64,000 nt of DNA. Source: an uncultured candidatus Brocadiaceae bacterium (GTDB lineage: Bacteria > Planctomycetota > Brocadiia > SM23-32). The DNA is taken from the NCBI GenBank assembly GCA_964510315.1, contig CAZEAP010000014.1, positions 25,242 through 89,241 on the forward strand, written 5' to 3'. Positions 1 through 64,000 of the stretch are shown one piece after another; within the stretch, counting starts at the first letter, position 1; every line of letters begins with the position of its first letter. Position numbers and translations under genes: made by a program. The notes beneath the pieces are model-generated. The model had not been told where the DNA came from and searched no databases. It saw nothing but the letters and a program-made list of their open reading frames with translations.

Positions 1-314
1 TGGCTCTCCCTGTCGACCGATTCGGCCTTCTCGGCCACCTTGTCCATACGGCCCGGCGCGTCGGGGTCGGGCGGTTGCAGCTCGTCTATGTGCTCGAAGG
101 ACTCGACGGCCGGCCGGACGGGGAAGACTTCCCCCTCGGCGTCCCGCCAGAGAACCCCCCACTCGTCCAGCCATTCCCTCGCCTCCTCCGAGGGCCGGCT
201 CTCGGAGGGCCACGCTCCGCCGTACTGGGTGCCCTCCACCGGCAGGGGGTAGGGCACGCGGGAGGGGTTGCGGCGCTCCAGCACCCGCACGAAGTTTTCC
301 TTCTCGCTGTGCAC
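1..314 (-). CDS. hypothetical protein, 5' (N-terminal) part; CDS runs off the window start. Possibly a uroporphyrinogen-decarboxylase-like fold (tentative)
   Basis: Open frame on the minus strand from a GTG at 314 preceded by GGGAGAG, to the window edge (VHSEKENFVRVLERRNPSRVPYPLPVEG...). In-frame TGA immediately upstream of the GTG. Not in the ORF track because no stop lies inside the window. Confidence 0.4.
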   Translation of the reverse strand, partial: MHSEKENFVRVLERRNPSRVPYPLPVEGTQYGGAWPSESRPSEEAREWLDEWGVLWRDAEGEVFPVRPAVESFEHIDELQPPDPDAPGRMDKVAEKAESVDRES

Positions 315-529
315 TCCAGGTCTCTCCCATCAGGGGTGCGAAGCTCTGTGGAGCGGCAGGATAGCCCCGGCCGGTGTCGGTGTCAAAAGGGATTCGGGCG
401 GCAAAGAGCCTGTTTGGTTGCGGAATTCGGCAAGTACTTTGAAGAGGCCGGCGGCGGGGCGGTAATCTGAGAATTGGGGTGTGCTCCGTCCGGGGCGCCG
501 AGTCCCGAGCCTCTGGGAACCCATATGCC

Positions 530-2299
530 ATGTGGAAACAGCTAAAGAGATTCGCAACGACATATGTCTCCCCGCGGAAATGGACCTTCGCGGGGGTGCA
601 GTTGATGCACGTCGCCGCGGTGGTTCTGCTGCTCCTGCCGCCGCTGTTGATACGGTACGTGTTCGACACCGTGCTGCCGGCCGGGGACTACCGCATGCTG
701 ATGGGGGTCGCCGGTGTCATCGTGGGTCTGTACGCCGTCTGGGCGGTAATCCACGGATTCAAGGAGTACTGGGGGCACGAGGTCGCCCAGCGGATCACCT
801 GGTGGCTGCGGAACGATCTGTACAACCACCTCCAGAAGCTGTCGATGTCGTTCCACGACAGCAAGAAGACCGGCGAGCTGCTCTCGCGACTGGTGGACGA
901 CATCAACGTCATCCAGGAGATCGTCCACCACGGGCCCGAGACCATCATCATCGGCGTGGTGACCGTTACCGTCACCGGCGGCATCATGCTCTGGCTGAAC
1001 TGGCGGATGGCGATCGTCGCCATGGCCATCGCCCCTATCCTCGTCATCTATGCCCGCCACTGGATGGGGCGGATGCTGCGGCAGTTCCGCCAGGTGCGCA
1101 AGAAGAAGGCCTCCCTCTCGGACGTGCTGGAGGAGAACCTGGCCGGCATACGTGTCATCAAGGCGTTCGTCGGCGAGGAGAGGGAGCTGGACGCGGTCAG
1201 CGACGCCAACCAGAGTCATTACAGCTCCCGGATGGGGGCCATCCGCTACATCGCCACTCTCTTTCCCGGCGCCCTCCTGCTGAACAACATCGGCCTGGCC
1301 ATGGTGCTGTTCTACGGCGGCTACCTGTACATGGAAGACCTGGCCACCATAGGAACCCTGACCGCCTACCTTCTGCTGCTGCAGCACTTCTTCCACCCCA
1401 TCATGCGGACCATCATGATGCTGGAGAGGGCGGGACGCTTTTTCGCCGGCATCGAGCGGTTTTTCGATTACATGGACATCGAGCCGGACATCCGGGACGT
1501 GCCCGACGCAAAAGAGCTGGAAGAATGCAGGGGAAAGATGGTACTGGAGAACGTTCATTTCAAGTACGAGAGCGAGCAGGTCCTCCGGGGCATCAACCTG
1601 ACCGGCTACCCCGGGCAGATGGTGGCGCTCGTCGGGCCGAGCGGCGCCGGGAAGACCACCATCACCCGTCTCATCCCGCGCTTCTACGATCCGCAGGAAG
1701 GCCGGGTGCTGATCGACGGGCGCGACGTGCGCGAGTTGCGCCTGCGCTCCCTCCGCGCCCACATCGGCATCGTGATGCAGGACGACTTCCTGTTCTCAGG
1801 AACCGTGGCGGAGAACATCGGTTACGGCCGGCCCGGGGCCGACCGGGAGGAGATCCTCCGCGCCGCGCGGCTCGCCAACGCCGCTCCCTTCGTGCAGGAG
1901 ATGGCCGACGGCTACGACACGGAGATAGGGAAACGCGGCGTGAAGCTCTCGGAAGGTCAACGCCAGCGCATCTCCATCGCCCGGGCGCTGCTGAAAAACC
2001 CCCAGATCCTCATCCTCGACGAAGCGACCTCGTCGGTGGACACCGAGACCGAACTGCTCATCCAGGAAGCCGTTGATCGGCTGCGGGAGGGGCGCACCAC
2101 CTTTGCCATCGCCCACCGCCTGTCCACCATACTCAGCGCCGACCAGATACTGTTCGTCTCCCGGGGGCGTATCGTCGAGAGCGGAACCCACCAGGAACTG
2201 ATGGAGCTGGACGGGGAGTACGCCCGCTTCTACAACATCCAGTTCAGCCAGATCGAACCCGCGCGGGGCGAGCAGCGGACTCCCACGGCCCGTTCCTGA
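530..2299 (+). CDS. ABC transporter ATP-binding/permease fusion (MsbA-like lipid/multidrug exporter)
   Basis: Six predicted TM helices, then an NBD with Walker A GPSGAGKTT, ABC signature LSEGQRQR and Walker B ILILDEATS. ATG at 530 (MWKQLKR) chosen over the upstream in-frame ATG at 479. Confidence 0.85.
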   Translation: MWKQLKRFATTYVSPRKWTFAGVQLMHVAAVVLLLLPPLLIRYVFDTVLPAGDYRMLMGVAGVIVGLYAVWAVIHGFKEYWGHEVAQRITWWLRNDLYNHLQKLSMSFHDSKKTGELLSRLVDDINVIQEIVHHGPETIIIGVVTVTVTGGIMLWLNWRMAIVAMAIAPILVIYARHWMGRMLRQFRQVRKKKASLSDVLEENLAGIRVIKAFVGEERELDAVSDANQSHYSSRMGAIRYIATLFPGALLLNNIGLAMVLFYGGYLYMEDLATIGTLTAYLLLLQHFFHPIMRTIMMLERAGRFFAGIERFFDYMDIEPDIRDVPDAKELEECRGKMVLENVHFKYESEQVLRGINLTGYPGQMVALVGPSGAGKTTITRLIPRFYDPQEGRVLIDGRDVRELRLRSLRAHIGIVMQDDFLFSGTVAENIGYGRPGADREEILRAARLANAAPFVQEMADGYDTEIGKRGVKLSEGQRQRISIARALLKNPQILILDEATSSVDTETELLIQEAVDRLREGRTTFAIAHRLSTILSADQILFVSRGRIVESGTHQELMELDGEYARFYNIQFSQIEPARGEQRTPTARS

Positions 2300-2332
2300 T
2301 ACCCTGCCGGGCGCTCGGGTTCTACAGCCGTT

Positions 2333-4036
2333 TCAGTCGGCCCCTTCCCGCCGCAGCACTCGCCTGGCCAACGGGTTGTCCGGGTCCACCCGAAGCAGGT
2401 CCCGCGCCGCGCGGCGAACCTCTCCCGGATGGCCGAGGTGGCTCAGCGCGATCACCCGCCGCTCCAGCAGACGCCTGGAGATTACCCCGTTCGCCACGGC
2501 ACGCTCGGTGGCCGCCAGGGCGTCCCGCGGCCGCCCCATCTCCAGGTAAATTCCGGACAGTCGTTCGGGGAAGACCGCCTGCCGGGGGAAACGCCGCACC
2601 CCCTGCTGGAGCATCTCCGCCGCCTCCTCCAGCCGCCCGCAGCGGGCGAGCGCAGCGGCATTGGCCAGGTAGTCGGTCGGCCTGATCCGCAGGTAGGCAT
2701 ACCCCGTCCCCCCGGGTGCACGGGGCCAGAACACGCCCGTGAGCAGCGCGGCCAGGGCGACCGATAGGGCCAACGTGCGCCACCGCCGCCGCAGCAGACT
2801 CCGGCGCAGCACGACGACGGCGCCGCCCCCGAACACCGCAAGCACACCGAGGAAGGGCAGTTTATATCTGCCGGCCACCAGCGCCACGATGATGGAGGCC
2901 GCGAAGGCGCCCCCGAATACGTAGAGAGGCAGCAGACGGCGCCAGTCGCGCGCGGTCAGAACCACCCCCAGGAAGCCGAGAACGTAGAACAAAAGCGGAC
3001 CGAAGGTGCAGAATTTCAGCGACCGGACGCGCTGGCGCGCGAAGTCGTAATTGCCGTTGTTCGGCACGTGCCAGGCGTTGAAGAACAGCAGCGTCTTGCG
3101 GGCCAGGGCGCCCACCAGCGAGAGAGGTTGTTCCCTCAACTCACGCCCCAACCGCTTCAGCCAGTGGGGGCCGTCTCGGAAGGAGTGGTCGTGCTTGAAG
3201 CCGGGCGGATAGGTGAACGTGCCCGGCGCTCCCGGCGTGTTGCCCAGGTACAGCACCAGGGGGCCGTTGGCGTTGACCGTCCAGGACCCGTGCATCAGCC
3301 CGTTGCGGAGCACCGCCGGCGCGAGCGGCAGGGAACAGCCCGCCAGCAGGAGCGCCGCCGCTCCGAGACGCCGCCATCTGCCCCTGAAGAACGGCAGCCC
3401 CACCAGTGCGCAGAGTGCGGCAACGGGCAGCAGATTGCTGCTCCTTCCCAGACAGGCCAACCCGAAAAGGATGCCCGGCAGCAGCCAGAGCCATGCGGCC
3501 AGCCGCTCCTCGGGGCCCTCCCCTTCCAAAAGCTCCACCACAAGCCACAATCCGGCCAGAAGGAAGGCAGCCACGGGCACGTCGCCCAGCAGCATGGCCT
3601 CCACCGAAAGCTGGGCTCCGTTGAGGGCCATCAGGAGGCCGGCCGCCAGCCCACCCCACCAGCCGAAGAAGCGCCGGCCGATGCCCGCCGCACAAACCGC
3701 CGCGCCCACCCCCAGCAGGCCGTTCATGACGATGCCCGCCGTCACGTTCCCCGAACCGGCCACCAGGTAGACCAGCGCCAGGAGGTAAGGGCAAAGTGGC
3801 GCCCGGAAGAACAACCCCCTTCCCCGGGCGAGCACGTCACCCTCCACTATGCTCTGCGCCCACACGTTGTAGGCGTGCTGGTCGAACCCCTCGGCGGTGA
3901 ACCGGTAGAAGGGCAGGACGTGGAGAAGCTCGGCGAAGAATATCAGCCGGATGAGCACGGCCGCCGCGGCCACGATGGCGAACAGGGCTATCCACCGCCG
4001 CCGCGAGCTGACCGGGCCATCGGGCTGTTCCGGCAT
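2333..4036 (-). CDS. Family 39 glycosyltransferase (ArnT/PMT-like polytopic membrane GT) with C-terminal TPR-like region
   Basis: Multi-TM N-terminal 400 aa with the hydrophobic pattern typical of dolichyl/undecaprenyl-phosphate sugar transferases. C-terminal soluble helical repeats (GRPRDALAATERAVANG...). Confidence 0.65.
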   Translation of the reverse strand: MPEQPDGPVSSRRRWIALFAIVAAAAVLIRLIFFAELLHVLPFYRFTAEGFDQHAYNVWAQSIVEGDVLARGRGLFFRAPLCPYLLALVYLVAGSGNVTAGIVMNGLLGVGAAVCAAGIGRRFFGWWGGLAAGLLMALNGAQLSVEAMLLGDVPVAAFLLAGLWLVVELLEGEGPEERLAAWLWLLPGILFGLACLGRSSNLLPVAALCALVGLPFFRGRWRRLGAAALLLAGCSLPLAPAVLRNGLMHGSWTVNANGPLVLYLGNTPGAPGTFTYPPGFKHDHSFRDGPHWLKRLGRELREQPLSLVGALARKTLLFFNAWHVPNNGNYDFARQRVRSLKFCTFGPLLFYVLGFLGVVLTARDWRRLLPLYVFGGAFAASIIVALVAGRYKLPFLGVLAVFGGGAVVVLRRSLLRRRWRTLALSVALAALLTGVFWPRAPGGTGYAYLRIRPTDYLANAAALARCGRLEEAAEMLQQGVRRFPRQAVFPERLSGIYLEMGRPRDALAATERAVANGVISRRLLERRVIALSHLGHPGEVRRAARDLLRVDPDNPLARRVLRREGAD

Positions 4037-4131
4037 CGATTCCCCTTTCGGCGCCGTAGGGGGGCCGCTCCGTTGCGGAGCGCAGCTTAATCTCTGCCCC
4101 TCCCTCTATCAAGGCTCGACCATTTGACGCC

Positions 4132-5490
4132 GTGCCCCCGCTGGCCTATCTTGCGGATGACACCGCGCTCTTCAGGGAGATTCTCGACATGGCCCCGACG
4201 GTAAGACGACCTGCTCAGCCGGACGTTCCGGTGCTGCACGAAGTCGACGTCATAGTTGTGGGCGGCGGGCCGGGAGGGATCGGCGCCGCCGTGGCCGCCG
4301 CCCGGCAGGGCGCCTCCACGCTGCTTTGCGAGCAATACGGGTTCCTCGGCGGGATGGCCACCGCCGGATTGGTCAACCCCTTCATGCCGAACCATCTGGA
4401 CGGGGAGTGGTTGGACTCCGGCGTCTTCACCGACTGGCTGGAGGTTATGGACGAGATGGGAGGGCTGTCCGACGACGGCCGGACATTCTGCCACGAGACG
4501 GCGAAGCTGGCCGCCGAGAAGCTCTGTCTGGACGCCGGGGTCGAGCTGCTCTACCACGTCCGGCTCGACGTCCCCCTGATGACCGGACCTCGCATCAACT
4601 CCGTGGTGATGCTCGGAAAAAGCGGGCTCACCGCGCACCGCGCCGAGGTCTACGTGGACGCCACGGGCGACGCCGACCTGGCCGCGCGCGCCGGCTGCGA
4701 ATACACGTTCGGCCGGCCGGAGGACCAGCAGGCGCAGGCCATGACCACCTGCTTCGACCTGGCCGGGGTGGAGCCCGAACGGATGCCCGACGGGCAAACG
4801 ATCAACGCCCTCTACGATACGGCCCGGGAGGAAGGGCGGCTGGAGTGCCCCCGCCAAAACGTTCTGTGGTTCAGGAGCGTCGAGAAGGACCGCATCCACT
4901 TCAACACCACCCGGATTCTCCGGCACAAGGCCACCGACACGCTCTCCCTCTCCGAGGCCGAGATGGAGGGCCGCCGCCAGGTGCTGGACTACCTGAGATT
5001 CCTGCGCCGGGACGTGGCCGGCTTCGAGAATGCACGGCTGCACGCCATCGCGGTGAATGTCGGCGTTCGAGAGTCCCGGCACGTCCGAGGCCACGCTTTG
5101 CTGACCCGTGAGGACTTCGAGGACGCCGCCAAGTTCCCCGACGGCATCTGTCGGGTCAACTACCCCATCGATATCCACAGCCCCACCGGCGGCGACACCG
5201 AGCACGCACACCTGCCGAAAGGCGAGTGGTACGAGATTCCCTACGGCTGCCTCGTCGCGCGCGACTGTGACAACCTGCTGGTCGGCGGACGGCCGATCAG
5301 CGTGGACCACGCCGTCCACAGTTCGATGCGGGTGATGCCGCCGGCCTGCACGGTGGGCCAGGCCGCCGGGACGGCCGCCGCGATGGCCGTCGAAAGCGGC
5401 GTCCCGCCGGCCGAGATCGACGGCCGGGACGTGCGCCGCAGCCTGATCGAGCAGGGCGTCTGGCTGGACGAGGTCGCGCGCTCCACCTGA
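4132..5490 (+). CDS. FAD-dependent oxidoreductase
   Basis: Rossmann dinucleotide motif VIVVGGGPGGIGAAVAAARQG close to the N-terminus. Start may be the internal ATG at 4189. Confidence 0.75.
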   Translation: MPPLAYLADDTALFREILDMAPTVRRPAQPDVPVLHEVDVIVVGGGPGGIGAAVAAARQGASTLLCEQYGFLGGMATAGLVNPFMPNHLDGEWLDSGVFTDWLEVMDEMGGLSDDGRTFCHETAKLAAEKLCLDAGVELLYHVRLDVPLMTGPRINSVVMLGKSGLTAHRAEVYVDATGDADLAARAGCEYTFGRPEDQQAQAMTTCFDLAGVEPERMPDGQTINALYDTAREEGRLECPRQNVLWFRSVEKDRIHFNTTRILRHKATDTLSLSEAEMEGRRQVLDYLRFLRRDVAGFENARLHAIAVNVGVRESRHVRGHALLTREDFEDAAKFPDGICRVNYPIDIHSPTGGDTEHAHLPKGEWYEIPYGCLVARDCDNLLVGGRPISVDHAVHSSMRVMPPACTVGQAAGTAAAMAVESGVPPAEIDGRDVRRSLIEQGVWLDEVARST

Positions 5491-5566
5491 GGGGGCGGGA
5501 AGGTTCGGCGGTTCGACCGGAGAGGACTATAATCACGGTTCTCGTCCCCGCAGGAGGAAACGCGGC

Positions 5567-6628
5567 GTGCTTGAACGTTGCCTCGATGACCTTGAAGCCC
5601 GGATCGACCCGGAGGTCGAGCGGGACATCCACCGGCGGTGGGTGGAGTTCACCGACGGGGACTTCGAGGGGGACGTCTTCAGCCCCGGCAGGCCGGAGCC
5701 GGCTCCACCGGCGGTGGAATGGCCGAAGGTCCCTGTGAACCGCGCGATCGAGGACTTCGACGCGATGGCGCTCGGCCAGCTTGCCGGCTGCTCCCGCGTG
5801 CTGGCGGAGGCCGGTGGCTCCCTGCTGTGCGTGCGCTGCAACTACGGCACCGGCATCCTGCCATCGCTCTTCGGAGCCGAGTTGTTCATGATGCCGGAGG
5901 AGACCAACACGCTGCCCACGGTCCGTCCCCTGGAAGGCGGCGCGGACGCGGTTCGGGAGCTGCTGGACCGCGGCGTACCCGACCTCACGGCCGGCCTCGG
6001 GGGGCAGGTCTTCCGCATGGCCGAACGGTTCCTGGAGATTGGGCGGGCCCGGCCGAAGGTCAGCGAACACGTCCACCTCTATCACCCCGACACTCAGGGC
6101 CCGATGGACGTCTGCGAGCTGCTCTGGGGGAGCGGACTGTTCACCGCCATCGTGGACGAGCCGGCGCTGGTGCAGGCACTGCTGGAGCTGGTCACCGAGA
6201 CCTACGTTCGCTTCATGAGGAGGTGGGAGGCGCTCGTGCCGTTCGAGAACGGCCACAACCCCCACTGGGGCCTGATGCACGGGGGGCGGATCATGCTGAG
6301 GGACGACTCGGCGATGAACTTCTCACCGGAGATGTTCCGCGAGTTCATCCGGCCTTACGACCAGCGCCTGCTGGAGGAGTTCGGCGGCGGGGCCGTGCAC
6401 TTCTGCGGCAGGGGCGATCACTACATCGATCAGGTCGCCGGGATGCGGGGCGTTTACGCCGTAAACCTCTCGCAGCCGACGTACAACGAGATGGAGCGCA
6501 TATTCCGACATACCGTGGACAGGGAGATCAACATCATCGGCCTGCCGGCCGAAGCGGCCCGCCAGGCCGTGGAGCGCGGCCGAGATTTGAGAGGGCGCGT
6601 TCACGCGACCGCCGGCCCCGTCCCTTGA
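5567..6628 (+). CDS. hypothetical protein (possible URO-D/MtaA-like fold)
   Basis: GTG start after a GGAGGAAACG RBS-like stretch. Coherent codon usage. HFCGRGDHYIDQVAGMRGVYAVNLS segment loosely resembles the HxCG region of the uroporphyrinogen decarboxylase family. Confidence 0.5.
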   Translation: MLERCLDDLEARIDPEVERDIHRRWVEFTDGDFEGDVFSPGRPEPAPPAVEWPKVPVNRAIEDFDAMALGQLAGCSRVLAEAGGSLLCVRCNYGTGILPSLFGAELFMMPEETNTLPTVRPLEGGADAVRELLDRGVPDLTAGLGGQVFRMAERFLEIGRARPKVSEHVHLYHPDTQGPMDVCELLWGSGLFTAIVDEPALVQALLELVTETYVRFMRRWEALVPFENGHNPHWGLMHGGRIMLRDDSAMNFSPEMFREFIRPYDQRLLEEFGGGAVHFCGRGDHYIDQVAGMRGVYAVNLSQPTYNEMERIFRHTVDREINIIGLPAEAARQAVERGRDLRGRVHATAGPVP

Positions 6629-6657
6629 GCGCCCCAAAACCGCCCGGGAGAAAGAAG

Positions 6658-8184
6658 ATGAGCACCGACGCAGAACCCGCAGGACGGCCGTCCTCCGCCG
6701 GATCCGCCCCGGACCGGCCCAACATCGTCCTCATCCTCGCGGACGACCTCGGCTGGTCCGACATCGGTTGCTACGGCGCCGAGGTCCGGACCCCCAACAT
6801 CGACGGGCTGGCCGAGGACGGCGTCAGCTTCACCCAGTTCTACAACACCGGCAAGTGCTTCCCCTCCCGCGCCTGCGCGCTGACCGGCGTCTACGCCCAG
6901 CAGTGCGGCATGGGCCGGCGACACGGGGTGATAGAGAACGCCGTCACGCTGGGCGAAGTCCTCCGCACCGCCGGATACCGCACCCTGTGGTCGGGCAAGC
7001 ACCACGGAACGGAGAACCCCGTGAACCGCGGGTTCGACCACTTCTATGGGCTCCGGGACGGGGCCTGCAATTACTTCAACCCCGGCTATCAGCGGGAGGG
7101 AGAGCCCAAACCGGCCCAGAAACGCTACGGTAAGCGCTTCTGGTGCATCGACGGGGAAACCTATCAGCCCTACACTCCCGAAGTCGACGACTTCTACACC
7201 ACGGACTACTTTACGAAATACGCATTGGATTGGCTGGACGAAGGGGAGGGAGACGAGCGGCCGTTTTTCCTCTACCTCGCCTACAACGCCCCGCACGATC
7301 CACTGCAGGCCTGGCCGGAGGACATCCGCCGATACGAGGGCCGCTACGAGGTGGGCTACGCCGAGGTCCGGCGCGCCCGCTACCGGCGGCAGCTCGAGGC
7401 GGGGCTCATCGAGGAGGAAACCGCCCCGCTCTCGGAGCGGGAGCACCCGCTTTGGGAGGAGCTGGACGCGGAGGAGCGCGCCACCGAGGCCCGACGGATG
7501 GCCGTCTATGCCGCCATGATCGACCGGATGGATCGCAACATCGGGAAGGTTTTGGACAAGGTCCGCGAACTGGGTGAGGAGGAGAACACCCTCGTCCTGT
7601 TCTGCTCCGACAACGGCGCCTCGGCGGAGGTCGTGCGGAAGGGCTCCGGCCCCATAGGTTCCATCACCCGCTGGGCGTCGCTCCGGCAGCCCTGGGCCAA
7701 CGTCGCGAACGCGCCCCTGCGCAAGTACAAGAACTGGAGCCACGAAGGCGGGGTCTGCACGCCGCTGGTAGCCCGCTGGCCGGCCGGGATTGCGGAGGCG
7801 GGACGTCTCTCCCGGCACGTCGGGCACTTCATCGACTTCATGGCGACATTCATCGACATGACCGGTGCGGACTACCCGTCCCGGTTCAACGCTCAGGACA
7901 TCGTGCCCCTCCAGGGGCGGAGCTTCCTGCCGGCTCTGCGCGGCAAAGAGCCGCCGCCGCGGGACGAGGTCTTCTGGCAGTGGGGCAAGGGCAGGGCCGT
8001 TCGGCGCGGCAGGTGGAAGCTGGTGAGCTGGCGGGGCGACTGGGAACTCTACGACATGGAGCGGGACCGCACCGAAACGAACGACCTCGCCGGGGAGAAC
8101 GCCGCCCTGGTGAAGGACATGTCGCGGACGTGGCACCAGTGGTATGCGACCTGCTATCCGGGGGACACCTACCCCGAGGACTGA
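6658..8184 (+). CDS. arylsulfatase-family sulfatase (formylglycine-dependent)
   Basis: LILADDLGWSDIGCYG metal-binding N-terminus and CFPSRACALTG (C-x-P-S-R formylglycine motif). ATG at 6658 after GGGAGAAAGAAG. This is the real gene inside the longer alternative-start ORF 5638..8184. Confidence 0.85.
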   Translation: MSTDAEPAGRPSSAGSAPDRPNIVLILADDLGWSDIGCYGAEVRTPNIDGLAEDGVSFTQFYNTGKCFPSRACALTGVYAQQCGMGRRHGVIENAVTLGEVLRTAGYRTLWSGKHHGTENPVNRGFDHFYGLRDGACNYFNPGYQREGEPKPAQKRYGKRFWCIDGETYQPYTPEVDDFYTTDYFTKYALDWLDEGEGDERPFFLYLAYNAPHDPLQAWPEDIRRYEGRYEVGYAEVRRARYRRQLEAGLIEEETAPLSEREHPLWEELDAEERATEARRMAVYAAMIDRMDRNIGKVLDKVRELGEEENTLVLFCSDNGASAEVVRKGSGPIGSITRWASLRQPWANVANAPLRKYKNWSHEGGVCTPLVARWPAGIAEAGRLSRHVGHFIDFMATFIDMTGADYPSRFNAQDIVPLQGRSFLPALRGKEPPPRDEVFWQWGKGRAVRRGRWKLVSWRGDWELYDMERDRTETNDLAGENAALVKDMSRTWHQWYATCYPGDTYPED

Positions 8185-8357
8185 CGGCGCGCCGGGGGGC
8201 CGGCTTGTAGCGCGCGTACCCATGAGCGCCGGTCAGTACGTCCGCACCGGCGGCCGGATCTGTGCGCTGCTCCGGCACCTGCCGACCTGCGTGACCTTGT
8301 GCCGACGGTGGACGTCGCGCAGAATGGACGGGGAGCAACGGACAGTCCGGAGGTAAC

Positions 8358-9602
8358 ATGTCGATCGGCACGTCGGACAGGAAGATACTGCGCGACCTGG
8401 CGAAGCAGGTCCGTGACATCGCCGCTCTTCCCGTCATGGAGGAGCGCCGCCAACTCTGGCGCCGTCACAACGCCCTCCGGCCCCTCCGCCCGATGATCCT
8501 GGTTTTCCCCGAGGGCGGATGGGGCGAGCTGATCACCGACCGGGACATGCGCTGCAGCGGCGAGCGGGCCCGGGGCATTGAATGGAACCTGCGGACGCGC
8601 ATCTACTACCACGAGAATCTGGACGACGACACGGTGATCGAGGGCGACTTCATCCTCCACAGGGTAGTCCGCAGCACCGGGTGGGGGCTGGAGGCCCGCT
8701 ACGAGCCGAGCACCGAAGAGCGGGGCGCGTGGGCCTTCGATCCGGTGCTGGTGGAGCCGGAAGACCTGGAGAAACTCCAGCTCCCCGAGATCCACTGCGA
8801 CGAGGAAGCCACCCGGCGCAGGCTGCGGGAAGCCGAGGAGCTGCTGGGCGATATCCTGGAGGTCAGGCTCAAAGGCGTGGACTGTGTCTCCTTCCACCTC
8901 ATGGCCCAGCTCTGCAGGCTGCACGGCCTGAAGGAGACGATGATGGACATGGCCGCCCGGCCGGGGTTCGTCCACGATGCGATGGCCATCCTGGAGGAAG
9001 GCCACCGGCGCCGCGTGGAGCAGTATCAGGCACTCGGTCTGCTGGACCTCAACAACGACGGGACCTATCACTCCTCCGGTGGCGTCGGCTATACCGACGA
9101 GCTGCCCGCCGACGATTTTGACGGCGAGCACGTGAGGCCCTGCGACATGTGGGGCTCCGCCGAGGCGCAGGAACTGGCGGGGGTCTCCCCGGACATGCAC
9201 GAGGAGTTCTCCCTGGCCTACGAGAAACGGCTGCTGGAGCCCTTTGGGCTCAACGGTTACGGCTGCTGCGAGGACCTCACCCGGAAGCTAAATTACGTGC
9301 TGGAAATCCCCAACATTCGCCGCATCTCCATCTCGCCTTTCGCCGACGTGGAGGAGTGCGCCGAGAAGCTCAGGGGCGATTACATCCTCTCCTGGAAGCC
9401 GCATCCGGCCCATCTCTGCGGCGAGTTCAACCCGGAGCGGATACGCCGATACATCGCCCAGGCGCTGGAGGCGGCCCGGCGCCACGGCTGCGTTCTGGAG
9501 ATGATCCTGAAGGACACCCACACCTGCGATCAGCAGCCGGAGCGCTTCACCCGGTGGACCGGGATAGTCCGCGAACTGGTCAAGCAGACGGCGGCCGCGT
9601 GA
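8358..9602 (+). CDS. hypothetical protein
   Basis: 414-aa ORF with a clean start, in the same orientation as the sulfatase. No motif I can name confidently. Confidence 0.5.
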   Translation: MSIGTSDRKILRDLAKQVRDIAALPVMEERRQLWRRHNALRPLRPMILVFPEGGWGELITDRDMRCSGERARGIEWNLRTRIYYHENLDDDTVIEGDFILHRVVRSTGWGLEARYEPSTEERGAWAFDPVLVEPEDLEKLQLPEIHCDEEATRRRLREAEELLGDILEVRLKGVDCVSFHLMAQLCRLHGLKETMMDMAARPGFVHDAMAILEEGHRRRVEQYQALGLLDLNNDGTYHSSGGVGYTDELPADDFDGEHVRPCDMWGSAEAQELAGVSPDMHEEFSLAYEKRLLEPFGLNGYGCCEDLTRKLNYVLEIPNIRRISISPFADVEECAEKLRGDYILSWKPHPAHLCGEFNPERIRRYIAQALEAARRHGCVLEMILKDTHTCDQQPERFTRWTGIVRELVKQTAAA

Positions 9603-9644
9603 TGCCGGAGCGGACCCGGTGCCGGCCGCCCGGAAGGGGCTGCG

Positions 9645-10208
9645 ATGCCGCGCCACAACTACCCATGGTGGTCGCATTATGCGTGGGAGAATCCCCTGCG
9701 CCGCCTGGTGCAGCGGCCCGAGCCCATCCTGGCGCCTTACCTGAGCCCGGGGATGGCCTGCCTGGAGATCGGCTGCGGCATCGGCTATTTCACCATTCCC
9801 GCGGCGCGCGCGGTGGGCCCAGAGGGGGAACTTGTCGCCCTGGACGTCGACCCGAAGTTGCTGGAGGTGGTCAGGCGGCGGGCCCGAAGGGCCTTCGGCG
9901 ACGGGCGCGTGGAGCCGATCCTCTGCGCCGCCGAAGAGCTGGACCTGGATCGGTCCGTGGACTTCGTGCTGGCCGTATGGTCACTGCACGAACTGGATGA
10001 GCCATCCGAAGCGGCCCGCCGGATACTGCGCGCCATGAAACCGGGCGCCCGCATGCTGGTGGCCGAGCCGAAGGTGCACGTCCGGCGGCGGCGGTTCGAG
10101 GAGATGGTGAGGCTCTTCGGTCGCGCGGGGTTCCGCAGGACCGACGCTTTGAAGGTCGGCTGGAGCCACGCCTGCCTGCTGCGCAAACCGAACGAACGCA
10201 CTTGCTAA
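9645..10208 (+). CDS. class I SAM-dependent methyltransferase
   Basis: Motif I LEIGCGIGYFT followed by an acidic motif II (VALDVD). Confidence 0.7.
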   Translation: MPRHNYPWWSHYAWENPLRRLVQRPEPILAPYLSPGMACLEIGCGIGYFTIPAARAVGPEGELVALDVDPKLLEVVRRRARRAFGDGRVEPILCAAEELDLDRSVDFVLAVWSLHELDEPSEAARRILRAMKPGARMLVAEPKVHVRRRRFEEMVRLFGRAGFRRTDALKVGWSHACLLRKPNERTC

Positions 10209-10264
10209 GCGGGCCGGCTTTGGGGAGAATCGCCCCCTCTTCTCACTTCTGGCGAGGACACCGA

Positions 10265-11626
10265 ATGAAAGACGAACTGCTTGACCTTTGCGGAAAGCTG
10301 CCGGCCGATTACGCCGAGGTGCGCCTGCAGGAAGGCGTCTCCACCAACATCCACTACTCCGGGGAGGAGCTGGAAGACATCGGGGAGCGCACCCAGCGCG
10401 GCGGCTGCATCCGCGTGCTGAAGGACGGCGGGTGGGGCTTTGCCACTTTCAACGACGTGGATGCGATGGAGGAGTACGCCCGCCGGGCGGTGCGGCAGGC
10501 GGAGCTGGTGGGCGGGGAGAAGTTCGAACTGGCGCCCGTCGAGCCGGTGCACAGTACTTACAGGACTCCGGTGGACACCGACCCCGCCGAAGTGCCCCTG
10601 GAGGACAAGCAGGGCATGTGCAACCGCTACAACCGGGCGGTGCTCGCCCACGATCGTATCCAGAGCAGCATCGTGATCTACCGGGACCGCCACGCCACGC
10701 TCCATTTCGCCAACTCCGAGGGAACCTGCATCGAGCAGGAAATCGTCTTCACCGGCGCAATGGTCGCCGCCATCGCCGTGGAGGGCAGCAACGTGCAGCG
10801 GGCACGCGAGGACAACGGCGACCTGACCGGCTTCGACAAGGTCACCCGCATGGACGAAGCCTGCGAGCAGGTCGTCGAGCGGGCCATCGAGTCCCTCGAC
10901 GCCGAACCGGTGGATGCGGGCGCCTATACCGTCATCGCCGACCCCCGGCTCTGTGGAGTGTTCGTGCACGAGGCGTTCGGGCACCTCAGCGAAGCGGATT
11001 TCCTCTACGAGAACCCCCGCATGCGGGAGATCATGCAGATAGGGCGGCGCTTCGGGCCCGACTTCCTCAACATCACCGACGACGGCTCCATCGAGGGTGA
11101 GGGGGGCTTCGTGCCCTTCGACGACGAAGGCGTGCCCGGCTCGCGCACCCCGCTGATCAAGGACGGCGTGCTGGCCGGCCGGCTGCACAACCGGGAGACG
11201 GCCGCCAGGATGGGGGAGGAGCCCACCGGCAACGCCCGCGCCATATCCTACCGCCACCCTCCCATCGTGCGCATGACCAACACGTTCATGGAACCCGGCC
11301 AGACGCCCTTCGAAGAGATGCTCGGCGAAACGGAGGACGGCATCTACGCGGTGAGCTGGCTGGGCGGCCAGACCGACAGGGAGATGTTCACCTTCAGTGC
11401 CGAGGAGGCATACCGCATCCGGGCCGGCCGCATCGCGGAGAAGATCCGGGACGTCGTCCTGACCGGCAATGTGTTCCAGACCCTCCAGAACATCGACTGC
11501 ATTGGCTCGGACTTCGAGATGAAGGGTGGCCTCGGCGGCTGCGGCAAGGGCGGGCAGTCTCCCTTGAGGGTCGGCGACGGCGGTCCGCACTGTCGCATCC
11601 GGAACGTGGTCATCGGCGGAAGGTGA
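10265..11626 (+). CDS. tldD: TldD family metalloprotease
   Basis: HEAFGH zinc-binding motif and the overall TldD/PmbA fold pattern. ATG at 10265 (MKDELLDL) preferred over the upstream in-frame start. Confidence 0.85.
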   Translation: MKDELLDLCGKLPADYAEVRLQEGVSTNIHYSGEELEDIGERTQRGGCIRVLKDGGWGFATFNDVDAMEEYARRAVRQAELVGGEKFELAPVEPVHSTYRTPVDTDPAEVPLEDKQGMCNRYNRAVLAHDRIQSSIVIYRDRHATLHFANSEGTCIEQEIVFTGAMVAAIAVEGSNVQRAREDNGDLTGFDKVTRMDEACEQVVERAIESLDAEPVDAGAYTVIADPRLCGVFVHEAFGHLSEADFLYENPRMREIMQIGRRFGPDFLNITDDGSIEGEGGFVPFDDEGVPGSRTPLIKDGVLAGRLHNRETAARMGEEPTGNARAISYRHPPIVRMTNTFMEPGQTPFEEMLGETEDGIYAVSWLGGQTDREMFTFSAEEAYRIRAGRIAEKIRDVVLTGNVFQTLQNIDCIGSDFEMKGGLGGCGKGGQSPLRVGDGGPHCRIRNVVIGGR

Positions 11627-11743
11627 GGTGGCGTCCTCCTCGTCGCCCTCGTCCTCGTCTTCAGCCCGAGAGGATAAACAGCGAGGACGAGGTCGAGGAC
11701 GAGTGCGATTGCTGAACGGAACCGAATCCAACAGGGGAGACGA

Positions 11744-13060
11744 ATGGACGACAACAGGGCCGAACAGATTCTGGACGCTGCACGCGACCGTTTCGACGCC
11801 GCCGAAGTCTTCGAAGAGACCTCGGAGACCATCAGCGTGAGCTTCGAGGACAACCGCCTCAAAGAGATCCAGTCCCGCCAGCGGCGCGGCGTCGGTCTGC
11901 GCGTGATCCAGGAGGGGCGGATCGGCTTTGCCTCCACGACCGACCTTCGGGAGGCGGAACCCCTGCTGCGGATGGCCGCCGCCAGCGCGGAATTCGGGGA
12001 CGAGGCGGAATTCGAGTTCCCCGGCCCGCCGGAGGAGATGCCGGGCCCGGGACTCTACGACGACGAGATGGAAGAGGTCGGTGCCGAGGAGATGGTGGAG
12101 ATCGGCCGGGAGGGACTGGCCCTCAGCCGGGAGGCCGACGAGGATTGCCTCTACGCCGCGCACCTGAACCGTTCACTCCGGCGGCAGCGCGTTCTGAACA
12201 GCAGCGGACTGGACCTATCCTACCGTTACAGCCGGATGTCGGCCGACGTTGAGGTGCAGAAGCTCGGCGAGAGCGGCCTCCTCCAGATATACGAATATAG
12301 AACCTGGGGGCGGCCGTTCGACTCGGTGGCCCCCCTGACCGGGACGGTTCTGGGGAAGATGCGGGACGCCGCCACCATCGCGCCGACCCGCCCCGAAGAG
12401 ATGCCGATGATCTTCACGCCGAAGTGCATCCGCACCCTCCTCCAGCCCGTCGAGGTGGCCCTCAACGGAAAGCGGGTCCACAAGGGCTCCTCGGTGCTGC
12501 GGGGTAGAATCGGCGAGCAGGTGCTGGATGAGCGGCTGACCCTGACCGACGATCCCGGCATGGATTTCGCCCCCGGCAGTTGCCCGGCCGACGACGAGGG
12601 GGTGCCCGCCCGCCGGCGGGAGCTGTTCGAGGACGGCGTCCTGCGCACGTATCTCGCCGACCTCCAGACCGCCGGACTGCTGGGCATAGAGCCAACCGGC
12701 CGCGGGTTCAGGAGCTACGCCGGTCGCCCGTCTCCGTCCACCACGAACGTGCTGATCGCACCGGGGGATACGCCGCTGGAAGATATGCTGGAGGGTATGG
12801 GGCGGGGGCTGATCATCGACCAGACGCTCGGCTCCGGCCAGAGCAACGTGCTGGCCGGGGAGTTCAGCATCAACGTCGGGCTGGGGTTCCTGGTCGAGGA
12901 CGGCGAGGTGCAAGGCCGGGTCAAGGACTGCATGGTGGCCGGGAACGTCTACGAGGTGCTGGGCCGGATCGAGGCACTGGGCACCGAGGCGGACTGGTTC
13001 GGCAGCATCTGCGCGCCGCCCGTCATGGTCGGCGGGCTCAAACTGGCCGCCCAGGGGTGA
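11744..13060 (+). CDS. pmbA: TldE/PmbA family protein (partner of TldD)
   Basis: Paralogous to the preceding gene (GxC...DDEGVP, MV(A)GN motifs) but lacks the HExxxH. This is the classic tldD-tldE tandem. Confidence 0.85.
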   Translation: MDDNRAEQILDAARDRFDAAEVFEETSETISVSFEDNRLKEIQSRQRRGVGLRVIQEGRIGFASTTDLREAEPLLRMAAASAEFGDEAEFEFPGPPEEMPGPGLYDDEMEEVGAEEMVEIGREGLALSREADEDCLYAAHLNRSLRRQRVLNSSGLDLSYRYSRMSADVEVQKLGESGLLQIYEYRTWGRPFDSVAPLTGTVLGKMRDAATIAPTRPEEMPMIFTPKCIRTLLQPVEVALNGKRVHKGSSVLRGRIGEQVLDERLTLTDDPGMDFAPGSCPADDEGVPARRRELFEDGVLRTYLADLQTAGLLGIEPTGRGFRSYAGRPSPSTTNVLIAPGDTPLEDMLEGMGRGLIIDQTLGSGQSNVLAGEFSINVGLGFLVEDGEVQGRVKDCMVAGNVYEVLGRIEALGTEADWFGSICAPPVMVGGLKLAAQG

Positions 13061-13070
13061 CGGTCCCTTC

Positions 13071-13582
13071 ACCACGGAGGCACGGAGGACACGGAGAACG
13101 GCAACGGAAAGGCGGGTCATGGGACGACCTCAACGGAGTGGCAGGATGCTGTTATCGGACGACATAACCGAACAGGTGATCGGTGCTGCGGTGGAGGTGC
13201 ATAGGGAACTCGGCCCGGGCTTGCTTGAGTCCGTATACGAGGAAGCACTGTGCCATGAACCGTCTCTCCGCGAGGTGGCTTTCGCGCGCCAGGTGCCCGT
13301 GCCAATCAGCTACAAAGGCGTCAACCTGGGCAGCGACTGCCGCATTGATATCCTTGCGGAGGATACGGTCATCGTGGAACTCAAGGCAGTCGCAGAAGTC
13401 CTCCCGGTGCACAAAGCGCAGTTGCTGAGCTACATGAGACTGAGCGGAAAGCAGGTTGGCCTTCTACTGAACTTCAACGTCGCCGTGCTGAAGGACGGTA
13501 TCGTGCGACGTGTGCTGTAGGTTGCTCGCCGTTGTTGCCCCCCACTCGTTCCGTTCTCCGTGTCCTCCGTGTCTCCGTGGTT
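13071..13582. mobile_element. putative miniature mobile cassette: GxxExxY gene bounded by 31-bp near-perfect terminal inverted repeats
   Basis: 13071-13101 ACCACGGAGGCACGGAGGACACGGAGAACGG. The reverse complement of 13551-13582 is AACCACGGAGACACGGAGGACACGGAGAACGG. Identity is 30/31. Confidence 0.55.
13146..13520 (+). CDS. GxxExxY family protein (PD-(D/E)xK nuclease-fold, selfish-element-like)
   Basis: Defining motif GPGLLESVYEEAL (G-x-x-E-x-x-Y). About 125 aa. Flanked by 31-bp inverted repeats (see findings). Confidence 0.7.
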   Translation: MLLSDDITEQVIGAAVEVHRELGPGLLESVYEEALCHEPSLREVAFARQVPVPISYKGVNLGSDCRIDILAEDTVIVELKAVAEVLPVHKAQLLSYMRLSGKQVGLLLNFNVAVLKDGIVRRVL

Positions 13583-13694
13583 TTTTCGGGTTGCCATAAG
13601 GTACGTACGCTCCAGGGCTTGCGGCGTCGGCGTGCATTTCCCTTCCCGCATCCGGGACAATGTGGGTCGCCAGGCCTTTTGCAGGGAACCGGAT

Positions 13695-14573
13695 ATGCCT
13701 CCCGATCCGTCGGATGGGACAGCAGACGCCGCCCCCGCCAAGTGGATGGACACCATCTTCTGCGAGGACTGCCTGGCGGGCATGCGCCGCCGCCTCCCGG
13801 ACGGCTCCGTGGACGTGATCGTCACCTCCCCGCCCTACAACATCGGCGTGGCCTACGACAATCATTGCGACGACCTGCCCTTCGAGGAGTACCTGGACTG
13901 GATGGAGGAGGTGGCCGGGGAGTGCCGCCGGGTGTTGGCCGAGGATGGCTCCCTTTTCTTCAACATCGGTGACAAGCCGTCCGACGAGTTCCGTTCCCTT
14001 CGGGTCGCCAGGCGCCTCGGCCGGCACTTCCACCTCCAGAACACCGTCCACTGGGTCAAGTCCATCGCCGCCCCCGAACGGGACGTCAACATGGGCCACT
14101 ACAAGCCGGTCAACAGCGACCGGTTCCTCAACAACTGTCACGAGTATATCTTCCACTTCACCCGGACCGGCCGCGTGAGACTCGACAAGCTCGCCGTCGG
14201 CGTGCCCTACCGGGATAAGAGCAACATCGGGCGCTGGAAGTTCACCCGCGAGCGGGGGGAGCGGAGAACGGACTGTCGCGGTCGCGGCAACACCTGGTAT
14301 ATACCCTACCGGACCGTCACCGGGGCCAAGCCCCACCCGGCGGCTTTTCCCGACAGGCTGCCGGAGATGTGCATTAAGCTGCACGGCCTCCGCGCTGAGC
14401 CGCCCCTGGCGGTGCTGGACCCCTTCATGGGGACGGGCACCACCGCGGCCGTAGCGGCCCGCCTCGGCTGCCGATGGGTCGGCTTCGAGGTCAGCCCCGA
14501 TTACGTCAAGATCGCCCGGGAACGCATCGAGGAGGCCGCCGAAGCGGCGGACCGCCCCAACAGAGCCGCTTGA
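13695..14573 (+). CDS. beta-class DNA N4-cytosine/N6-adenine methyltransferase (orphan, no cognate nuclease adjacent)
   Basis: Motif IV TSPPYN early, motif I DPFMGTGTT near the C-terminus (circularly permuted beta-class order). ATG at 13695. Confidence 0.8.
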   Translation: MPPDPSDGTADAAPAKWMDTIFCEDCLAGMRRRLPDGSVDVIVTSPPYNIGVAYDNHCDDLPFEEYLDWMEEVAGECRRVLAEDGSLFFNIGDKPSDEFRSLRVARRLGRHFHLQNTVHWVKSIAAPERDVNMGHYKPVNSDRFLNNCHEYIFHFTRTGRVRLDKLAVGVPYRDKSNIGRWKFTRERGERRTDCRGRGNTWYIPYRTVTGAKPHPAAFPDRLPEMCIKLHGLRAEPPLAVLDPFMGTGTTAAVAARLGCRWVGFEVSPDYVKIARERIEEAAEAADRPNRAA

Positions 14574-14643
14574 CCCCGCCCTGGGGCATCACACACTAAG
14601 CACGGGGGCGCGCCCGGTGCGTGTCGCCCAAAGGGAGAAGCAG

Positions 14644-14959
14644 ATGCAGGACCCCGAGCAGTACTACCCGACCGAAGAAGAGGTGGATCAGTGGTGCGCC
14701 CGCCTGCTGAGCAGGGCCGAGGAGGCGTCCCTGGAGGGCGATCGGCCTTGTGGATGTGGTAAGTCATGCACACCGGCTGACGATGCCGACGCTGCTGACG
14801 GCCGGGACCGTCGACGATACGTGCCCGTCGGAGAGCATCCATTCGCTGTTTCGGAAGCTGCCAGGCACCCGCAGCTACACGGAGCTTGCCGGCCAGGGCC
14901 ACGCCTACACCATGCCCTTCCTTCACCTGGCCCGCGCCTGGTTCCGCACCCACGTGTGA
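14644..14959 (+). pseudogene. remnant of an alpha/beta-hydrolase (C-terminal fragment, frameshifted)
   Basis: 14750-14959 encodes ...MPTLLTAGTVDDTCPSESIHSLF...GQGHAY, the typical C-terminal Asp/His region of alpha/beta hydrolases. It is in a different frame from the N-terminal piece at 14644. Confidence 0.35.
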
Positions 14960-15081
14960 GCCCGGCGGCCGCTTCGTTTCTTTTGACAGAGCAGTGGTAC
15001 CGTGAGGCGCGGAGCATCGTTGCGTATCTCCGGAGCCCCCGCTAACATATCCGGCTCACCGTGCCGGGTGTGGAGGTGCCG

Positions 15082-16209
15082 ATGGATGAAAAACGCGTAC
15101 TGCTGAGCGTGGGCGACGACTCGGGGGACCTCCACGCCGCCAACCTGATGCGCGCCATGGTGGAGCAACGGGACGGCCTCCGCTTCGTCGGCTACGGGAT
15201 GGAGCGAATGCGCGAGGCCGGCCTGCAGCCGCTGGGCGCACCGGAGGAGAGCGTAATCTGGCTGAAGAACCTCTGGCTGCTCGGCCGCTACCGCCGCCGG
15301 ATGCGGCGGTGCTGCGAGCTGCTGGACGGCGGGGGGGTGGACCTGGTGGTGCCGGTGGACTTCGGCGGGTTCAACCTCTGCCTCTGCCGACAGGCCGCCC
15401 GCAGGGGGGTTCCGGTCTTCTACTACATACCTCCCCAGGTCTGGGCGCACGGCCGCTACCGACTGAAGAAGCTGCGCCGCTGGACCACCCGCTGCGGGCT
15501 GATCTACCCCTTTGAGCCGGCGCTCTACCGCCGCTGGGGGGTGGAGGCGGATTACGTGGGCCACCCGCTCTTCGACGAGATGGAGGCCAACCCGCCGGAC
15601 GAGGACGTCGTGGACGAACTGAAGGAGCGGTTCGGGGACCGCCTCGTGGGAGTGTTCCCCGGCAGCCGCCGCCAGGAGGTGCGCGCGCACATGCCGCTCC
15701 TGGTGGATTCCATCGGCCGCATCGGGGCCGCCGTGCCGGAAGCACGCTTCGCCGCCCTTACCCCGGATGGAATCCGGCCCGCGGTCGAGAAGGCCCTCAG
15801 GGGGACCGACGTGCCGATAGAACTGCTCGGGGATGCCCGGCCCCCGGAGCTGGCTCGCGCCGCACACCTCTGCATTGCCAAGTCCGGCACGGTGACCCTG
15901 GAGATCGCCGCCCAACGCACACCGATGGTCATCTTCTACCGTCCGGGGGCTTTCGTCTGCTTCCTGGCCTTCGGCCTATCAGACACCCCGTACTTCGGCC
16001 TCGTCAACGCCCTGGCGGGAAGGATGATATGCCCGGAGAAGGCCATGGCCCGCCCTGCTCCGGGCTGGCTCGCGGCCGCCGCCGTCCGGCTGCTGAGCGA
16101 CAGGACCGTCCACCGGAGCTGCCGGAGTGCGATGGAGGAAGCGTTGGGGCAGTTCGCTCGGCCGGGGGCCTCCGAACGCGCGGCCCGCAGCGCGCTGGAA
16201 CTGCTGTGA
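15082..16209 (+). CDS. lpxB: lipid-A-disaccharide synthase
   Basis: N-terminal VLLSVGDDSGDLHAANLMRAM and the overall GT-B LpxB pattern. ATG at 15082. Confidence 0.85.
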   Translation: MDEKRVLLSVGDDSGDLHAANLMRAMVEQRDGLRFVGYGMERMREAGLQPLGAPEESVIWLKNLWLLGRYRRRMRRCCELLDGGGVDLVVPVDFGGFNLCLCRQAARRGVPVFYYIPPQVWAHGRYRLKKLRRWTTRCGLIYPFEPALYRRWGVEADYVGHPLFDEMEANPPDEDVVDELKERFGDRLVGVFPGSRRQEVRAHMPLLVDSIGRIGAAVPEARFAALTPDGIRPAVEKALRGTDVPIELLGDARPPELARAAHLCIAKSGTVTLEIAAQRTPMVIFYRPGAFVCFLAFGLSDTPYFGLVNALAGRMICPEKAMARPAPGWLAAAAVRLLSDRTVHRSCRSAMEEALGQFARPGASERAARSALELL

Positions 16210-16600
16210 GCCGAGCGCGGCCTCCTTCGCGTCCTGGAACGGGGGGGGGGAGACGGATGAACAGGCTCTGCAGAAGGCATCCACGGTCCGCCCGGAATCA
16301 GGGCGGCAGGGGGGAAGGTCGATTGCGGACGGTGGTGGGACGGCGTGGCCGAACAGCGAGGCGCCTCTGCATGACAATGTGGCGGGCCACCGCCCAAAAG
16401 TGTCTTTCCGAGCGAGTTCGTCAATAGCCACCGCAGCTTGCCCGCCTGGGGAGGGCGTTTCTGGCCACCCGACAATTCCCGCACTATCCTCGACAGCATC
16501 AGAGACCGGCGGCAATTGAACCGGGGAGACGATTCGGGTAGCATGCAAAGTCCGGGCTTTGTCCCTGGGGGCGACTGAAACCTTTACTGGAGGAGGAACC

Positions 16601-17083
16601 ATGCCGGAACTGTTCTCCGCACGGGAGTTGATCGAGATTGCCATAGAGGAAGAGCGGACTGGGGCCACTTTCTACCGGGCGTTGGCCGAGAGCACGGACT
16701 CGGAGGATCTGGAGGAGTTCGCCCTGGATGTGGCGGAGATGGAGGACGAACACGAGGAGAAGTTCCTGGGCCTGCTGGAGAAGGTGGGGGACTACAGGCC
16801 GGGCGGGGAGCAATACCCGGGGCAGTATCAGTCCTACATGTCCTACCTCATCGAGGGCCGCATCTTTCCCACCGGCCGCGACGGGGAGGAGATGGCGCAA
16901 CGGCAGGCAAGCGACCGGGAAGCGGTGGAGACGGCCATGGAGATGGAGCGCAATACGTTACTTTTCTACCACGAGATGATACGCTTCATCCCCGAACCCG
17001 ACAGGGACCTGCTGGAAGACATCATCGACGAGGAACGCCAGCACGTCACCGACTTCGCCGCATACCGGGAGAAGCACTTCTGA
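16601..17083 (+). CDS. ferritin-like/rubrerythrin-family diiron domain protein
   Basis: Paired ExxH-type motifs (EMEDEHEEKF, MEMERNTLLFYHEM, IIDEERQHV). ATG at 16601 after GGAGGAGGAACC. Confidence 0.65.
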   Translation: MPELFSARELIEIAIEEERTGATFYRALAESTDSEDLEEFALDVAEMEDEHEEKFLGLLEKVGDYRPGGEQYPGQYQSYMSYLIEGRIFPTGRDGEEMAQRQASDREAVETAMEMERNTLLFYHEMIRFIPEPDRDLLEDIIDEERQHVTDFAAYREKHF

Positions 17084-17149
17084 GTGGCATTGGGAGGCGG
17101 ACTGCTTCGCTCCCTCAGGAGCCTGCTCCAGTGTGACGCCGCTTGGAGT

Positions 17150-17377
17150 TCACTTCTCTGTCGGCCCCGCCGGCTTACCGGAGAGGTCCGCTTCGATCAG
17201 GAGAAGCACGTCCCGGACCTCCTCCAGCGCCTGGTTTTGGCGTTCGGCCGCCTGGGTGACTTCGGCAAACCTTTTTTCCAGCACCGCGAGCTTGGCGGTG
17301 TTGTGCACGGCGAGCACTGCCGCGCAGAAGGCCAGCAGCAGGCACACCAGCCAGGCGATGATCTGCGAAGCGTTCAT
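17150..17377 (-). CDS. small membrane protein (hypothetical)
   Basis: 75-aa ORF MNASQIIAWLVCLLLAFCAAVLAV... with one TM helix followed by a charged helix. Only the terminal segment of the spurious 616-aa ORF is credible. Confidence 0.35.
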   Translation of the reverse strand: MNASQIIAWLVCLLLAFCAAVLAVHNTAKLAVLEKRFAEVTQAAERQNQALEEVRDVLLLIEADLSGKPAGPTEK

Positions 17378-17466
17378 CTGCTTCACCCCTTTTCTCCTTC
17401 GTGAGTAGGGCGGCCGACAGGGCTTTGAGGACTTCGCCCGGTCGGCACGGCCGCCGGGGAGACCGT

Positions 17467-19365
17467 CTACAGGTTCCCTTCTTCCGGGTTCTCGAAGAAC
17501 TGGAGGCGATAGAGCCGTTCGTATTCGCCGCCTTCGGCCAGCAATTCCTCGTGGGACCCCTGCTCTATGATTCGCCCGGCTTTCAGCACCACTATCCTGT
17601 GGGCGTCCCGCACGGTGGAGAGCCGATGGGCGATCACGAAGGTCGTCCTGCCCTCCATGAGGTTCTGCAGGGCGATGCGCACCAGCATCTCCGACTGGGC
17701 GTCCAGGCTGGAGGTGGCTTCGTCGAGGATGAGGACAGGGGCGTTCTTCAGGATGGCCCGTGCGATGGTGATGCACTGCCTCTGTCCCCCGGAGAAGCGG
17801 TCTCCCATCTCCCCGGCCAGGGTGTCGTAGCCCTCGGGCATGCTCAGAATGAATTCGTGGATGTTGGCGGCCCTGGCGGCTGCTACGACTTCTTCGTCGT
17901 CGGCTTCGGGGTCTCCGTAGCGGATGTTCTCCCAGATGCTCCGGTTGAACAGGAAAGGATGCTGCCCGACGATGGCGATCTGCTCCATGAGGCTTTCCCT
18001 TTCGATGCGGCGCACGTCGATGCCGTCGATGCTCACCGAGCCTTGGTCCACGTCGTAGAACCGGGGTATCAGGTCGAGCATGGTGGTTTTGCCGGCGCCG
18101 GTCTCTCCGACAATTGCGTAGACTTTCCCGGCGGGCACCGAGAGGTTGATACCCCTCAGCACCGGTTCCTCGTCGTAGGCGAACCAGACGTCCTCGAAGC
18201 GGACGCCCTCTTCGACGCCGCTGATTCGGGCCGCGTCCGGGTGGTCCTGTATCTCCGGGGTGCTGTCCAGCAGCTCGAACATGCGGGCCACGCCGGCCAG
18301 GCTCTGCTGCAGGCTGTTGTAGGCCTTGACGATGCGGCGGATGGGGGTGCCGGTGGCGGCCAGCGCAGCCACGCACTGCAGCATGCTGGGCACGGTGAGT
18401 TCGCCGGTAGCCACCAGCCGGCCGGCCATGATGAACACGCCGGACAGCACCAGCACCAGCAGGAACTCCGGCAGCACGTCGGCCCAGGCCCGGGTGCGCA
18501 CCAGCTTGAACGCTCTCCTCAATTGTGCCTGCGTACGGGTACGAAATCTGGCGTTCTCCTCTTCCTCCCGGTCGAAGGACTTCACGACCCGGATGCCCTG
18601 CAGCATCTGCGTGATCGAGTCGGTGATGTCGGCCAACCGCTCCAGGTTTTTCTGGCTGTAGCGGCGGATGCGGCGGCCGTAGCGGCGCTGCAGCAGCGCT
18701 ATGGCCGGCAGGCAGGCCGCCGTTATCAGGGTTAATTCCCAGCTCGAGGCCAACGCCACCCCCAGGAACCCCACCAGCAGCAAAGGCTGCTTGACGATCT
18801 TGCCGAAGATCAGCTTCAGCGCAGCGGTGGAGCTTTGCATGTCGTTGGTCAGGCGGCTGACGATCTCGCCGGTGCGCTGATGGGAAAAGTAACTCAGCGA
18901 AAGGCTGGAGAGCCGCTGGAAAACGTCCATCCGTATGTCGGCCATTATGTGCCAGACCACGCGCCGGTGCAGGTATTGGTAAGCCCAGGTGGAGAGGCAC
19001 AGCAGGGGCCCGACGATGAGGGCCAGCAGGAGGGCCAGCTTCTTCAGGCCGTCGCCGGCGGAAATCCAGTCGCTGAACGCCTTTACCGGCCCGAACTGCC
19101 GAACCCAGCTTTCGGCCTTCTGCTCGGCTTCCGCCAGCACATCTTCGGGGGCCACCTTCACCTGCTCCTGCTCGCTGACGCCGGTCGCCTGGCGCTGCTC
19201 CAGTTCCTCCATGGCCGGCTTCACGAGCATCAAAACCGCCACGTTCATCATCGCCGAGACGGCCAGGGCGACGAAGGCAAGGGTGATGGCCCTCCAGTGA
19301 ACGGCGGCGTAGCGGTAGAACCGAAGGAGCTGCCGGAAACTGTGCCGCCCAGGTGACGAGCCCAT
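17467..19365 (-). CDS. ABC transporter ATP-binding/permease fusion (MsbA-like)
   Basis: TM domain, then GETGAGKTT, LSGGQRQ and LILDEATS. Start at the internal ATG (MGSSPGRHSF...). Confidence 0.85.
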   Translation of the reverse strand: MGSSPGRHSFRQLLRFYRYAAVHWRAITLAFVALAVSAMMNVAVLMLVKPAMEELEQRQATGVSEQEQVKVAPEDVLAEAEQKAESWVRQFGPVKAFSDWISAGDGLKKLALLLALIVGPLLCLSTWAYQYLHRRVVWHIMADIRMDVFQRLSSLSLSYFSHQRTGEIVSRLTNDMQSSTAALKLIFGKIVKQPLLLVGFLGVALASSWELTLITAACLPAIALLQRRYGRRIRRYSQKNLERLADITDSITQMLQGIRVVKSFDREEEENARFRTRTQAQLRRAFKLVRTRAWADVLPEFLLVLVLSGVFIMAGRLVATGELTVPSMLQCVAALAATGTPIRRIVKAYNSLQQSLAGVARMFELLDSTPEIQDHPDAARISGVEEGVRFEDVWFAYDEEPVLRGINLSVPAGKVYAIVGETGAGKTTMLDLIPRFYDVDQGSVSIDGIDVRRIERESLMEQIAIVGQHPFLFNRSIWENIRYGDPEADDEEVVAAARAANIHEFILSMPEGYDTLAGEMGDRFSGGQRQCITIARAILKNAPVLILDEATSSLDAQSEMLVRIALQNLMEGRTTFVIAHRLSTVRDAHRIVVLKAGRIIEQGSHEELLAEGGEYERLYRLQFFENPEEGNL

Positions 19366-19663
19366 CGGGTTCACTCGGAGGATAGAGGGAAGGCTCAGGT
19401 GGGCAGAAAACCCTTCCTCAAGATACCAGTGGCCCGAGCCCAATCATAGCGCAGGGGTGCCTCTACCGTCAAGCTCGCGGGTCCCCAAGTCATACCGGGT
19501 TTCGACCTCTCAACTCTCGGCCGGGCCCGGCCCTCTCCGGCGTACTCGGGGCCACCGTGAGCGCAGCACCACGGAGAAAGGACCCTTGTGGTGCTCGTAG
19601 TGTGGTCCCCCGGCGGGGCGGGGCTCGCGGCTTATTGAGGACGCCATGCAGCGAGAGAGCGCA

Positions 19664-20452
19664 TCACCTCAGCAGAATCAGGCTGGCCGCCATCACCAGC
19701 ATTCCCCCCAGGACCCCCAGGATGGCCAGGTGGTGGTGACCCTCCGCCTGGGCCAGCGGCAGAAGCTCGTCGAAGGCGATGTAGATCATGAAACCGGCCA
19801 CTACGGCCAGCGTGCAGGCCAGCAGAGCGGGGCTGAGGAAGGGCATGAGGGCCAGTCCGGCCAGGGCGGCCCCCAGCGGTTCGCTGACCCCGGAGAGAAA
19901 GGACCACAGGAAAGCTTTCTTCCGGCTGCGGGTTGCGGCGTAGATGGGCACCGCGACCGCCACCCCCTCGGGGATGTTGTGCAGGGCGATCGCCACAGCT
20001 ATGGCCAGCCCGACCGAACGGTCCTGCAGAGTGCCGGCGAAGGTTGCCATTCCTTCCGGAAAATTGTGGATTGCAACCCCGAGAGCGACGAGAAGGGACA
20101 TCTTGCGAAGGGCGTCCGCGTCCTCCGTCGACGCCGGAGATTCCAGAATGTAGCTGTGGGAAACCACCACGTCGATCAGCAACATCAGGACGAACCCCCC
20201 GAACAGGGCCAGGTGGGCCACCACGAATGCCGCCCCGGCGGCCATGGCTCCCTCGGAGAGCCCGTTGATGCCGGCCGGGAGCAGTTCGACGTAGGAGACG
20301 TGGATCATCACCCCGGCTGAGAATCCCAGCGTCACCGCCATGTACCGGTCACTGGGTTCGTGCCAGAAGACTGCCACCAGGCTCCCCACAGTGGTCGACA
20401 GTCCCGCAGCGGCGGTGAGCAGCATAGCGGTGAGGAACGCGTTCGGATACAT
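19664..20452 (-). CDS. zupT: ZIP-family zinc transporter
   Basis: Eight-TM ZIP pattern with conserved HNxPEG (AIALHNIPEG, VAIHNFPEG) motifs. Confidence 0.85.
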   Translation of the reverse strand: MYPNAFLTAMLLTAAAGLSTTVGSLVAVFWHEPSDRYMAVTLGFSAGVMIHVSYVELLPAGINGLSEGAMAAGAAFVVAHLALFGGFVLMLLIDVVVSHSYILESPASTEDADALRKMSLLVALGVAIHNFPEGMATFAGTLQDRSVGLAIAVAIALHNIPEGVAVAVPIYAATRSRKKAFLWSFLSGVSEPLGAALAGLALMPFLSPALLACTLAVVAGFMIYIAFDELLPLAQAEGHHHLAILGVLGGMLVMAASLILLR

Positions 20453-20515
20453 CTGCCCCCCTCAGGGAAGTGGGGAATCCGTCCAGACTGGAGACTATAC
20501 CGTCGCGAGCCTGCT

Positions 20516-20545
20516 TTGACAATGCTCCGGGACCGGACGTACAAT
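20516..20545 (+). promoter_or_regulatory. sigma70-like promoter TTGACA-N18-TACAAT
   Basis: TTGACA at 20516-20521 and TACAAT at 20540-20545, directly upstream of the kinase-like gene. Confidence 0.45.
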
Positions 20546-20556
20546 GAGCAGGAGCG

Positions 20557-22269
20557 TTGTCGCTTTCGATCACGTGGGACAGGGAGCAGATTCGGGTGAG
20601 CGAGACCGACCATTCTCCCGCGGGCACCGGCGAGCTGAGCCAGGGCGACCAGGTGGACGGGATGGAACTGCGGCGGTTGATAGCCGCCGACGAGTTCTGT
20701 TCGCTGTGGGAGACCGCCCCGCCCGATCATGCCGTCTTCGACGCCTGCCTGCGGGTCATACCCGCCGGACACCTGCGTTGCGCCGATGCCGAAGAACGTT
20801 TTCTTTCGGAGCTGGAGCCCTGGGAGGAGATGAAGGGGAAGGACGTGGTCGAGCTGGTGGACCACGGGCGTCGCGGCGACTACTACTTCATGTTGATGCG
20901 CTATTTCCGTCGGGGGTCCGTTGAGCGGCAATGCGACGATTGGGCCGGTTCCCGACTGGCGGAATTCGCTGTGCGTTTCGCCGCCGCCCTGGGCCAGGTG
21001 CACTCCCGGATGGGCGCTCACGGCAACTTGAAGCCGGGCAACGTGTTCTGCCACGGGCGGAAAAGCGTTCTGCTCAGCGACTTCATGCTGCCCCTGTGGC
21101 TGGACGAGATGGAAGCCGGCTCAGAGGCGCTTCATTCCCGGCTTGTCCATTCATACCGGGCTCCGGAGCAGGTTGAGGAGCCGGGCAGCTACACTAAGGC
21201 TTCCGATGTTTACGCGTTCGCGCTCGTGCTGTTGCGCTGCCTGCTGGGCCGGGACCCGGCTTCCATCGAGAACCCGCTGGAGGCTCCCTGGCCGAGCGAG
21301 CTGACGTTTGTGATGGGCAAATGCCTCCAGCAGGATCCCGAGCAGCGTTTCGGAGACGGGGCGGAACTCTACGACGCGCTGCGGCGCGATACGGGTCTGG
21401 AGGTGGAGGCCGCCCCGGTGGCCGGTTCCGCGGAGGCAGCCGCGCCACCGGGCCAGCCAGACGAGGAACTGGTCGCCGAACAGCTCGAGGCGGCCCGGGA
21501 GAAGGTCCGCGAGGGATACCTCCATGAGGCCGTGGGGCTGCTGGAATCCGTGCCCGCAGGCACCGAAGGAATGGATGAACTGCTCGACGAGATCGAGCAG
21601 AGTCGGGAAGAGAGCAATCGGTTGGTGGAAGAAAGCCTCCGCCTGGCAGAAGGCGGCGAAAGGGAAGCCGCCGTGAAGGCCCTCAACCGGGCTTACGAGA
21701 TCTGCCGGGACAGCGCCACCATAGCTTCCCTGAAGGAGGGGATCGCCGGACCCGAGGAAGGGGCCGCTCCCGCCCCGGCCGGAGGGCCCGGGTCTCCGCT
21801 GGTGGAGGCACTGGAGGAGGGCCGCTACTCGGTGGCTCGTCCCCTGCTGGAAAACCAGATTCGGGAGCAGGGAATCACCGGCGAATTGCGTGAGGCCGTC
21901 CGGCGTTTCAAAAGGGGCAGGGTCCGCAAGAGTTTCCTGAATAATGTCCGCGCGGCCCGTCGCCTGTACCTCGCCGGCGAAAAGGAGAAGGCCGCAGAAC
22001 ACTGGCTTGAGGCCGCCCGATGGCTGCCCCCGGGTTCGGAGAGGGAGCGGCTGAGGCGGATTGCCCGGGAGGCCACCCGGGGGAAGTTGCATCTCGACAC
22101 GGAGGCCCTGGCCGGCGCCGGAGAGGGTCCCGCGGTCGCCCAGCCCTGGGCGGACGAAGGCGAGGGCAAGCCGGCCGCTCCGGGGGGCGGGCGGAAATTG
22201 CTCAAGACGGCGATCCTGGTCGTGCTGGCGGTTCTGGCGCTGGTCCTGCTTCTGGCGATTATCTTGTGA
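20557..22269 (+). CDS. membrane-anchored Ser/Thr protein kinase-like protein, probable pseudokinase
   Basis: Kinase subdomains with HGNLKPGN in place of HRDLKPxN (catalytic Asp replaced by Asn), a degenerate DFG (SDFM), and an APE-like YRAPEQ. Long helical/TPR-like C-terminal region and a terminal TM (LLKTAILVVLAVLALVLLLAIIL). TTG start as in the track; the true start may be downstream (GTG 20596 or ATG 20662). Confidence 0.6.
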   Translation: MSLSITWDREQIRVSETDHSPAGTGELSQGDQVDGMELRRLIAADEFCSLWETAPPDHAVFDACLRVIPAGHLRCADAEERFLSELEPWEEMKGKDVVELVDHGRRGDYYFMLMRYFRRGSVERQCDDWAGSRLAEFAVRFAAALGQVHSRMGAHGNLKPGNVFCHGRKSVLLSDFMLPLWLDEMEAGSEALHSRLVHSYRAPEQVEEPGSYTKASDVYAFALVLLRCLLGRDPASIENPLEAPWPSELTFVMGKCLQQDPEQRFGDGAELYDALRRDTGLEVEAAPVAGSAEAAAPPGQPDEELVAEQLEAAREKVREGYLHEAVGLLESVPAGTEGMDELLDEIEQSREESNRLVEESLRLAEGGEREAAVKALNRAYEICRDSATIASLKEGIAGPEEGAAPAPAGGPGSPLVEALEEGRYSVARPLLENQIREQGITGELREAVRRFKRGRVRKSFLNNVRAARRLYLAGEKEKAAEHWLEAARWLPPGSERERLRRIAREATRGKLHLDTEALAGAGEGPAVAQPWADEGEGKPAAPGGGRKLLKTAILVVLAVLALVLLLAIIL

Positions 22270-22294
22270 GCCGGCGAGGACGGGTGCGAAGGAG

Positions 22295-22534
22295 GTGGCT
22301 ACCATCTCGGCGATCGGCAAAGCCCTTATCGTAGCCGGGGCGGTGCTGATGCTGGTGGGAACACTGTTCCTGGCGGGCGACCGGATACCGCTGCTGGGGA
22401 AGCTGCCCGGCGACATCCACATCGAGGGCGAGCGGTTTAGCTTCTACTTTCCCCTGACCACCTGCGTGGTGCTGAGCATTGTTACGACGCTCCTGCTCAC
22501 GCTGGCGGCGCGGTTATTCTTCAGCGGTCGCTGA
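22295..22534 (+). CDS. DUF2905-family small membrane protein
   Basis: GTG start after GAAGGAGG. Two TM helices and a conserved LPGDIHIEGERFSFYFPLTT core. Confidence 0.6.
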   Translation: MATISAIGKALIVAGAVLMLVGTLFLAGDRIPLLGKLPGDIHIEGERFSFYFPLTTCVVLSIVTTLLLTLAARLFFSGR

Positions 22535-22570
22535 GGGGGGAGTCTTGCGGGGCGGGGACCGACGGGGCGG

Positions 22571-22987
22571 TCATTCGCCTTCTTCCTGCTGCTGCTTCCG
22601 GTCGGCGGCCTGCGCCTTCAGGTCTTCGGTTACCCGGGTAGCCCTTCCGGTGCGCCCTCGCAGGTAGTTCAGCTTGGCGCGCCTGACCTTGCCTCTGCGG
22701 ACCACCTTGATGCGCTCGACGTTGGGAGAATGCAGGGGGAATATGCGCTCCACCCCTTCTCCCTGGACAATGCGGCGGACGGTGAAGGTCTCCCGACTGC
22801 CGCTGCCCTTGCGTCCGATACAGACGCCCCGGAACGCCTGGACCCGTTCCTTGCCGCCCTCGCGGATGCGGACGCCGACCTCGACGGTGTCGCCTACGCG
22901 GAACCCCGGAACGTCGTCCTTCATGTGGGGCTCCTCGACCATTCGCAGCAGGTCCTGTCCTTTGGGACGTTCTTCCCGGTCACTCAT
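22571..22987 (-). CDS. rplS: 50S ribosomal protein L19 (with acidic C-terminal extension)
   Basis: FRVGDTVEV...[13 protein letters not shown]...ERIFPLHSP signature. Confidence 0.9.
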
Positions 22988-23711
22988 CTGTCTTCTCCAT
23001 CTGCTGTGGCTCTTTTTCCAAAAGGTCGGACCGCCTGGCCCGGGTGCGTTCTTCGGACTGTTCCCGCCGCCACTTCTCTATCCTCTGGTGATGCCCGCTC
23101 AGAAGGACCTCGGGGACCTTCATCCCGCGAAACTCCGGGGGGCGCGTGTATTGCGGATGTTCCAGGGCTCCCCGGCTGAAGCTGTCTTGCCGGCTGGACT
23201 CCTCATGACCCAGCACGCCGGGAACCAGCCGCACGGCGGCGTCCACTACCACCATGGCGGCCGCCTCCCCTCCGCTGAGCACGTAGTCGCCGATGGAGAC
23301 CTCCTCCACCGGCAGGCCGCGGCGGACGCGCTCGTCGATTCCCTCGTAGTGGCCGCACAGCAGGACTATCCGGTCTGCACGGCTCAGCTCCTCCGCCATG
23401 GCCTGTTGGAATCTTCGGCCTTGCGGCGTCAGCAGTATCAGGCGGCCCTCCGGCTCGGCCATATCCCTGACCGCCTCGTAGCAGCGGTAGACCGGACCGG
23501 GCCGGATCACCATTCCGGGGCCGCCGCCGTAGGGGCGGTCGTCGACCTTGTGATGTTTATCTCGGCTGTAGTCCCGAATGTCGTGCACGTGGTAGGCGAC
23601 CAGGCCCTTCTCCTCGGCGATGCCCGGGATGCTGGTGTGCAGGAAGGGCTCAAACACCTCAGGGAAAAGGGTGAGTATGTCGAACCTGAGCGTAGGGCGA
23701 GCGGCGGCCAT
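22980..23711 (-). CDS. trmD: tRNA (guanine37-N1)-methyltransferase
   Basis: [10 protein letters not shown]-terminus, YGGGPGMV and [10 protein letters not shown] motifs. Confidence 0.9.
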
Positions 23712-23752
23712 AGTGGCCCCTTTCCCGGCACAGCAGCCGTCGGAGGGCGTGC

Positions 23753-24001
23753 TCAGACCGCGATGCCGACTGAACGCAGCAACTGTGCGACGCTTTCGCT
23801 GGGCTGTGCCCCGACGCTGAGCCAGTGCTCGACTCGCTCGCGGTCGACCGTGACCTTCTCCTCGTCCTCCCCCTGATGCGGGTCGTAGGAGCCGAGGTAC
23901 TCGATCGGCTCACTGTCGCGGGACTTGTGCTGCTCGAAGGCCGCAATGCGCCAGTAGGCCTTGTTCCTGCGTCCGGTTCTTGTCAGCCTGATCCTTACCA
24001 T
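23753..24001 (-). CDS. rpsP: 30S ribosomal protein S16
   Basis: [19 protein letters not shown]... canonical S16 N-terminus. Confidence 0.9.
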
Positions 24002-24032
24002 GTGCGCCTTTGGGGTTGTGGTTTTGTGGTGT

Positions 24033-25418
24033 TTACTTTCCGCCTCCGCGCCGGCGGTCCCCGGGGCGGAAGCCTTCCGGCATCTGGTCCATCCCTCCCG
24101 GCATGGAGTCCATCAGGGAGTCCATGTCCCCCTGTCCCATCTTGCGCATGATCTTCTTCATCTGCTTGAACTGTTTGAGCAGCCGGTTGACGGTAACCGG
24201 ATCAGTTCCGCTGCCTTTGGCTATGCGGTGGCGTCGGCTGGCGGTGATGATGGCGGGGCGGGCACGTTCCTCGGGAGTCATGCTGTTGATTATTGCCTCG
24301 ACGTGTCCGATCTCTTTCTCGTCGAACTCCAGTTGATCGAGCTTGGAGCCGATGAACGGGAGATGCCCGAGTATGTCCCGCAGCGGACCCATGCGGCGAA
24401 GGGTTCGTATCTGCTGGCGGAAGTCCTCCAGGTCGAACTCCGCGCGCCGGAGTTTTTCCTCCAGCGCCCGGGCGTCCTCCTCCTCGATAACTTTCTGGGC
24501 TTTCTCCACCAGGCCGACCACGTCCCCCATCCCGAGGATGCGGTCCGCCATGCGGTCCGGATGGAAGGGCTCGAACCTGTCGAGTTTTTCCCCCAGTCCG
24601 ACGAACTTGATGGGTTTGCCGGTAACCGCCTTGATGGAGAGCGCCGCGCCGCCGCGGGCGTCGCCGTCAAGCTTAGTCAGGATAACTCCGTCGAACTCCA
24701 GATGGCGGTTGAACTCCAGTGCGCTGTTGACCGCGTCCTGGCCGGTCATCGCGTCGGCCACCAGGTAGATCTGGTCGGGCTTGATCCGTTTTTTGATCTC
24801 CCGGAGCTCCCCCATCATCTCCTCGTCGATGTGCAGCCGTCCGGCGGTGTCCACGATGACCGGCCCGACGTCCTCCTCGGTCGCCCTGAACCGGGCCTGC
24901 ATGGCGACGGTCAGGGCGTCGGCCCCCTTGTCGCTGACCACCGGGACGTCGCACTGCTCGCCCAGCTTCTCAAGCTGCTCCACGGCGGCCGGCCGTCGCA
25001 CGTCCGCTGCGGCCAGAAGGGGGGAGCAACTGAAGTTCTCCCGCAGGTAGATGGCCAGTTTCGCGCAGCTCGTCGTCTTGCCGCTGCCCTGCAGGCCGCA
25101 AAGCATCAGCACCGTGGGGCTGCCGTCGCCCTTCATGGGAATGCTGGTATCGACCGGGCCGATGAGGGCCTCGATCTCCTCGTGAACGATCTTGACGATC
25201 TGCTGGGCGGGATCGACCCCCTGGATCACCTCTTCGCCGACGGCCTTGGTGCGGACCCGCTCGATAAACTCCTTGACCACCCGATAGTTGACGTCCGCCT
25301 CCAGCAGGGCCAGCCGGACCTCCTTGAGGCCCTCGTCGATGTTCTTCTCGGTCAGCTTGGCGCGGCCCCGAAGCTTCGAGAAGAAACCTTCCAGTGTGTT
25401 GCTCAGGGTCTCAAACAC
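24033..25418 (-). CDS. ffh: signal recognition particle protein Ffh
   Basis: N-domain, GTPase motifs GLQGSGKTT, DTAGR and TKLDG, and a C-terminal M-domain. Confidence 0.9.
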   Translation of the reverse strand: MFETLSNTLEGFFSKLRGRAKLTEKNIDEGLKEVRLALLEADVNYRVVKEFIERVRTKAVGEEVIQGVDPAQQIVKIVHEEIEALIGPVDTSIPMKGDGSPTVLMLCGLQGSGKTTSCAKLAIYLRENFSCSPLLAAADVRRPAAVEQLEKLGEQCDVPVVSDKGADALTVAMQARFRATEEDVGPVIVDTAGRLHIDEEMMGELREIKKRIKPDQIYLVADAMTGQDAVNSALEFNRHLEFDGVILTKLDGDARGGAALSIKAVTGKPIKFVGLGEKLDRFEPFHPDRMADRILGMGDVVGLVEKAQKVIEEEDARALEEKLRRAEFDLEDFRQQIRTLRRMGPLRDILGHLPFIGSKLDQLEFDEKEIGHVEAIINSMTPEERARPAIITASRRHRIAKGSGTDPVTVNRLLKQFKQMKKIMRKMGQGDMDSLMDSMPGGMDQMPEGFRPGDRRRGGGK

Positions 25419-25835
25419 GATAAGCGTCGCTTACAGAAGTAAAGGACTCAGCCGGCCGCCCCGCGGGCATTCCAGCACACCCCACCGAGGACAAAGCCCC
25501 CGACGGCGGCATCCCCCCGCAAGATTCGTTCGGAAAGGGAGTAGTAACGCCGCCCGCTGGAGCGCGAAGCGGCAAACACGGGAAAGGCCACGGGCCACCC
25601 GCCATTTCCCCCTAATTATATCAGAAGGGCGGGGTAGTTCAACCGAAAAGCCCTCCGGCGGCCGCGCGCGGGGCCTCGACCACGGTCCGGTCACATCAGA
25701 CCCCTCGCGGCGCCCGGCCCGCCGTCTCGCCGGCCCTTGCAGCAAAAGCCCCCCGGATGCTAAGCTCTCTGCTGTCGCCGGCGAGACGGCGGGCCGAGAA
25801 TGCTCTCCTCCTTTGTACGTCTCAGGAGCCAGTCC

Positions 25836-26414
25836 ATGGGAAAGTCCAGAGGTCCGACCATCCTTATCAACCTCATCACTGGCTCGCGCCTGCTTCTGGC
25901 CCTGGGAGTGGCGTTGCTGACGCCCTGGCTTGCTGACCGGACGTGGGCCATCGTGGCCGGCACCGGGCTTGTCGCCCTTATCGAGGCCACCGATCTGATC
26001 GACGGTTGGCTGGCCAGGCGGCACGACGCCGTCAGCCAGTTTGGGAAGGTCTTCGACCCCTATACCGACAGCCTCTCGCGCATCACGGTTTACTGGTCGC
26101 TGGCGGTGGTGGGACGAGCCCTGTCGTTCGTCCCTCTTCTGATGGCGCTTCGGGACATCACGGTGGGTTACACCCGCCTGGTGATGAGCCACAAGGGCAA
26201 AGACGTGGCCGCCCGCTGGTGGGGCAAAGGCAAGGCAGTCACCCAGGGGGTTTGTGCGCTGGCGCTGATGTCGGGGCCCTTCTATTGGGGCGAGGCGGGG
26301 GAGTTTATCAAGTACACGCTCAGTTTTGCGGTCGTCTTCGTCACTGTGGTATCGGCCGGCCTCTACGGGATCGAGGCGCTCAGACCTGCCCAGGGGCGCG
26401 AGGCCGCCGGTTGA
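25836..26414 (+). CDS. CDP-alcohol phosphatidyltransferase family protein
   Basis: D-x2-D-G-x2-A-R-x8-G-x3-D-x3-D motif (DLIDGWLARRHDAVSQFGKVFDPYTD), polytopic membrane protein. Confidence 0.7.
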   Translation: MGKSRGPTILINLITGSRLLLALGVALLTPWLADRTWAIVAGTGLVALIEATDLIDGWLARRHDAVSQFGKVFDPYTDSLSRITVYWSLAVVGRALSFVPLLMALRDITVGYTRLVMSHKGKDVAARWWGKGKAVTQGVCALALMSGPFYWGEAGEFIKYTLSFAVVFVTVVSAGLYGIEALRPAQGREAAG

Positions 26415-26432
26415 GACGCACCCCGCAGCCGG

Positions 26433-27683
26433 TCAATATGCCGCCCAGGCAACCACCTGCACGTGGGCGCCGGCGGCGGAGAGTTTCTTGACGCAGCGAC
26501 GTTCGACGATGCCCGAACTGACCACGTCGGAGACCACCAGCGCACCCTCTCCCTCCTCGATAACCGCGTCAACCGCCGGCTCCACGCGCCGGCTTTCCGG
26601 CCCGCTGCTGTCCGCGCGCATCACGTCCCGATAGGGCACCCCGAGCTGGCGGGCTATCGCCTCGGCGAGCTGGCGGGCCGGATACGTGCGGCCGCCCCCG
26701 GCTCCCCCGGGCGCGGGCACGGCCGTTACGAAATCCACCCAGTTGGTCTCCGCTTTCTCGTCCAGCAGGCGGATCAGGTCGTTGGACATACGCTCGGTAA
26801 CCGCGTCGGTCAACTCCCGTTTCCACAGCTTGAACTCCTCCTGCTCGGACCTGGAGAGATCCTGCCAGCGGTGGGCGGCGAAGGCGCCCAGTGTGATGCG
26901 GGCCACGTGGTAGAAAGGTTCCGCTTCCTCCCCCTCCGACTCTGCCACGGTGCCGTGGGCGGTCGCCTCCTTGGCGCTGACGACGGTCTCATGCAGAGAT
27001 GCCTGCTCGGGGACGTAAGCGGCGATGCTCACACGGGGTTTCAGAGACTGAACCTCGCCCCGGTCCCCCAGGCTCAATCGGTAGTTCTCCACGGTTTCCC
27101 GGAGGTTCTCGGCCAACGCCTCGGCCTCGGAGGTCCCCGCCTGGGGTACGACGACCAGGAACTCGTCGCCGCCGAGGCGCCCCACGAGGTGGTCCTCCGG
27201 CACGCTGCTCTCCAGAAGATTGGCGATGTCCTGGAGGACCGCATCCCCGACGGTCTGGCCGAACTCGTAGTTGACCCGATCCAGGTTCACCAGGTCGATG
27301 TCGATCAGCCGCGTGCGCTTGCCGAACTCCTGGGGGCCCATCTCGAAGCGGTCCAGCGCAGTGACCAGGCCCTTCCGGTTGGGCAGACCGGTGAGGGGGT
27401 CGGTAAAGCCGCGTTCGGCGGAGTGCTCCTTGTGGTGGGAGCGCGCCTTCCAGAAAGTGCGCGCCGTGTAGGCCAGCACTACCAGAGACCACACGAACGT
27501 CGCCCACGGCAGCACCTTCAGGAACGTGTTCCGCAGGTCCTCCTGCCGACCCAGCGCCATCGCCCCCGCCAGCAGGAGCGCCACCAGCAGCAGTAGGGCA
27601 AGGAAGGCCCGCCTGGAGGTGCGGTGTATCTGTTCTGTGGCTCCCTCGTCCTCGCTGTCCGATTCTTGCCACATTACCCCCAT
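26433..27683 (-). CDS. membrane-anchored GGDEF diguanylate cyclase fused to a C-terminal ComF-like phosphoribosyltransferase domain
   Basis: N-terminal TM helices, GGDEF domain with intact RLGGDEF. C-terminal roughly 110 aa with a PRTase type-I signature (ALVVSDVVSSGIVERRCVKKLSAAGAHVQVVAWA) resembling ComF. Confidence 0.7.
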   Translation of the reverse strand: MGVMWQESDSEDEGATEQIHRTSRRAFLALLLLVALLLAGAMALGRQEDLRNTFLKVLPWATFVWSLVVLAYTARTFWKARSHHKEHSAERGFTDPLTGLPNRKGLVTALDRFEMGPQEFGKRTRLIDIDLVNLDRVNYEFGQTVGDAVLQDIANLLESSVPEDHLVGRLGGDEFLVVVPQAGTSEAEALAENLRETVENYRLSLGDRGEVQSLKPRVSIAAYVPEQASLHETVVSAKEATAHGTVAESEGEEAEPFYHVARITLGAFAAHRWQDLSRSEQEEFKLWKRELTDAVTERMSNDLIRLLDEKAETNWVDFVTAVPAPGGAGGGRTYPARQLAEAIARQLGVPYRDVMRADSSGPESRRVEPAVDAVIEEGEGALVVSDVVSSGIVERRCVKKLSAAGAHVQVVAWAAY

Positions 27684-28181
27684 GGGTTATTCATCCTCCC
27701 AGTTGCCGGGACGTGTCGACCCTTCTGTAAGAACGGTGGCGGGCGGCCGGGCGCGGCCGCACAGCAGCGCCGTCCCGTCCCCCCGGCACAACTTGATCCG
27801 GAGAGACACCACATAAAGCATACCTTCAAAGCGTTGGCTTTTGCAAGCCCTGCTCCCGCCGCCGGTCGGGACCACGACGCAGGGCTTGTCGGCGCGAGTG
27901 CGCAGGTGCTCCAGAAGCTGCGCTCCGGGCGGGGCACACTCTTCCGAAACCACCGGCGGAACCCGATACCCGGCCCGGCGCGCCCTGGACGTCCTCCGCG
28001 CCTCCACCTGCCCGCAGTGCCGGGCCGTCCTGCACGGGCCGTCCGGACGCGGCAAGCCAAAAGTGTCCTTTCTGTGGTTTCGCGTATACATCCGGCTCCG
28101 TACGCCGATTTGGATTTTGTGTCGTAAGTGCTTCCCCGCGCAAGCCCTGCGGTAAAATGGGTTCGTTTCGTAACCGGGGGT

Positions 28182-29232
28182 CAGTAATCAGTAGTCAGTA
28201 GAGAGTAGTCAGTAGTCAGTAGACAGTGGCCAGTAGGCAGTAGACAGTGGTCAGTAGACAGTAGACAGTGCCGGGCCATCCTGGTCGTACGTGTTCAGCG
28301 TCCAGAGCGACCCGGGCAACGCGGTATATCACACATCGCAGCCCCGCAGGGGCGTTACATACCAGCCCAGGGCATAGCCCTGGGGGTACTTGTAGCGCGA
28401 GCATCCCTGCTCGCAGTGCGCGGTATATCACACATCGCAGCCCCGCAGGGGCGTTACATACACAGCCCAGGGCGTAGCCCTGGGGACCCGGGTGTGGTCC
28501 CAAATAGTTGAGCCCTGTAGGGGCGAGACATACGCCGGGCAGCCGGGCCTCGTCCGGTACATGGCGACATGTCTGTCAACCTCAACGAAAAACGGTAGCA
28601 TCCCTGCTCGGAGTGCGCGGTATACCACACATCGCAGCCCCGCAGGGGCGTTACATACCAGCCCAGGGCGCAGCCCTGGGGGTACTTGTAGCGCGAGCAT
28701 CCCTGCTCGGAGTGCGCGGTATATCACACATCGCAGCCCCGCAGGGGCGTGACATACACAGCCCAGGGCGCAGCCCTGGGGACCCGGGTCCACCCCCCAA
28801 ATAGTTGAGCCCTGTAGGGGCGAGACATACGCCGGGCAGCCGAGACTCGTCCGGTACATGGCGACATGTCTGTCAACCTGAACGAAAGACGGTAGCATCC
28901 CTGCTCGGAGTGCGCGGTATACCACACATCGCAGCCCCGCAGGGGCGTTACATACCAGCCCACGGCGCAGCCCTGGGGGTACTTGTAGCGCGAGCATCCC
29001 TGCTCGGAGTGCGCAGTATATCACACATCGCAGCCCCGCAGGGGCGTTACATACACAGCCCAGGGCGTAGCCCTGGGGACCCGGGTGTGGTCCCAAATAG
29101 TTGAGCCCTGTAGGGGCGAGACATACGCCGGGCAGCCGGGCCTCGTCCGGTACATGGCGACATGTCTGTCAACCTGAACGAAAGACGGTAGACAGTAGTC
29201 AGTAGAGAGTAGTCAGCAGGGAGTAGGCAGCA
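28182..29232. repeat. nested tandem satellite: (CAGTAGN)n microsatellites flanking about three copies of a 297-bp unit built from three diverged 99-bp hairpin-containing subunits
   Basis: CAAATAGTTGAGCCC recurs at 28501, 28798 and 29094. Subunits X, Y1 and Y2 are each exactly 99 bp. Conserved hairpins GCCCC-GCA-GGGGC and CCCAGGGC-(gca/ata/gta)-GCCCTGGG. CAGTAGN heptamers at 28182-28270 and 29188-29232. Confidence 0.85.
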
Positions 29233-29532
29233 CAGGGTTCCCGGATGTTGTGTTGCCGGGTTGTCCAGCCGTTGGGGGAATCCTGTTCGTCGTTCGTTGT
29301 CCCTCCGTCGTTAACTCTGCGTAACTCTGCGTCCTCCGCGGTTAGCAGGACCGTTGAGCGCGGCCATTGTAGCCGTTCGGCGCCCGGGGCGTGTCCGGGT
29401 TGGGCGTTATCGGGGCAACCGATTCGTCTCGCCGGTCCCTGGCCCCACCAGAAGCCCTCTGAGAACCGAAAAATCCGCCGTTCAGCGTTCCGCGAGCCCA
29501 CTCCTGTTGCCAAAAGAGCCCAAAAAAAACCC

Positions 29533-29561
29533 TTGACCCTATTCTAATGAGGGGATATAAT
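29533..29561 (+). promoter_or_regulatory. consensus sigma70 promoter TTGACC-N17-TATAAT upstream of cas3
   Basis: CTTGACCctattctaatgaggggaTATAAT. Perfect -10, near-perfect -35, 17-nt spacer, about 107 nt upstream of the cas3 ATG. Confidence 0.5.
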
Positions 29562-29674
29562 CCCGCTCGGAGGCAGCGACAGGTTGTTTATCGGAAGGGA
29601 CTCACGTGCGCGTTTCCTGGCGCATTCCGAGAACGACCCCGAACTATGACTCGTCCACGGGGGTGTTGTAAGTC

Positions 29675-32323
29675 ATGCACGGATCGCCTGACAGTTTCTG
29701 GGGGAAGCTCCAGCGCGACGAAGAGGGCAGAGCGCGGTGCTGGCACCCACTGGAGGCGCACTGCGCCGATGTGGCGGCGGTCACGGGCGCGCTACTGAAG
29801 CACACGCTGCTGGGGGCTCGGCTCGCCCGACTGATCGGACAAAATGAACTGACCGATGTGCAGGTGGCAAGGCTCTGCGCTTTGGTTGCTCTGCACGACG
29901 CCGGTAAAGTCAATCACGGCTTCCAGGACCAGGCGCCGCCGAAGAGCCGGACACGCGGTGGCCACGTGCGGCCGCTGGTGGACTTCCTTCACGGGCCACG
30001 GGAAACGAAGGGGCGAATCGTTGAAGCGCTCGCACTGGAGCAGATGTCCGGCTGGTGTTGTTCAGAGTCTGGATTTATCTCCCTCCTGCTGTCTTCGTTT
30101 TGCCACCACGGCCGCCCATTGAAGCCCGCCGGCGGATTCGATCCCGGACTCTGGCGGCCCAACGGCCGCCGCGATCCGATAGCCGGCCTGCGGGAGCTGC
30201 GCGAAGCTGCCGTCCGATGGTTCCCTCAGGCGTGGCAGCCGGATCCGCCTTTCCCCTCCTGCCCGGAGTTCGCGCATGCCTTCAATGGAGTTGTAACCCT
30301 GGCCGACTGGATCGGTTCCGACGAGGAGTTCTTTCCGTATGCGAGAGACGGCTCCGACCGCATGCCGGTTGCGTGGGAACGCGCGCGCAATGCCGTCGGC
30401 CGCCTGGGGCTTGACGTGGCGACAGCTCGTCTGTCTCGCGGCGCCGAACCCCCCGGCTTTGGGGAGGTCGCGCCTTACGAGCCTCATCCGGTGCAACGGG
30501 CCTGCGCGGGGCTGCCGCCTCACCCCGAAGGCAGTTTGGCCCTGATCGAATCGGACACCGGCTCGGGGAAGACCGAAGCCGCTTTGGTGCGGTTCCTGCA
30601 ACTGCTGCACGCGGGACTGGTCGACGGGATGTACTTCGCCCTGCCGACGCGCGCTGCCGCTACTCAACTGCACGGGCGGGTTGTGAAGGCCGTAGCCAGG
30701 GCGTTCTCTCGCCGAGAGTCGTGCCCGTCGGTCGTCCTTGCCGTGCCGGGATACCTGCGGGTCGACGAGGCCGAGGGCCGGCGGCTGCCCGAGTTCCGAG
30801 TCCTTTGGCCCGACAAAGAAAGAGACCGCTGGCGCTACCGGGGCTGGGCCGCCGAGAGTTCAAAGAGGTATCTGGCCGCCCCCATCGCCGTGGGGACAGT
30901 GGACCAGGTGCTGCTGTCCGCTCTTCAGGTCAGGCACGCCCATCTGCGAGCAACAGCCCTCCTGCGACACCTGTTGGTGGTAGACGAGGTGCATGCCTCC
31001 GACCCGTACATGGGACGTCTACTGGAGGAAGTGCTCCGCTCTCACCTGCGGGCCGGCGGCCATGCTCTCCTCATGTCGGCCACCCTCGGCACGGCGGCCC
31101 AGGCGCGGCTGCTCGGCCGCCCCGGGTCCGCTCCTCCGGCCCTGGCCGAGGCGCGCGGGATGGCCTATCCCCTGGTGAGCCATCGCTCCGTTGCGGAGGG
31201 GACCATCGAGCGGATCAGCAGCCGGCCCACCGGTTACGAGAAAACTGTAGCCATCAAACTGCTGCCCGCGGCCGGAACCCCGCAGACCTTCGTGCCCATG
31301 GCGCTGGAGGCGGCTTCGCTGGGCGCCCGTGTGCTCATCATCCGCAACACCGTTCGCGACTGCGTGGCCACACAACTTGTCCTGGAAGCGGCAGCGGGGG
31401 ACTCCGTCTCGGTTCTTCTCGCTGCCGAAGGGGTGGTCGCCCCTCACCACTCTCGTTACGCAGCGTGCGACCGCGAGCTGCTGGACGAAGCGGTCGAGAC
31501 AGCCTTTGGCAAGGAGGCGCCACCAGACGGGGTCGTCGCGGTCGCCACGCAGACCGTCGAACAGAGCCTGGACATCGACGCCGACCTGATGATCACCGAC
31601 CTCTGCCCGGCCGACGTCCTTCTTCAACGGATTGGTCGGCTGCACCGCCATCCGGAGCGCCGGCCCCCTGCTTCCCGGCCTGATAAATGCCGCCGGCCCC
31701 GCTGCATCGTTCTCGTTCCCGAACAGCGTTCTTTGGAAAGTCACATCGGCGAGGACGGCCCGGCCTACGGCCCGCACGGCCTCGGAACAGTCTATGAGGA
31801 CCTCCGGGCACTGGAGGCCACCTGGCGGCTGATCGAGGAGAACGCCCAATGGGCCATCCCCGCCATGAATCGCGAACTGGTCGAGGAGGCCACCCATCCC
31901 GAGGCCCTGGAGGCGCTGGTCCGCTCGCTCGGCGGCAGGTGGCCCCGTCACCAGAATTACGTCCTCGCACTTCGCAGCGCGGATCAAGCCCAGGCCGGCA
32001 TAGCCCTCCTGGCTCGGGACAAACCCTTCGGTGAAGTGTTGTTCCCGACGGACCCGGGCGAACGAATAAAAACGCGCCTGGGGGAGGGGGACCGTCTTGC
32101 GGAGTTCCAGACCGAGATGGAGGGCCCTTTCGGTGGCACTTACCGCCGCCTGGACCTCCCCCACTTCTATGCCCCCGAAGCACCCGAAGACGCCTCACCG
32201 CAGAACCCCGTGGTAGAGAACGGAACGCTGCGTTTCACCTTCGGCAACCGGCGTTTTGTCTACAACCGCCTCGGCCTGCATCCGGCCGACGCAGACTATT
32301 TGGAGGAGTCAGGCCATGAATGA
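29675..32323 (+). CDS. cas3: CRISPR-associated helicase/nuclease Cas3 (type I, HD + SF2 helicase)
   Basis: N-terminal HD motifs (HCADVAAV..., LHDAGK), helicase motif I ESDTGSGKTEAAL, motif II VVDEVHASD, C-terminal domain. First gene of the I-E operon. Confidence 0.9.
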   Translation: MHGSPDSFWGKLQRDEEGRARCWHPLEAHCADVAAVTGALLKHTLLGARLARLIGQNELTDVQVARLCALVALHDAGKVNHGFQDQAPPKSRTRGGHVRPLVDFLHGPRETKGRIVEALALEQMSGWCCSESGFISLLLSSFCHHGRPLKPAGGFDPGLWRPNGRRDPIAGLRELREAAVRWFPQAWQPDPPFPSCPEFAHAFNGVVTLADWIGSDEEFFPYARDGSDRMPVAWERARNAVGRLGLDVATARLSRGAEPPGFGEVAPYEPHPVQRACAGLPPHPEGSLALIESDTGSGKTEAALVRFLQLLHAGLVDGMYFALPTRAAATQLHGRVVKAVARAFSRRESCPSVVLAVPGYLRVDEAEGRRLPEFRVLWPDKERDRWRYRGWAAESSKRYLAAPIAVGTVDQVLLSALQVRHAHLRATALLRHLLVVDEVHASDPYMGRLLEEVLRSHLRAGGHALLMSATLGTAAQARLLGRPGSAPPALAEARGMAYPLVSHRSVAEGTIERISSRPTGYEKTVAIKLLPAAGTPQTFVPMALEAASLGARVLIIRNTVRDCVATQLVLEAAAGDSVSVLLAAEGVVAPHHSRYAACDRELLDEAVETAFGKEAPPDGVVAVATQTVEQSLDIDADLMITDLCPADVLLQRIGRLHRHPERRPPASRPDKCRRPRCIVLVPEQRSLESHIGEDGPAYGPHGLGTVYEDLRALEATWRLIEENAQWAIPAMNRELVEEATHPEALEALVRSLGGRWPRHQNYVLALRSADQAQAGIALLARDKPFGEVLFPTDPGERIKTRLGEGDRLAEFQTEMEGPFGGTYRRLDLPHFYAPEAPEDASPQNPVVENGTLRFTFGNRRFVYNRLGLHPADADYLEESGHE

Positions 32324-33884
32324 TACCTGTAAGTACTCTCTTTTGACCGACCCCTTGATCAGCGTTCGGCGTCCCGGCGGCGCGCGTCTTCAGATCGACC
32401 TCCCGGCCGTCCTCGCCGGACTGGCCAAAGATGAGATCGTCTCCTTCGAGGCGCTCCAACCTCACCAGCGACAGGCGTGGTTCTGCTTCCTTGTGCAACT
32501 GGCGGCCATCGCACTGGACCGGTCCGGCCGGGAAGAGCCCTGCCGGAACGCAGAGCAGTGGAGAGAACTTCTGATGGGGCTTACCGATGGGGATGAAGCG
32601 GCCTGGTGCCTGGTAGTCGAGGACGTCTCCCGCCCAGCCTTCATGCAGTCCCCCGTGCCGGAGGGCTCGCTGGACGAGGCCGGATATAAAGCGGACGTCG
32701 CCACGCCCGACGAACTCGACATGTTGGTGTTGTCCAAGGACCACGACGTCAAAAAACACCGCACGGCCCGCCCCGCGACAGAACACTGGCTCTACGCGCT
32801 CCTCACGCTCCAGACCCTGGAGGGGTATTCCGGCAGCCGCAACTACGGAATCATCCGCATGAACGGAGGATACGGCAGTCGCCCCCTCCTGGGCCTCGCG
32901 CCCGCCTTGGGCTGGGGGACACGGTTCCGGCGGGACGTCCCGGCCGTCCTCTCGGCACGGGAACGCCTCGTCCGGGAACGTAACTACGATCCTCAAGGCC
33001 CCGCCTTGCTCTGGCGGCTGCCCTGGGACGGTGCAAAGTCCAGTCGCATCCCCCTGGCGCAGTGCCATCCATTGTTCATCGAGGTCTGCCGAAGAATCCG
33101 GTTCCGTCGCCGCCATGCCGGGCTCGAATGCTGGCGTGCCACAACGGAAGCCGCCAGAATCGCGGCCCCCGAAGACATCAACGGCGCTACCGGCGACCCG
33201 TGGACCCCGGTGGACAAAGCGGAGAACAAGGCATTGAGCGTCGGCAGCAGCGGGTTCGGCTACGACCTTCTGCGCCGCATCCTCCTCACCGGCGACTTCG
33301 AATGGCCGGCCGCCATGGAGCGGACTCCCGCGGAGGAAGGAGGAGCTTACCTGTTGGCCCGTGCCCTGGCCCGGGGACAGGGCAAGACCGAAGGCCTCCA
33401 CCGGCGCGTCGTGCCCGTGCCGGAAAAGGCCCTCGGACGTATTTCGGACACCTCCCGGCGGGAGGAACTGGCCGAAAGGGCCGAGGAACGCGTCGATACC
33501 GCCGCAAAGGTCCAACGCAACGTCCTCTATCCCGCACTTGCCGCCTTGCTGACTGCGGGCCACGAGGCCAAGGTCGATTCGGCACAGGTGCGCCGATGGA
33601 CCGACGCCTTCGACGCGGCCGTCGACGAAGCCTTCTTCCCGGAACTCTGGGCCTCCCTCGGCGTGCCCCGAGAGGAGGCCCGCCGCCGTTGGCAGGAAAA
33701 GCTCAAGAAGTTCGCGGAGCAACAGCTCCAGGACGCCATCCAGAGCGCACCCGTGCCCTCCATCCACCGTTATCGAGCCGTCAGCGCGGCCCAGGCGATC
33801 TTCTACGGCCGTGCCAGGCAGCACCTCACAGCACTTCACCCAAGCACCGAGGAGGCTGAACATGAGCCAGCCGAAAGCAGTTGA
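32316..33884 (+). CDS. cse1: Cascade large subunit Cse1/CasA (Cas8e)
   Basis: Position and length (about 520 aa) typical of I-E. Start ATG at 32316 overlaps the cas3 stop by 8 nt. Confidence 0.8.
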   Translation: MNDTCKYSLLTDPLISVRRPGGARLQIDLPAVLAGLAKDEIVSFEALQPHQRQAWFCFLVQLAAIALDRSGREEPCRNAEQWRELLMGLTDGDEAAWCLVVEDVSRPAFMQSPVPEGSLDEAGYKADVATPDELDMLVLSKDHDVKKHRTARPATEHWLYALLTLQTLEGYSGSRNYGIIRMNGGYGSRPLLGLAPALGWGTRFRRDVPAVLSARERLVRERNYDPQGPALLWRLPWDGAKSSRIPLAQCHPLFIEVCRRIRFRRRHAGLECWRATTEAARIAAPEDINGATGDPWTPVDKAENKALSVGSSGFGYDLLRRILLTGDFEWPAAMERTPAEEGGAYLLARALARGQGKTEGLHRRVVPVPEKALGRISDTSRREELAERAEERVDTAAKVQRNVLYPALAALLTAGHEAKVDSAQVRRWTDAFDAAVDEAFFPELWASLGVPREEARRRWQEKLKKFAEQQLQDAIQSAPVPSIHRYRAVSAAQAIFYGRARQHLTALHPSTEEAEHEPAESS

Positions 33885-34410
33885 CGCCGGCGACACCGCC
33901 GAGGCCACTCTCCCGAGTGTTGTCGGCAAAGTCGCTCGTGCAATCCAGGAGCACCTTGGAACCGGCGAGGTGGCCGAGCTGCGTCGCGTCTCCCCCCGTG
34001 ACCCTTACACCCCGGCCCTGTGGAAACTGCTGCTGCTCTACGTCCCCCGGAGCTGGAGCGCCGGCCGGGACCGGGACGAGAAGGAGCGCCGCTGGGCCGC
34101 CCTGTTTATGGGCATGGCCATCACGGCCGGCCTGCATGACCCGGCCGAGCATTTCGGGCGGGCCCTGGCCCGCGCCGGCTGGTCGGAGCTTCGCTTCGTC
34201 CGCCTGATGCGCGAGTGCGGGGACGGCCTGGCCGAGGGGGTCCGCCGCCTCGCACGTTACCTGGCCGCCAAGAACCAGCACGCCGATTGGACCGACGTGG
34301 CTCAGCTCCTGCTCAATCAGGAGGGAGACTGGGCCGAACGCCACCGCCGGCGCATCGCCCGCAGCTATTACCGCGAGAAGTTCCAGCAGGAACAACAGCA
34401 GAACGACTGA
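33862..34410 (+). CDS. cse2: Cascade small subunit Cse2/CasB
   Basis: About 180-aa helical protein directly after cse1, overlapping start. Confidence 0.8.
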   Translation: MSQPKAVDAGDTAEATLPSVVGKVARAIQEHLGTGEVAELRRVSPRDPYTPALWKLLLLYVPRSWSAGRDRDEKERRWAALFMGMAITAGLHDPAEHFGRALARAGWSELRFVRLMRECGDGLAEGVRRLARYLAAKNQHADWTDVAQLLLNQEGDWAERHRRRIARSYYREKFQQEQQQND

Positions 34411-34440
34411 TTCCTTGCTCTTGATCCCGGAGGATGCACC

Positions 34441-35712
34441 ATGTCGGATGCCAGATTCGTCCAGATTCACACGTTGACCTCCTATCCCGGCGCGCTGCTC
34501 AACCGAGACGACGCCGGTTTCGCAAAGCGCCTCCCCTTCGGGGGCGCCACTCGCACCCGCATCTCCTCGCAGTGCCTGAAATACCACTGGCGCCACCACG
34601 AGGGCGAGCACGCCCTCTACGACGTCGACGACGTGCCGAAGTCCTACCGCTCCCGGGAGACCTTCCAGCGCAAGGTAGCCCATCCCCTCATCCAGGACGG
34701 CCTGCCACCACGGCTGGTCGCCTGTGCCGCTCTGACCCTTATGGAGATGGTCCTCTCCGACGACAGGCCGTCGAAGACCGATTACAAGAAGATACTCTCG
34801 GGCGGCGAGGAACTCGACGAGGTCCTCGAGTCCAGCCAGGTCACCATCCTGGGCGAGCCCGAGGTGCGCTACCTGCGGAAGCTGGTGCGCGAAACCGTTG
34901 AGCCCCTGCGCGACGAACTCGGCGCGCTCTGGGCAGACCCCGAGGCGAAACTGTCTTCTGAGCAAATCGAGACCGCCATCAAGGCCTGCAACGACATCAG
35001 CAAGGGCGACCTGAAGAAAAACTTGAAGGGGCTCGCCCTCGCCACCGGCCTGGACGCCGCCATGTTCGGCCGGATGGCCACCAGCGACGCCCTCGCCAGA
35101 GGCGACGCCGCCGTGCACGTCGCCCACGCCTTCACCACACACGCCGAAGAGAGCGAAACCGATTATTTCTCCGCCGTGGATGAACTCAGACAGGCCGGCG
35201 GTGAAGGCGAACTCGGCGCCGGTCATATCAATACCAGCGAACTCAACAGCGGCCTTTTCTACGGCTACGTGGTCGTGGACGTCCCGCTCCTGGTCTCCAA
35301 CCTGGAAGGATGCGGGCGCGAGGACTGGCGCGATGCGGACCGCCGGCTGCCCGCAGAGGTCGTCCGTCGCATGGTCCACATCGTCGCCACCGTCTCGCCC
35401 GGGGCCAAGCTGGGCTCCACCGCGCCCTACGCTCACTCCGAGTGCGTCTTCATCGAGGCCGGCTCCGTACAGCCCCGCACCCTCGCCAATGCCTTCCGGG
35501 CGCCGGTTGAAGCCCCGCCGGACGTGCTGGCCAACTCCTGCCAGGCACTCGGAGCCCACTTGCGGCAGCTTGACGCCATGTACGGGCGCCAAACCGAGCG
35601 GAGGCTCTCCGGCACCGAGCCGGCCGAGGCGATCGCCGAGGCCCTCGGCGTAAACCATACCGTCCCCCTCGACGAGGCCGCCGAATGGGCCGCCGAAAAG
35701 GTAGGGGGGTGA
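34441..35712 (+). CDS. cas7e: Cascade backbone subunit Cas7e/CasC
   Basis: MSDARFVQIHTLTSYPGALLNRDDAGFAKRLPFGG N-terminus is the canonical Cas7e start. Confidence 0.85.
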   Translation: MSDARFVQIHTLTSYPGALLNRDDAGFAKRLPFGGATRTRISSQCLKYHWRHHEGEHALYDVDDVPKSYRSRETFQRKVAHPLIQDGLPPRLVACAALTLMEMVLSDDRPSKTDYKKILSGGEELDEVLESSQVTILGEPEVRYLRKLVRETVEPLRDELGALWADPEAKLSSEQIETAIKACNDISKGDLKKNLKGLALATGLDAAMFGRMATSDALARGDAAVHVAHAFTTHAEESETDYFSAVDELRQAGGEGELGAGHINTSELNSGLFYGYVVVDVPLLVSNLEGCGREDWRDADRRLPAEVVRRMVHIVATVSPGAKLGSTAPYAHSECVFIEAGSVQPRTLANAFRAPVEAPPDVLANSCQALGAHLRQLDAMYGRQTERRLSGTEPAEAIAEALGVNHTVPLDEAAEWAAEKVGG

Positions 35713-35716
35713 GACG

Positions 35717-36457
35717 ATGCACATCCTCTTAATTCGATTCGAGGCCCCCCTGATGAGCTTCGGGGCACCCATGGTCGACTACCGGGGAGTCATACAGCCC
35801 TATCCCGCCCTCTCCATGCTCTGCGGGATGCTGGGCAACGCCCTCGGCTACCATCACCGTGAGACCGACAGGCTGCAGCGCCTCCAGGAGCGCATCCGCT
35901 ACGCCTGCCGACGGGACGCGCCCGGCCGGCGCCTGCGCGACTACCAGACCGTCGACCTCGGCCAGGAGTTCATGCGCGACGACCACGCCTGGACCACCCG
36001 CGGCGAACTGGAAAGGCGCAAGGGCGGCTCCGCCAGCACCGGCACCCACATCCGCCTGCGGGACTACTGGGCCGACGCCGCCTGCACCGTCGCCCTCTCT
36101 CTCGAGCCACCCGAAGAGCGCCCCCGGCTCGAGGAGTTGGAGCATGCACTCCACCGCCCCGAGCGCCCGCTGTTCATCGGGCGCAAGTGCTGCCTGCCCG
36201 CCGCACGCCTGCTGATGGGGCGAACGGAGGAGCCCCGCCTGACCGACGCCCTTCGCTCCGCCCCCCTGCCGGAATGGGCCGAAGGACGCTCGCAGGCGGA
36301 TGCCTGGTGGCCCAGTCGGCCCGATGCCGAAGAACCCGAAGCCATGCAGCGTCCCGTCACCGACGCACGCGATTGGGCCAACCAGATCCACGTCGGCGAA
36401 CGCTGGATCGCGCAGGGCAAGATTCAGCTCAACACCCGGGAGACCGAAAATGACTGA
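35717..36457 (+). CDS. cas5e: Cascade subunit Cas5e/CasD
   Basis: MHILLIRFEAPLMSFGAPMVDYRG N-terminus characteristic of Cas5e. Confidence 0.85.
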   Translation: MHILLIRFEAPLMSFGAPMVDYRGVIQPYPALSMLCGMLGNALGYHHRETDRLQRLQERIRYACRRDAPGRRLRDYQTVDLGQEFMRDDHAWTTRGELERRKGGSASTGTHIRLRDYWADAACTVALSLEPPEERPRLEELEHALHRPERPLFIGRKCCLPAARLLMGRTEEPRLTDALRSAPLPEWAEGRSQADAWWPSRPDAEEPEAMQRPVTDARDWANQIHVGERWIAQGKIQLNTRETEND

Positions 36458-37220
36458 TACCGCAACTCAGAACTCAACGCTCCATATGGTTCAGATGTGG
36501 CTGGACACGCGGCGACTCACCGAACTCGCCCGCGCCCTCCATCTGCCTCTACGCCACGTCGACGAGAACTACCTCACTCATTGTGCACTGGCGGAGTTGT
36601 TCGGGGACCGGGCCCCGGGGCCCTTCTGCGTCGAAGACTCCCCCGGCAGGCACCTGCGCGTGCTTGCCTACGGCTCTGAGCCGGACGCCCGGCTTCACGA
36701 AATCGCCCGCAAGCTGGCCGGTCCCATGGTCTACCGCATCTGCGATTGGGACCGCCTCGCATCCAAGCCCATGCCCGAGAGCTTTGAAGCCGGCACCCGG
36801 CTCCGCTTCACGGTTCGCGCATGTCCCGTCGTCCGCAAGTCCTCCGCCGGCAAGTACCACAGCGCCGGCGCCGAGGTCGACGCCTTCCTCTCCCGCGTCT
36901 GGGAGGTCGACGACCGGAGCGTACCCGTCAACCGGGAAGATGTCTACCGTCAATGGCTGCTCGGCCAGTTCGAACGGCGGGGCGGGGCCGACCTGGCAGC
37001 GCAAACCGTGCGCCTGGAGAGGTTCAGTCTAGAACGCATGCTGCGCAGATCCGACGGCGGGTCGCGAAAGACGACCGTCATCAAGCGACCCGCCGCCACC
37101 CTGTCCGGACGTCTGCAGGTCACCGACGGTCGGCAGTTCCGAGAGCTGATCCGCCGCGGCGTAGGCCGCCACAAAACCTTCGGCTTCGGCATGCTCAAGG
37201 TCCAACCGCCCGGGAGGTAA
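36450..37220 (+). CDS. cas6e: CRISPR repeat endoribonuclease Cas6e/CasE
   Basis: C-terminal glycine-rich loop GVGRHKTFGFGMLKV typical of Cas6e. ATG at 36450 overlaps the cas5e stop; alternative start at 36486. Confidence 0.8.
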   Translation: MTDTATQNSTLHMVQMWLDTRRLTELARALHLPLRHVDENYLTHCALAELFGDRAPGPFCVEDSPGRHLRVLAYGSEPDARLHEIARKLAGPMVYRICDWDRLASKPMPESFEAGTRLRFTVRACPVVRKSSAGKYHSAGAEVDAFLSRVWEVDDRSVPVNREDVYRQWLLGQFERRGGADLAAQTVRLERFSLERMLRRSDGGSRKTTVIKRPAATLSGRLQVTDGRQFRELIRRGVGRHKTFGFGMLKVQPPGR

Positions 37221-37224
37221 AGCC

Positions 37225-38109
37225 ATGCTCAAAGGACGCCTCGGTCTGCACACAGCCAGAATCCCTCAAGCCGACCGCCACGGCCTCCTCTGGCTCGAAC
37301 GCGGCAAACTCTACGTGGAGGAAGGCACCCTCGCCTTCGTCACCGCCGGCAGCGATTCCCTCGAACAGGGCAGATACCAGATACCCTACCAGGCCATCTC
37401 CAACATCCTGCTCGCCCCGGGCTCCACAGTCAGCCACGACGCATTCCGGCTGCTCGCCTCCCATGGCACCGGCCTGCTCATCGTGGGCTCCGGAGGGGTC
37501 AGGTTCTACGCCGCCAGCGCGCCGTTCGGAGCCGACCGCTCCGAACTCGCACGGCGCCAGACCCGCCTTTGGGCCGACGAAGACCGGCGCATCGAGGTGG
37601 CCCGGAGGATGTACGCCATACGCCTCGGCGAAACCCTCCCGCACCAGGACCTCGATGCCCTTCGTGGCGTGGAAGGCCACCGCATGAAAATACTTTACAA
37701 GCGCCTGGCCAGGAAACACGGCGTCCAATGGTCGGGACGCCGTTACGACAGATCAAGCCCCCAGAGCGACGACCTCCCCAACACGGCTATAAACCATGCC
37801 TCTTCCGCCGTCCGTGCCGCCGCGATGGTCGCCGTCGCCGCCACCGCCACCATCCCTCAGCTCGGCTTCATCCACGAGGCCTCCGCCCAGGCATTCGTGC
37901 TGGACATCGCGGACCTGTTCCGCGTCAACGTCACCCTCACCGTCGCCTTTCGCGCGGTGAAGCGGCACGAGAGGCAAGGCTGGGAGGACATCGAGAGAAC
38001 CACTCGTCGGCTCACCGGCCGGACACTGAGGGAACAGGAAGTCATCCCCCAGATGATTGATAACATCAAGGAGCTGCTCAATGTCCATGACACTGGCCAT
38101 AACGCGTAA
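37225..38109 (+). CDS. cas1: CRISPR integrase Cas1 (I-E type)
   Basis: Conserved Cas1e blocks (ILLAPGSTVSHDAFRLLASHGTGLLIVGSGGVRFYA; metal-binding E/H/D region ...FIHEA...). Confidence 0.9.
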   Translation: MLKGRLGLHTARIPQADRHGLLWLERGKLYVEEGTLAFVTAGSDSLEQGRYQIPYQAISNILLAPGSTVSHDAFRLLASHGTGLLIVGSGGVRFYAASAPFGADRSELARRQTRLWADEDRRIEVARRMYAIRLGETLPHQDLDALRGVEGHRMKILYKRLARKHGVQWSGRRYDRSSPQSDDLPNTAINHASSAVRAAAMVAVAATATIPQLGFIHEASAQAFVLDIADLFRVNVTLTVAFRAVKRHERQGWEDIERTTRRLTGRTLREQEVIPQMIDNIKELLNVHDTGHNA

Positions 38110-38437
38110 CGTACCCGGTCGCTTCCGGGGCTTCCTGGCCTCCTGCATGCTGGAGGTCGGCCCCGGCGTCTATGCCGCACCCCACCTGCGCAAAGCCGTC
38201 CGCGAACGCCTCTGGCGGGTCATGCTCGACTGGGCCGGTCAGGTTCCCGAGGGCGGAGGAGTGATGCTCATGTGGCGTGACAGGGAAGCGCCCTCCGGCC
38301 TCAGTATCCGCACCCTCGGCTGGCCCAAAACCGAGATCGTCTCCCACGAGGGCATCTGGCTCAGCCAGCGCGACCTCACCGCCGAACACGACGTCGAAGA
38401 ACTCCAGCAACTCGTCGCCGGAACCGAAGAGGACTGA
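38081..38437 (+). CDS. cas2: CRISPR adaptation protein Cas2 (I-E type)
   Basis: MSMTLAITRNVPGRFRGFLASCMLEVGPGVYA matches the Cas2e N-terminus. Overlaps the cas1 3' end. Confidence 0.85.
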   Translation: MSMTLAITRNVPGRFRGFLASCMLEVGPGVYAAPHLRKAVRERLWRVMLDWAGQVPEGGGVMLMWRDREAPSGLSIRTLGWPKTEIVSHEGIWLSQRDLTAEHDVEELQQLVAGTEED

Positions 38438-38584
38438 ACCATCCTCACCGCTCTTTGACAAATAGCTATACGGGGGCTGGCCCAACGGGGAGGCCGGCCC
38501 CTCCATGTCTCACGGGTTGCACCGACAGATTGAGCCCATACAATATATTGTAGTCGGCTTGCTGCCGGCCCGCAGCATGTGAGA
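38438..38584 (+). promoter_or_regulatory. CRISPR leader
   Basis: 147 bp between cas2 and the first repeat. Contains TTGACA at 38455 and the AT-rich perfect palindrome TACAATATATTGTA (about 38543-38556). Confidence 0.6.
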
Positions 38585-41500
38585 GGTTCCCCCGCACACG
38601 CGGGGATAGTCCCGAGAGAAGCTGCGCGACGAGCGAAAGGCGCGCGGTTCCCCCGCACACGCGGGGATAGTCCCAAAATCAAACCCGGTTGCCAGCCCGG
38701 TGAGTAGGTTCCCCCGCACACGCGGGGATAGTCCTTGCGCCGGGTCGGCCGGAAGGCTCCGGGGGGGGGTTCCCCCGCACACGCGGGGATAGTCCCAAGG
38801 CTGGGAATACCGGCGGGGCTCAGGAGCTGGTTCCCCCGCACACGCGGGGATAGTCCTTGGGGGAAGAGGCAGCACTGCCGGTACGTAGTGGTTCCCCCGC
38901 ACACGCGGGGATAGTCCGCGATGGAGAAACCTGGACCAGCGGGGCACCGCGGTTCCCCCGCACACGCGGGGATAGTCCGCGACTGAAGGCCGTGACGCAG
39001 GAAATGCCCCCGGTTCCCCCGCACACGCGGGGATAGTCCGCGGATTGGGAATCGGCGGGATACAAAACGGGGGGTTCCCCCGCACACGCGGGGATAGTCC
39101 CGAGGCGGGGCAGTGGGCGCTGGCGGCGATGAAGGTTCCCCCGCACACGCGGGGATAGTCCGTAGCCGCTCATCTCAACTCCTCGCTCTGGCGAGGTTCC
39201 CCCGCACACGCGGGGATAGTCCCGGCGGTGCACGGGCCTGACACGCGGCGTGCAGGGTTCCCCCGCACACGCGGGGATAGTCCGCGGGTGTGGACGGCAA
39301 TCAAGGACCTGGCGAGGGTTCCCCCGCACACGCGGGGATAGTCCCCAACGTGCGATCGAGCTGACCCTGACTGGCCTGGTTCCCCCGCACACGCGGGGAT
39401 AGTCCTTTTGTTGGAGGAACAAAAGGCTCTGAGGGAGTGGTTCCCCCGCACACGCGGGGATAGTCCCCCGAGACTTTAACTGCATACGTGCATCCTATTG
39501 GTTCCCCCGCACACGCGGGGATAGTCCGTGACAGTACCATCGCCGACCAGAACGCCGACGGGTTCCCCCGCACACGCGGGGATAGTCCCTTACTGCTGTT
39601 GAAATGCCGACCGCTTCTCGTGGTTCCCCCGCACACGCGGGGATAGTCCTTGCGAGCCTTGCTGTTCGGCAGGCCCTCGACGGGTTCCCCCGCACACGCG
39701 GGGATAGTCCCGCTGGCATGTACTGGCCCGGGGGAGGAGCCCAGGTTCCCCCGCACACGCGGGGATAGTCCGATGGTCCAACGCAAACGCTTTGCGTTGT
39801 CCTTGGTTCCCCCGCACACGCGGGGATAGTCCATTGGTACGGGGGCTCCGGTCAGCGCGGTATCGGGTTCCCCCGCACACGCGGGGATAGTCCTTCTCAT
39901 CTTCTTTGGACTCCTTTTGGGGAAAAGGTTCCCCCGCACACGCGGGGATAGTCCCGGTCTTTTCATCTACGCAATCGAAGTAGATGAGGTTCCCCCGCAC
40001 ACGCGGGGATAGTCCCTTCGGTTTCGTCTGTTGCGGGAACGTGCCCTTGGTTCCCCCGCACACGCGGGGATAGTCCCATCCGGCCTCCAAAGCTTGACAC
40101 TGCCCTACCGGTTCCCCCGCACACGCGGGGATAGTCCTTCTCATCCGCCTCCAACCCGTACACGAACAAAGGTTCCCCCGCACACGCGGGGATAGTCCGT
40201 CCTTTGTGGGCAAGGGGTTATGACGTGCAATGGTTCCCCCGCACACGCGGGGATAGTCCCCAGCTTTTCCCCAAAAGGAGTCCAAAGAAGATGGTTCCCC
40301 CGCACACGCGGGGATAGTCCCCTTGCGGAATCGACAGATAGCGAGCCCAACCAGGTTCCCCCGCACACGCGGGGATAGTCCCCTTCCGAACCTACTGCGT
40401 GAAAACTGGACAGAGGTTCCCCCGCACACGCGGGGATAGTCCCACCCCCTCGATCTTCGCGGCCGCCCACTCGAAGGTTCCCCCGCACACGCGGGGATAG
40501 TCCCGGGAGACAGACTGATGGCACTGACGGCAGCGAGGTTCCCCCGCACACGCGGGGATAGTCCCGTAGACCTCTCCAGTCCAGTCCAGCATCGCCGGGT
40601 TCCCCCGCACACGCGGGGATAGTCCATCCGGAGCTTGGTCAATCTGTTTCGGATCTAAGGTTCCCCCGCACACGCGGGGATAGTCCCCAGCTCCCAGCAC
40701 GTTGCGCACAGCCGGGCTCGGTTCCCCCGCACACGCGGGGATAGTCCCCTACTCTTACGGGAGGACGCCGATGGCCGATGGGTTCCCCCGCACACGCGGG
40801 GATAGTCCCCGGGCGAAGCTCGTGCCGAAGATACCGGGGTCGGTTCCCCCGCACACGCGGGGATAGTCCCTCGCCGGCCTCCAGGTCCGTCGTGGGGCAC
40901 TCGGTTCCCCCGCACACGCGGGGATAGTCCGCCTTATTACCTGAAGCGCGATTTACGCGAGGCGGTTCCCCCGCACACGCGGGGATAGTCCGAGATAGCG
41001 GATTACTTCCGTGGCGGTTGTCTGGGTTCCCCCGCACACGCGGGGATAGTCCCTATCCGCCCGCATAGCCCTTGTGCTAACCCTGGGTTCCCCCGCACAC
41101 GCGGGGATAGTCCTCGCAAAAGATCAAGGCCCCGGGTTCCAAGCAAGGTTCCCCCGCACACGCGGGGATAGTCCTCACGAAGACGGACGTTGAGAGGGCC
41201 CTTAAAGGGTTCCCCCGCACACGCGGGGATAGTCCCTCAGCCATTTGACCCCCCCATATGGATAACTGGGTTCCCCCGCACACGCGGGGATAGTCCCGTA
41301 GCCTTCGAGTAGGCAATGCCGTCGGCGTTGGTTCCCCCGCACACGCGGGGATAGTCCTTCTCCCCCTCCCGGGCGCTGCCGGAGGCACCGGGTTCCCCCG
41401 CACACGCGGGGATAGTCCCCTTGTATAGGTCAACGTACGGAGCCGTTTTCTGGTTCCCCCGCACACGCGGGGATAGTCCGCCGTTGACCGGGCACGTGGC

Positions 41501-44500
41501 GAGGTCGCGGTGGGTTCCCCCGCACACGCGGGGATAGTCCCGGCCAGCCCCGTAATCGTCGTTCCGGTATGCGGGTTCCCCCGCACACGCGGGGATAGTC
41601 CGGTGCGCACGCGCGTGATGCGGCGCGACCTGCGGGTTCCCCCGCACACGCGGGGATAGTCCCACGCCGAGGGTGCCCAGCACCTCCGTCAGGCTGGTTC
41701 CCCCGCACACGCGGGGATAGTCCCGCATCGGCGTCCGTGGGGTCCGTCATGCTGATGGTTCCCCCGCACACGCGGGGATAGTCCGCGCAGGTCCTCCGGC
41801 CGGGCGCCACCCTCGAGGGTTCCCCCGCACACGCGGGGATAGTCCGCGGGTGGACGTGACACCCCGCTACCTCAGCGAGGTTCCCCCGCACACGCGGGGA
41901 TAGTCCCGACGGCCCGGAGTGGGTGATCGAGATCGAGGAGGTTCCCCCGCACACGCGGGGATAGTCCGCGCACGATCGCCCCCCTGCCGGAGGGCATGAC
42001 GGTTCCCCCGCACACGCGGGGATAGTCCGTGTACGACCGCCGGCAGCCGCGGGTCATCGGGGGTTCCCCCGCACACGCGGGGATAGTCCCCTCTACATGA
42101 TATGCACGGTTGCGCATGTCCTGGTTCCCCCGCACACGCGGGGATAGTCCCGGTACTCCCGTCTACGGCATCCCCCTCTCTGCGGTTCCCCCGCACACGC
42201 GGGGATAGTCCTCGCTCCTACACCGGCAACGTCCGGGGACTCGCGGTTCCCCCGCACACGCGGGGATAGTCCCGACGGCATCGAGGGTATCCTTGCCGAG
42301 GTCGTGGTTCCCCCGCACACGCGGGGATAGTCCACTCGCTCGCGGGGTCCGGCGGGGTCTGACCCGGGTTCCCCCGCACACGCGGGGATAGTCCCAGCGT
42401 GTGGCCGGAGCGCTTCCCGGCCGGGGAGGTTCCCCCGCACACGCGGGGATAGTCCGCCTTATTACCTGAAGCGCGATTTACGCGAGGCGGTTCCCCCGCA
42501 CACGCGGGGATAGTCCGAGATAGCGGATTACTTCCGTGGCGGTTGTCTGGGTTCCCCCGCACACGCGGGGATAGTCCCTATCCGCCCGCATAGCCCTTGT
42601 GCTAACCCTGGGTTCCCCCGCACACGCGGGGATAGTCCTCGCAAAAGATCAAGGCCCCGGGTTCCAAGCAAGGTTCCCCCGCACACGCGGGGATAGTCCT
42701 CACGAAGACGGACGTTGAGAGGGCCCTTAAAGGGTTCCCCCGCACACGCGGGGATAGTCCCTCAGCCATTTGACCCCCCCATATGGATAACTGGGTTCCC
42801 CCGCACACGCGGGGATAGTCCCGTAGCCTTCGAGTAGGCAATGCCGTCGGCGTTGGTTCCCCCGCACACGCGGGGATAGTCCTTCTCCCCCTCCCGGGCG
42901 CTGCCGGAGGCACCGGGTTCCCCCGCACACGCGGGGATAGTCCCCTTGTATAGGTCAACGTACGGAGCCGTTTTCTGGTTCCCCCGCACACGCGGGGATA
43001 GTCCTTGGGGGGGTTAGTCGTCGTCCTGGAGTACTGCGGTTCCCCCGCACACGCGGGGATAGTCCCTTCGGTTTCGTCTACGGGAACATGCTGGCCTTGG
43101 TTCCCCCGCACACGCGGGGATAGTCCGATGCTCCAGCGAAGGCGCTTCTGATTCTGCTTGGTTCCCCCGCACACGCGGGGATAGTCCGTCAGGCCCTTAT
43201 TGGCTTGGCTACCGATATTCGGTTCCCCCGCACACGCGGGGATAGTCCCGTAGGGGACGTACACCGCTCCAGATCTGGCCTGGTTCCCCCGCACACGCGG
43301 GGATAGTCCGTAACGGCAGAGGAGCCCAGGGGAAAGAAATCCGGTTCCCCCGCACACGCGGGGATAGTCCCCTGGGCGGGGCAGTCGACGCATCCGCACT
43401 GGAGGTTCCCCCGCACACGCGGGGATAGTCCGTAGCCGCTCATCTCAGCTCCTCGCCCGGGCGAGGTTCCCCCGCACACGCGGGGATAGTCCCTGCTCGC
43501 ACGGGGAGGCAGCGCATACGCTAAAGGTTCCCCCGCACACGCGGGGATAGTCCTAGGGGAACCGGGAGGCAAAGTTCTGGTTCTGGGGTTCCCCCGCACA
43601 CGCGGGGATAGTCCGGTAACAGAACAATAAGGCAGTGAATGAAGGAGGGTTCCCCCGCACACGCGGGGATAGTCCGTGCCCCGGTGCCAGAGGAGCCGGC
43701 GGCGCTATGGTTCCCCCGCACACGCGGGGATAGTCCTCCCGTTTGGATGAACAGCCTTCCCATTCCACAGGTTCCCCCGCACACGCGGGGATAGTCCTCT
43801 ACAGGTTTCTGGACATCCCTCTTACATAGCGGTTCCCCCGCACACGCGGGGATAGTCCCCATCCCTTCTTCGTCTGCATGAAGAAGGAGCTGGTTCCCCC
43901 GCACACGCGGGGATAGTCCCGTGGTTCTTTACACGGAAGTTGTCAGCCTTGAGGTTCCCCCGCACACGCGGGGATAGTCCCCTGATGGCAAAGAACCGTG
44001 AAACCGGACGGGCGGTTCCCCCGCACACGCGGGGATAGTCCCGGTGATGAGGAGTTCATCCCTCTGGCGAATGAGGTTCCCCCGCACACGCGGGGATAGT
44101 CCCGCCGCCGGAGCCGATCCCGTACTCGACAGGCTGGTTCCCCCGCACACGCGGGGATAGTCCCTCAACCTGCACGATCTCATGGCACCAGTCAAGGGTT
44201 CCCCCGCACACGCGGGGATAGTCCTTCTAAAACGTGGCATCCTGCGGTATCTGAGGTGGTTCCCCCGCACACGCGGGGATAGTCCTCCGGCTCAGAGCAG
44301 TTGCTGCCTGCCGCGGAAGGTTCCCCCGCACACGCGGGGATAGTCCTTTGCTATAGCAAACGGTGTGCCAACGTGCCGCGGTTCCCCCGCACACGCGGGG
44401 ATAGTCCCCGCCACCGCCCGCCCTCGAACGCCGGCTGGAGGGTTCCCCCGCACACGCGGGGATAGTCCGCCGTTCCAGGCGGACTGGATCGACGCGAGCC

Positions 44501-44652
44501 GGGTTCCCCCGCACACGCGGGGATAGTCCCGAGCGGGGGCAGTGGGCGCTGGCGGCGATGAAGGTTCCCCCGCACACGCGGGGATAGTCCCGGCCTCACC
44601 AGGCCGCGGAGCAGCGACTGGCGGGTTCCCCCGCACACGCGGGGATAGTCCT
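38585..44652 (+). CRISPR. Type I-E CRISPR array: 100 repeats of 29 bp (GGTTCCCCCGCACACGCGGGGATAGTCCN) with 99 spacers of 32 nt
   Basis: Strict 61-bp periodicity from 38585; the 100th repeat sits at exactly 44624. Repeat hairpin CCCCGC-ACAC-GCGGGG plus an 8-nt 3' handle ATAGTCCN whose last base varies (C/T/G/A). Leader-proximal to cas2, same strand as the cas genes. Confidence 0.95.
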
Positions 44653-44696
44653 TTTGTGTCCCCATTTCCCAAAACAGGCGAAAGGAGAAAGGAAAG

Positions 44697-44876
44697 ATGT
44701 TTAGAAAGCTCAGCCGGTGGTGGTATACAACCGGCCGGAGAATAAGGAAAGGCCGCGCCTTGTGGCACTTAGCCACAGGGCGCCCGGGGCCTTTTGTGTA
44801 TAGGCTCCTGTACAAGGCTTCGTTCCGGATCATCGCACCGGTGATCCGGGGCCTAATCAATCTGTTTCGGGTCTAA
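44697..44876 (+). CDS. small basic protein (59 aa) encoded inside the CRISPR locus between the main array and the terminal mini-array
   Basis: AAAGGAGAAAGGAAAG-ATG strong RBS. MFRKLSRWWYTTGRRIRKGRALWHLATGRPGPFVYRLLYKASFRIIAPVIRGLINLFRV. Lower GC and rare codons (AGA, AGG, ATA, TTA, CTA). Coding frame supported by silent/conservative differences to a matching spacer. Confidence 0.55.
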   Translation: MFRKLSRWWYTTGRRIRKGRALWHLATGRPGPFVYRLLYKASFRIIAPVIRGLINLFRV

Positions 44877-44909
44877 TTGTGCGTGGGTTCCCCGCCAGGC
44901 GGTCGTGCC

Positions 44910-44999
44910 GGTTCCCCAGCACACGCGGGGATAGTCCGTGGGCGAAGGGCTTGAGACGCGTGAGCCTGTCGGTTCCCCCGCACACGCGGGGATAGTCCC
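44910..44999 (+). CRISPR. terminal mini-array: degenerate repeat (C9A, stem-disrupting) - 32-nt spacer - perfect repeat, preceded by a 24-nt repeat-like fragment (44886-44909)
   Basis: GGTTCCCCAGCACACGCGGGGATAGTCCG / TGGGCGAAGGGCTTGAGACGCGTGAGCCTGTC / GGTTCCCCCGCACACGCGGGGATAGTCCC. Separated from the main array by 257 bp of non-repeat DNA. Confidence 0.8.
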
Positions 45000-45148
45000 G
45001 GTCTCCAGCAGGACGCGCACCGTTGCGACGCGTCCGCGGATGGCGGTACGGTGCAGAGGCGTGTGGGCTTCGTCGTTCTGGATGTGGGGTGCGGGGTGGC
45101 GGAAGGGGGTTGATTCGGGGGGCGGGTTGGGGGAGAATCTACACTGAG

Positions 45149-46510
45149 ATGATCCAGGACGAACGGGTACAGGCGCTGAACGACGGGGAGGTGGCCGGGG
45201 GCAGTTACGTGGTGTACTGGATGCAGCAGGCCGCCCGCGCCGACTGCAACCACGCCCTGGAGTACGCCGTCCGCAGGGCCAACGAACTGCAGCTCCCTGT
45301 TGTGGCGGCTTTCGGGATCACCCAGAGGTTCCCGGGCGCCAACGAGCGGCATTACGCCTTCATGCTGGAGGGGCTCGCTGAAACACGCTCCCGGCTGGCG
45401 GAGCGGGGCATTGGGCTGGTGGTGCGCCTCAGCCCTCCGGTGGAGCTGATCCTGGGGCTGGCCGGGGAGGCGGCGCTGGTGGTGACCGACCGGGGCTACC
45501 TGAAGATTCAGCGCAACTGGCGACGCCGCGCGGCCCAACGGGCCGCCTGCCGGGTGGAGCAGGTCGAGACCGACGTGGTGGTGCCGGTGGAGACGGCCTC
45601 CGATGAGGAACAGTGGGCCGCCCGCACGCTGCGTCCCCGCATCCACGAGCATCTGGACAGGTTCCTGGCGCCCCTGGAGGAGACCTCCCTGGAGAGGGAC
45701 TCGGTGGGGTTGGTGGAAGAGGGCCTGGAGCTGGACGACGTGGAGGGTCTGCTGGAGGAGATGCGGGTCAGCCGCAGCGCCGGGCCGGTCTCCGCGTTCC
45801 GGGGGGGCGCTTCGCGGGCGGAGCGGTTGCTGGAGGAGTTCTGCGCGGACCGGCTGCCCGGCTACGCCGAGAGCGCGGGCGACCCCAACGCGGAGTGCGT
45901 CAGCCACATGAGCCCTTACCTGCACTTCGGGCAGATTTCCCCTCTCCGCATTGCCCTGCGGGTCTCGGCGGAGGAGGGAGCCGGGCGGAAGAACATCGAC
46001 GCCTACCTCAAGGAGCTGATCGTGCGGAGGGAGTTGAGCATGAACTTCTGCCTTTACAACGGGCGCTACGACTCCTTCGCGTGCCTGCCGGAATGGGCGA
46101 GGCAGACGCTGCGGCAGCATGCCGGCGACGAGCGGCCCTACCTCTACAGCCGGGAGGAGCTGGCGAAGGCCGGGACGCACGATCCCTACTGGAATGCCGC
46201 CCAGCGGCGCATGATGCAGACGGGGAAGATGCACAACCGCATGCGGATGTACTGGGGGAAGAAGATATTGGAATGGACGGCGGACCCCGAAGAGGCCTTC
46301 CGCACGGCGCTGGAGCTGAACAACCGCTACGAGCTGGACGGACGCGACCCGAACAGCTACGCCGGAGTGGCCTGGTGTTTCGGCAAGCACGACCAGGGGT
46401 GGGCCGAACGGGATGTGTTCGGGAAGGTGCGCTACATGAACGCGGCCGGCCTGGAGAGGAAGTTCGACGCGGAGACGTACGTCCGGGAGACACCCGGAGC
46501 GGGGGGATAG
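45149..46510 (+). CDS. phr: class II CPD deoxyribodipyrimidine photolyase
   Basis: N-terminal YVVYWMQQAARADCNHALEYA (class II signature) and C-terminal FAD-binding block WNAAQRRMMQTGKMHNRMRMYWGKKILEW. ATG at 45149. Confidence 0.85.
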   Translation: MIQDERVQALNDGEVAGGSYVVYWMQQAARADCNHALEYAVRRANELQLPVVAAFGITQRFPGANERHYAFMLEGLAETRSRLAERGIGLVVRLSPPVELILGLAGEAALVVTDRGYLKIQRNWRRRAAQRAACRVEQVETDVVVPVETASDEEQWAARTLRPRIHEHLDRFLAPLEETSLERDSVGLVEEGLELDDVEGLLEEMRVSRSAGPVSAFRGGASRAERLLEEFCADRLPGYAESAGDPNAECVSHMSPYLHFGQISPLRIALRVSAEEGAGRKNIDAYLKELIVRRELSMNFCLYNGRYDSFACLPEWARQTLRQHAGDERPYLYSREELAKAGTHDPYWNAAQRRMMQTGKMHNRMRMYWGKKILEWTADPEEAFRTALELNNRYELDGRDPNSYAGVAWCFGKHDQGWAERDVFGKVRYMNAAGLERKFDAETYVRETPGAGG

Positions 46511-46649
46511 GGCTGGGAGGGGCGCCGGCCTGGCGGGCTACGACCTCTGCCTCTGCGCCGCACCGAATGGGCGGGCACAAAAAAAGGGCGCCGCCGTTTC
46601 CCTCCACACGGCGGCGCCTCGCATTGGCTTTTGAGCGATCAGCGGTGCG

Positions 46650-46853
46650 TCAGGCTCTTACCACGTTAGCAGCACGCAGGCCCTTGGGGCCCTTCTCCAC
46701 GTCGAACTCCACAACGTCGTCCTCGGACAGTGACTTGTAGCCACTTCCCTGAATCGAGCTGTGGTGCACGAACACGTCCTCGCCGCCTTCGTCCGGCGTG
46801 ATGAATCCGAAGCCCTTTTGGTCGCTAAACCATTTCACTTTGCCTTTCGTCAT
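46650..46853 (-). CDS. cspA: cold-shock protein (CspA family)
   Basis: [34 protein letters not shown] - RNP1/RNP2 motifs. Confidence 0.9.
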
Positions 46854-47112
46854 CTACGTTACCTCACAGATACAATGTTCTGCCACGAGCGAACGCGCGT
46901 CGTTGCCCGTACTGCGCTCGTGGTCATGAAAGCCGCCCCACCTTTGACGCTTGCTGATCGGTGAGCAGAGAGAGAGGGTTCGCTCGGGACTGCGGACGAG
47001 TGCTGGAAGCGGTGCGTTCGCCCCGGGAGGAGGGAATCCTCGGTGGGGAAGGCAAAGCCCACAGATCTCTTGCCACCCGAACCCGGGGCCGCAAACGGCC
47101 CGCGTCGGCTGA

Positions 47113-47332
47113 CTAACAGAGCCCTGGAACGTGACTCAAACTGCTCCACACGGCCCGAAAGCCATGCCGCCCACAGGGCGCGAAGGGAGCGCGTCCTTCA
47201 CTCGATCTTATACCACTACCGCCGGGGTAACACAAGTGCGGCGTCACTTCTCGGCCACGCGCCCACCCGACCGGCCTCGGCGTCCCTGAGCTTACGGATA
47301 ATCTGGCCCGGCGCATGCTTCTTCCCCTTCAT
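47113..47332 (-). mobile_element. degraded IS3-family (IS407-like) transposase orfA remnant
   Basis: MKGKKHAPGQIIRKLRDAEAG (HTH of IS3 OrfA; compare QIIGFLKEAEAG), then after a frameshift ...APCGRHGF... (compare ELCRKHGFS). No orfB and no terminal inverted repeats seen. Confidence 0.5.
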
Positions 47333-47426
47333 GGGAGCCTCCCTGGTCGAGAGTATACCTCCGAGACTCTCTCACAGCACCTGGACCATGTTCCGGGGAG
47401 CACACCACGGCTTACCGCGCGTGGGG

Positions 47427-48527
47427 TTACCTCTGGTAGACCGGCAACTGGCAGTTCTGCACGCTGAGCGCCAGCACGGCCATGGAGGTGGCGTAGATCG
47501 CGCCTCCGCCCCGGGTGCCGGGCCAGGAGCCGTCGTCTCGCTGGCGCTCGGGTATCTTCTGGTAGATGTAGGCGGCGAACTTCTCCCAGTATTCGCCCCC
47601 CAACTGATAGAGGCCCTGCGAGCAATAGTAGAGCCCGTAGGCGGGCCAGTCATGGCCTCTGACCGCGCGTTCGCGATGGTCCAGGATCCATTCAGCTGCG
47701 CCTCGGCTGAGTTCGCTGTCGTGCTTGCCGCCGAGTTCCAGGCAGAGCAGCGCCACGCCCGTGCGGGCGATACCGGGACCCCTGCCGGGCTGGTAGCAGA
47801 AGCCGCCGCTGGCGTGACGACACTTCTCTATGAACCCGAGGCCCTTCTCGACCGCCTTGCGGGGCACGGCCATCCCCTTGTTGCGGGCCGAACGCAGCGC
47901 CATGAAGGCCCAGCCGCTCATAGAGATGTCGCTGTCCTTGCTGTTGCGGTTGTAGCGCCATCCGCCCTTGAAGCGATCGCGCTTTTGGATGTTCTGGGCC
48001 TCCAGGATGATCTTCAACGCCTCAGGCAGTCGTTCGTCGATACGCCCCTGCAGTTCGGGCCCCACCATGCCGGACACCTCGCTGATCATCAGGGTGGAGA
48101 TACAGTGGCTGTACATGCCGCCGCGCTGCCGTCTGGGGCCGGCGAGCATCCCGTTCCTATCCTGGTTCAACACGTACTCAATGCCCTTCCTGACCACATC
48201 GCTGTAGGGGCCGGCGCCGGGGGTGTGGCCGTTGGCCAGGAAGGCCATGACGGCCAGGCCGGCGACGCCGCTGTTGCCGGGACGTTTTCCCGGCCAAGAG
48301 CCGTCCTCCCGCTGGTTCTTGGCCAGGTAAGCCAGCCCCCCCTCGATGGCCGTTTCCAGGCGGTCGCCGTATTCGTCCAGGGGATCCGTCTGCGCCTCCT
48401 CTTCCGGCTCCTTGCTCGGGGTTTCCCCGCCACCGGCCGCGGCAACGGCACCCGTCAGGAGCAGGCAGACCAGCAGCAGGGACACTGCGGACCGAAGCGT
48501 GCCTCCGGATAGCCTATCAGTAAACAT
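47427..48527 (-). CDS. secreted prenyltransferase/squalene-oxidase-repeat (terpenoid cyclase-like) protein
   Basis: Signal peptide, then repeated QxxDGSW/GGW motifs (NQREDGSWPG, KGGWRY, QRDDGSWPG) of the alpha/alpha-toroid terpene cyclase repeat family. Confidence 0.65.
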   Translation of the reverse strand: MFTDRLSGGTLRSAVSLLLVCLLLTGAVAAAGGGETPSKEPEEEAQTDPLDEYGDRLETAIEGGLAYLAKNQREDGSWPGKRPGNSGVAGLAVMAFLANGHTPGAGPYSDVVRKGIEYVLNQDRNGMLAGPRRQRGGMYSHCISTLMISEVSGMVGPELQGRIDERLPEALKIILEAQNIQKRDRFKGGWRYNRNSKDSDISMSGWAFMALRSARNKGMAVPRKAVEKGLGFIEKCRHASGGFCYQPGRGPGIARTGVALLCLELGGKHDSELSRGAAEWILDHRERAVRGHDWPAYGLYYCSQGLYQLGGEYWEKFAAYIYQKIPERQRDDGSWPGTRGGGAIYATSMAVLALSVQNCQLPVYQR

Positions 48528-48545
48528 GCCGGTCCTCTCAGGAAG

Positions 48546-51500
48546 TCACTGTTCCGTCGGGTTTCGCTCCGCACTTCGGGCGCCGCGCCTGGCGATCTCG
48601 CGGAAGTACTGCTTCACCAGTTCGCGGTACTCCTTCGGGCCCTTTGTGTCGGCCGCTTCGAGGATGTCGTTGCGGAGTTCGCTGGGCAGCCGTGCCCAAT
48701 CGGCCATGTCGATCCCCATGCGCTGGAGTTCCCGCGGCATACCCACCGGGGAGGCCCCCCGGCGGCGACCGATCCGGCCCATTCCCTCCATCATCGTGCT
48801 GAACATTCCGGTCGGCACCCGTGAAGGGAACCGGCCGGGGAAGGGGGAATCCGGCTGTTGTGCCGCGAGGGCCTGTCGGCGCTGCTGAGCGGTGGCCTCC
48901 AGCCCCTCCAGCCCTCTTTCGTCAGCCTGTTGGGCAACGGCGCTCAACGCGTCCTGCATGGCGTCGGCGGCTGCGAGGGAGTCCGCAGCCAGGCTGGATT
49001 CGGCGGCTTGGCCGGTTGCCTGAAACGCCTCGGCCAGCTCGGCGTCCGGGGAGGCCGGCTCCCGCCCATCGGTCGCGGAGTCGGCCAGCTCCTTCGCCAT
49101 GCCGTCCAGCGATTCGGCGGCCTGCGCCAGCGACCGGCCGGCCCGGCTCTGGGCCGGGAGGGCTTGCGCCGTCTCTCCCTGCTGCAGGGCCTGCTCGGCC
49201 TGGCTGCCCGCCTCTGCGGCCTCCTGCATGCGGCGGCTGGCCTCCTCTGCGGCGGCCGACGCGGGTTCCGCCGGGAAAATCGAAAGGGTGTCGGCGACCC
49301 CGCTTACCTCCTCGGACAGTTCGGCCATCTCCTCTCCGAGCAGGGACTGCTGCCCCTGGAGGGCCGCCATTGGCCTGCGTTCGGTCAGCGCGTCCATCTG
49401 CCGGGCCAGCTTCTCCTGCCGCTTCGCCAGCCGTCCGGCTTCTCCGGCCAGTCTGCTCTTCCGGGCGAGGGCCATGGCGTCCTCGATGTCCCGGGTGGCC
49501 GAACTCGGGGTTTCTGCCACGTCCTCGTGGAGTTCTTCCGCCAGGCCACTCATTTGACTGGCGGCCTCGTGGGCGTTCTCGGCGGCCTCGGGCAGCTCTC
49601 CTCGCTGTATGCTGTCCCGGGCCCGCCCGGCGTGGGTCGCGCCGTCTTCGGCGGCCTCCGCTTGATCGGGGGCGGTCTCCCGGGCGCGGTCGGCGATCTC
49701 GGCCGCCTGCCCTGCCGCCTCCTCCTGCTGGCGCAGCAGTCGGTCCATCATGGACTCCGGCGCGGCGGCTTGCTCGGTCGTAGGCTCGGCGAGTTGCTCG
49801 AGGTCATCGCGGAGTTGATTCTGCTCATCGCTTAGCTGCCGGGCCCGGCCGGCGAGGTCCCTGAGGTCCTCGGAGCTTCGCTCGGCGGCCTGGGCCAGGG
49901 CTCGCTCGCTGAGCATTTCGGCCAGTTCGCGTGCGAGTTCCTGCTGGGCCTGCTGCCATTGCTGTTCCGTTCGCCAGCTTTCTCGGCCCTGTTCCATCCG
50001 CAGCCTGTCCCGGGCCAGTTCGTCCTGGCGGTCGGCCATGTCGTAGAGTTCCCAGAACTTCTGGAGCATCTCGCTCATGCGCTCGAACTGCTGAAGCATT
50101 TCCTCCACCAGGGCGATGGCAGCGTCGGTCTCTTTCTGGCTCGCCCCCGCAAGCTCCCGGCGCTCCGCCTGGTCGTAACGGAGGCCGGGCACCTTCTCGA
50201 CGGCCTCGCCCGCTGCGCTCACGTGCTCGTCCACAGACTCCAGTTTGGGCACCAGCGACCGGTAGGCCGTTGCGGAGGCGTAGTCTTTCAGGTCCGTGAC
50301 CAGCCCTTCGGCGTTCCCGAGGTGCAGAAGTACGGCCTCGACCAGTGACTCGGCCCCGGGGGTGAGGGTCCTCTTCTGCTTGAGGTTCTTGCGCGCCGCC
50401 CGCGTATTCTCCCCGGCCGCCTTCAGTTCGTTCAGTATCCTCTTGAGTGAATCCCTGACCGCCTCGACCACCGATAGCTGCATCTGTTCCAGCAGGGACT
50501 GGGCGTCCTCCTCCAGGTTCACCGTGAAGGTGCGGGACATGGCTTCCTGTGGCCCGCCGAGATCCTTCGGCAGGTTGTCCGTCGCCCTCAGCCGGAAGGT
50601 CACCGTGCGAGCACCCGCGAACCGGGACAGCTCCAGTCGGGTCCGGCCGCTGAGTTCGAAGCGAAGCTCCCCCTCCCGGGAAAGGGACCTGGGACCGACG
50701 GCCTGGCCGTCCTCTTCCAGCAGGAGTTGCACCGAGGAGAGTCCCTGGTCGTCCCGCGCGGAGAACAGGATGGGGACGCGGTCAGAGGGCCGGCAGTGCA
50801 GCTCCGTGCGGGTGGGGAAGCCGATGCGGCCCGAGGGCGGCGAGTCGCGCGCGACCTCGATGGGATACTCCGCCGGGGGGTTGGTGAAGCCGTGTCTGTC
50901 GGTTACCACGATGCGCCAGACTCCTTCGCGCCTCTCCCGGAGCCTGAACTGGAAAGTGGCGGTGGCCGTATCGTCGTCGAGCGTTTCGACGACGCCGCGG
51001 GCGGCAGACCGTCGCTGGCCGTCGATGAACAACTCCGCCTTTTGCACGGATTTGCTCAAGCGGGCAACCACGCGCATGGCGGTGCCGACCACCGCGCGGA
51101 TGCTGCCGTCGGCATCCTCCTCCACCTCTGGTTCATGGAAGCTGTATTGCGGGGGGCGGTAGCGCAAATCGAGCCGCTCTACGAAAGGCTGCGGAACCAC
51201 GCGGACCCTGTAGTAGCGGCTGAGGGCGTCGCGGGCGCGCACCCGGTATTTGAACCCTCTTTTGGCCGGGGGGTATGTGGCACCGAAACGCGGCAGAGCA
51301 TCATCCTCGGTTCCCTCTTCGGGCAGCGGTCTCATCTCCCGCCGGGTGCGGGCGCCGGTCCCCGAAACGGTGTAGATGTGCGCCTTGTCGACACTCGGGT
51401 TATCGACGGTCACTGTCACGCGGAGTGGGTCGCCCGGATTGATGACCGCGTCGCCCGGCTCCACCCGGAGCTGGTCGGCATGGACGTTGGGCAGGTTCAA

Positions 51501-52070
51501 AAAGGGGGCGACGGCCCTCGCAAGAAGACGTGGACCTGTCCGGGGCCACAGCACCATCAGGCCCGCCAGCATGCACAGGGCGGCCATGGTCACCAGCAGG
51601 AACGGCCGCACGCCGCGGAAAGTCACCTCGCGTTTCGGCTGCAGCGCGAGCACGTCCTGGCTGGCCTGCCGCACCAGTGCGTTGACCAGCGAACGGGACC
51701 CGCGGATCTCCCAGGGCTCTTTGCTGCCGGCCAGCTCGACGGCGGAGCTGATGCGCTCCTCCAGCTCGGGGTGCCGGGATTCGAGCTGCCGGGCGATGCC
51801 CGACAGAGTGAAGCTGCGGGCCACCGGGCGGAGCAGGAAAAACACCGCCGCCAGGGCCGTGATGCCGGCCGCCCACAGCGTGAGCAGCCAGCGGGGCCAC
51901 GTGCTCAGGAAAATCACGAAGGCGTCCACGCCCATCACCAGCAGCAGAGAGGCGACCCCCACGGCCACGACGACGCAGAGGCCCCGAAGTGCGATCATCA
52001 GCCGGGCCCTCCGGATCACCTGCCGCAACGTGGCGGCGATGGGTTCCGGAAGGCCGGTCTCCGCTTCCAT
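48546..52070 (-). CDS. large membrane-anchored coiled-coil protein (DUF4175-like, Bat-operon associated)
   Basis: N-terminal TM helices, then more than 900 aa of coiled-coil/low-complexity sequence and a conserved C-terminal block. Start taken at the ATG at 52070 (GGGAGGG RBS) to avoid overlap with the upstream gene. Confidence 0.6.
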   Translation of the reverse strand: MEAETGLPEPIAATLRQVIRRARLMIALRGLCVVVAVGVASLLLVMGVDAFVIFLSTWPRWLLTLWAAGITALAAVFFLLRPVARSFTLSGIARQLESRHPELEERISSAVELAGSKEPWEIRGSRSLVNALVRQASQDVLALQPKREVTFRGVRPFLLVTMAALCMLAGLMVLWPRTGPRLLARAVAPFLNLPNVHADQLRVEPGDAVINPGDPLRVTVTVDNPSVDKAHIYTVSGTGARTRREMRPLPEEGTEDDALPRFGATYPPAKRGFKYRVRARDALSRYYRVRVVPQPFVERLDLRYRPPQYSFHEPEVEEDADGSIRAVVGTAMRVVARLSKSVQKAELFIDGQRRSAARGVVETLDDDTATATFQFRLRERREGVWRIVVTDRHGFTNPPAEYPIEVARDSPPSGRIGFPTRTELHCRPSDRVPILFSARDDQGLSSVQLLLEEDGQAVGPRSLSREGELRFELSGRTRLELSRFAGARTVTFRLRATDNLPKDLGGPQEAMSRTFTVNLEEDAQSLLEQMQLSVVEAVRDSLKRILNELKAAGENTRAARKNLKQKRTLTPGAESLVEAVLLHLGNAEGLVTDLKDYASATAYRSLVPKLESVDEHVSAAGEAVEKVPGLRYDQAERRELAGASQKETDAAIALVEEMLQQFERMSEMLQKFWELYDMADRQDELARDRLRMEQGRESWRTEQQWQQAQQELARELAEMLSERALAQAAERSSEDLRDLAGRARQLSDEQNQLRDDLEQLAEPTTEQAAAPESMMDRLLRQQEEAAGQAAEIADRARETAPDQAEAAEDGATHAGRARDSIQRGELPEAAENAHEAASQMSGLAEELHEDVAETPSSATRDIEDAMALARKSRLAGEAGRLAKRQEKLARQMDALTERRPMAALQGQQSLLGEEMAELSEEVSGVADTLSIFPAEPASAAAEEASRRMQEAAEAGSQAEQALQQGETAQALPAQSRAGRSLAQAAESLDGMAKELADSATDGREPASPDAELAEAFQATGQAAESSLAADSLAAADAMQDALSAVAQQADERGLEGLEATAQQRRQALAAQQPDSPFPGRFPSRVPTGMFSTMMEGMGRIGRRRGASPVGMPRELQRMGIDMADWARLPSELRNDILEAADTKGPKEYRELVKQYFREIARRGARSAERNPTEQ

Positions 52071-52084
52071 GGCTTCCTGGTTGG

Positions 52085-55000
52085 TCACGGCAGCCCTCCC
52101 GTTTTGCGCAGCAACCACTCGGCGCCGGCCACACCGATCATCAAGATCAGCAGCGGCCAGGAGTTCCACACGGTGAAATCGAACCGCTCGCTCCGGACGT
52201 AGTCCGGCGGCGCCAGAGCCTCCAGTACCCGCTCCGCCTCCCAGACCTCCGCCGCCACGCCCTCCGAGAGATCCGCCGCCCGCCGGAGCAATTCCCGGTC
52301 GGGGGCCAGCTCCAGCTTCTCCGGCGAAGTCGAGGCAACCACGCTAAACGACGTCGAGACCTCCTCGGTTCCCTCCCCTTCCAGCAGGGGCTCGGCGCGG
52401 GGGCACTCGAGGGCTACATCATACTCCCCGGGGGGAAATCCGCCCAGGTCGCAGGCGTATATGCCCGGGGAGTCCGGCACGTAGTCCAGCCGACGACGCA
52501 GCACCGGCCGCCCCCGGGAACGGACGTTGACGGCGGCCTCCGCGTTGGCCATGGGGGAAAGGTCCGACCGCAGTATTCTGGCCCGCACGTGCACCCCCTG
52601 TCCGGGCGCGTAGCGCACGCCGTCGGTCCCCAGTTTTACCAGCGTTGTCCCCGAAGGCAGCTTTTGAGCGCTGCCCCAGCGTATGACTCCGCCCCAGAAC
52701 TTGTGGTGGTATTCGTCACCGGCCCGGTAGCGCATACGCCACGTCCGGAAGTTCACCAGCATGACCCGCCCGAGGCCGACGCGGTGGAAGGCCACCAGCG
52801 CCCGGCGGCCCTCTTCGGCGCGGGCATCGGCGGTTGCTCCCGCCGGTTCCTCCTCGGAACAGGGCTGCGCCCGGGCCAGGATGGTGGCGCCGGGCTTGGC
52901 GGCGGCTATGGGCCGGCGCCAGTAGAGATCCGGCAGCGAGGTCCAGACCTCTTCGTTCTCCTCGGGGTCCACCGACTGCTGCATCACCGGGTGCGTCCGT
53001 CCCTCGTCGCTCAGCTCCAGCCGAAAGCAGGGCTCGGGCGGCTCCAGCTCCCGCGCCCGCCGGGGAGTGAACAGTATGGGCAGGAGTTCCTCCAGGGGGG
53101 TCCGGTCGAACGCGTTGGGCATGTACCGGGGACCGGCGACCACGACGGCCACGCCGCCGCGGTCCGCTACGAAACGCCGGAGGGTTTCCAGGTGCGCGTC
53201 GGTCAACACCTCGGGGGAGACGTCGCCCAGGATGACCACGTCGAACTTCATCCATTCCATCGCGTTCTTCGGCAGAGCCGTGGCCTGGGGATCCTCCTCC
53301 CGCGTGGCCGAGGCGTGCACCGTCGGCGGCCGCGGCAGCCCCTCGATCCTGTCCGGCCTGGTTACCACGTACTGGAGGTCAAGGGAGGATTCGCGGTGGG
53401 CGAAGAGGTTCTTCAGGTACCGGAACTCCCAGTTCGGCCGTCCCGCAATCAGAAGCACGTTCGTCTTCTCGTCGGTTACCTTCACAGTCACGGGATAGGC
53501 GTTATTGTCGGTGAAGACCTCCCCTTCGTGCTGGGAGACCACCACCCGGTAGCGCTGCAGGCCCGCCGAGGGGGGCTTGTCCGCCAGTTGCAGGCGCAGC
53601 CGGCGGCGCGGCGCCTCCACCTTCACCACCTCCGAATCGACAACCGTGTCCTCCCCCGATTCCCCGGTCCGGTACAGGCTGACCTGAACCTTCTCGCCCG
53701 CCAGCCCGTCCATCTTGACTTCGGTGCTCACCAGCACCCGGTTCTCCTCGTGCACGACCGGCGGGGCGCGCAGCGAAGCGATGGCCGCGTCGCGCGGCGG
53801 TTCCTCCGCGCCAAAAACAACGGAGCAGACCGGGACCCGCCCCAGGCCCGACCGCCGGGCGACCGGCGCCAGGAAGCCCCCCGCCGTCTTCCGGCCGTCG
53901 GTCAGCAGCACGGTGCCGGCGAGGCGATCCTCCGGCACATCGCGCATCGCGCGCTCCACGGCGCCCGCAAGGTCGGTCTCCTCGGGCTGAATATCCGGGG
54001 TTTCATCTCCCTCGGACTCCGTTCCTGTCGGGACGGAAAAACGGCCCGCACGGGCGTCTCCGAGCCATGGCGAGGCGTCCAGTTCCTCGGCCCGGCCGCC
54101 GAACCCGTAGAGCCGCACCTGGTATTGCTCCGCGAGGGTCCTGAGCAGGCCCCGGCGCGCCTCGTCCCCGCCGGTGAGAACCATCCGGGCCAACTCGAGC
54201 CGGGAGGAGTCCGCCAGCCGGTCGACCTTCCGCCTCACAGACGGAGCCAGCGTTTGATACAGCGCGGCGTCAACCTCGCCTGCCCGGCGCCGCAGTTCCT
54301 CGACCAGCGAGACCGTCGACTTTTCCGCATCCTGCAGCGTCTCGACCAGAGCGGCGTAGCGCTCGGCCGGCCTGTCCGGAGCGGAGCGGGCGGCCCGGAG
54401 GGCTTCCTCCACGGACGGGAGGACCTGCTCCGTGAGCCGGCTCGTAACCGCTTTGAGGGGTTCCGCCGGCGCGGGGCCGGGGAGGCTCTCAGCGCCGGAG
54501 GCGTTCCGCAGGACGCGTGCTTGCTTCTGCAGTTCGGCCTTGACCGACTCCAACTCGCCCAGCAGAGCCTCGGCTTCCGCTTCCAGGCGACGTTCCATTT
54601 CTTCCCTGGACTTCTTACGGAGCATGCGCAGCCACTCGGCCCGCGCGTGCAGCCGTTGTGCCGCTTCGCGCTCGATGGTGGCGGCGGAGCGCTCCAGCTC
54701 CACCGGACGTTCCACTTCCAGGCCCAACAGAGCCGCCGCCGTGCGCACCCGGACCGATGGGGTAAGCCCGGTGTCCCGCACCCCCATGGACAGCGACCGG
54801 TCCAGCATGACGGCCACCGTCCGCTGCAGGCGGCGGTTCGACTCCCAGACGAAGACCGGCTGGGCGAGCATCGCGATGACCAGCAGGGCGAGGGCCACCC
54901 GCAGGCCCACCAGCAATCTGCCGCGGACGGTCGAGACGCGCTCGCGCTCCAGCGAGTAGAGCGACAGCACGCCCTCGACGAGGACGGCGCCGATGAGCGC

Positions 55001-55414
55001 GATGCTCCAGGTCGGCCACGCGGTGCCCAGGATCAGCAGGTGCCCGGCCGCCTCCAGACCCGCCAGCAGCGCGATGAACGCGACGGCCGTCCGCAGCAGG
55101 AACTGCAGCGCGGCTCGACCCCGACCGCCGGGCGCAGTATCCCGGCGGTGAACCGCCCACCAGCCCGCGGCCGCCAGAGCCGCAATGACAAGCACCGCCG
55201 CCGGAGGGAGAGAAGTGAGGCGAGCGGCGCTGTCCTGGGCGGCAATCGTCATCTCCTCCCCTCGCTTCCGCCGCCGGGCCGCCACCGAATCGACCAGGAA
55301 CCGCATGGCACCCCAGTCGAAGGTCCGCGCCCTCCGACGGTGGAGAAGGTGAATGAGCACCGGAACGGCCACGGCGAGCAGCGCGCCGAGGATGCCCGGG
55401 TTCAGGAACGTCAT
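52085..55414 (-). CDS. BatA-like aerotolerance-family membrane protein (N-terminal double-TM domain + large extracytoplasmic region)
   Basis: MTFLNPGILGALLAVAVPVLIHLLHRRR...FDWGAMRFL matches the BatA N-terminal domain. Polytopic N-terminal region and a long C-terminal domain. Confidence 0.7.
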   Translation of the reverse strand: MTFLNPGILGALLAVAVPVLIHLLHRRRARTFDWGAMRFLVDSVAARRRKRGEEMTIAAQDSAARLTSLPPAAVLVIAALAAAGWWAVHRRDTAPGGRGRAALQFLLRTAVAFIALLAGLEAAGHLLILGTAWPTWSIALIGAVLVEGVLSLYSLERERVSTVRGRLLVGLRVALALLVIAMLAQPVFVWESNRRLQRTVAVMLDRSLSMGVRDTGLTPSVRVRTAAALLGLEVERPVELERSAATIEREAAQRLHARAEWLRMLRKKSREEMERRLEAEAEALLGELESVKAELQKQARVLRNASGAESLPGPAPAEPLKAVTSRLTEQVLPSVEEALRAARSAPDRPAERYAALVETLQDAEKSTVSLVEELRRRAGEVDAALYQTLAPSVRRKVDRLADSSRLELARMVLTGGDEARRGLLRTLAEQYQVRLYGFGGRAEELDASPWLGDARAGRFSVPTGTESEGDETPDIQPEETDLAGAVERAMRDVPEDRLAGTVLLTDGRKTAGGFLAPVARRSGLGRVPVCSVVFGAEEPPRDAAIASLRAPPVVHEENRVLVSTEVKMDGLAGEKVQVSLYRTGESGEDTVVDSEVVKVEAPRRRLRLQLADKPPSAGLQRYRVVVSQHEGEVFTDNNAYPVTVKVTDEKTNVLLIAGRPNWEFRYLKNLFAHRESSLDLQYVVTRPDRIEGLPRPPTVHASATREEDPQATALPKNAMEWMKFDVVILGDVSPEVLTDAHLETLRRFVADRGGVAVVVAGPRYMPNAFDRTPLEELLPILFTPRRARELEPPEPCFRLELSDEGRTHPVMQQSVDPEENEEVWTSLPDLYWRRPIAAAKPGATILARAQPCSEEEPAGATADARAEEGRRALVAFHRVGLGRVMLVNFRTWRMRYRAGDEYHHKFWGGVIRWGSAQKLPSGTTLVKLGTDGVRYAPGQGVHVRARILRSDLSPMANAEAAVNVRSRGRPVLRRRLDYVPDSPGIYACDLGGFPPGEYDVALECPRAEPLLEGEGTEEVSTSFSVVASTSPEKLELAPDRELLRRAADLSEGVAAEVWEAERVLEALAPPDYVRSERFDFTVWNSWPLLILMIGVAGAEWLLRKTGGLP

Positions 55415-56358
55415 CGGGCCTCCCTCCGGCGCCGGCCCAGGTACCCGGCCATGGCCTCGGCCGGGTCATACCGGGTCGAAAACGGAACGTAGTCCACACG
55501 CATCTTCCCGCACTCCCGCCGCAGCGTCCGGATGAATTCCCGCATCCTCCGGAGGTACTCCGCCCGAACCGCGGCCGCCTCGACCTGGACCCGGCGGTCC
55601 CTGAGTTCCAGGTCCCGGAATATCGACTCCCGCTCGAAGGGAAAGGTGACCTCCTCCCGGGCCAGCACGTGAAAGACCACCACCTCGTGCTTCTCGTAGC
55701 GGAAGTGATGCAGCGCGTTGACGATGTCCTCGGGCTCGTCGAACAGGTCGGAGAGAATGATGATGAGCCCCCGGCGATGGACCCGTTCGGCGATGTCGTG
55801 GAAGATCGGCGCGAGGGCCGTCTCTTCGCCGGGCTCGGTGGCCTGCAGCTCCTCCAATATTACCTGCAGGTGGCTGGGGCGGGCGCGGGCGGGGATGTAG
55901 CGGCGAACCTCCGTGTCGAACGTGGCCAGCCCCACCGCATCCTGCTGATGCACCAGCAGGTGGGCCAGCGAGGCGGCCACCCGGCGGGCGTACTCGAACT
56001 TGCTCAGCCGCCGGCCCTCACGCTCGTGGGCCTCCTCCCCCGTGTAGGCCATCGACCCGGAGCCATCCACCAGGACCGTCGCCCGCAGGTTCGTCTCGGC
56101 CACGTACTGCTTCACGTAGTAGCGGTCCGTCTTGGCGTAGACGTGCCAGTCCAGATACCGCAGGTCGTCGCCCGGCACGTAGGGCCGATGCTCGGCAAAC
56201 TCGACGGAGAACCCCTTGTGAGGGCTCTCATGGACGCCGGATATGAAACCCTCGACCGGCTGGCGGGCTACGAAGCCCAGCCGATGCAGCCTTGCCAGGG
56301 TGTCGGCGTCCAGCAGCTCCGTGTAGTCGGGGGCGCCGGCATTTTCCACGTCGGACAT
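55411..56358 (-). CDS. DUF58 domain protein (MoxR partner, VWA-like)
   Basis: HESPHKGFSVEFAEHRPYVPGDDLRYLDW block typical of DUF58. Start overlaps the upstream stop. Confidence 0.8.
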   Translation of the reverse strand: MSDVENAGAPDYTELLDADTLARLHRLGFVARQPVEGFISGVHESPHKGFSVEFAEHRPYVPGDDLRYLDWHVYAKTDRYYVKQYVAETNLRATVLVDGSGSMAYTGEEAHEREGRRLSKFEYARRVAASLAHLLVHQQDAVGLATFDTEVRRYIPARARPSHLQVILEELQATEPGEETALAPIFHDIAERVHRRGLIIILSDLFDEPEDIVNALHHFRYEKHEVVVFHVLAREEVTFPFERESIFRDLELRDRRVQVEAAAVRAEYLRRMREFIRTLRRECGKMRVDYVPFSTRYDPAEAMAGYLGRRRREAR

Positions 56359-56407
56359 CGCGACCTTTCCCGGGTGTCGATTGGCGGGCGCGGGCGGCCC
56401 GGCGGGA

Positions 56408-57475
56408 TCACCTGACGGCTCCGGCCTCCACCTCGGCGGGGATGTTTTCCAGCAGCCGCTCTATAACGTCGTCGCTCCTCACCCCGGCCGCCTCCGCATT
56501 GAAGGTGGTTATCACGCGGTGGCGCAGCACGGGCAGCGCCAGGACCCGGACGTCCTCGGTGGTGGCGTGGTATCTGCCGTGGAGCAGCGCGCGGGCCTTG
56601 GCGGCCAGTATCAGGTAAATGCCGGCCCGCGGGCCGGCGCCCCACTCGACCAGTTCGTCGACGAACTCCGGCGCCTCTTCGCTGCCCGGCCGTGTCGCGC
56701 GCGCCAGGGCGCGGGCGTGCTCGAAAACGTGGTCCGCAACGGGCAGGCGGCGGACCAGCTTCTGCAGCCGCAGCACATCCTCCCCGGTCAACACCGCCTC
56801 CAGATGCGGCTCGATCGCCCCGCTGGTCACCCTCTTCATGATCTGCAGCTCTTCCTCGCTGGAGGGGTAGTCCACCACGGTCTTGAACATGAACCGGTCC
56901 AGCTGGGCCTCCGGCAGCGGATAGGTGCCCTCCTGCTCGATGGGGTTCTGCGTAGCCATCACCAGGAACGGCTGGGGAAGCGGATGGGTCTGCTCCCCGA
57001 CGGTCACCGTGTATTCCTGCATCGCTTCCAGCAGGGCGGCCTGCGTCTTCGGCGGAGTCCGGTTTATCTCATCGGCCAGCACGATGTTGGCGAAAAGGGG
57101 GCCGTGCAGGAACCGGAACACCCGCTCGCCCGTGGTCCGGTCCTCCTGCAAAACCTGAGTTCCGGTGATGTCGGCCGGCATCAGGTCCGGGGTGAACTGG
57201 ATGCGCTTGAAGCTGAGGTCCAGCACCTCGGCCAACATGCGCACCATGAGGGTCTTGGCGATGCCCGGCACGCCCACCAGCAGGCCGTGGCCGCGGCAGA
57301 ACAGGATGACCATGATCTGCTCGATCACCCGCTCCTGCCCCACGATGACGCGGGCGAGCTGGCGGGTCATCGTGCGATAGGCCTCATTGAGTTCCTCCAC
57401 GGTGCGGAGGTCCTCGTCATCGGCGGGTTCAACGTCGGCGCTCGCATTACGGCGTCGCTGGGATTCCTCGCTCAT
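56408..57475 (-). CDS. moxR: MoxR-family AAA+ ATPase
   Basis: [33 protein letters not shown] (Walker A), LLADEINR (Walker B). Confidence 0.85.
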
Positions 57476-57805
57476 GCGGACTCCTGCTCTCCATCGGAAG
57501 GGGCACCTGGGGGGGCAACGGGGTATGAGAACAACCTATCAACCATCGGGGCGACCCGCAGGTCAGCCGGGCCGGGACCTTCACAGGATTGACCTTTGTC
57601 CATCTCTCCGGATTGTAACTGCGCCCGAACTTTCCGGTCAAGCGTCGATAGTCCAGGGCGCGCGACCTCGGCCACTCGGGGCGTTTCCCCGCCATGGGTG
57701 GTGTTCCGTTGCCCGGCTCCCCCGAGGGGCAAGAGCGATCGTTCCCCGACAGCTCTGGCAGAGCCGAGCCGGCTGAAGCCGATCCACCGCCCGGCCCGCG
57801 CCCTT

Positions 57806-57833
57806 GACTGAGCGAGCCGGCCGCGTACAATAG
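57806..57833 (+). promoter_or_regulatory. promoter-like TTGACT-N16-TACAAT upstream of the tRNA
   Basis: CCTTGACTgagcgagccggccgcgTACAAT about 45 nt upstream of the tRNA 5' end. Confidence 0.4.
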
Positions 57834-57879
57834 GGACTGTGGCCCGCGCGCCGGTCCCTACCGGCGATCCACAAACGGT

Positions 57880-57956
57880 TCCCCGATAGCTCAATTTGGT
57901 AGAGCGGGCGGCTGTTAACCGCTAGGCTGGAGGTTCGAGCCCTCCTCGGGGAGCCA
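57880..57956 (+). tRNA. tRNA-Asn (anticodon GTT)
   Basis: Cloverleaf: acceptor TCCCCGA/TCGGGGA, D-arm GCTCAATTTGGTAGAGC, anticodon loop CUGUUAA, T-arm GGTTCGAGCCC, discriminator G, encoded CCA. Confidence 0.9.
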
Positions 57957-58374
57957 CCCTTTTTGTAGCGGACATCCGAGCGCCTTCCCGTTAACGCAAG
58001 ACCCCGAGAGCGAGAGCCTTCGGGGTTTTCGCACATCCCGCCCCTGCGCAACCCTTTAGCGCATTCCCGCCAGCCTGCCCGTACTCTCCGTTTCGAAAGA
58101 GAGTTTCCGGGGTCCGAAAGCAACCGTGGGGGTTGCGCTCGGTACCCGAAAATTAGCGGAAAAACTCTCTGACTCTCCGTTGAACAACCCCCTCTGGGTT
58201 AACAACCGCGTACGGCCCGGACCCCGAAAGCAACCCCTACGGAAGCCCGGGCAGCGTTTGACGACTTCATCCGGGATCCGTAGGGTGTGGGTTGAGGTGG
58301 AGTCCCCCGGAGGGTCTTGGGGAGGTCATGCCTCTGAGACCTGATTACACCGAACGCCATGAATGAGACACGCC

Positions 58375-59769
58375 ATGCGACTGTACCTGATCAATCCCTC
58401 CAACCCGAGCGTCAGCAGCGTCAACCTCGAAGACAGCCGCTGGAACCGTTACCGCGTTTGGAAACCACTCGGCCTCATGGTTCTGGCGGGCCTGACCCCA
58501 CGTGAGTGGGACGTGTCGATCGTGGACGAGAACGTCGGCGTGCCTGGCTACCCGTCCATGCCTCGGCCTGACTTGGTGGGCATCACGGCCTTCACGGCGC
58601 AGGCAAACCGCGCCTATGAGATAGCCGCCCACTACCGGCGCCTGGGCGTCCCCGTCGTCATGGGCGGCATTCACGCGACCATGTGTGTGGATGAGGCCGT
58701 GGAGCGCGCGGACTCGGTCGTTACGGGAGAAGCCGAAGGCATATGGGCGCAGGTCCTCCAGGACGCCCAGCATGGCAGATTGAAGCGGCGGTACGACGGA
58801 GGGCTGGCTGACATGAAGGCCTTCTGCCCGCCCCGTCATGATTTGCTGCCTGCGGGGTATGCCTTCGGAGCCATCCAGACGACGCGGGGCTGTCCATTGA
58901 ACTGCAGTTTTTGCAGCGTGACGGCGTTCAACGGGGCTCAGTACCGCCAGCGACCCATTCCGGGTGTCGTCCGGGAATTCAAGTTGATTCGTGAAAAACG
59001 CGTTCTGATCGTGGACGATAACCTGATTGGCACGCGTCCGGAGCACGTCGCCCGTGCCAAGGACCTGTTCCGCGCCATGGCCCGTGCAGACCTACGAAAA
59101 GAGTGGGTTGCCCAGGCGACCATCAACTTCGCCGATGATGAAGAGCTTCTGGCGTTGGCCACCAGGGCCGGGTGCAAGGGCGTGTTCATTGGCTTTGAGT
59201 CGCCCACGCCTGAAGGGCTTGGGGAGATCGGCAAACGTTTCAACCTCCTGAATAACCGGGACTTCCGCGCTTCCGTGCGGCGCATACAACGGCACGGGAT
59301 ACTGGTTGTGGGTTCCTTCATCATCGGTTTGGACGCGGACGAAGCGGGCATCGGCAAACGTGTGGCTGAGGCAGCCAGCCGCTACGGCCTGGACAGCATA
59401 AACGTGGGGTTTTTGACCCCGCTGCCCGGCACGCGCCTATGGGACCGAATGAGCGCCGAGGGACGTGTCGCATTCCATGATTACCCTGGTGATTGGGATT
59501 ACTACACTCTGAACTTGCCAGTGGCCCATTACAAACATTTCTCTCAGGACGGTCTCTTTCAGGAGATGATGTCCTGCAACCGGAGCTTTTACTCGATCCG
59601 ACGCGTTCTGGGGCGGGGACTGAGGAACGTGTGGCAGCACCGTGCGCCTTTGTTCAACCTGGTGGCCAATCTCTCGTACAGGCGCAACTTTCGTCTCGAC
59701 TGTAAGGGATACGTAGACTTGAGGCGCGAACAGGGCAGCGCCAACCCCCCGCCTGGCTCCAGAGGTTAG
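58375..59769 (+). CDS. B12-binding (class B) radical SAM protein
   Basis: N-terminal cobalamin-binding-like Rossmann segment (LYLINPS...GITAFT), then radical SAM motif GCPLNCSFCSV and an elongated TIM-barrel region. Confidence 0.75.
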   Translation: MRLYLINPSNPSVSSVNLEDSRWNRYRVWKPLGLMVLAGLTPREWDVSIVDENVGVPGYPSMPRPDLVGITAFTAQANRAYEIAAHYRRLGVPVVMGGIHATMCVDEAVERADSVVTGEAEGIWAQVLQDAQHGRLKRRYDGGLADMKAFCPPRHDLLPAGYAFGAIQTTRGCPLNCSFCSVTAFNGAQYRQRPIPGVVREFKLIREKRVLIVDDNLIGTRPEHVARAKDLFRAMARADLRKEWVAQATINFADDEELLALATRAGCKGVFIGFESPTPEGLGEIGKRFNLLNNRDFRASVRRIQRHGILVVGSFIIGLDADEAGIGKRVAEAASRYGLDSINVGFLTPLPGTRLWDRMSAEGRVAFHDYPGDWDYYTLNLPVAHYKHFSQDGLFQEMMSCNRSFYSIRRVLGRGLRNVWQHRAPLFNLVANLSYRRNFRLDCKGYVDLRREQGSANPPPGSRG

Positions 59770-60101
59770 CCCTTCCGTCCTGCCTTCTGCACCCCAGTCC
59801 GACGTTTCGAACTTCCCCCGTGCAAGTAAGGACAGGCGGCGACTTGGCCCTCGAAAGACGCCTCGCAGAATCGGCCTGAAGGCGGATTACAGGGGGCAAA
59901 TACACTGCATCTGCGAATGACGCCCCCGATCTAATCGACGTTCGCGACAGTGCGGCTGCGGCCAAGAGAAGGAAAGGTTGTGGATCGCGCAAGGCAACGC
60001 AACGAGGATCTTCCAACTGGCCAAGTCTGCCAAGCCGCACTAGCGAGCGCTCAACGCGTTGCAGTTACCCCGACGTCCGCACACAACGGGTTCGCAACCG
60101 G

Positions 60102-61607
60102 CTATTTTTCAGAGGCGGATTGTTTATTGAGCATGTCTTTCAGGATGGTCCCCATCAGGGCGTCGGTCGTTCCGCCACCGGGTCCACCCACCATTACGTC
60201 GGGTGTTATCCTTATTCCCTCTGTGGCAACAAGTTTCATAATTTCCAGCAGTGCGGCATTGTCCGCGCCGATTACTTCGGAGACCATCTTGTAAGCCTGC
60301 GCCTTTGCCTCGGCAACGAGCTTGACCTGTTCGGCTTCCGCCTGAGCGTCGATGATTCTTTTTTGCTTTTCCTGCTCGGCGACCTTAACGCCGTAAGCGG
60401 CGGTAGCGAGGCGTTTTTCTTCCTCGGCCTCCTGTCGTGTGCTTTCGAGGGCCTTTTGTTTTTCGGCGGCCCGTTGCTGTTCTTCAAAGGTAGCCTGCTC
60501 CTGCAGGGCTATTTCGCGGTCGGTCTGAGTCTTTAGGAGTGCTCCGAGGGTTTCTTTGTCACCGACATCCCCTATTCGAACAGCGAGCACCGTAACACCG
60601 TATTCACTCAGTTCTTTCTCAAGCATCGTGGCGCTCTGTTGTTCCTGGACCGAACGGTTCTGAACGTAATCGAGGGCCTTAACCTGCTCCGCGTTATTCC
60701 TGAATATGGCCCGGACGGTGGGCGTGACGAGTTTGCTGAGGATGAAATCGTTGCCGCCTATGGTGGCCACCACGCCGGGAGCATTTTCGCGGTCAATGCG
60801 ATAGCTCACACGAACATCGACAGGGAAGGTAAAACCATCTTTGCTTCGTACCGAGATAGGCTGACGTTCCTGTGTCTCCTCTTCTCCTCTTTCCAGCTCC
60901 GTTGTATAACTGACTTTTACCTGACGGATGCTGACCTTGGTTATTTCATAGGCGTTGGTGTTCAGGTAATACTTACCTTCGGACAGGGGTGTATTCCAGA
61001 CACCTCTCTGGCCTTTTTCGACGAGGCGGTCATCAGATTCCACCGTTTCGCCCACGTTGCTCTTTACCACTGCAACCGTTCCTATTTCAACGTTTGTTAC
61101 AGGGACCTGGGTAACTGAAAACAACTTTGTATTGAGGCGGTATTTTCCCGGCTTCAGAACAGTAAGCTGCGGGCCTTTATAGCCCCCTCCTTCGTCGAGG
61201 AAGTACTTGGCATCAATCATCTTGTCCGGTGTTTCCCATTCGGGCGCGTATATGGTATCAGCCGGTAGGCTCCGACCGTCGGCCGCGGTCAACAGCCCGA
61301 CATGATCCTGCTTTATCTCGGTGACGAGGACTTTACTTACATCATATTGCCACGGCCAATAGAAGAAATGCCAGCCGGGTGTCAATACCTGGGCCTGGAT
61401 GCCGTTCTCGCCCTTGACAGCGAGGATACGGTCCTGTGGCAGCGGGCCTCCGCCAAGCTTCTTTTCCACGAGGCCCAGCTGGTCGCCGTCGATTTTCACC
61501 ACTGAAAGGGCAAAGACAATGGCAAGGACGATCAGCACTGCCACGATTGCAATAGCAACGGGACCGAGCTTGCCCATACGCGCAGGGAGACCTCTGTAAT
61601 TATCCAT
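60102..61607 (-). CDS. flotillin-like SPFH/band-7 domain protein
   Basis: N-terminal TM, SPFH domain, long C-terminal Ala/Glu/Gln-rich coiled coil (EAEEEKRLATAAYGVKVAEQEKQKRIIDAQAEAEQVKLVAEAKAQAY). Markedly lower GC than the surrounding DNA. Confidence 0.8.
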   Translation of the reverse strand: MDNYRGLPARMGKLGPVAIAIVAVLIVLAIVFALSVVKIDGDQLGLVEKKLGGGPLPQDRILAVKGENGIQAQVLTPGWHFFYWPWQYDVSKVLVTEIKQDHVGLLTAADGRSLPADTIYAPEWETPDKMIDAKYFLDEGGGYKGPQLTVLKPGKYRLNTKLFSVTQVPVTNVEIGTVAVVKSNVGETVESDDRLVEKGQRGVWNTPLSEGKYYLNTNAYEITKVSIRQVKVSYTTELERGEEETQERQPISVRSKDGFTFPVDVRVSYRIDRENAPGVVATIGGNDFILSKLVTPTVRAIFRNNAEQVKALDYVQNRSVQEQQSATMLEKELSEYGVTVLAVRIGDVGDKETLGALLKTQTDREIALQEQATFEEQQRAAEKQKALESTRQEAEEEKRLATAAYGVKVAEQEKQKRIIDAQAEAEQVKLVAEAKAQAYKMVSEVIGADNAALLEIMKLVATEGIRITPDVMVGGPGGGTTDALMGTILKDMLNKQSASEK

Positions 61608-62228
61608 TAATTCATCCTCTCAAAGGAGTCAAAACATTACCTCTGCCATCTGCTGCAGTATTGGGTTGCCGCCACTAATGCTGCCGCTCTCGCCTGACGC
61701 CTGGAAGCGATGGGGGAGACGGACAACGTCACGGACAGACACGTCGTCGTTCTGGTGAACAAGGGCGGCTTCGACCCTTCCCGCAGGCCAGGAGGTCTCC
61801 CCTGATGCACCAGCCCAAAGGATAGCCAGTCGCGGGGTGCCTGTCAACCGGTTCGGAGAGAAAAGCGGACGCCAGTCCGACGTTTCGAACTCCGGCGGGG
61901 TATGTAAACAGCAGAGAGAGTACACCGTCCTGCCCGACGCCGCACCGGCGGCAAGGCCGAGGTCGTCGTGGGCTTGAGCTCGACTGGACTGCGCAGCGCG
62001 ACATGTGGGGCGAGATAAGGGCGTCGACTAAGCTCACCTGAACCCGCCGGACACGGCCAGAACAATAACACGAATTCGCGAACCCGTGTACCCGAAACGC
62101 GGGTCGGGGGCGAATCGTCTCAGAGCGGCGAAAACGGCACCCAGCGGCTCAATTGGCGGAGAGGCCTACCGGGCGGAAGGCAAAGCGGACTGATAGGAGC
62201 CCAGCGTAAGGGCGTTCATAGCCAGGTC

Positions 62229-62915
62229 TCATGTTGCTCGCGAGGGGACGTTGAGCACAAGAATAAAATCTTCGCTGAAGTGGTGCCGAAGGAGCCGAGG
62301 TACGAACCTGAGGTCCAATCCGCGCTTCTCCTGCACCCAGATGAGCTGCGAGGGCACCAGACCGCATCGGCGCGCCATCTCCATAAGGGTCACGGGATCA
62401 TACCAGCAGGTGTGCTCAGGATGGACGCAACTATGACCGTACTTCAGTATCTTCCATGTCCACATAGTGCAGAAGGGATTGGGGGTGCTCAGGGCCAGTA
62501 TGCCATTGCGCTCGAGGTGCCGGGCCATATTTCTGAGGAACGCATCGGGAGAAGAAAGATGCTCTATCACCTCTCCAGCCACGATGGCTTCGAAGCGTTC
62601 TCCCAGGTCGCATGTGCAAGCGTCGGCCGCGACCGCCCTATAGCCCATACGCTGGAGTTCGGCGACACCGTCGGCGTCGAGGTCTATACCCAAGCAATCG
62701 GCGCTCGCCCTGGCAATGCGGACGTGACGATCGAGAGTATCCTTGGTTGCCGAAGACTGTGGCCTGACTCCCGTGCACCCCACATTGAGCACACCCTTTT
62801 CCGCCGCCAAGGAAGCAAGGGCGTCGATGCGGTCACAAACGATTTCAGCAGCCTGCAAGACAGCATAGCGCTGACTATCGAGGTTCTTGGAACTGAACAT
62901 AATTTTGCTCCCCAA
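62229..62915 (-). CDS. class I SAM-dependent methyltransferase (Methyltransf_11/12-like)
   Basis: VLNVGCTG motif I, acidic motif II, EVIEHL motif. Confidence 0.65.
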   Translation of the reverse strand: MGSKIMFSSKNLDSQRYAVLQAAEIVCDRIDALASLAAEKGVLNVGCTGVRPQSSATKDTLDRHVRIARASADCLGIDLDADGVAELQRMGYRAVAADACTCDLGERFEAIVAGEVIEHLSSPDAFLRNMARHLERNGILALSTPNPFCTMWTWKILKYGHSCVHPEHTCWYDPVTLMEMARRCGLVPSQLIWVQEKRGLDLRFVPRLLRHHFSEDFILVLNVPSRAT

Positions 62916-63070
62916 TTCAACGCATTAGCAGTGCTGGCAGGTTGCGTCGAGATGATAGCTCTATACAGTTCCTCGCCAATTGAGCAGTGGAGTGTAAGGT
63001 TTTGCATAGAGGAAAGCAACGGACACATACGGCGACTCCGAGAGAAAGCCCGACCGAAGAGGGCGAGGCC

Positions 63071-63385
63071 GCCGGACACAAGTTCTTCGGCCCGAACAAC
63101 GCCGAGGACCTGTGGCACGTGAGGAAGATCGCGCCGCCCAAGATGGTCCACCTGACCGAGAAGCCGGTCGAGCTGGCCGTGCGCGCCATCCAGTACTCGA
63201 GCCGCCTCGGCGAGAACGTGCTGGACCTGTTCGGCGGGTCAGGCTCCACCCTTATCGCCTGCGAGCAGACGGGCCGGCGGGCGTTCCTGATGGAAGTGGA
63301 CGAGCTCTACTGCGACGTCATCGTTCAGAGGTGGGAGAACTTCACGGCCCTTAGGCCCAGACGCATCGACGGAGACCAGGCATGA
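63071..63385 (+). pseudogene. C-terminal fragment of a beta-class DNA methyltransferase (N-terminal catalytic part missing)
   Basis: ...HLTEKPVEL... followed by motif I LDLFGGSGSTLIACE. The homologous region of the intact MTase at 13695 is ...LDPFMGTGTTAAV. No SPPY motif IV precedes it; the upstream ORF sequence is non-homologous. Confidence 0.45.
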
Positions 63386-63528
63386 AAGGCGGACGAAATG
63401 CCGGAAAAGTCCGCGAGCACCGGGCCGACTTGATCATTGCCAGATGATCAAGCTCCGCTACAATCGAGGCCGATGGGAAGCAGGTACGGGAAGATCAAGA
63501 CATCTTCAGTGCCAGGAAGGAGGTTAAG

Positions 63529-63993
63529 GTGGCACCGTCGAGATCGGACAGCACATTGGAGGCGTTAGTTCGTCATACCATGGGGCAGTTTCCCAGCGTC
63601 TACCTGACGCTGGTAGGTGTCATTCAAAGCGTCGTGTTTGGCTACCTTCTTTATCAATTGTTCGAACCGCGGCTTCCAGAAACAGTAATAACCTGGCTGC
63701 GCTGCGCGGTCGCCTTCTTGGTCGTTGTGGCCACGTGGCATGAGTACCAGGCGGGGCTAACATTGTTCCGTTGGTTGCCAACCATTGCGGATTCCTTTCT
63801 GCCGTTTTTGATCGGATTCTGCGAGGCATCGATAATCTGGACGGTTGACAGCAAAGGGCCTTGGTGGTGCGTCTCCATGGGAGGGTTCTGCGCTGTAGCT
63901 TGGGCAGCATATGCGAATATGCGACGTCAAGTCGCCTCGTACGGGTGGGGCATTTGCGCTGTGGGGGTGCTCAGGCGCGGGACGCGCGGATGA
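63529..63993 (+). CDS. hypothetical membrane protein
   Basis: 154-aa ORF with four predicted TM helices, after a GGAGG RBS. Confidence 0.45.
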   Translation: MAPSRSDSTLEALVRHTMGQFPSVYLTLVGVIQSVVFGYLLYQLFEPRLPETVITWLRCAVAFLVVVATWHEYQAGLTLFRWLPTIADSFLPFLIGFCEASIIWTVDSKGPWWCVSMGGFCAVAWAAYANMRRQVASYGWGICAVGVLRRGTRG

Positions 63994-64000
63994 TGCCACA

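Follow-up and report, generated by a model that had tools for sequence, protein, structure and literature searches.

In REPIN-RAYT systems, doublets of REP hairpins that carry a GTAG motif occur together with a RAYT, a transposase of the IS200-like HUH/Y1 type, and RAYTs are usually single per genome. Free-standing homing endonuclease genes have no bracketing inverted repeats. The intervening sequences (IVS) of 23S rRNA that code for S23p / four-helix-bundle proteins are sporadic, are transcribed within the host RNA and have long been suspected to be mobile; the IVS of Coxiella is about 430 nt long, has a 28-bp terminal stem and one small ORF, and is excised by RNase III (PMC4990558). STRR are tandem 7-nt units that form hairpins inside operons (PMC2670836) and have been described only in filamentous cyanobacteria.

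Here we analyze a cassette at 13068-13581 of the window, the whole 64-kb stretch of DNA under study, in which a gene for a GxxExxY protein is bracketed by inverted repeats. Like a 23S rRNA IVS, such cassettes are about 0.4 to 0.5 kb long with a stem of about 28 to 31 bp and a single small ORF, are sporadic and lie within a host RNA, and genes of the four-helix-bundle family are present at the same operon junctions in relatives of the window. Unlike an IVS, the cassette is situated at a junction in an mRNA operon, between pmbA and a methyltransferase gene and not inside an rRNA helix; it carries a PF13366 nuclease instead of a PF05635 protein, its arms are tandem heptamers with a TTCACC end, and its stem mismatches hold no RNA-strand signal. 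Across the collections, cassettes of this kind resemble REPIN-RAYT in having a gene between inverted repeats that also occur as gene-less hairpins (L042 is an example), but the gene belongs to the PD-(D/E)XK and not the HUH/Y1 type, and the repeats are tandem heptamers in place of GTAG. The first-pass annotation also describes GxxExxY genes as multi-copy, which would set them apart from RAYTs. The likeness to homing endonuclease genes lies in a small nuclease gene wedged between conserved genes, present or absent at orthologous junctions, lower in GC and transcribed by the host; the cassette differs in its bracketing inverted repeats. A MITE or TIR transposon would share the terminal inverted repeats (31 nt, with a family consensus) and the gene-less short forms, whereas the cassette has neither a target-site duplication nor a transposase domain, and loops without the gene do not derive from it. 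STRR likewise form hairpins of tandem 7-nt units inside operons, but their unit sequences differ and no associated gene family is reported for them. None of the closest systems joins a PD-(D/E)XK gene with tandem-heptamer inverted repeats.

The GxxExxY/PDDEXK_3 family is very large (34,415 clusters at 50% identity), of unknown function and annotated in RefSeq by name only. In the literature on GxxExxY, PDDEXK_3, PF13366 and TIGR04256 we found no account of the cassette or its arms, and we could not find a description of the cassette class or of the association between gene and arms in the literature searched, in Rfam or in record annotations.

Anatomy of the cassette

The first-pass annotation had reported near-perfect inverted repeats of 31 bp around one small gene. 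The repeat search confirmed them: two 31-nt arms, 13071-13101 and 13551-13581, are 97% complementary (30/31) and have 449 nt between them, so that the repeat pair is real and its right arm ends at 13581, not at 13582 as first stated. The GxxExxY ORF is the sole sizeable content between the arms and encodes 124 aa (previously given as roughly 125). The T6 run after the right arm (13581-13586) and the neighbors, a PmbA/TldE-type gene upstream and a DNA methyltransferase gene downstream, are also as described there. Two features had been overlooked, the three tandem CACGGAG units that make up each arm and the family-consensus outer end, TTCACC, which starts at 13068. The features of the locus are the following.

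11744-13060, pmbA/TldE-type gene, upstream of the cassette
13068..13101, + strand, left arm: TTCACC at 13068-13073; CACGGAG units at 13073-79, 13081-87 and 13090-96; then AACGG
13102..13145, + strand, short leader: GGAG Shine-Dalgarno at 13135-13138, 7 nt before the ATG
13146..13520, + strand, GxxExxY / PDDEXK_3 gene: 124 aa, intact
13551..13581, + strand, right arm: reverse complement of the left arm (30/31); three CTCCGTG units at 13556-13579
13582..13694, + strand, host flank outside the cassette: T-rich stretch and conserved methyltransferase upstream region (TTGCCATAAGGTACGTACG ... GCGTGCATTTCCCTTCC)

The left-arm units have periods of 8 and 9 nt, and the outer end of the right arm is GGT, a truncation of the consensus GGTGAA. 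The cassette has the same orientation as pmbA and starts, with TTCACC, 7 nt past the pmbA stop codon. A promoter scan found no promoter-like site in 11400-14000, and the GxxExxY gene is presumably transcribed by read-through from pmbA. The interior of the cassette has a GC content of 0.59 compared with 0.67 in the flanks; interior GC is below flank GC in nearly all of 52 cassettes. Searching the 64-kb window for the 29-nt arm core with at most 3 mismatches gave two sites, both of them the arms themselves (expectation from 100 shuffles, 0.00), and the window holds one copy of the cassette. Rfam has no family in the region 12900-13800 at E-values up to 10. The segment is a compositionally foreign, discrete cassette that has conserved terminal inverted repeats and no promoter-like site.

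The window also contains a CRISPR array at 38586-44998, with 102 repeats of GTTCCCCCGCACACGCGGGGATAGTCC at a 61-nt period, which is I-E-like and is interrupted by 259 nt at 44652-44910. A block of nine spacers at 40931-41452 is duplicated exactly at 42456-42977. The spacers at 39898-39927 and 40264-40293 are exact reverse complements over 30 nt, which indicates acquisition of a single protospacer from each of its strands. None of the window's own spacers matches the cassette.

The GxxExxY protein

Against TIGR04256 (GxxExxY; cut-off, 35), ORF 13146-13520 reaches 143.7 bits, and against PF13366 (cut-off, 22) it reaches 138.4 bits; its family is PF13366, not PF05635. Homologues begin at the ATG at 13146; the ATG upstream, at 13119, is unused among them. 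Residues G25, E28, Y31, D68, E78 and K80, which constitute the GxxExxY motif and the D...ExK core, are invariant across 40 homologues, and because the catalytic residues are invariant the predicted nuclease looks active. The AlphaFold model of the 124-aa protein has a pLDDT of 92.3, and the solved folds nearest to it, at a TM of about 0.5, are those of LHK-Exo, lambda exonuclease and Cas4. As modeled, the protein is a minimal RecB/Cas4-like PD-(D/E)XK core. Searched by sequence, the family profile matches nothing in the PDB; the protein has no match in PHROGs, and PADLOC returned a marginal Cas4 match alone (E = 0.006). A profile search detected no transposase or recombinase domain in the cassette's only ORF, and an enzyme able to mobilize DNA by itself would be expected to be larger than 124 aa.

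The same cassette at other loci

To judge by the names of the closest homologues, the window appears to belong to a Planctomycetota MAG related to Brocadiia. The nearest homologue, 82% identical, is located in Ca. Brocadiia GCA_046483865.1 (L002) in an unrelated context, with a hypothetical gene on one side and gatC/rpmB on the other. Its arms are almost identical to those of the window (TCACCACGGAGACACGGAGGACACGGAGAACGGCA and its mirror image). When the two loci are aligned, the similarity extends from TTCACC through CCGTGGT, with unrelated sequence on either side; conservation is higher in the arms than in the coding DNA or in the leader (13102..13145, poorly conserved). The presence of the same arms and gene in an unrelated context shows, at the level of these alignments, that arms and gene form a discrete unit at different loci.

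Does this design extend beyond the two closest copies? We surveyed 80 metagenomic loci with homologues of 50-63% identity, 79 of which had enough flank. The inverted-repeat score between upstream and downstream flanks was at least 30 in 59 of the 79, and the best score from shuffled flanks was 26. Of 53 typed cassettes, 45 had three units in each arm; the period was 8 nt in 58 cases and 9 nt in 45. In these 53 cassettes, conservation drops sharply beyond TTCACC at the left end and beyond GGTGAA at the right end. The units conform to C-R-C-N-G-A-G (CACAGAG, CGCAGAG, CACGGAG, CGCCGAG and others), and the variant is mostly uniform within one element and different between elements. Three isolates have the same arm design, namely, Bacteroides finegoldii (radA, then the cassette), Sphingomonas parapaucimobilis (fabD, cassette, fabG) and Bernardetia, each with an outer TTCACC and usually three 8-9-nt CRCNGAG units mirrored downstream; RefSeq annotates the three genes as "GxxExxY protein" only. 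More distant PDDEXK_3 members (33-43% identity) are without tandem-unit inverted repeats, one in Treponema having a short 11-nt inverted repeat, and the hallmark is therefore limited to a clade of at least about 45% identity and does not extend to the whole of PF13366. For this GxxExxY clade, the survey supports the arms as a hallmark. On Fusobacteria and Prevotella plasmids (L235/L234), distant PDDEXK_3 genes lie between direct repeats, e.g., CAGATTTAATCCGTGTACCTAT on both sides.

Homologues were found in 8 records only of the plasmid collection. At one locus, SpoU-X-RarA, the cassette is stable across related populations. We looked for identical proteins at different loci as a sign of recent transposition and found none; P0040 and P0026 are always at SpoU-X-RarA. 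Orthologous loci differ in unit number, with 5 versus 3 units in the 3' arm. Protein identity is 0.567 for pairs with the same unit variant versus 0.574 for pairs with different variants, a difference at least as extreme in 1336 of 2000 permutations. The unit variant thus does not follow protein similarity, and there is no sign of coevolution between protein and arm. The variation in unit number, together with a variant that is uncorrelated with the protein, indicates that the arms evolve by rapid concerted turnover.

Occupied and empty junctions around pmbA

Even the closest relatives of PmbA reach only about 70% identity, and several of them have the gene order TldD-PmbA-(BNR_2)-methyltransferase. 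The contents of the two junctions in the window and in these relatives are as follows.

Downstream of PmbA, window: GxxExxY cassette
Downstream of PmbA, L226: four-helix-bundle gene between arms of GGTGGAC units
Downstream of PmbA, L203, L204 and L205: BNR_2 gene
Downstream of PmbA, L228: empty
TldD/PmbA junction, window 11633..11703: gene-less hairpin of tandem 6-nt units, CTCGTC... / ...GACGAG
TldD/PmbA junction, L203 and L205: TIGR02436 four-helix-bundle gene between (CTCGTC)n / (GACGAG)n arms
TldD/PmbA junction, L204: GxxExxY pseudogene between AACCAC... arms
TldD/PmbA junction, L226: plain 27-nt spacer

The unit type of the window's own hairpin at 11633-11703 is that of the arms around a four-helix-bundle (23S-IVS-type) gene in two relatives. 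In L226 (GCA_964448935.1), the four-helix-bundle gene downstream of PmbA (5323-5978) has arms of 9-nt GGTGGACNN units, and tandem units that repeat the unit of the 5' arm encode the C terminus of its ORF (…GQGGQGGQSGQ).

The first-pass annotation had named an empty site as a check, and L228 (GCA_012975005.1) provides it: PmbA stands directly before the orthologous methyltransferase gene (76% identity), with about 120 nt after the PmbA stop codon and no cassette. Both L228 flanks align to the window, which identifies the junction as an empty site. A TTCACC is located there (within 5290-5530) 7 nt past the PmbA stop codon, at the same offset as the left end of the window cassette, and may represent either a target motif or the footprint of an excision. 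A palindromic empty target, TTCACCGGTGAA, showed no enrichment in 1.33 Mb of loci. The L228 contig also has a duplication of the PmbA 3' end around "NN," probably a scaffolding artifact. These alignments show that cassettes are present or absent at orthologous operon junctions. The suggestion of a compact mobile cassette is therefore upheld as regards a discrete unit that has been gained or lost (L002 locus, L228 empty site), without the MITE/TIR features attached to it, and the claim that the repeats are no ordinary operon punctuation is borne out by the same arms and gene at an unrelated locus, the empty site and the clade-wide arms.

The gene downstream of the cassette, with a likely start at 13695, encodes an N6_N4 DNA methyltransferase. 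Its position invited the proposal that nuclease and methylase form a minimal selfish pair akin to a restriction-modification system, and in the window the two genes are indeed adjacent and on the same strand, and the methyltransferase matches Type II methyltransferase models. However, in relatives the methyltransferase is syntenic and 76-77% identical without a neighboring GxxExxY gene. The region before it aligns with the same region in L228 and L203, both cassette-free, and the cassette boundary leaves out this conserved region and the gene. In addition, L002 and the other cassette loci with neighbors examined (L204, L206-L225, L230-L231) have no methyltransferase beside the cassette. The two genes are thus not inherited together as a unit, since each occurs without the other. 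These observations contradict the selfish pair, which we regard as highly improbable; judged by its conservation, the methyltransferase is a gene of the lineage and not the partner of the nuclease.

Gene-less hairpins

A scan of species-representative genomes for three CACGGAG units gave at least 120 loci, which span Planctomycetota, Acidobacteriota, Verrucomicrobiota, Gemmatimonadota, Proteobacteria, Chloroflexota, Cyanobacteria, Bacteroidota, Spirochaetota and others. Short hairpins that end in TTCACC / GGTGAA, with 10-300 nt in the loop, make up most of the listed loci. Loop length is bimodal over 1.18 Mb of listed loci, with 81 pairs below 200 nt and 58 pairs at 300-600 nt, the latter being gene-bearing cassettes. 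The gene-less loops are mostly unrelated to one another, and 47 of them, of 60-299 nt, contain no gene remnants; they are therefore not simple deletion derivatives. Rfam detected nothing but tRNAs in 18 loci with gene-less hairpins. In L042, a 135-nt hairpin whose loop is conserved occurs in four copies on the flanks of a GxxExxY gene, and in L113 and L107 hairpins are nested in the loops of other hairpins. The 64-kb window has no gene-less hairpin with CACGGAG-type arms. Intergenic hairpins built from other tandem units are present in L036 (3864-3978, GTGAGCG), L085 (790-870, AATGCAA), L173 (3095-3223, GGACTTATT) and L193 (1224-1372, GACGCCAA), and tandem-unit hairpins may thus be a broader phenomenon.

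The gene-less hairpins raise the question of whether the gene is a passenger, lodged, like the four-helix-bundle genes, in the loop of an autonomous intergenic repeat of the REP or STRR kind that is spread by the host or by an enzyme acting in trans. Such an origin would agree with the excess of gene-less over gene-bearing hairpins (a GxxExxY gene in 5 of 120 loci among the matches listed), with loops that are mostly unrelated and free of gene remnants, with the uncoupling of unit type from protein phylogeny and with the existence of hairpins made of other unit types. Cyanobacterial STRR 7-bp repeats form hairpins within operons, for example, between hupS and hupL (PMC2670836). However, most genes of the GxxExxY clade have the same arm design across phyla, too close and old an association for random capture, and arms and gene are common to the window and L002 as a single unit. 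We consider capture of passenger genes unlikely, although it remains live.

Tests bearing on mechanism

A check for target-site duplications, also named in the first-pass annotation, was negative: across 142 elements, and for k = 2-8 at each of five offsets, the counts were those expected from permutation. Terminal repeats without target-site duplication or transposase speak against a classical MITE or TIR transposon.

The upstream neighbor is co-oriented with the cargo gene at a ratio of 34:10, its stop codon is usually 0-15 nt from TTCACC, and the arms directly adjoin this stop codon on one side and the ribosome-binding site of the next gene on the other. The orientation bias argues against the earlier idea of an invertible segment. 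Long inverted repeats can mediate inversion, and L113 contains nested-hairpin copies with loops in opposite orientation; a phase-variable switch also lacks a recombinase gene nearby. The related idea of a large terminator hairpin for pmbA draws on the T6 run after the right arm, but a 449-nt loop does not make an intrinsic terminator, and the T-rich stretch is also present at the L228 empty site, which assigns the T6 run to the host flank and not to the cassette. The sole terminator-like match is a 5-bp stem inside an arm. Both switch and terminator are contradicted by these data, and we give them hardly any credence.

The copies in L113 (430-710 and 1695-1945) are two nested double hairpins with outer CACAGAG arms and inner CACGGAG arms. 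The inner loops are reverse complements of each other, a comparison weakened by their low-complexity sequence, and this arrangement suggests that inverted-repeat-mediated loop inversion occurs there.

A more serious alternative is that the cassette acts at the RNA level, like a 23S rRNA IVS, with a stem in the operon transcript that is cut by RNase III or insulates the insert and with the nuclease as cargo that plays no role in the arms. The architecture is that of the Coxiella IVS (PMC4990558). In the predicted RNA fold, a 31-bp stem closes the whole cassette (MFE, -254 versus -208.5 kcal/mol for shuffled sequences; z = -6.9). The cassette runs in the direction of the operon and lacks a promoter-like site, its arms fit between stop codon and ribosome-binding site, and TIGR02436 four-helix-bundle (IVS-type) genes occupy the same junctions in relatives between analogous arms. 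However, 43 stem mismatches are G.U compatible on the sense strand versus 45 that are A.C (p = 0.9), which gives no evidence that selection maintains pairing in the sense RNA. This symmetry fits a constraint that would be symmetric between the two DNA strands. Moreover, the arm sequence itself (TTCACC, C.C.GAG) is conserved across phyla, beyond what complementarity demands, upstream ORFs sometimes run through the 5' arm, and the arrival of cassettes at new loci is not accounted for by a function in RNA. The IVS-like RNA model remains live, and we view it as possible but rather doubtful.

The arms contain no stop codons, and upstream genes consequently acquire arm-encoded tails (…NSPRRQGGTE*); in L206/L216 (2950-3000), the upstream ORF reads through the 5' arm. 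Some of the database ORFs P0241-P0256 are 260-295 aa long with two GxxExxY domains and are probably tandem cassettes that are read through. For annotation, this means that stop-free arms extend neighboring ORFs and probably create spurious fusions.

A model for the cassette

On balance, we favor by a modest degree the explanation that 13068-13581 is one member of a widespread class of selfish gene cassettes, promoterless, bracketed by hairpins and similar to IVS and REPIN, and that it was inserted at an operon junction. We infer the following route of mobility. Read-through of the host operon would express the GxxExxY gene, and the arms would serve as the terminal inverted repeats of the element. 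The heptamers and the TTCACC end would be likely sites for binding or cutting by the encoded nuclease or a host factor, on duplex DNA or on an extruded hairpin or cruciform. Cutting would allow copies of the cassette to enter new sites between genes, or gene-less hairpins whose arms match, in a relation like that between REPIN hairpins and the RAYT gene. In RNA, the arms would pair as the 31-bp stem, so that the insert is looped out from the transcript of the operon in the manner of a 23S rRNA IVS, and this stem may incidentally or additionally insulate the insert. The arms are probably cis sites acted on at the DNA level, by the encoded nuclease, and the gene-less hairpins would be their partners or landing sites.

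Several findings weigh against a cassette driven by its own nuclease: target-site duplication and transposase are absent, protein and arms do not covary, the gene-less loops are not simple deletion derivatives, the SpoU-X-RarA locus is stable and the 64 kb hold one copy. The four-helix-bundle genes between analogous arms encode no nuclease, which means that mobilization may be effected in trans by something else.

We tentatively extend the proposal to the whole clade, although we consider this wider hypothesis somewhat improbable. GxxExxY nucleases would be the mobility or maintenance enzymes of hairpin elements, gene-bearing and gene-less, that occur across phyla and end in TTCACC and three CRCNGAG heptamers. 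They would form the PD-(D/E)XK counterpart of REPIN-RAYT and, together with the four-helix-bundle IVS proteins, a guild that colonizes operon junctions and rRNA helices.

In summary, members of a clade within a very large protein family carry a fixed DNA signature and are gained and lost at operon junctions shared with the 23S-IVS protein family. This result brings together three puzzles hitherto viewed apart: the intervening sequences of rRNA, hairpins of tandem heptamers (STRR among them) and small nuclease genes that are scattered. If GxxExxY proteins truly are mobility enzymes, this would provide a function for more than 34,000 protein clusters and an origin for the intervening sequences of 23S rRNA.

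Follow-up and report, generated by a model that had tools for sequence, protein, structure and literature searches.

A tandem array of RF01687 hairpin modules between a GGDEF gene and cas3 as a probable cluster of REP-type elements

The spacer between the GGDEF gene and cas3

The window, i.e., the whole 64-kb stretch of DNA analysed here, contains a GGDEF gene on the minus strand and a cas3 gene on the plus strand, with a spacer of 1991 bp between them (Table 1). A first-pass annotation had taken these two genes as the borders of a long intergenic region, and their coordinates, 27683 and 29675, agree with that description. The homologues of the GGDEF protein carry the names Candidatus Brocadiia or Planctomycetes. 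No Pfam domain was found in the ORFs of this 2-kb spacer and, apart from the family discussed in the next section, the only Rfam families matched in it were F6 and 5.8S, both at chance level.

TRF detects a tandem array within the spacer, in which a 297-bp period is repeated 2.9 times and a 99-bp period is nested; the satellite of about three 297-bp units with 99-bp subunits recognised earlier is thus upheld. Its core had been placed at 28271-29187, and the array is indeed found there, but the left edge has to be moved to 28320, as 28271-28319 is unique sequence lying outside the array. The hairpin CCCAGGGC-nnn-GCCCTGGG is matched six times, always in the array, where 0.24 matches would be expected by chance in the 64-kb window, and GCCCCGCAGGGGC is likewise counted six times. 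It had been stated that every subunit retains two hairpins; this is true of subunits A and B, whereas subunit C bears GCCCTGTAGGGGC alone and then continues into unrelated sequence. Similarly, the stems had been described as conserved, but the hp1 stem of copy A3 (28959-28977) has one mismatch. As the hairpin of subunit C corresponds to hp0 (see below), the 297-bp unit reads, on the minus strand, hp0-hp1-hp2 (B) and then hp1-hp2 (A). The complete order on this strand is hp0, 27 nt, hp1 and hp2 of B, a tail with a small palindrome, hp1 and hp2 of A, a second tail and, finally, about 60 nt that are unit-specific.

Table 1. Features of the spacer and of its flanking genes (window coordinates; bit scores for the Rfam model RF01687 and for the rebuilt model R1)
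Feature	Positions	Strand	Details
GGDEF gene	26433-27683	minus	
Left heptamer microsatellite, (CAGTAGN) ~13	28180-28270		TRF period 7, 12.9 copies
Tandem array, ~2.9 units of 296-297 bp	28320-29191	minus	TRF score 1616, 95% matches
Putative REP copy A1	28340-28384	minus	hp1 28366-28384, hp2 28341-28353; RF01687 41.8 bits; R1 42.4 bits
Putative REP copy B1	28439-28484	minus	hp1 28466-28484, hp2 28440-28452; RF01687 34.2 bits, E 1.8e-5; R1 35.4 bits
hp0, unit 1	28512-28524	minus	minus-strand GCCCCTACAGGGC; of the module's three hairpins, the small inner one
Putative REP copy A2	28636-28680	minus	RF01687 44.4 bits, over gathering score
Putative REP copy B2	28735-28780	minus	RF01687 33.5 bits; R1 33.5 bits
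hp0, unit 2	28809-28821	minus	
Putative REP copy A3	28933-28977	minus	RF01687 33.9 bits
Putative REP copy B3	29032-29077	minus	RF01687 34.2 bits
hp0, unit 3	29105-29117	minus	
Small palindrome CGAGCA-tccc-TGCTCG	28398-28413, 28694-28709, 28991-29006		GTAG just before it on the plus strand
Right heptamer microsatellite	29183-29232		unit and orientation as left; TRF, pattern search
Sigma-70-like promoter, TTGACC-17-TATAAT	29533-29561	plus	11/12 matches
cas3	29675-32323	plus	

The small palindrome is specific to this array, as it was absent from all of the approximately 210 loci fetched, and GTAG, which like CGTC is a conserved 5′ tetranucleotide beside the palindromes of REP/REPIN-RAYT systems, is present only 5′ of this palindrome and inside the heptamers. 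These heptamers, (CAGTAGN)n, had been reported on both sides of the array, and TRF and a pattern search concur in placing them there. The differences between units are distributed as a mosaic, with unit 1 similar to unit 3 over the B/C part and unit 2 similar to unit 3 over the A part, which suggests recombination between units.

The 99/297-bp period had been regarded as a constant multiple of three, but the spacing is either 296 or 297 bp, and unit 2 differs by an indel of 1 bp (GGGTCCACCCCCC versus GGGTGTGGTCCC), which breaks the frame. This is relevant for the idea that a long ORF over the repeats, such as the one at 28428-29096 on the minus strand, codes for a repetitive protein. ORFs of 80-222 aa do occur on both strands, and a marginal Pfam match (Phage_zn_bind_8, 26.3 bits) could be cited in favour of this idea; however, that match spans 10 profile positions, and no stretch passes alone. 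Additionally, the indel means that the third repeat within the 222-aa ORF of the minus strand falls in a different frame, and the family to which the repeats belong is intergenic, is found on both strands and varies by changes that compensate stems rather than preserve codons. The weak Pfam match and the frame-shifting indel led us to reject coding repeats, and a translated repetitive protein must be considered extremely improbable.

RF01687 copies in the window and in other genomes

When the window was compared with Rfam by cmscan, six copies of RF01687 (Acido-Lenti-1) were found on the minus strand, two of them over the gathering score of 37 bits and the other four just under it (33.5-34.2 bits, E ~2e-5). 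Weinberg et al. (2010, PMC2864571) reported Acido-Lenti-1 from Acidobacteria and Lentisphaerae and judged it a probable non-coding RNA, and the seed alignment of that work already includes tandem copies in Lentisphaera araneosa, with periods of ~74-200 bp. A covariance model rebuilt from 50 sequences of this seed, called R1 here, recovered with its filters off the same six copies and no others in the 64 kb. The window copies fit the architecture of the family, i.e., a hairpin of 8 bp, a linker of ~12 nt and a hairpin of 5 bp, with the conserved GGCU...CG...CU, and they share with it the tandem arrangement; among the unpaired bases of the module, those conserved are a CU that follows hp1, a C ahead of hp2 and a U behind hp2. 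By contrast, the host of the window copies is, to judge from the names of the GGDEF homologues, a planctomycete, and hp0 is missing from the Rfam model. The motif forms a single cluster in the window with all of its copies direct, and this common orientation indicates a REP cluster rather than REPIN doublets.

An exact-pattern scan with one genome per species yielded at least 120 loci in at least eight phyla, and R1 gave 174 and 54 matches in the loci of the pattern scan. Among the loci listed, the carriers belong to Planctomycetota, Verrucomicrobiota, Acidobacteriota, Lentisphaerota, Chlamydiota, Bacteroidota, Desulfobacterota and some Gammaproteobacteria. Many loci are seen per MAG in these other carriers; for instance, the motif is found on at least nine contigs of Opitutia 336R. 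The flanks of the family loci reveal a third small hairpin, hp0, with the consensus CGCCCYTNCRGGGCT, which lies upstream of hp1 at a median of 24 nt, and a perfect GC-rich hp0 accompanies 60-68% of copies versus 13% of control windows. Among the loci listed, 34 of the 47 adjacent pairs of dispersed copies adopt a head-to-head arrangement, separated by 82-213 bp, and the paired copies constitute a palindrome of ~240 bp. To judge from their arrangement, these doublets look like a transposase unit minus its gene, in the manner of REPINs or MITEs. The motif is not specifically tied to cas loci.

Association with Y1 transposase genes

Recurrent neighbours of the motif were sought by all-against-all clustering of the ORFs in the motif-selected loci, and one specific recurrent family was obtained, a protein of ~150 aa that is present in six loci. 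It belongs to Y1_Tnp (PF01797), with Pfam E values from 1e-15 to 1e-24. At four loci (L065, L110, L111 and L125), the Y1 gene is bordered by two copies of the motif, one to its left on the minus strand and one to its right on the plus strand. TnpB was not among the families recovered from the ORFs neighbouring the motif.

For an independent test, four of the six proteins were aligned, and 80 metagenome Y1 loci were picked by protein similarity alone (48-64% identity). R1 found 180 matches in these loci (236 kb in total), and 68 of the 80 contained at least one; when only the best 150 matches are considered, the motif is still found in 60 of them. The curated RF01687 model of Rfam gave 25 matches at or over its gathering score, distributed in 20 of the loci, and no motif match was found in the control, four unrelated loci covering 54 kb. 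Among the best 150 matches, 48 loci have an upstream copy, and in 42 of them the one closest to the gene is on the opposite strand, with a median distance of ~61 bp to the start codon. A downstream copy is found in 43 loci, and the closest one shares the strand of the gene in 35 of these, with a median distance of ~53 bp from the stop codon; 32 loci have both. The order on each side is gene, hp0, ~24 nt, hp1 and hp2, and the stems beside Y1 genes are alike within a locus and different between loci. Direct arrays like that of the window are also observed in this setting: 26 of the 54 adjacent pairs beside Y1 genes are direct, in runs of up to six copies, including six copies with an 82-bp period at one locus (L192) and three with a 136-bp period at another (L176).

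The Y1 proteins have 147-151 aa and, in the alignment of four proteins, contain the motifs DH[LVI]H, WQ[SND]GY and YI..Q.EHH and a conserved tail, ...E.YVWD (ERYVWD). They reach 22-24 bits on the RAYT model NF047646, with a cut-off of 80, and are consequently not canonical class-2 RAYTs, while they narrowly pass the IS200/IS605 model NF033573 (56-61 bits for a cut-off of 55). No solved structure related to the Y1 protein was matched by sequence in the PDB. The family of these proteins is very large, and many of its members have been named “RayT” by JGI. In the literature searched, we found no paper that ties RF01687 or Acido-Lenti-1 to RAYT or REP, so the link between RF01687 and Y1 genes appears to be undocumented so far. 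No Y1 gene or remnant was found in the 64-kb window, in the 2-kb spacer within it or in the adjoining Logan contig (L001).

RNA gene, regulatory element or REP-type DNA

Rfam classifies RF01687 as “Gene; sRNA” and, if this classification is followed, the subunits would be small structured RNA genes, transcribed from the minus strand and acting in trans. Two copies over the gathering score of Rfam, the strong covariation of both helices and the “y” that the motif received for RNA from Weinberg et al. (PMC2864571) are all in line with this classification. The covariation itself, however, is of an unexpected kind. Stem pairs were counted in 129 distinct family members of the unbiased, Y1-derived alignment and, with the caution that alignments fitted to a model lean towards the modelled structure, 99.1% of the 1628 pair cells are standard, with 282 cells that show double-sided changes, spread over 12 of the 13 pairs. 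The covariation of these stems clearly exceeds that of the shuffle and slide controls. Despite these 282 double-sided changes, there is not a single one-sided change of the G-U type, and the rare mismatches are, in the sense of Rfam, A.C and not G.T (7 versus 0 in the Y1-derived set, and 43 versus 6 in the pattern-biased set). A G.U wobble in one subunit variant had been put forward as a sign of RNA-level structure, but this argument is not supported, given the lack of G-U-type changes, and the variant is the usual form of hp0 and one of the A.C mismatches in the Rfam sense. Folding of the unit is little better than that of its shuffles on either strand (z of -2.0 and -2.4).

The changes in the stems therefore seem easier to reconcile with a DNA palindrome than with an RNA and would be unlike those of typical structured RNAs; this is what we infer from the counts, given that the model had guided the alignments. 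Other observations also speak against RNA genes, such as the inverted copies at fixed distances around a transposase gene, the head-to-head doublets, and the lack of promoter-like or terminator-like sites in the array interior and the adjoining DNA, the cas3 promoter-like site further away being the sole candidate. Altogether, we consider it very unlikely that the subunits are genes for small RNAs.

A different possibility is that the array acts in cis on the GGDEF gene and cas3 as a regulatory or architectural element, be it a BIME-like site for gyrase or IHF, an insulator or a phase-variable spacer, and this would be compatible with an origin as REP sequences. The BIMEs of E. coli bind gyrase and IHF, the array is located in a divergent promoter region of 2 kb, and a variable number of repeat copies is conceivable. 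The predicted cas3 promoter, however, is 114 bp 5′ of the ATG and lies outside the array, 300 bp beyond it, and the start of the GGDEF gene is 500 bp away on the other side. Moreover, the Y1 gene is the sole recurrent neighbour of the family, without recurrent cas genes, and the ABC ATPases and histidine kinases seen nearby are generic. The spacer upstream of the closest orthologues of the GGDEF gene (L211 and L213, with 70-72% identity) is short, and neither the array nor the RF01687 motif nor a cas locus was found at these loci, which have no neighbours in common with the window. For these reasons, we find a cis-acting function unlikely, although less so than the RNA genes.

Since the repeat is, elsewhere, the inverted flank of a small ssDNA transposase gene, the array is most likely selfish DNA rather than an RNA gene or a regulator of cas. 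In our opinion, it is likely a cluster of palindromic REP-type elements, non-autonomous and arranged in tandem, of a known kind. The first-pass annotation had offered three readings, including a REP/BIME-like satellite; this one stands, as the family flanks Y1 genes in inverted orientation, while the argument from RNA structure is not supported.

The closest parallels are the REP/REPIN-RAYT systems (PMC3116915) and the “TIRtrons” (Di Nocera 2013, PMC3733652), with which the RF01687 family shares short extragenic palindromes, a lone Y1 gene with inverted copies and dispersed inverted doublets. In Pseudomonas fluorescens SBW25, tandem REP arrays with two alternating REP types in a single orientation have been described (Bertels & Rainey 2011, PMC3116915), and the window array is also ordered, with two alternating variants in one orientation. 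There are, nevertheless, several differences from REP/REPIN-RAYT. The RF01687 module has ~95 nt and three hairpins, compared with a single palindrome of 20-40 bp, and the Y1 protein linked to it is not a class-2 RAYT. In addition, the window copies are exclusively direct, with neither a REPIN doublet nor a RAYT within the 64 kb; both the inverted flanking of the Y1 gene and the inverted doublets are seen for the family elsewhere and not in the window.

Regarding the transposase, the RF01687-flanked proteins match, by comparison of motifs, the TnpAY1 subclass 1.2 of Quentin et al. (2018, PMC6006769) in length, in the HuH, W and Y motifs and in the C-terminal tail, as that subclass was defined by 148 aa, DH[IV]H, WQ, YIKNQKEHH and a C-terminal domain. 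The same work lists the subclass as having no REP (“no”) and a low copy number, and as present mostly in Cyanobacteria and Bacteroidetes (PMC6006769). By contrast, most of the metagenome members considered here are flanked by RF01687 modules, and PVC phyla and Acidobacteriota are among the carriers. Class 3 of the same classification comprises proteins of Planctomycetes and Acidobacteria with atypical flanking structures (PMC6006769), but its motifs differ from those of our Y1 proteins. IS200/IS605 insertion sequences carry subterminal hairpins on one and the same strand at their two ends, often together with tnpB, and their genes are multicopy with high identity; this does not fit the RF01687 modules, which are inverted and not direct at the gene ends, and TnpB was not recovered.

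Taking the family as a whole, we think it likely that RF01687 is not an sRNA, but the missing DNA substrate (the cognate REP/TIR) of TnpAY1 subclass 1.2, and that both together form a REPtron/REPIN-like replicator with a three-hairpin module, distributed across PVC phyla, Acidobacteriota, Bacteroidota and others, of which direct tandem arrays would be by-products. This differs from the Rfam type in that a transposase-linked DNA repeat is indicated, and it suggests that the “sRNA” family RF01687 is perhaps mis-typed. If this proposal is true, an orphan transposase subclass that was reported as REP-less in 2018 would gain a candidate DNA partner, testable in vitro, and REPIN-like systems would reach well beyond Proteobacteria. 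The link between RF01687 and Y1 transposases may accordingly be seen as a useful by-product of the study of the array.

In the model that we favour for this REP-type family, a Y1 enzyme supplied in trans would recognise the hairpins as single-stranded DNA and mobilise the modules. The window copies would probably go back to a single insertion, the target being a heptamer microsatellite, with later amplification in place through slippage during replication or through unequal recombination. The 95% identity and the mosaic pattern of the units would point to an event that is recent or to gene conversion that is still going on.

The heptamers themselves seem to be of another nature. The two runs of (CAGTAGN)n are the only ones in the 64 kb (14 matches versus 0.07 expected), but period-7 arrays are the dominant short tandem repeats in all fetched loci, often as reverse-complementary pairs. 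As such arrays are common across loci, only modestly enriched near the motif (~2.6-fold denser) and rare in Y1-centred loci, we rejected the heptamers as a part of the module and regard them as a separate repeat class that brackets the cluster by happenstance. They are similar to the TAACTGA-type heptamer repeats of MacGregor (2015, PMC4679880) in forming intergenic heptamer arrays, but differ from them in the unit sequence and the taxa, and in not being placed beside start codons.

As for the window, a candidate ncRNA or cas regulator can be removed from its description, and the satellite becomes ordinary repeat DNA, most likely selfish or neutral, in a permissive divergent intergenic region. 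The array may affect supercoiling, recombination or assembly as a side effect and, in particular, is likely to break short-read assemblies.

Heptamer arrays at the repeat block and in other genomes

Among short tandem repeats in the loci fetched from Planctomycetota, Verrucomicrobiota, Acidobacteriota, Bacteroidota and IMG/VR, arrays with a period of 7 far outnumber every other kind: 178 sequences contain 79 of them, and the sequence of their unit differs from genome to genome. Many of them come in pairs, two arrays with reverse-complementary units separated by 4-250 bp, forming heptamer-built palindromes.

Heptamer arrays and the array-internal palindrome (L numbers, fetched loci)
Feature	Sequence	Position	Remark
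Heptamer arrays	window	28180-28270, 29183-29232	
Heptamer array	L008	1669-1962	
Heptamer arrays	L010		n=19
Heptamer array	L038	2129-2268	
Heptamer array	L044	6637-6735	
Heptamer array	L055	153-1235	
Heptamer array	L112	4810-4986	
Heptamer array	L146	1263-1335	
CGAGCA-tccc-TGCTCG (perfect palindrome)	window	28398-28413, 28694-28709, 28991-29006	array-internal

The repeat region is absent from the short-read assembly of an overlapping Logan contig (L001, SRR7048227_18621), which carries the GGDEF gene and ends at about 28066 of the window, 383 bp upstream of this gene and some 115 bp short of the heptamer array.

Small repeats in and beside the array

The small palindrome was found only within the window array. 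On the plus strand a GTAG stands directly before it, a combination that resembles a GTAG-tagged REP. Additionally, the stretch that separates the array from the promoter-like site of cas3 contains a perfect direct repeat (two copies of TAACTCTGCG, 29312-29332), which may be a protein-binding site.

The three-hairpin motif on viral contigs

The motif pattern also matches IMG/VR contigs, which are viral or proviral, in nine stretches (L002-L010). True three-hairpin modules are found in L002, L003/L005, L004 and L008. The matches in L006, L007 and L009 look like chance ones within coding sequence.

Surroundings of the repeat block

A long CRISPR array (38707-44652; repeat GGTTCCCCCGCACACGCGGGGATAGTCC, period 61 bp) lies 3′ of the cas3-led operon, and together they fit a type I-E-like locus; the ORF following cas3 (32256-33884) has no Pfam match. 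Further downstream, directly past a tRNA gene (57880-57953), G+C drops from about 67% to 56-61% across 58000-64000, which may be an integrated island.

What the first reader, a model, noticed from the sequence alone, without database searches (positions are those of the whole stretch)
40627..40658. Array spacer matches the 3' end of the array-embedded small ORF; mismatches fall at Cascade non-pairing positions or are silent/conservative
Spacer TCCGGAGCTTGGTCAATCTGTTTCGGATCTAA against 44845-44876 TCCGGGGCCTAATCAATCTGTTTCGGGTCTAA gives 27/32 identity. The variable, PAM-derived last repeat base (A) also matches the base preceding the protospacer. Mismatches are at spacer positions 6, 9, 11, 12 and 27. 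Positions 6 and 12 are the flipped-out, non-pairing positions in I-E Cascade, and the seed (1-5, 7-8) is intact. In the ORF frame the differences are Ser/Gly, TTG/CTA (Leu/Leu, doubly silent), Val/Ile and Ile/Val. So the spacer was acquired from a protein-coding homolog of this gene that is under purifying selection. A crRNA that is partially complementary to a resident gene, with seed match and some distal mismatches, is the configuration that allows Cascade binding without efficient Cas3 cleavage. That configuration is used for gene regulation, or it marks escape from autoimmunity.
Basis: seen in the sequence. Interest (0 to 1): 0.8.

Follow-up and report, generated by a model that had tools for sequence, protein, structure and literature searches.

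The report
Array spacer matches array-embedded insert
A normal CRISPR spacer really does resemble (27 of 32 bases) the end of a 257-base foreign-looking piece lodged in the old end of the same array, but this looks like two samplings of related mobile DNA rather than a gene-regulation device.

Summary
Spacer 34 (40627-40658) matches 44845-44876 at 27/32 (28/33 with the variable base A). The next best of 100 spacers against the rest of the window is 23/32.

The target lies in a 257-nt non-repeat insert (44653-44909) between perfect repeat 100 and two trailer repeats of a complete type I-E locus.

- The 59-aa ORF is an orphan, with no homologue in 5.8 G or 1.84 G protein sets and no family hit.
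- It contains a -37 kcal/mol terminator-like hairpin in mid-ORF.
- The "purifying selection" pattern is not significant (p about 0.05-0.14).
- No donor protospacer was found in viral, plasmid, genome or metagenome collections.
- The pairing is not the known "bind but do not cut" geometry. It runs to the PAM-distal end, three of five mismatches are wobble-type, and the target is the ORF's 3' end rather than a promoter. The guide is a canonical spacer, and the flank is TG-A.

The array also holds four other old/new variant spacer pairs.

Best reading: the insert is a captured fragment of mobile DNA, and a diverged relative of it was later sampled as spacer 34. This is unusual in layout but ordinary in mechanism. 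It cannot be tested further because the organism is a singleton.

The parts
29675..38437 (+). Type I-E cas operon: cas3, cse1, cse2, cas7, cas5, cas6e, cas1, cas2
   Evidence: Pfam hits Cas3_HD, Cse2, Cas_CT1975, Cas5d, CRISPR_assoc, Cas1 and Cas2CT1978. cse1 (32256-33884) has no Pfam hit. The same operon is on Logan contig L044.
38438..38584 (+). Leader with a promoter-like site (CCGACA-16-TATATT, 38522-38549)
   Evidence: No similarity to the insert.
38585..44652 (+). Main array: 100 identical 28-nt repeats GGTTCCCCCGCACACGCGGGGATAGTCC, each followed by a variable base and a 32-nt spacer
   Evidence: Variable-base use is C51, G26, T20, A3.
40626..40658 (+). Spacer 34 (between repeats 34 and 35), with its variable base A. 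This is the spacer of the finding.
44653..44909 (+). 257-nt non-repeat insert between repeat 100 and repeat 101. GC is 56% against 66% for the window. It is strongly structured.
   Evidence: gap of 258 including the variable base. (GC, and no other copy in the window). (fold z -3.45 and -3.73).
44697..44876 (+). 59-aa ORF (pI 12, no Asp or Glu), with a Shine-Dalgarno-like AAAGGAG at 44681-44687. It is an orphan.
   Evidence: No homologues. No family or PDB hit. AF2 single-sequence model gives two helices at pLDDT 69.
44746..44795 (.). 20-bp GC-rich hairpin flanked by an A-tract and by UUUUGUGU. It looks like a bidirectional intrinsic terminator and covers ORF codons 17-33.
   Evidence: dG -37 kcal/mol, z -4.99. 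(terminator-like on both strands). (top 0.17% of 60-nt windows).
44822..44852 (.). 14-bp hairpin whose 3' arm covers the flank and positions 1-8 of the protospacer-like site
   Evidence: dG -22.5 kcal/mol, z -5.32. (inverted repeat I3).
44844..44876 (+). Resident protospacer-like site X (A + 32 nt), upstream flank GTG. It ends exactly 33 nt before repeat 101.
44886..44902 (+). Partial, divergent repeat-like motif GGTTCCCCGCCAGGCGG, 9 nt after the ORF stop and 7 nt before repeat 101
   Evidence: local alignment score 22, against a shuffle 95th percentile of 20 and maximum of 28. It does not fold like the repeat (z -0.75).
44910..44999 (+). Trailer unit: repeat 101 (C to A at 44918 in the stem), spacer 101, repeat 102
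   Evidence: Spacer 101 has no seed-type target nearby.
45149..46510 (+). Downstream DNA photolyase gene (chromosomal flank)

Best explanation
Spacer 34 is an ordinary immunity spacer of an active type I-E system. The 257-nt segment at the old end of the array is a captured fragment of foreign, probably mobile-element, DNA sitting between intact repeats. A diverged relative of the same element (about 84% identical over the 33 nt) was met later, and the same stretch was sampled as a normal 33-nt spacer. The spacer-to-array match is therefore similarity by descent between two records of one element family, not a designed guide-target pair. The resident copy is tolerated most likely because its flank (TG-A) is not a functional PAM. 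The mismatches are less likely to be the reason. The match, the anatomy and the lack of homologues are shown. The foreign origin of the insert, the order of events and the PAM argument are inferred.
For: (1) The match is far beyond chance.
(2) The same array holds four other pairs in which a leader-proximal spacer is an in-register variant of a trailer-proximal one: 9/98 at 31/33, 10/80 at 30/33, 20/75 at 22/33 and 24/74 at 22/33 with an indel. There is also a reverse-complement overlapping pair, 22/28. Repeated sampling of diverged versions of the same elements is therefore the habit of this array, and spacer 34 / X is a fifth new/old pair.
(3) The insert differs in composition (56% against 66% GC), has no other copy in the window and is unrelated to the leader. 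It is bounded by a perfect repeat on the left.
(4) Other arrays of this repeat family carry comparable repeat-flanked non-repeat segments. L036 has 281 nt, present twice, which appears to contain a junction between two genes. L027 has 417 nt.
(5) All 100 repeats and a duplicated 9-spacer block are identical, so 5/32 divergence in place is unlikely.
(6) No other spacer derives from the chromosome around the site, so there is no sign of priming or Cas3 activity there.
(7) The features of known regulatory guides are absent (see the membership test).
Against: No donor element was found, so neither the foreign origin nor a perfect protospacer is demonstrated. How a 257-nt piece comes to lie between repeats is unknown. 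X ends exactly 33 nt (one spacer length) before repeat 101, and a partial repeat lies in those 33 nt. This hints at a more specific history, such as a relic spacer or recombination at a repeat-like site. The PAM of this system could not be determined. 'AA upstream of a 33-nt protospacer' is borrowed from S. thermophilus CRISPR4 (PMC10470216). The ORF has some gene-like traits: a Shine-Dalgarno motif plus ATG, GC3 0.71 against GC1 0.47, a frame open from repeat 100 to the shared TAA, and conservative changes.
Confidence: 0.5

Rival explanations
1. X is the relic of an old spacer. An earlier acquisition of the same protospacer, in the same register, sat near the trailer, and its flanking repeats were later destroyed by rearrangement. 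The 59-aa ORF is then a chance open frame that happens to run into the relic.
For: X has exactly the register of spacer 34 (same variable base A, same last base). It lies at the old end, like the old members of the four other variant pairs. It ends exactly 33 nt before repeat 101, and those 33 nt contain a partial repeat. Chance ORFs are abundant in this GC-rich window.
Against: No repeat remnant lies upstream of X: 9/28 matches in register, and local alignments are no better than shuffles. The neighbouring repeats have 0 or 1 mismatches, so extreme local decay needs several ad hoc events. A repeat-only deletion has no known mechanism.
Confidence: 0.17
2. Regulatory or addiction module, the first reader's idea (CreTA/CrePA-like). 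Cascade loaded with crRNA 34 binds the resident site without cutting and controls a toxic or useful small gene embedded in the array. Alternatively, the spacer excludes incoming relatives of a resident cargo that is released from the pre-crRNA by Cas6e.
For: The seed is intact. The ORF has a Shine-Dalgarno motif plus ATG and is in the sense orientation between two Cas6e sites. It contains rare AGA, ATA and AGG codons. CRISPR-repressed toxins, including a phage-derived protein toxin, exist (PMC8501985; 10.1101/2024.01.05.574328).
Against: The guide is a canonical spacer, not a degenerate mini-array. Pairing extends to the PAM-distal end rather than stopping at 10-19 nt. The target is the ORF's 3' end, not a promoter. 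The crRNA pairs with the template strand and has the same sense as the mRNA. The flank is TG-A. In E. coli I-E, off-target Cascade binding did not change local expression (PMC5904413). There is no promoter-like site in front of the ORF. A terminator-like hairpin lies inside the ORF. The ORF is not conserved anywhere. The trailer mini-unit spacer 101 has no seed-type target.
Confidence: 0.06
3. Self-acquisition followed by divergence. The spacer was taken from the resident copy, and the target then mutated to escape autoimmunity.
For: Self-derived spacers are common, and mutated targets are one documented outcome (PMC6990116). The variable base A matches.
Against: There are five changes and none in the seed. 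The rest of the array shows zero divergence among repeats and duplicated spacers. The flank is a non-AA sequence, which would have made acquisition and targeting unlikely in the first place.
Confidence: 0.07
4. Assembly artefact. The insert, or its junction with repeat 100, is a chimeric join in a metagenome-assembled contig.
For: The source is a singleton contig. All three proteins tested form single-member clusters, all seen on one 89-kb contig. Logan contigs of the same run break at both ends of the array, and the ORF is not recorded there.
Against: Spacers are unique and longer than the repeat, so k-mers above about 60 bridge each repeat. The insert is followed by two further repeats and then by chromosomal genes in a consistent orientation.
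Confidence: 0.05

Closest known systems
Self-targeting / self-matching CRISPR spacers (reviewed in PMC6990116)
   Same: An array spacer has a near match in the host's own DNA. Host and spacer coexist, presumably through a defective PAM or mismatches.
   Different: The matched site lies inside the same CRISPR array, in a repeat-flanked insert, rather than in a prophage or chromosomal gene. The match is 27/32 and probably arose from a diverged relative rather than from self DNA.
CreTA / CrePA CRISPR-repressed toxin modules and CreR / crlRNA regulatory mini-arrays (PMC8501985; 10.1101/2024.01.05.574328; PMC10120712; 10.1101/2023.03.10.532045)
   Same: A Cascade guide with incomplete complementarity to a site in its own CRISPR-cas locus, next to a small ORF with a strong ribosome-binding site and rare Arg/Ile codons.
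   Different: Those guides come from stand-alone degenerate repeats. They pair only at nt 1-5 and 7-11 (up to about 19) with a promoter that carries a canonical PAM. Here a canonical spacer pairs along its full length with the 3' end of the ORF, and the flank is TG-A.
Repeated or primed re-sampling of the same protospacers, and recombination or duplication within arrays (PMC4524480; PMC5059440; 10.1101/2022.05.19.492656)
   Same: Several in-register variant spacer pairs and a 9-spacer block duplication occur in one array, giving old and new records of one element family.
   Different: One member of this pair is not a 33-nt spacer but part of a 257-nt segment.
Mobile-element-borne solitary repeats / RNA anti-CRISPRs and viral mini-arrays (PMC10651486; 10.1101/2024.10.29.618823)
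   Same: A repeat-like motif lies directly downstream of a small ORF in DNA that looks foreign. Such a motif could also promote recombination with array repeats.
   Different: The motif is only about 17 nt, diverges from the local repeat, is not predicted to form the repeat hairpin, and is now inside a host array.

Membership tests
Canonical type I-E CRISPR array spacer | 28/29-nt palindromic repeat in the E. coli-like sense, 32/33-nt spacers, and an adjacent cas3-cse1-cse2-cas7-cas5-cas6e-cas1-cas2 operon with a leader | tested here: met
   Spacer 34 is flanked by two perfect repeats.
Self-targeting spacer | Near-perfect match to the host's own DNA outside the repeat-spacer units | tested here: met
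   27/32 (28/33) to 44845-44876, against 23/32 or less for all other spacers. The site is nevertheless inside the array locus.
Self-targeting spacer | Target flanked by a PAM functional for this system | tested here: inconclusive
   The flank is GTG-A. No protospacer for any of the 91 unique spacers was found, so the PAM is unknown. A is the rarest variable base, 3/100. The related S. thermophilus CRISPR4 system acquires next to AA (PMC10470216), which is absent here.
CreTA / CrePA / CreR regulatory guide | Guide encoded by a stand-alone mini-array with degenerate repeats | tested here: not met
   Spacer 34 sits between perfect repeats in the main array. No repeat-like sequence (6 mismatches or fewer) exists elsewhere in the window on either strand.
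CreTA / CrePA / CreR regulatory guide | Complementarity limited to the PAM-proximal part (10-19 nt), so that the R-loop does not lock | tested here: not met
   Positions 13-26 and 28-32 all match. The mismatches at 9, 11 and 12 are rU-dG or rG-dT wobble types. Locking depends on pairing at the PAM-distal end (PMC6859484).
CreTA / CrePA / CreR regulatory guide | Target lies in the promoter of the regulated gene | tested here: not met
   The target is the last 11 codons plus the stop of the ORF. No promoter-like site lies in 44300-45300.
CreT-type tRNA-sequestering toxin | Strong Shine-Dalgarno motif, AUG, consecutive identical rare codons directly downstream, then a stem-loop | tested here: inconclusive
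   The Shine-Dalgarno motif and ATG are present. AGA is codon 3, and AGA-ATA-AGG are codons 15-17. There are no two consecutive identical rare codons. Stem-loops are present. Toxicity was not tested.
Bona fide protein-coding gene | Homologues or a family assignment, or codon-level conservation | tested here: not met
   Only itself in 5.8 G clusters. Only repeat-derived junk in 1.84 G representatives. No Pfam, PHROG, NCBIfam, PADLOC or PDB hit. The substitution test gives p 0.05-0.14.
Intrinsic (Rho-independent) terminator | GC-rich hairpin immediately followed by a U-tract | tested here: met
   44746-44795, dG -37 kcal/mol, z -5, followed by UUUUGUGU. Termination itself was not tested.
Solitary repeat unit / RNA anti-CRISPR | Stand-alone sequence that mimics the repeat, including its hairpin | tested here: inconclusive
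   GGTTCCCCGCCAGGCGG aligns to repeat positions 1-19 with two gaps and one mismatch, which is borderline against shuffles. No repeat-like hairpin is predicted.

The most novel reading that the evidence does not exclude
The 257-nt segment is functional cargo carried inside a CRISPR array: a small basic protein or a structured RNA, transcribed as part of the pre-crRNA and cut out by Cas6e at repeats 100 and 101. The array keeps a spacer against its relatives. That spacer either excludes competing copies arriving on mobile elements, or holds Cascade on the resident copy as a CrePA-like safeguard. A related reading is that I-E adaptation or repeat recombination can capture fragments of several hundred bp as 'giant spacers', as also seen in L036 and L027.
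Probability: 0.07. Interest if true: 0.8.

Novelty: new member of a known kind. Interest (0 to 1): 0.3.

Why it matters
If the ordinary reading holds, the locus is a tidy natural example of one array recording the same mobile-element family repeatedly over time: five old/new pairs. It also shows foreign fragments much longer than a spacer ending up between intact repeats. That matters for array-finding software, which splits such arrays, and for ideas about how arrays are rearranged.

It also serves as a caution. A seed-matched partial self-match is not by itself evidence of Cascade-mediated regulation. The extent of PAM-distal pairing, the PAM, and the position of the target relative to a promoter all have to fit.

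If the novel reading were true, it would be the first gene or RNA cargo expressed from within a CRISPR array and guarded by that array.

Tried and rejected
- Donor protospacer, exact and near-exact. A pattern tolerant at the five variable positions found 0 hits in viral contigs.
- Donor protospacer, peptide-level pattern for IR[GS]L[IV]NLFR[IV]-stop. It gave 1 hit in viral contigs, 0 in genome representatives and 4 in metagenomes. All hits are AT-rich chance matches.
- blastn of the insert against phages and plasmids gave only chance hits with E-values around 1.
- A back-translated protein scan of viral contigs gave none confirmed.
- PAM inference from other spacers gave nothing. Two conserved spacer cores were tried against viral contigs. 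The whole array and the 91 concatenated spacers were tried against phages and plasmids, and returned only other arrays' repeats or chance hits.
- 'The insert is a second leader': no similarity to the leader.
- 'The insert is a decayed stretch of array': only the partial repeat at 44886 exceeds shuffles, and only marginally.
- 'Spacer 101 is a CreA-like guide for the ORF': no seed-type target.
- Known RNA family: none in Rfam.
- Relatives of the locus. The repeat occurs in 38 loci of many phyla, but none shares spacers or the insert.
- Exact-protein look-ups found only one Logan run, with contigs that stop at the array. All clusters are singletons.
- The single-sequence structure model (two helices, pLDDT 69) was too weak to justify a fold search.
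Full report
**Anatomy**

The window carries a complete type I-E system on the + strand. The genes cas3, cse1, cse2, cas7, cas5, cas6e, cas1 and cas2 span 29675-38437. All except cse1 have Pfam hits.

A 147-nt leader follows, with a promoter-like site at 38522-38549. After it come 100 identical copies of GGTTCCCCCGCACACGCGGGGATAGTCC, each followed by one variable base and a 32-nt spacer (38585-44652).

After repeat 100 there are 257 nt with no repeat (44653-44909). Then come repeat 101 (one C-to-A change in the stem, at 44918), one spacer, and repeat 102. A photolyase gene follows. The repeat has the E. coli-like sense, so crRNAs have the + strand sequence, and the old end of the array is at about 45000.

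**The observation**

Spacer 34 (40627-40658) and 44845-44876 agree at 27/32. The variable base A before each also agrees. Mismatches are at positions 6, 9, 11, 12 and 27, as stated, and all are transitions.

I scanned every spacer against both strands of the non-array window. The best scores were 27 for this pair, 23 for four spacers, and lower for the rest. The expected number of chance pairs of at least 27/32 is about 1e-3 or less.

Only 3 of 100 spacers use A as the variable base.

**What the target is**

The 257-nt insert has 56% GC, against 66% for the window. It has no other copy in the window and no similarity to the leader.

It contains an ATG ORF of 59 codons (44697-44876). AAAGGAG lies 9 nt upstream of the start, and the frame is open from the TAG inside repeat 100.

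The protein has pI 12, no acidic residue and 11 Arg. GC at codon positions 1, 2 and 3 is 0.47, 0.53 and 0.71.

It is an orphan:
- Only itself among 5.8 G protein clusters.
- Only itself, plus translated tandem-repeat junk, among 1.84 G representatives.
- No hit in Pfam, PHROGs, NCBIfam, PADLOC or the PDB.
- A single-sequence AlphaFold model shows two helices at pLDDT 69. I did not consider that informative.

The insert is unusually structured on both strands (z -3.45 and -3.73).
- A 20-bp GC-rich hairpin at 44746-44795 has dG -37 kcal/mol and z -5. It lies between an A-rich run and UUUUGUGU, so it looks like a bidirectional intrinsic terminator. It sits in codons 17-33 of the ORF. It ranks in the top 0.17% of 60-nt windows despite the lower GC.
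- A second 14-bp hairpin (44822-44852, z -5.3) covers the flank and the first eight bases of the matched site.

There is no promoter-like site before the ORF and no Rfam family.

Nine nt after the stop lies GGTTCCCCGCCAGGCGG. This is a divergent partial repeat, of borderline significance against shuffles. It abuts repeat 101 after 7 nt. The matched site ends exactly 33 nt, one spacer length, before repeat 101.

**Is the ORF a conserved gene?**

In the ORF frame the spacer encodes IRSLVNLFRI* and the resident copy IRGLINLFRV*. This is the only one of six frames without a stop or a radical change.

However, five random transitions in this stretch give an equally or more conservative result, with the stop kept, in 14% of trials. 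Five random substitutions of any kind do so in 4.6%.

Together with the Shine-Dalgarno motif, the open frame and the GC3 excess, this makes a real gene possible. The mid-ORF terminator-like hairpin, the composition and the complete lack of relatives argue against it. I put a real gene at roughly one in three. 'Purifying selection' is not shown.

**Search for the donor**

All searches came back empty:
- A pattern tolerant at the five variable sites found nothing in viral contigs.
- A codon-degenerate pattern for the last ten residues plus the stop gave one hit in viral contigs, none in 185,579 species genomes and four in metagenomes. All are AT-rich chance matches.
- blastn of the insert against phages and plasmids, and a back-translated scan of viral contigs, found nothing.
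- No other spacer of the array has a database protospacer either. The PAM of this system therefore remains unknown.

The organism is a singleton. Its proteins form one-member clusters, and the only other trace is one Logan run whose contigs stop at the array.

**Context from the array itself**

Four other pairs of spacers are in-register variants of each other, always one leader-proximal and one trailer-proximal:

| Pair | Identity |
|---|---|
| 9/98 | 31/33 |
| 10/80 | 30/33 |
| 20/75 | 22/33 |
| 24/74 | 22/33, with a 3-nt indel |

In addition, spacers 22 and 28 overlap on opposite strands, and a block of nine spacers is duplicated exactly. This host has therefore repeatedly re-sampled diverged versions of the same elements. 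Spacer 34 and site X form a fifth new/old pair.

The perfect identity of all repeats and of the duplicated block makes 5/32 divergence in place unlikely. The spacer most probably came from a relative, not from the resident copy.

**Context from other arrays**

The same repeat (loop variable) occurs in 38 loci from Dehalococcoidia, Alphaproteobacteria, Brocadiaceae and others. None shares spacers or the insert.

Several of them also hold long non-repeat segments between intact repeats:
- 281 nt, present twice, in L036. This segment appears to carry the end of one ORF and the start of another that resembles a metallophosphoesterase, a resemblance I recall rather than tested.
- 417 nt in L027.
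- 917 nt in L042.
- An insertion sequence encoding a Mutator-family transposase in L014.

None of these segments is matched by a spacer.

**Mechanism**

The known Cascade regulators do not look like this.

CreA, CreR and other crRNA-like guides come from stand-alone degenerate mini-arrays. They pair only with nt 1-5 and 7-11 (up to about 19), with a promoter flanked by a canonical PAM (PMC8501985; 10.1101/2024.01.05.574328; PMC10120712).

In I-E, seed plus PAM is enough for binding. Such binding did not alter local expression, and more than 18 bp is needed for interference and priming (PMC5904413). R-loop locking, which licenses Cas3, depends on pairing at the PAM-distal end (PMC6859484).

Here positions 13-26 and 28-32 are all paired. 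The mismatches at 9, 11 and 12 are rU-dG or rG-dT wobble types, and those at 6 and 27 are rA-dC. None is of the classes reported as most harmful (PMC12871591). Positions 6 and 12 are flipped out in any case.

With a permissive PAM this target should therefore be cut or should prime, not merely be bound. Four further points:
- The target is the 3' end of the ORF, not a promoter.
- The crRNA has the same sense as the ORF, so no RNA-RNA pairing is possible, and it pairs with the template strand.
- The flank is TG-A, whereas the closest studied system with 28-nt repeats and 33-nt spacers acquires next to AA (PMC10470216).
- No spacer in the array derives from the surrounding chromosome, so nothing suggests Cas3 activity at the site.

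Escape from autoimmunity is also a poor fit, because the seed is untouched.

**Verdict**

The match is real and non-random. The best-supported explanation (about 0.5) is similarity by descent: a captured fragment of foreign DNA at the old end of the array, and a later ordinary spacer from a diverged relative. The resident copy is probably protected by a non-permissive flank.

| Rival | Probability | Note |
|---|---|---|
| Relic spacer whose repeats were lost | about 0.17 | Favoured by the exact 33-nt spacing and the partial repeat |
| Self-acquisition followed by divergence | about 0.07 | |
| Regulatory or addiction module | about 0.06 | |
| Assembly artefact | about 0.05 | |

The layout is unusual but the mechanism is ordinary. 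Without relatives or the donor sequence, the case cannot be pushed further computationally.

Noticed in passing
window 40931-41479 and 42456-43004: A block of nine consecutive spacers with their repeats (spacers 39-47) is duplicated exactly, 1525 nt downstream (spacers 64-72). This is either a segmental duplication within the array or an assembly effect.
   Followed up: partly
window spacers at 39101/44530, 39162/43432, 39772/43127, 40016/43066; also 39894/40260: There are four in-register variant pairs of a new (leader-side) and an old (trailer-side) spacer: 31/33, 30/33, 22/33, and 22/33 with a 3-nt indel. One further pair of spacers overlaps on opposite strands. The same protospacers of diverged elements were sampled repeatedly.
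   Followed up: partly
window 38585-44652: The variable base after the 28-nt repeat is C in 51 spacers, G in 26, T in 20 and A in only 3. No protospacer could be found for any spacer, so the PAM of this system is undetermined.
   Followed up: partly
window 44746-44795: A very stable hairpin (dG -37 kcal/mol, z -5) lies between an A-tract and UUUUGUGU. It may be the terminator of the pre-crRNA transcript, which would leave repeat 101, spacer 101 and repeat 102 untranscribed.
   Followed up: partly
window 44650-44659 / 44790-44799 and 44784-44792 / 44846-44854: There are short exact direct repeats inside the insert. CCTTTTGTGT occurs twice, the first copy spanning the repeat 100 / insert junction. 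CCGGGGCCT occurs twice, 62 nt apart, the second copy inside the matched site. They may be recombination scars or chance.
   Followed up: no
window 44877-44909: The matched site ends exactly 33 nt (one spacer length including the variable base) before repeat 101. Those 33 nt contain a divergent partial repeat, GGTTCCCCGCCAGGCGG. No explanation tried accounts for both facts.
   Followed up: partly
window 44918: Repeat 101 has a C-to-A change that breaks a pair in the middle of the Cas6e hairpin stem. Repeat 102 is perfect.
   Followed up: no
window 32256-33884: The gene in the cse1/cas8e position (542 aa as listed) has no Pfam hit at E <= 0.01, unlike every other cas gene of the operon. It is probably a divergent large subunit, which could also mean an unusual PAM.
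   Followed up: no
L036 (reverse strand) 1641-1921 and 2194-2474; L027 233-649; L042 6483-7399; L014 3581-4698: Other I-E arrays with the same repeat also hold long non-repeat segments between intact repeats: 281 nt (twice), 417 nt and 917 nt. L014 holds an IS encoding a Mutator-family transposase. The L036 segment appears to contain a junction between two genes, so it is a random fragment rather than a functional gene.
   Followed up: partly
L006-L043: The 28-nt repeat (loop variable) is shared by arrays in Dehalococcoidia, Chloroflexota, Alphaproteobacteria (Chelativorans, Sphingobium, Novosphingobium, Citreicella), Brocadiaceae, Planctomycetota and Thermotogae MAGs. This indicates wide horizontal spread of this I-E variant.
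   Followed up: no
L007 (reverse strand) 4565-4720, 5704, 6823: A Dehalococcoidia array with degenerate repeats contains three diverged copies of one spacer (31/32 and 28/32). This is another case of similar spacers within one array.
   Followed up: no

Follow-up and report, generated by a model that had tools for sequence, protein, structure and literature searches.

The long type I-E CRISPR array in the window (the whole 64,000-nt stretch of DNA analysed here) is interrupted near its distal end by 258 nt of non-repeat DNA, which end in a degenerate repeat-like stub and are followed by two further repeats around a single spacer (Table 1). Our tentative reading, which we would place somewhat short of an even chance, is that this insert is a scrap of a mobile element trapped between repeats by recombination, that it would act today at most as a stop to transcription, and that the mini-array beyond it is a relic. 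A sequence-only reading of the region had proposed a CRISPR-regulated toxin-antitoxin (CreTA-like) module or, alternatively, a piece of a mobile element, perhaps with an anti-CRISPR or a solitary repeat on it, brought into the array by recombination; the latter fits the evidence better than the former, although no copy of such an element was found.

Anatomy of the interrupted array

A complete type I-E cas operon, its genes assigned with Pfam, and a leader lie upstream of the array. A scan for sigma-70-type sites placed the cas3 promoter at TTGACC-17-TATAAT, and cas3 and cse1 overlap, leaving no intergenic space between them. Between 38585 and 44651 the 28-nt repeat, GGTTCCCCCGCACACGCGGGGATAGTCC, recurs every 61 nt without exception, in 100 perfect copies. 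The periodic 100-repeat array and the non-array insert behind it, both pointed out by the sequence-only reading, are real, with the array ending at 44651 when a 28-nt repeat is counted; on the same count the insert, rightly described as lower in GC, measures 258 nt, the 257 bp given earlier assuming a repeat of 29 nt. Its GC content is 0.56, as against 0.66-0.74 in the flanks.

Table 1. Features of the array, the insert and the mini-array, with positions in the window
Feature	Position	Strand	Description
Leader	38438-38584		promoter-like site at 38522-38549 within it
Main type I-E CRISPR array	38585-44651	+	100 repeats and 99 33-nt spacers, numbered from the leader end
Spacer 34	40626-40658	+	ATCCGGAGCTTGGTCAATCTGTTTCGGATCTAA; full-length match to the 3' end of ORF59, 28/33 identical
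Repeat 100	44624-44651	+	perfect copy; last of the periodic array
Non-repeat insert	44652-44909	+	258 nt, GC 0.56; between repeats 100 and 101
SD-like tract	44684-44696	+	GGAGAAAGGAAAG; purine-rich, directly 5' of the ATG
ORF59	44697-44876	+	59 aa, pI 12, two helices predicted; annotated as a gene solely in this contig's own NCBI record
AGA-ATA-AGG	44739-44747	+	three consecutive rare codons, codons 15-17 of ORF59, immediately 5' of HP1
HP1	44747-44799	+	long GC-rich hairpin running into TTTTGTGT; inside ORF59
HP2	44822-44852	+	14-bp stem, 3-nt loop; 3' arm overlaps the spacer-34-like segment
Spacer-34-like segment	44844-44876	+	last 10 codons and stop of ORF59
Repeat-like stub	44886-44909	+	GGTTCCCCGCCAGGCGGTCGTGCC; degenerate, 24 nt; abuts repeat 101, 9 nt 3' of the ORF59 stop
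Repeat 101	44910-44937	+	one mismatch (27/28), C>A at 44918 in the stem
Mini-array spacer	44938-44970	+	GTGGGCGAAGGGCTTGAGACGCGTGAGCCTGTC; 33 nt, no target found in the window
Repeat 102	44971-44998	+	perfect, last repeat

The 24-nt repeat-like fragment and the two-repeat mini-array behind it were recovered where the sequence-only reading had seen them, as was the stem-disrupting C-to-A change in the first mini-array repeat. The 5' part of the stub agrees with the repeat at 9 of 11 positions; the match is confined to the repeat's 5' ~10 nt and contains gaps, the repeat hairpin does not form and the ATAGTCC handle is absent. Repeats 101 and 102 share their sequence (101 with its one mismatch), their orientation and their 61-nt unit (44910 to 44971) with the cas-adjacent array. 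The C>A change removes the C9-G18 stem pair and weakens the predicted hairpin from -13.1 to -10.5 kcal/mol, in a slipped and bulged stem. The spacer between the two repeats has no 8-mer in common with 44600-45150, and its 12-nt seed (every sixth position ignored) finds no exact match anywhere in the window, where one-mismatch seed matches occur at chance level.

The insert does not resemble a worn stretch of the array. Its best ungapped match to the repeat covers 14 of 28 positions, the same as shuffle expectation, and apart from the stub at its 3' end no repeat remnant in it rises above chance, which argues against a decayed array. Repeat 101 follows repeat 100 at a distance of 286 nt, which 61 does not divide evenly, and only ~10 of the 28 nt preceding the spacer-34-like segment agree with the repeat (counted from the sequence). 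The idea that the insert is a second leader driving a small second array, which AT-richer DNA directly 5' of a same-orientation repeat-spacer-repeat unit might suggest, is the least credible of all those considered here. No similarity to the real leader was found, and neither GCTCTTTGACAA nor the ATGT[G/C]AGA adjoining repeat 1, motifs common to the leaders of four related loci and seen in those of this locus, L016 and L019, is present in the insert; the absence of these conserved motifs speaks against a leader. The insert also holds no promoter-like site, and the mini-array never grew past one spacer. Transposon-like ends were rejected as well, since neither terminal inverted repeats nor target-site duplications occur at the insert and a 10-nt direct repeat, CCTTTTGTGT, at 44650 and 44790, is within chance. 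No known RNA family or tRNA was found. A scan that detected the leader and cas3 promoters returned no sigma-70-like promoter on either strand between 44400 and 45300, and the gap between repeat 100 and the ORF59 ATG measures only 45 nt.

A small basic open reading frame

The open reading frame to which the sequence-only reading drew attention, ORF59, is indeed highly basic (pI 12, net charge +13.6, with Asp and Glu absent) and is preceded by a GGAG, 9 nt 5' of its ATG, of the same kind and spacing as the Shine-Dalgarno (SD) sequences of the cas genes. A near-copy of the SD-like tract, GGAGAATAAGGAAAGG, can be read at 44737-44752. The richness of ORF59 in rare codons was likewise borne out: AGA, ATA, TTA and CTA, together with ACA and AAT, occur at 0.3-5 per thousand in the genes of the window. 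Codon 3 is AGA, and the run of AGA, ATA and AGG (window frequencies 3.4, 5.2 and 10.5 per thousand) lies away from the start. GC content at the three codon positions is 0.47/0.52/0.70 in ORF59 versus 0.67/0.50/0.82 in the window genes. Of dinucleotide shuffles, 8% contain an ATG-initiated frame of at least 59 codons within the 258 nt, and the share falls to 1.1% once an SD core is required too. Because the combination of SD, ATG and 59 codons appears in only ~1% of shuffles, and because the differences from spacer 34 described below are conservative and keep the stop, ORF59 may be a current or former real gene with a function.

It is also an orphan. No relative was found among ~15 billion proteins, and a search of 1.84 billion protein representatives and 5.8 billion protein clusters returned only ORF59 itself; the other phmmer matches were translated tandem repeats and a WD40 protein, and were discarded. 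Pfam, PHROGs, PADLOC, PDB sequences and PDB folds gave no match, and the AlphaFold model consists only of a two-helix hairpin (pLDDT 69). The comparison with phage and plasmid collections that had been suggested for the protein and the insert came back empty: blastn and tblastn against phages and plasmids found no relative, nor did searches of IMG/VR, JGI metagenomes and GTDB genomes. The one GTDB match, in Vogesella, falls in a flagellar gene cluster, where it spans the end of one long frame and the start of the next, and is regarded as spurious.

The frame contains two strong hairpins. HP1 (-36.6 kcal/mol, z = -4.8) was flagged as terminator-like on both strands, with a short U-tract, and HP2 reaches -22.5 kcal/mol (z = -5.3). 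From these predicted folds, the most likely present-day effect of the insert would be, at most, to stop transcription of the 6-kb pre-crRNA at HP1.

A spacer of the same array matches the frame

The only significant match of the insert elsewhere in the window (blastn E = 9e-5) is spacer 34. The partial match between an array spacer and the 3' end of the frame that had been noticed from the sequence in fact runs end to end, with 28 of 33 positions identical over 44844-44876, and it follows that a relative of the insert DNA was once a target of this CRISPR system. The encoded C-termini read IRGLINLFRV* in ORF59 and IRSLVNLFRI* in spacer 34: all five differences are conservative in the frame and the stop codon is kept, an outcome seen in 7-18% of simulations and therefore weak evidence for coding-type divergence. 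Near-duplicate spacers, alike over their full length, also occur in pairs within the array (9/98 and 10/80); the array has therefore drawn more than once on variants of the same elements. Attempts to find the donor with a codon-aware pattern of the ORF59 C-terminus gave one chance match in IMG/VR and ten in JGI metagenomes, and spacers 22/28 and 9/98 led to no match.

A probable capture of foreign DNA

A capture of mobile-element DNA would draw these observations together. The 258 nt would come from a mobile-element family already sampled by the same CRISPR system, as the spacer derived from a ~85%-identical relative of the ORF59 3' end suggests, and in its composition and its codon usage the insert has a foreign look. 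Repeats of the array would most likely have recombined with a repeat-like unit of the element, trapping the DNA near the old array end, and the stub at 44886-44909 may be the trace of that unit; such a unit 9 nt after the ORF59 stop is the arrangement of acr-racr loci (PMC10651486), and an acr-racr-like origin of the insert is possible. The two repeats and one spacer past the stub would be a relic of the array end or the element's own mini-array, not a regulator, and ORF59 would be either a gene left stranded from the donor element, perhaps at one time half of an anti-CRISPR and repeat-mimic pair, or a chance frame. Mobile elements with homology to the array do exist, since its repeat occurs once, at 27/28, on the viral contig IMGVR_UViG_3300049728_000129. 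The layout also has parallels in type I-E loci, where a lone repeat often follows the array (PMC10120712); in the relative L025 the array is succeeded by 294 nt and a degenerate repeat. No relative of the insert or of ORF59 turned up in any collection searched, so the evidence for a mobile-element origin is indirect; moreover, the junction of a stub with a full repeat differs from what a simple repeat-repeat crossover predicts.

If capture is the right explanation, the locus would be a clean case of a CRISPR array taking in DNA of the type of element it fights, and would show that the repeat mimics of mobile elements can serve as recombination handles into host arrays. Such capture bears on how arrays come to be interrupted and on where mini-arrays originate. 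Because one of the array's spacers is matched by a diverged copy within a frame embedded in the same array, ORF59 is also a cheap candidate for anti-CRISPR or toxin testing.

Alternative origins of the insert

An unlikely alternative is that the 258 nt are the native trailer of the present cas-array cassette with its terminator, that the stub and mini-array are the remnant of an older array at this site left after cassette replacement or duplication, and that ORF59 is a product of chance. The source of spacer 34 would then be the homologous trailer of an incoming, related CRISPR locus, for example a plasmid-borne one; plasmids commonly carry type I-E arrays with related repeats, and when the whole array was searched against phages and plasmids the only matches were to other type I-E arrays, through the repeat. 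Related loci supply partial precedents: of the terminal repeats of L017 and L023, much as of the stub, nothing but the 5' GGTTCCCCC is left, and L025, an array of 19 repeats, continues with 294 nt that contain a hairpin, a degenerate repeat and a diverged second copy of the trailer, a duplicated repeat-plus-trailer unit. GC-rich trailers readily yield basic frames of ~58 aa, one of which is present in L025; of type I-E loci, 53% have standalone repeats and 19% have mini-arrays (PMC10120712). Here, however, the stub is followed by two good repeats and a spacer, a spacer of the array itself matches the insert, and the 258 nt are not duplicated further 3': unlike the two trailer copies of L025, the insert is not homologous to the sequence beyond repeat 102. 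Old array ends are normally degenerate, whereas the terminal repeat 102 is perfect; the lower GC and foreign codon usage of the insert are unlike the neighbouring chromosome, and the SD-ATG-ORF combination has a p of ~0.01. A photolyase gene adjoins the trailer, and because its nearest relative is only 67% identical, no close genome was available for a comparison of synteny. It is very unlikely that the link between array and insert is an assembly artefact of this metagenome-assembled genome, with the repeat-insert-repeat-spacer-repeat unit belonging elsewhere or to another replicon. Some room for that suspicion is left by the array, whose 100 repeats are identical and in which a block of 9 spacers is duplicated, and by an independent assembly of the same run, which breaks at repeat 1 and again within repeat 102. 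That assembly nevertheless confirms how repeat 102 joins the trailer and the photolyase gene, and the local succession of repeat, 258 nt, repeat, spacer and repeat would stand whatever lies on its left.

Between these two in probability, and distinctly doubtful, is the proposal that the insert remains a working counter-defence cassette, in which ORF59 would be an anti-CRISPR-type protein and the repeat unit or mini-array a mimic RNA, both expressed from the tail of the pre-crRNA. The array holds a spacer against a relative of ORF59, which is the usual setting for a tolerated self-match to point to an anti-CRISPR. Racr repeat mimics adjoin acr genes, one of them 11 nt 3' of acrIC5, and Racr candidates cluster with acr genes (PMC10651486); viruses, moreover, carry mini-CRISPR arrays (PMC6858448). 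The insert resembles such loci in its small frame with a good SD, in the repeat-like unit within ~10 nt (9 nt on) and the one-spacer mini-array after it, and in the relatedness of its DNA to a target of the host array. The solitary viral copy of this exact repeat family (L015) has a small, basic, SD-led frame 50 nt 3' of it; the mini-array spacer matches this virus at 22 of 33 positions, which is chance level after 101 queries. The differences are nonetheless considerable. The unit sits in a host array and not in a mobile element, and the stub is badly degenerate, with neither the repeat hairpin nor the ATAGTCC handle, whereas the repeat unit of acr-racr loci is identical or nearly so to that of the host and folds in the same way. 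For ORF59, comparisons with Pfam, PHROGs, PADLOC, and PDB sequences and folds revealed no likeness to an Acr or to any other protein; it is extremely basic with no acidic residues, has two strong hairpins inside it, and is accompanied by neither a promoter nor an aca-type regulator gene. An active anti-CRISPR within its host's own intact 100-spacer array would, finally, be self-defeating for that host.

Comparison with CRISPR-regulated toxins and mini-arrays

CreTA modules are CRISPR-repressed toxin-antitoxin RNA pairs, described from type I-B systems of Haloarcula hispanica and Halobacterium hubeiense, in which the toxin has two consecutive minor codons immediately 3' of its start codon (PMC8501985). 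The toxin gene of such a pair is transcribed from a promoter of its own under repression by Cascade-CreA, the CreA pseudo-spacer is partly complementary to that promoter region through a PAM-proximal seed, and toxicity sets in once Cascade or Cas6 is lost. A module of this kind, in which the ORF59 RNA would be toxic and kept silent by Cascade with a crRNA-like RNA from the mini-array, is highly improbable here. The toxin could in principle act by sequestering rare tRNAs, with ribosomes stalled at AGA-AUA-AGG before HP1, or as a toxic basic peptide, and there are features that recall CreT and CreA: the insert combines a strong SD and an AUG with three locally rare, consecutive Arg and Ile codons, a very stable stem-loop that starts directly after the AGG codon, and an adjoining repeat-spacer-repeat with an imperfect repeat. 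In CreTA, however, the minor codons are adjacent to the start, whereas the AGA-AUA-AGG run of ORF59 lies 14 codons from it, with a lone AGA at codon 3, and the frame runs for 59 codons, through the hairpin. ORF59 has no promoter of its own on which Cascade repression could act, and the mini-array spacer does not match ORF59 even in part: it shares no 8-mer with the insert, and its seed finds no exact counterpart anywhere in the window. The repeats here are near-perfect, the spacer is a full 33 nt, the unit lies at the trailer end outside the cas operon, and protein searches show no conservation in relatives. The CreTA-like interpretation put forward by the sequence-only reading is not supported: no promoter, no seed match and no relative of the frame was found, and the unit lies outside the cas operon.

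Regulatory mini-arrays described from type I-E systems, by comparison, consist of two repeat-like sequences around a spacer of 20-60 bp, lie between cas3 and cas8e and carry a seed of at least 10 nt that matches the cas8 promoter beside a PAM (PMC10120712; bioRxiv 10.1101/2023.03.10.532045). The present mini-array shares with these CreR-type units the type I-E setting and the two repeats around one spacer-length sequence, apart from the main array, but it lies beyond the array, cas3 and cse1 overlap, and no exact match to the seed of its spacer occurs in the window.

A variant that dispenses with a CreA-type guide is more improbable still. ORF59 would be a toxin message in the pre-crRNA tail, guarded by Cascade assembly itself: the Cas6e cut in repeat 100 would leave a crRNA 5' handle, and Cas5 and Cas7, loading from that handle, would coat the next ~33 nt or more, including the SD at 44684-44696, so that the message would go untranslated. 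Loss of cas genes, or an anti-CRISPR that blocks Cascade, would free the SD, whereupon ribosomes would meet AGA-AUA-AGG before the -36 kcal/mol hairpin and bring about a CreT-like sequestration of tRNA, or would release a peptide of charge +14; both ways, a cell that lost its immunity would be punished for it. Were this so, the insert would be the first addiction module within a type I-E array to be guarded by assembly of the crRNP.

Anatomy of the array end

The type I-E cas operon of the window is complete and lies on the + strand. After cas2 come a 147-nt leader and an array of 100 identical repeats (GGTTCCCCCGCACACGCGGGGATAGTCC) with a strict 61-nt period. Because the repeats share the orientation of the cas genes, the region beyond repeat 100 is the old, trailer end of the array. 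A sequence-only reading had described this end as lower-GC non-repeat DNA with a basic open reading frame (ORF59), a 24-nt repeat-like fragment, a mini-array whose first repeat carries a stem-disrupting C-to-A change, and a match to an internal spacer, and this anatomy holds. The 258-nt insert has a GC content of 0.56, against 0.66-0.74 around it, and its 3' end (GGTTCCCCGCCAGGCGGTCGTGCC), which directly adjoins repeat 101, resembles the repeat's 5' part. In repeat 101, C>A at 44918 costs one stem pair, and the hairpin is predicted to weaken from -13.1 kcal/mol to -10.5 kcal/mol; a 33-nt spacer and a perfect repeat 102 follow. An independent assembly begins within repeat 102 and continues into the photolyase gene, so the junction of repeat 102 with the trailer is the one confirmed as real.

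Main features of the locus (Pfam assignments of the cas operon were taken from an independent assembly of run SRR7048227)
Feature	Position	Strand	Remarks
cas3	29675-32323	+	Pfam, independent assembly
cse1, cse2, cas7, cas5, cas6e	between cas3 and cas1	+	Pfam, independent assembly
cas1	37225-38109	+	Pfam, independent assembly
cas2	38081-38437	+	Pfam, independent assembly
Promoter-like site in leader	38522-38549		
Main array	38585-44651		repeats 1-100
Spacer 34	40626-40658		matches 44844-44876, 28/33
Insert	44652-44909		between repeats 100 and 101
ORF59	44697-44876		59 aa
Hairpin HP1	44747-44795	+	-36.6 kcal/mol, z = -4.8; continues into TTTTGTGT; flagged terminator-like, both strands
Hairpin HP2	44822-44852	+	-22.5 kcal/mol, z = -5.3
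Mini-array spacer	44938-44970		between repeats 101 and 102

Two identities for the insert were tried and rejected. As a decayed array it fails in its best internal repeat match, 14/28, which equals the shuffle expectation, and the 286-nt distance between repeats 100 and 101, out of the 61-nt register, also counts against it. Nor is it the ordinary second leader once named as the refuting alternative: it is dissimilar to the real leader and lacks GCTCTTTGACAA and ATGT[G/C]AGA, which are common to the leaders of related loci. Searches of the insert against Rfam families and for tRNAs found neither.

A very G-rich stretch (45080-45148), with GC skew up to +0.6, lies past repeat 102 and ahead of the photolyase gene. 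The start of the photolyase gene is ambiguous: as called publicly (P0001, 466 aa) it would begin at TTG 45110, and the first ATG stands at 45149.

ORF59 and its hairpins

ORF59 is as basic as had been claimed (pI 12, zero acidic residues), many of its codons are indeed rare among genes of the window, and GGAG stands 9 nt upstream of its ATG, resembling the Shine-Dalgarno (SD) sequences of the cas genes. When the insert is shuffled with its dinucleotides preserved, ~1% of the shuffles contain an ATG ORF as long as this with an SD before it. The check for relatives of the protein, proposed as a BLAST search, found none among phages, plasmids or protein collections. There was no family match in Pfam, PHROG or PADLOC, no match among PDB sequences or folds, and nothing below E = 1 in tblastn against phages and plasmids. 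An exhaustive phmmer search over 1.84 billion representatives recovered the protein itself and, besides it, only translations of tandem repeats and one WD40 protein; among 5.8 billion clusters the sole match was the protein itself, from the NCBI record of the same 89-kb contig; and scanning viral, metagenome and genome collections by pattern produced chance matches only. By these comparisons ORF59 is an orphan.

The + strand of the insert is more stably folded than its shuffles (z = -3.2), and HP1 and HP2, both within ORF59, account for the excess. Their predicted placement is hard to square with an ordinary protein gene and fits a transcription stop ~100 nt past the final functional repeat. 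Should HP1 act as a terminator, the mini-array downstream would be poorly expressed. The purine tract before the ORF59 start (44684-44696, GGAGAAAGGAAAG) reappears 53 nt downstream as GGAGAATAAGGAAAGG (44737-44752), just before HP1, with an in-frame TTG 7 nt past this second tract; the recurrence may be accidental in DNA so rich in purines, or part of the tract may have been duplicated.

Spacer 34 and probable repeated sampling of invaders

The internal spacer said to match the 3' end of the ORF is spacer 34, which does so over its full length and is the sole significant match of the insert within the window. The alignment points firmly to past acquisition by this CRISPR system of a spacer from a ~85%-identical relative of the insert DNA. 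In the ORF59 frame the spacer encodes IRSLVNLFRI* and the insert IRGLINLFRV*. All five differences are transitions, synonymous or conservative in this frame with the stop kept, and every other frame shows stops or radical changes. Since simulation gives the conservative-change-plus-stop pattern in 7-18% of random cases, it is a weak sign of coding constraint.

Spacers 9/98 (39101, 44530) and 10/80 (39162, 43432) pair as near-duplicates over their full length, differing at 2-3 positions, and spacers 22/28 (39894, 40260) overlap by 29 nt on opposite strands. Such pairs suggest that the array took spacers more than once from variants of the same invading elements, by repeated or primed sampling.

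Related loci and the origin of the insert

Arrays with an identical or near-identical repeat are present in related genomes. The closest relatives of Cas1, from Planctomycetota/Brocadiia metagenome-assembled genomes, share 73-74% identity, and the photolyase gene downstream of the array has no relative above 68%, so no close genome is available for comparison. Two related arrays (L017 and L023) end with only the 5' GGTTCCCCC of the repeat kept. A third (L025; GCA_054032615.1, JBPNPG010000019.1, 12443-13080) has 19 repeats, 294 nt, a degenerate repeat and a diverged second trailer copy, a duplicated unit of repeat plus ~300 nt of trailer with the hairpin GGCTGCTGCAC..GCAGCAGCC in each copy. Non-repeat DNA followed by stray repeats is therefore not unusual at array ends, in agreement with a survey that found stray repeats in 53% and mini-arrays in 19% of type I-E loci (PMC10120712). 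A related 70-repeat array (L016) contains one 49-nt spacer instead of 33 nt (12755-12803; repeat spacing 77).

The feature is real and somewhat unusual, but it falls among interrupted arrays and stray mini-arrays, which are a known class, and there is no sign of selection for it. The most economical account, which we favor tentatively and at somewhat less than even odds, is that a mobile-element family targeted by the array supplied the DNA, which would have been captured between repeats, probably by repeat homology; the insert would now do no more than terminate transcription of the array, with the mini-array left as a relic. Its main rival, which we consider unlikely, is that the insert is native trailer followed by the remnant of an older array; the array ends of relatives speak for this reading.

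Solitary repeat units are known to act as RNA anti-CRISPRs and to cluster with acr genes; one lies 11 nt downstream of acrIC5 (PMC10651486). The insert's repeat-like stub starts 9 nt past the ORF59 stop. A still-active counter-defence cassette is less probable again, as the defining features of such a cassette are missing. They are missing too for the CreTA-like module that had been proposed, which we regard as very improbable. A CreT toxin depends on a strong SD and a good start codon, with consecutive rare codons immediately behind it, and on a stable stem-loop (PMC8501985). ORF59 has the SD and AUG, and three rare codons, AGA-AUA-AGG (44739-44747), directly precede a very stable hairpin; by this analogy the resemblance is not empty. 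The regulatory half, however, is missing. Repression of CreT takes place at the toxin's own promoter, to which Cascade is directed by a degenerate repeat-spacer-repeat RNA with a spacer that is a partial match to it (PMC8501985). Here a scan of 44400-45300 for sigma-70-like promoters found none, while recovering the leader and near-consensus cas3 promoters. No 8-mer is common to the mini-array spacer and the insert region, and the spacer's seed, even with every sixth position ignored, has no exact match in the whole window. Unlike CreTA, the unit lies at the trailer end, outside the cas operon, with near-perfect repeats and a full-length spacer. The lack of a seed match also speaks against a mini-array that regulates cas genes; type I-E units of that sort are located between cas3 and cas8e, and their match is to the cas8 promoter (PMC10120712).

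Additional observations

A 6.5-kb viral contig of 52% GC (L015, IMGVR_UViG_3300049728_000129) carries one solitary copy of the repeat (27/28, GGTTCCCCCGCACACGCGGGGATAGACC, 5385-5412). A GAGGAGG SD ~50 nt downstream precedes a 41-aa very basic ORF (5463-5588), which has no similarity to ORF59. The locus is a candidate for an RNA anti-CRISPR directed at this repeat family. The mini-array spacer matches 2566-2598 of the same contig at 22/33 (core 18/20), the chance level over 101 spacers tested.

Within the main array, the nine-spacer block 39-47 (40931-41451) recurs exactly as spacers 64-72 (42456-42976), which may be a true duplication inside the array or may stem from the assembly. Upstream of cas3, a near-consensus sigma-70 promoter (TTGACC-17-TATAAT, 29533-29561) lies ~115 nt from the gene. 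Farther upstream, a tandem repeat at 28180-29232 (period 297 nt, 2.9 copies, 95% identity, sub-period 99 nt) has GTCAGTA heptamer runs on both flanks, and two of its copies exceed the Rfam threshold for Acido-Lenti-1 RNA (RF01687) on the - strand (28340-28384 and 28636-28680).
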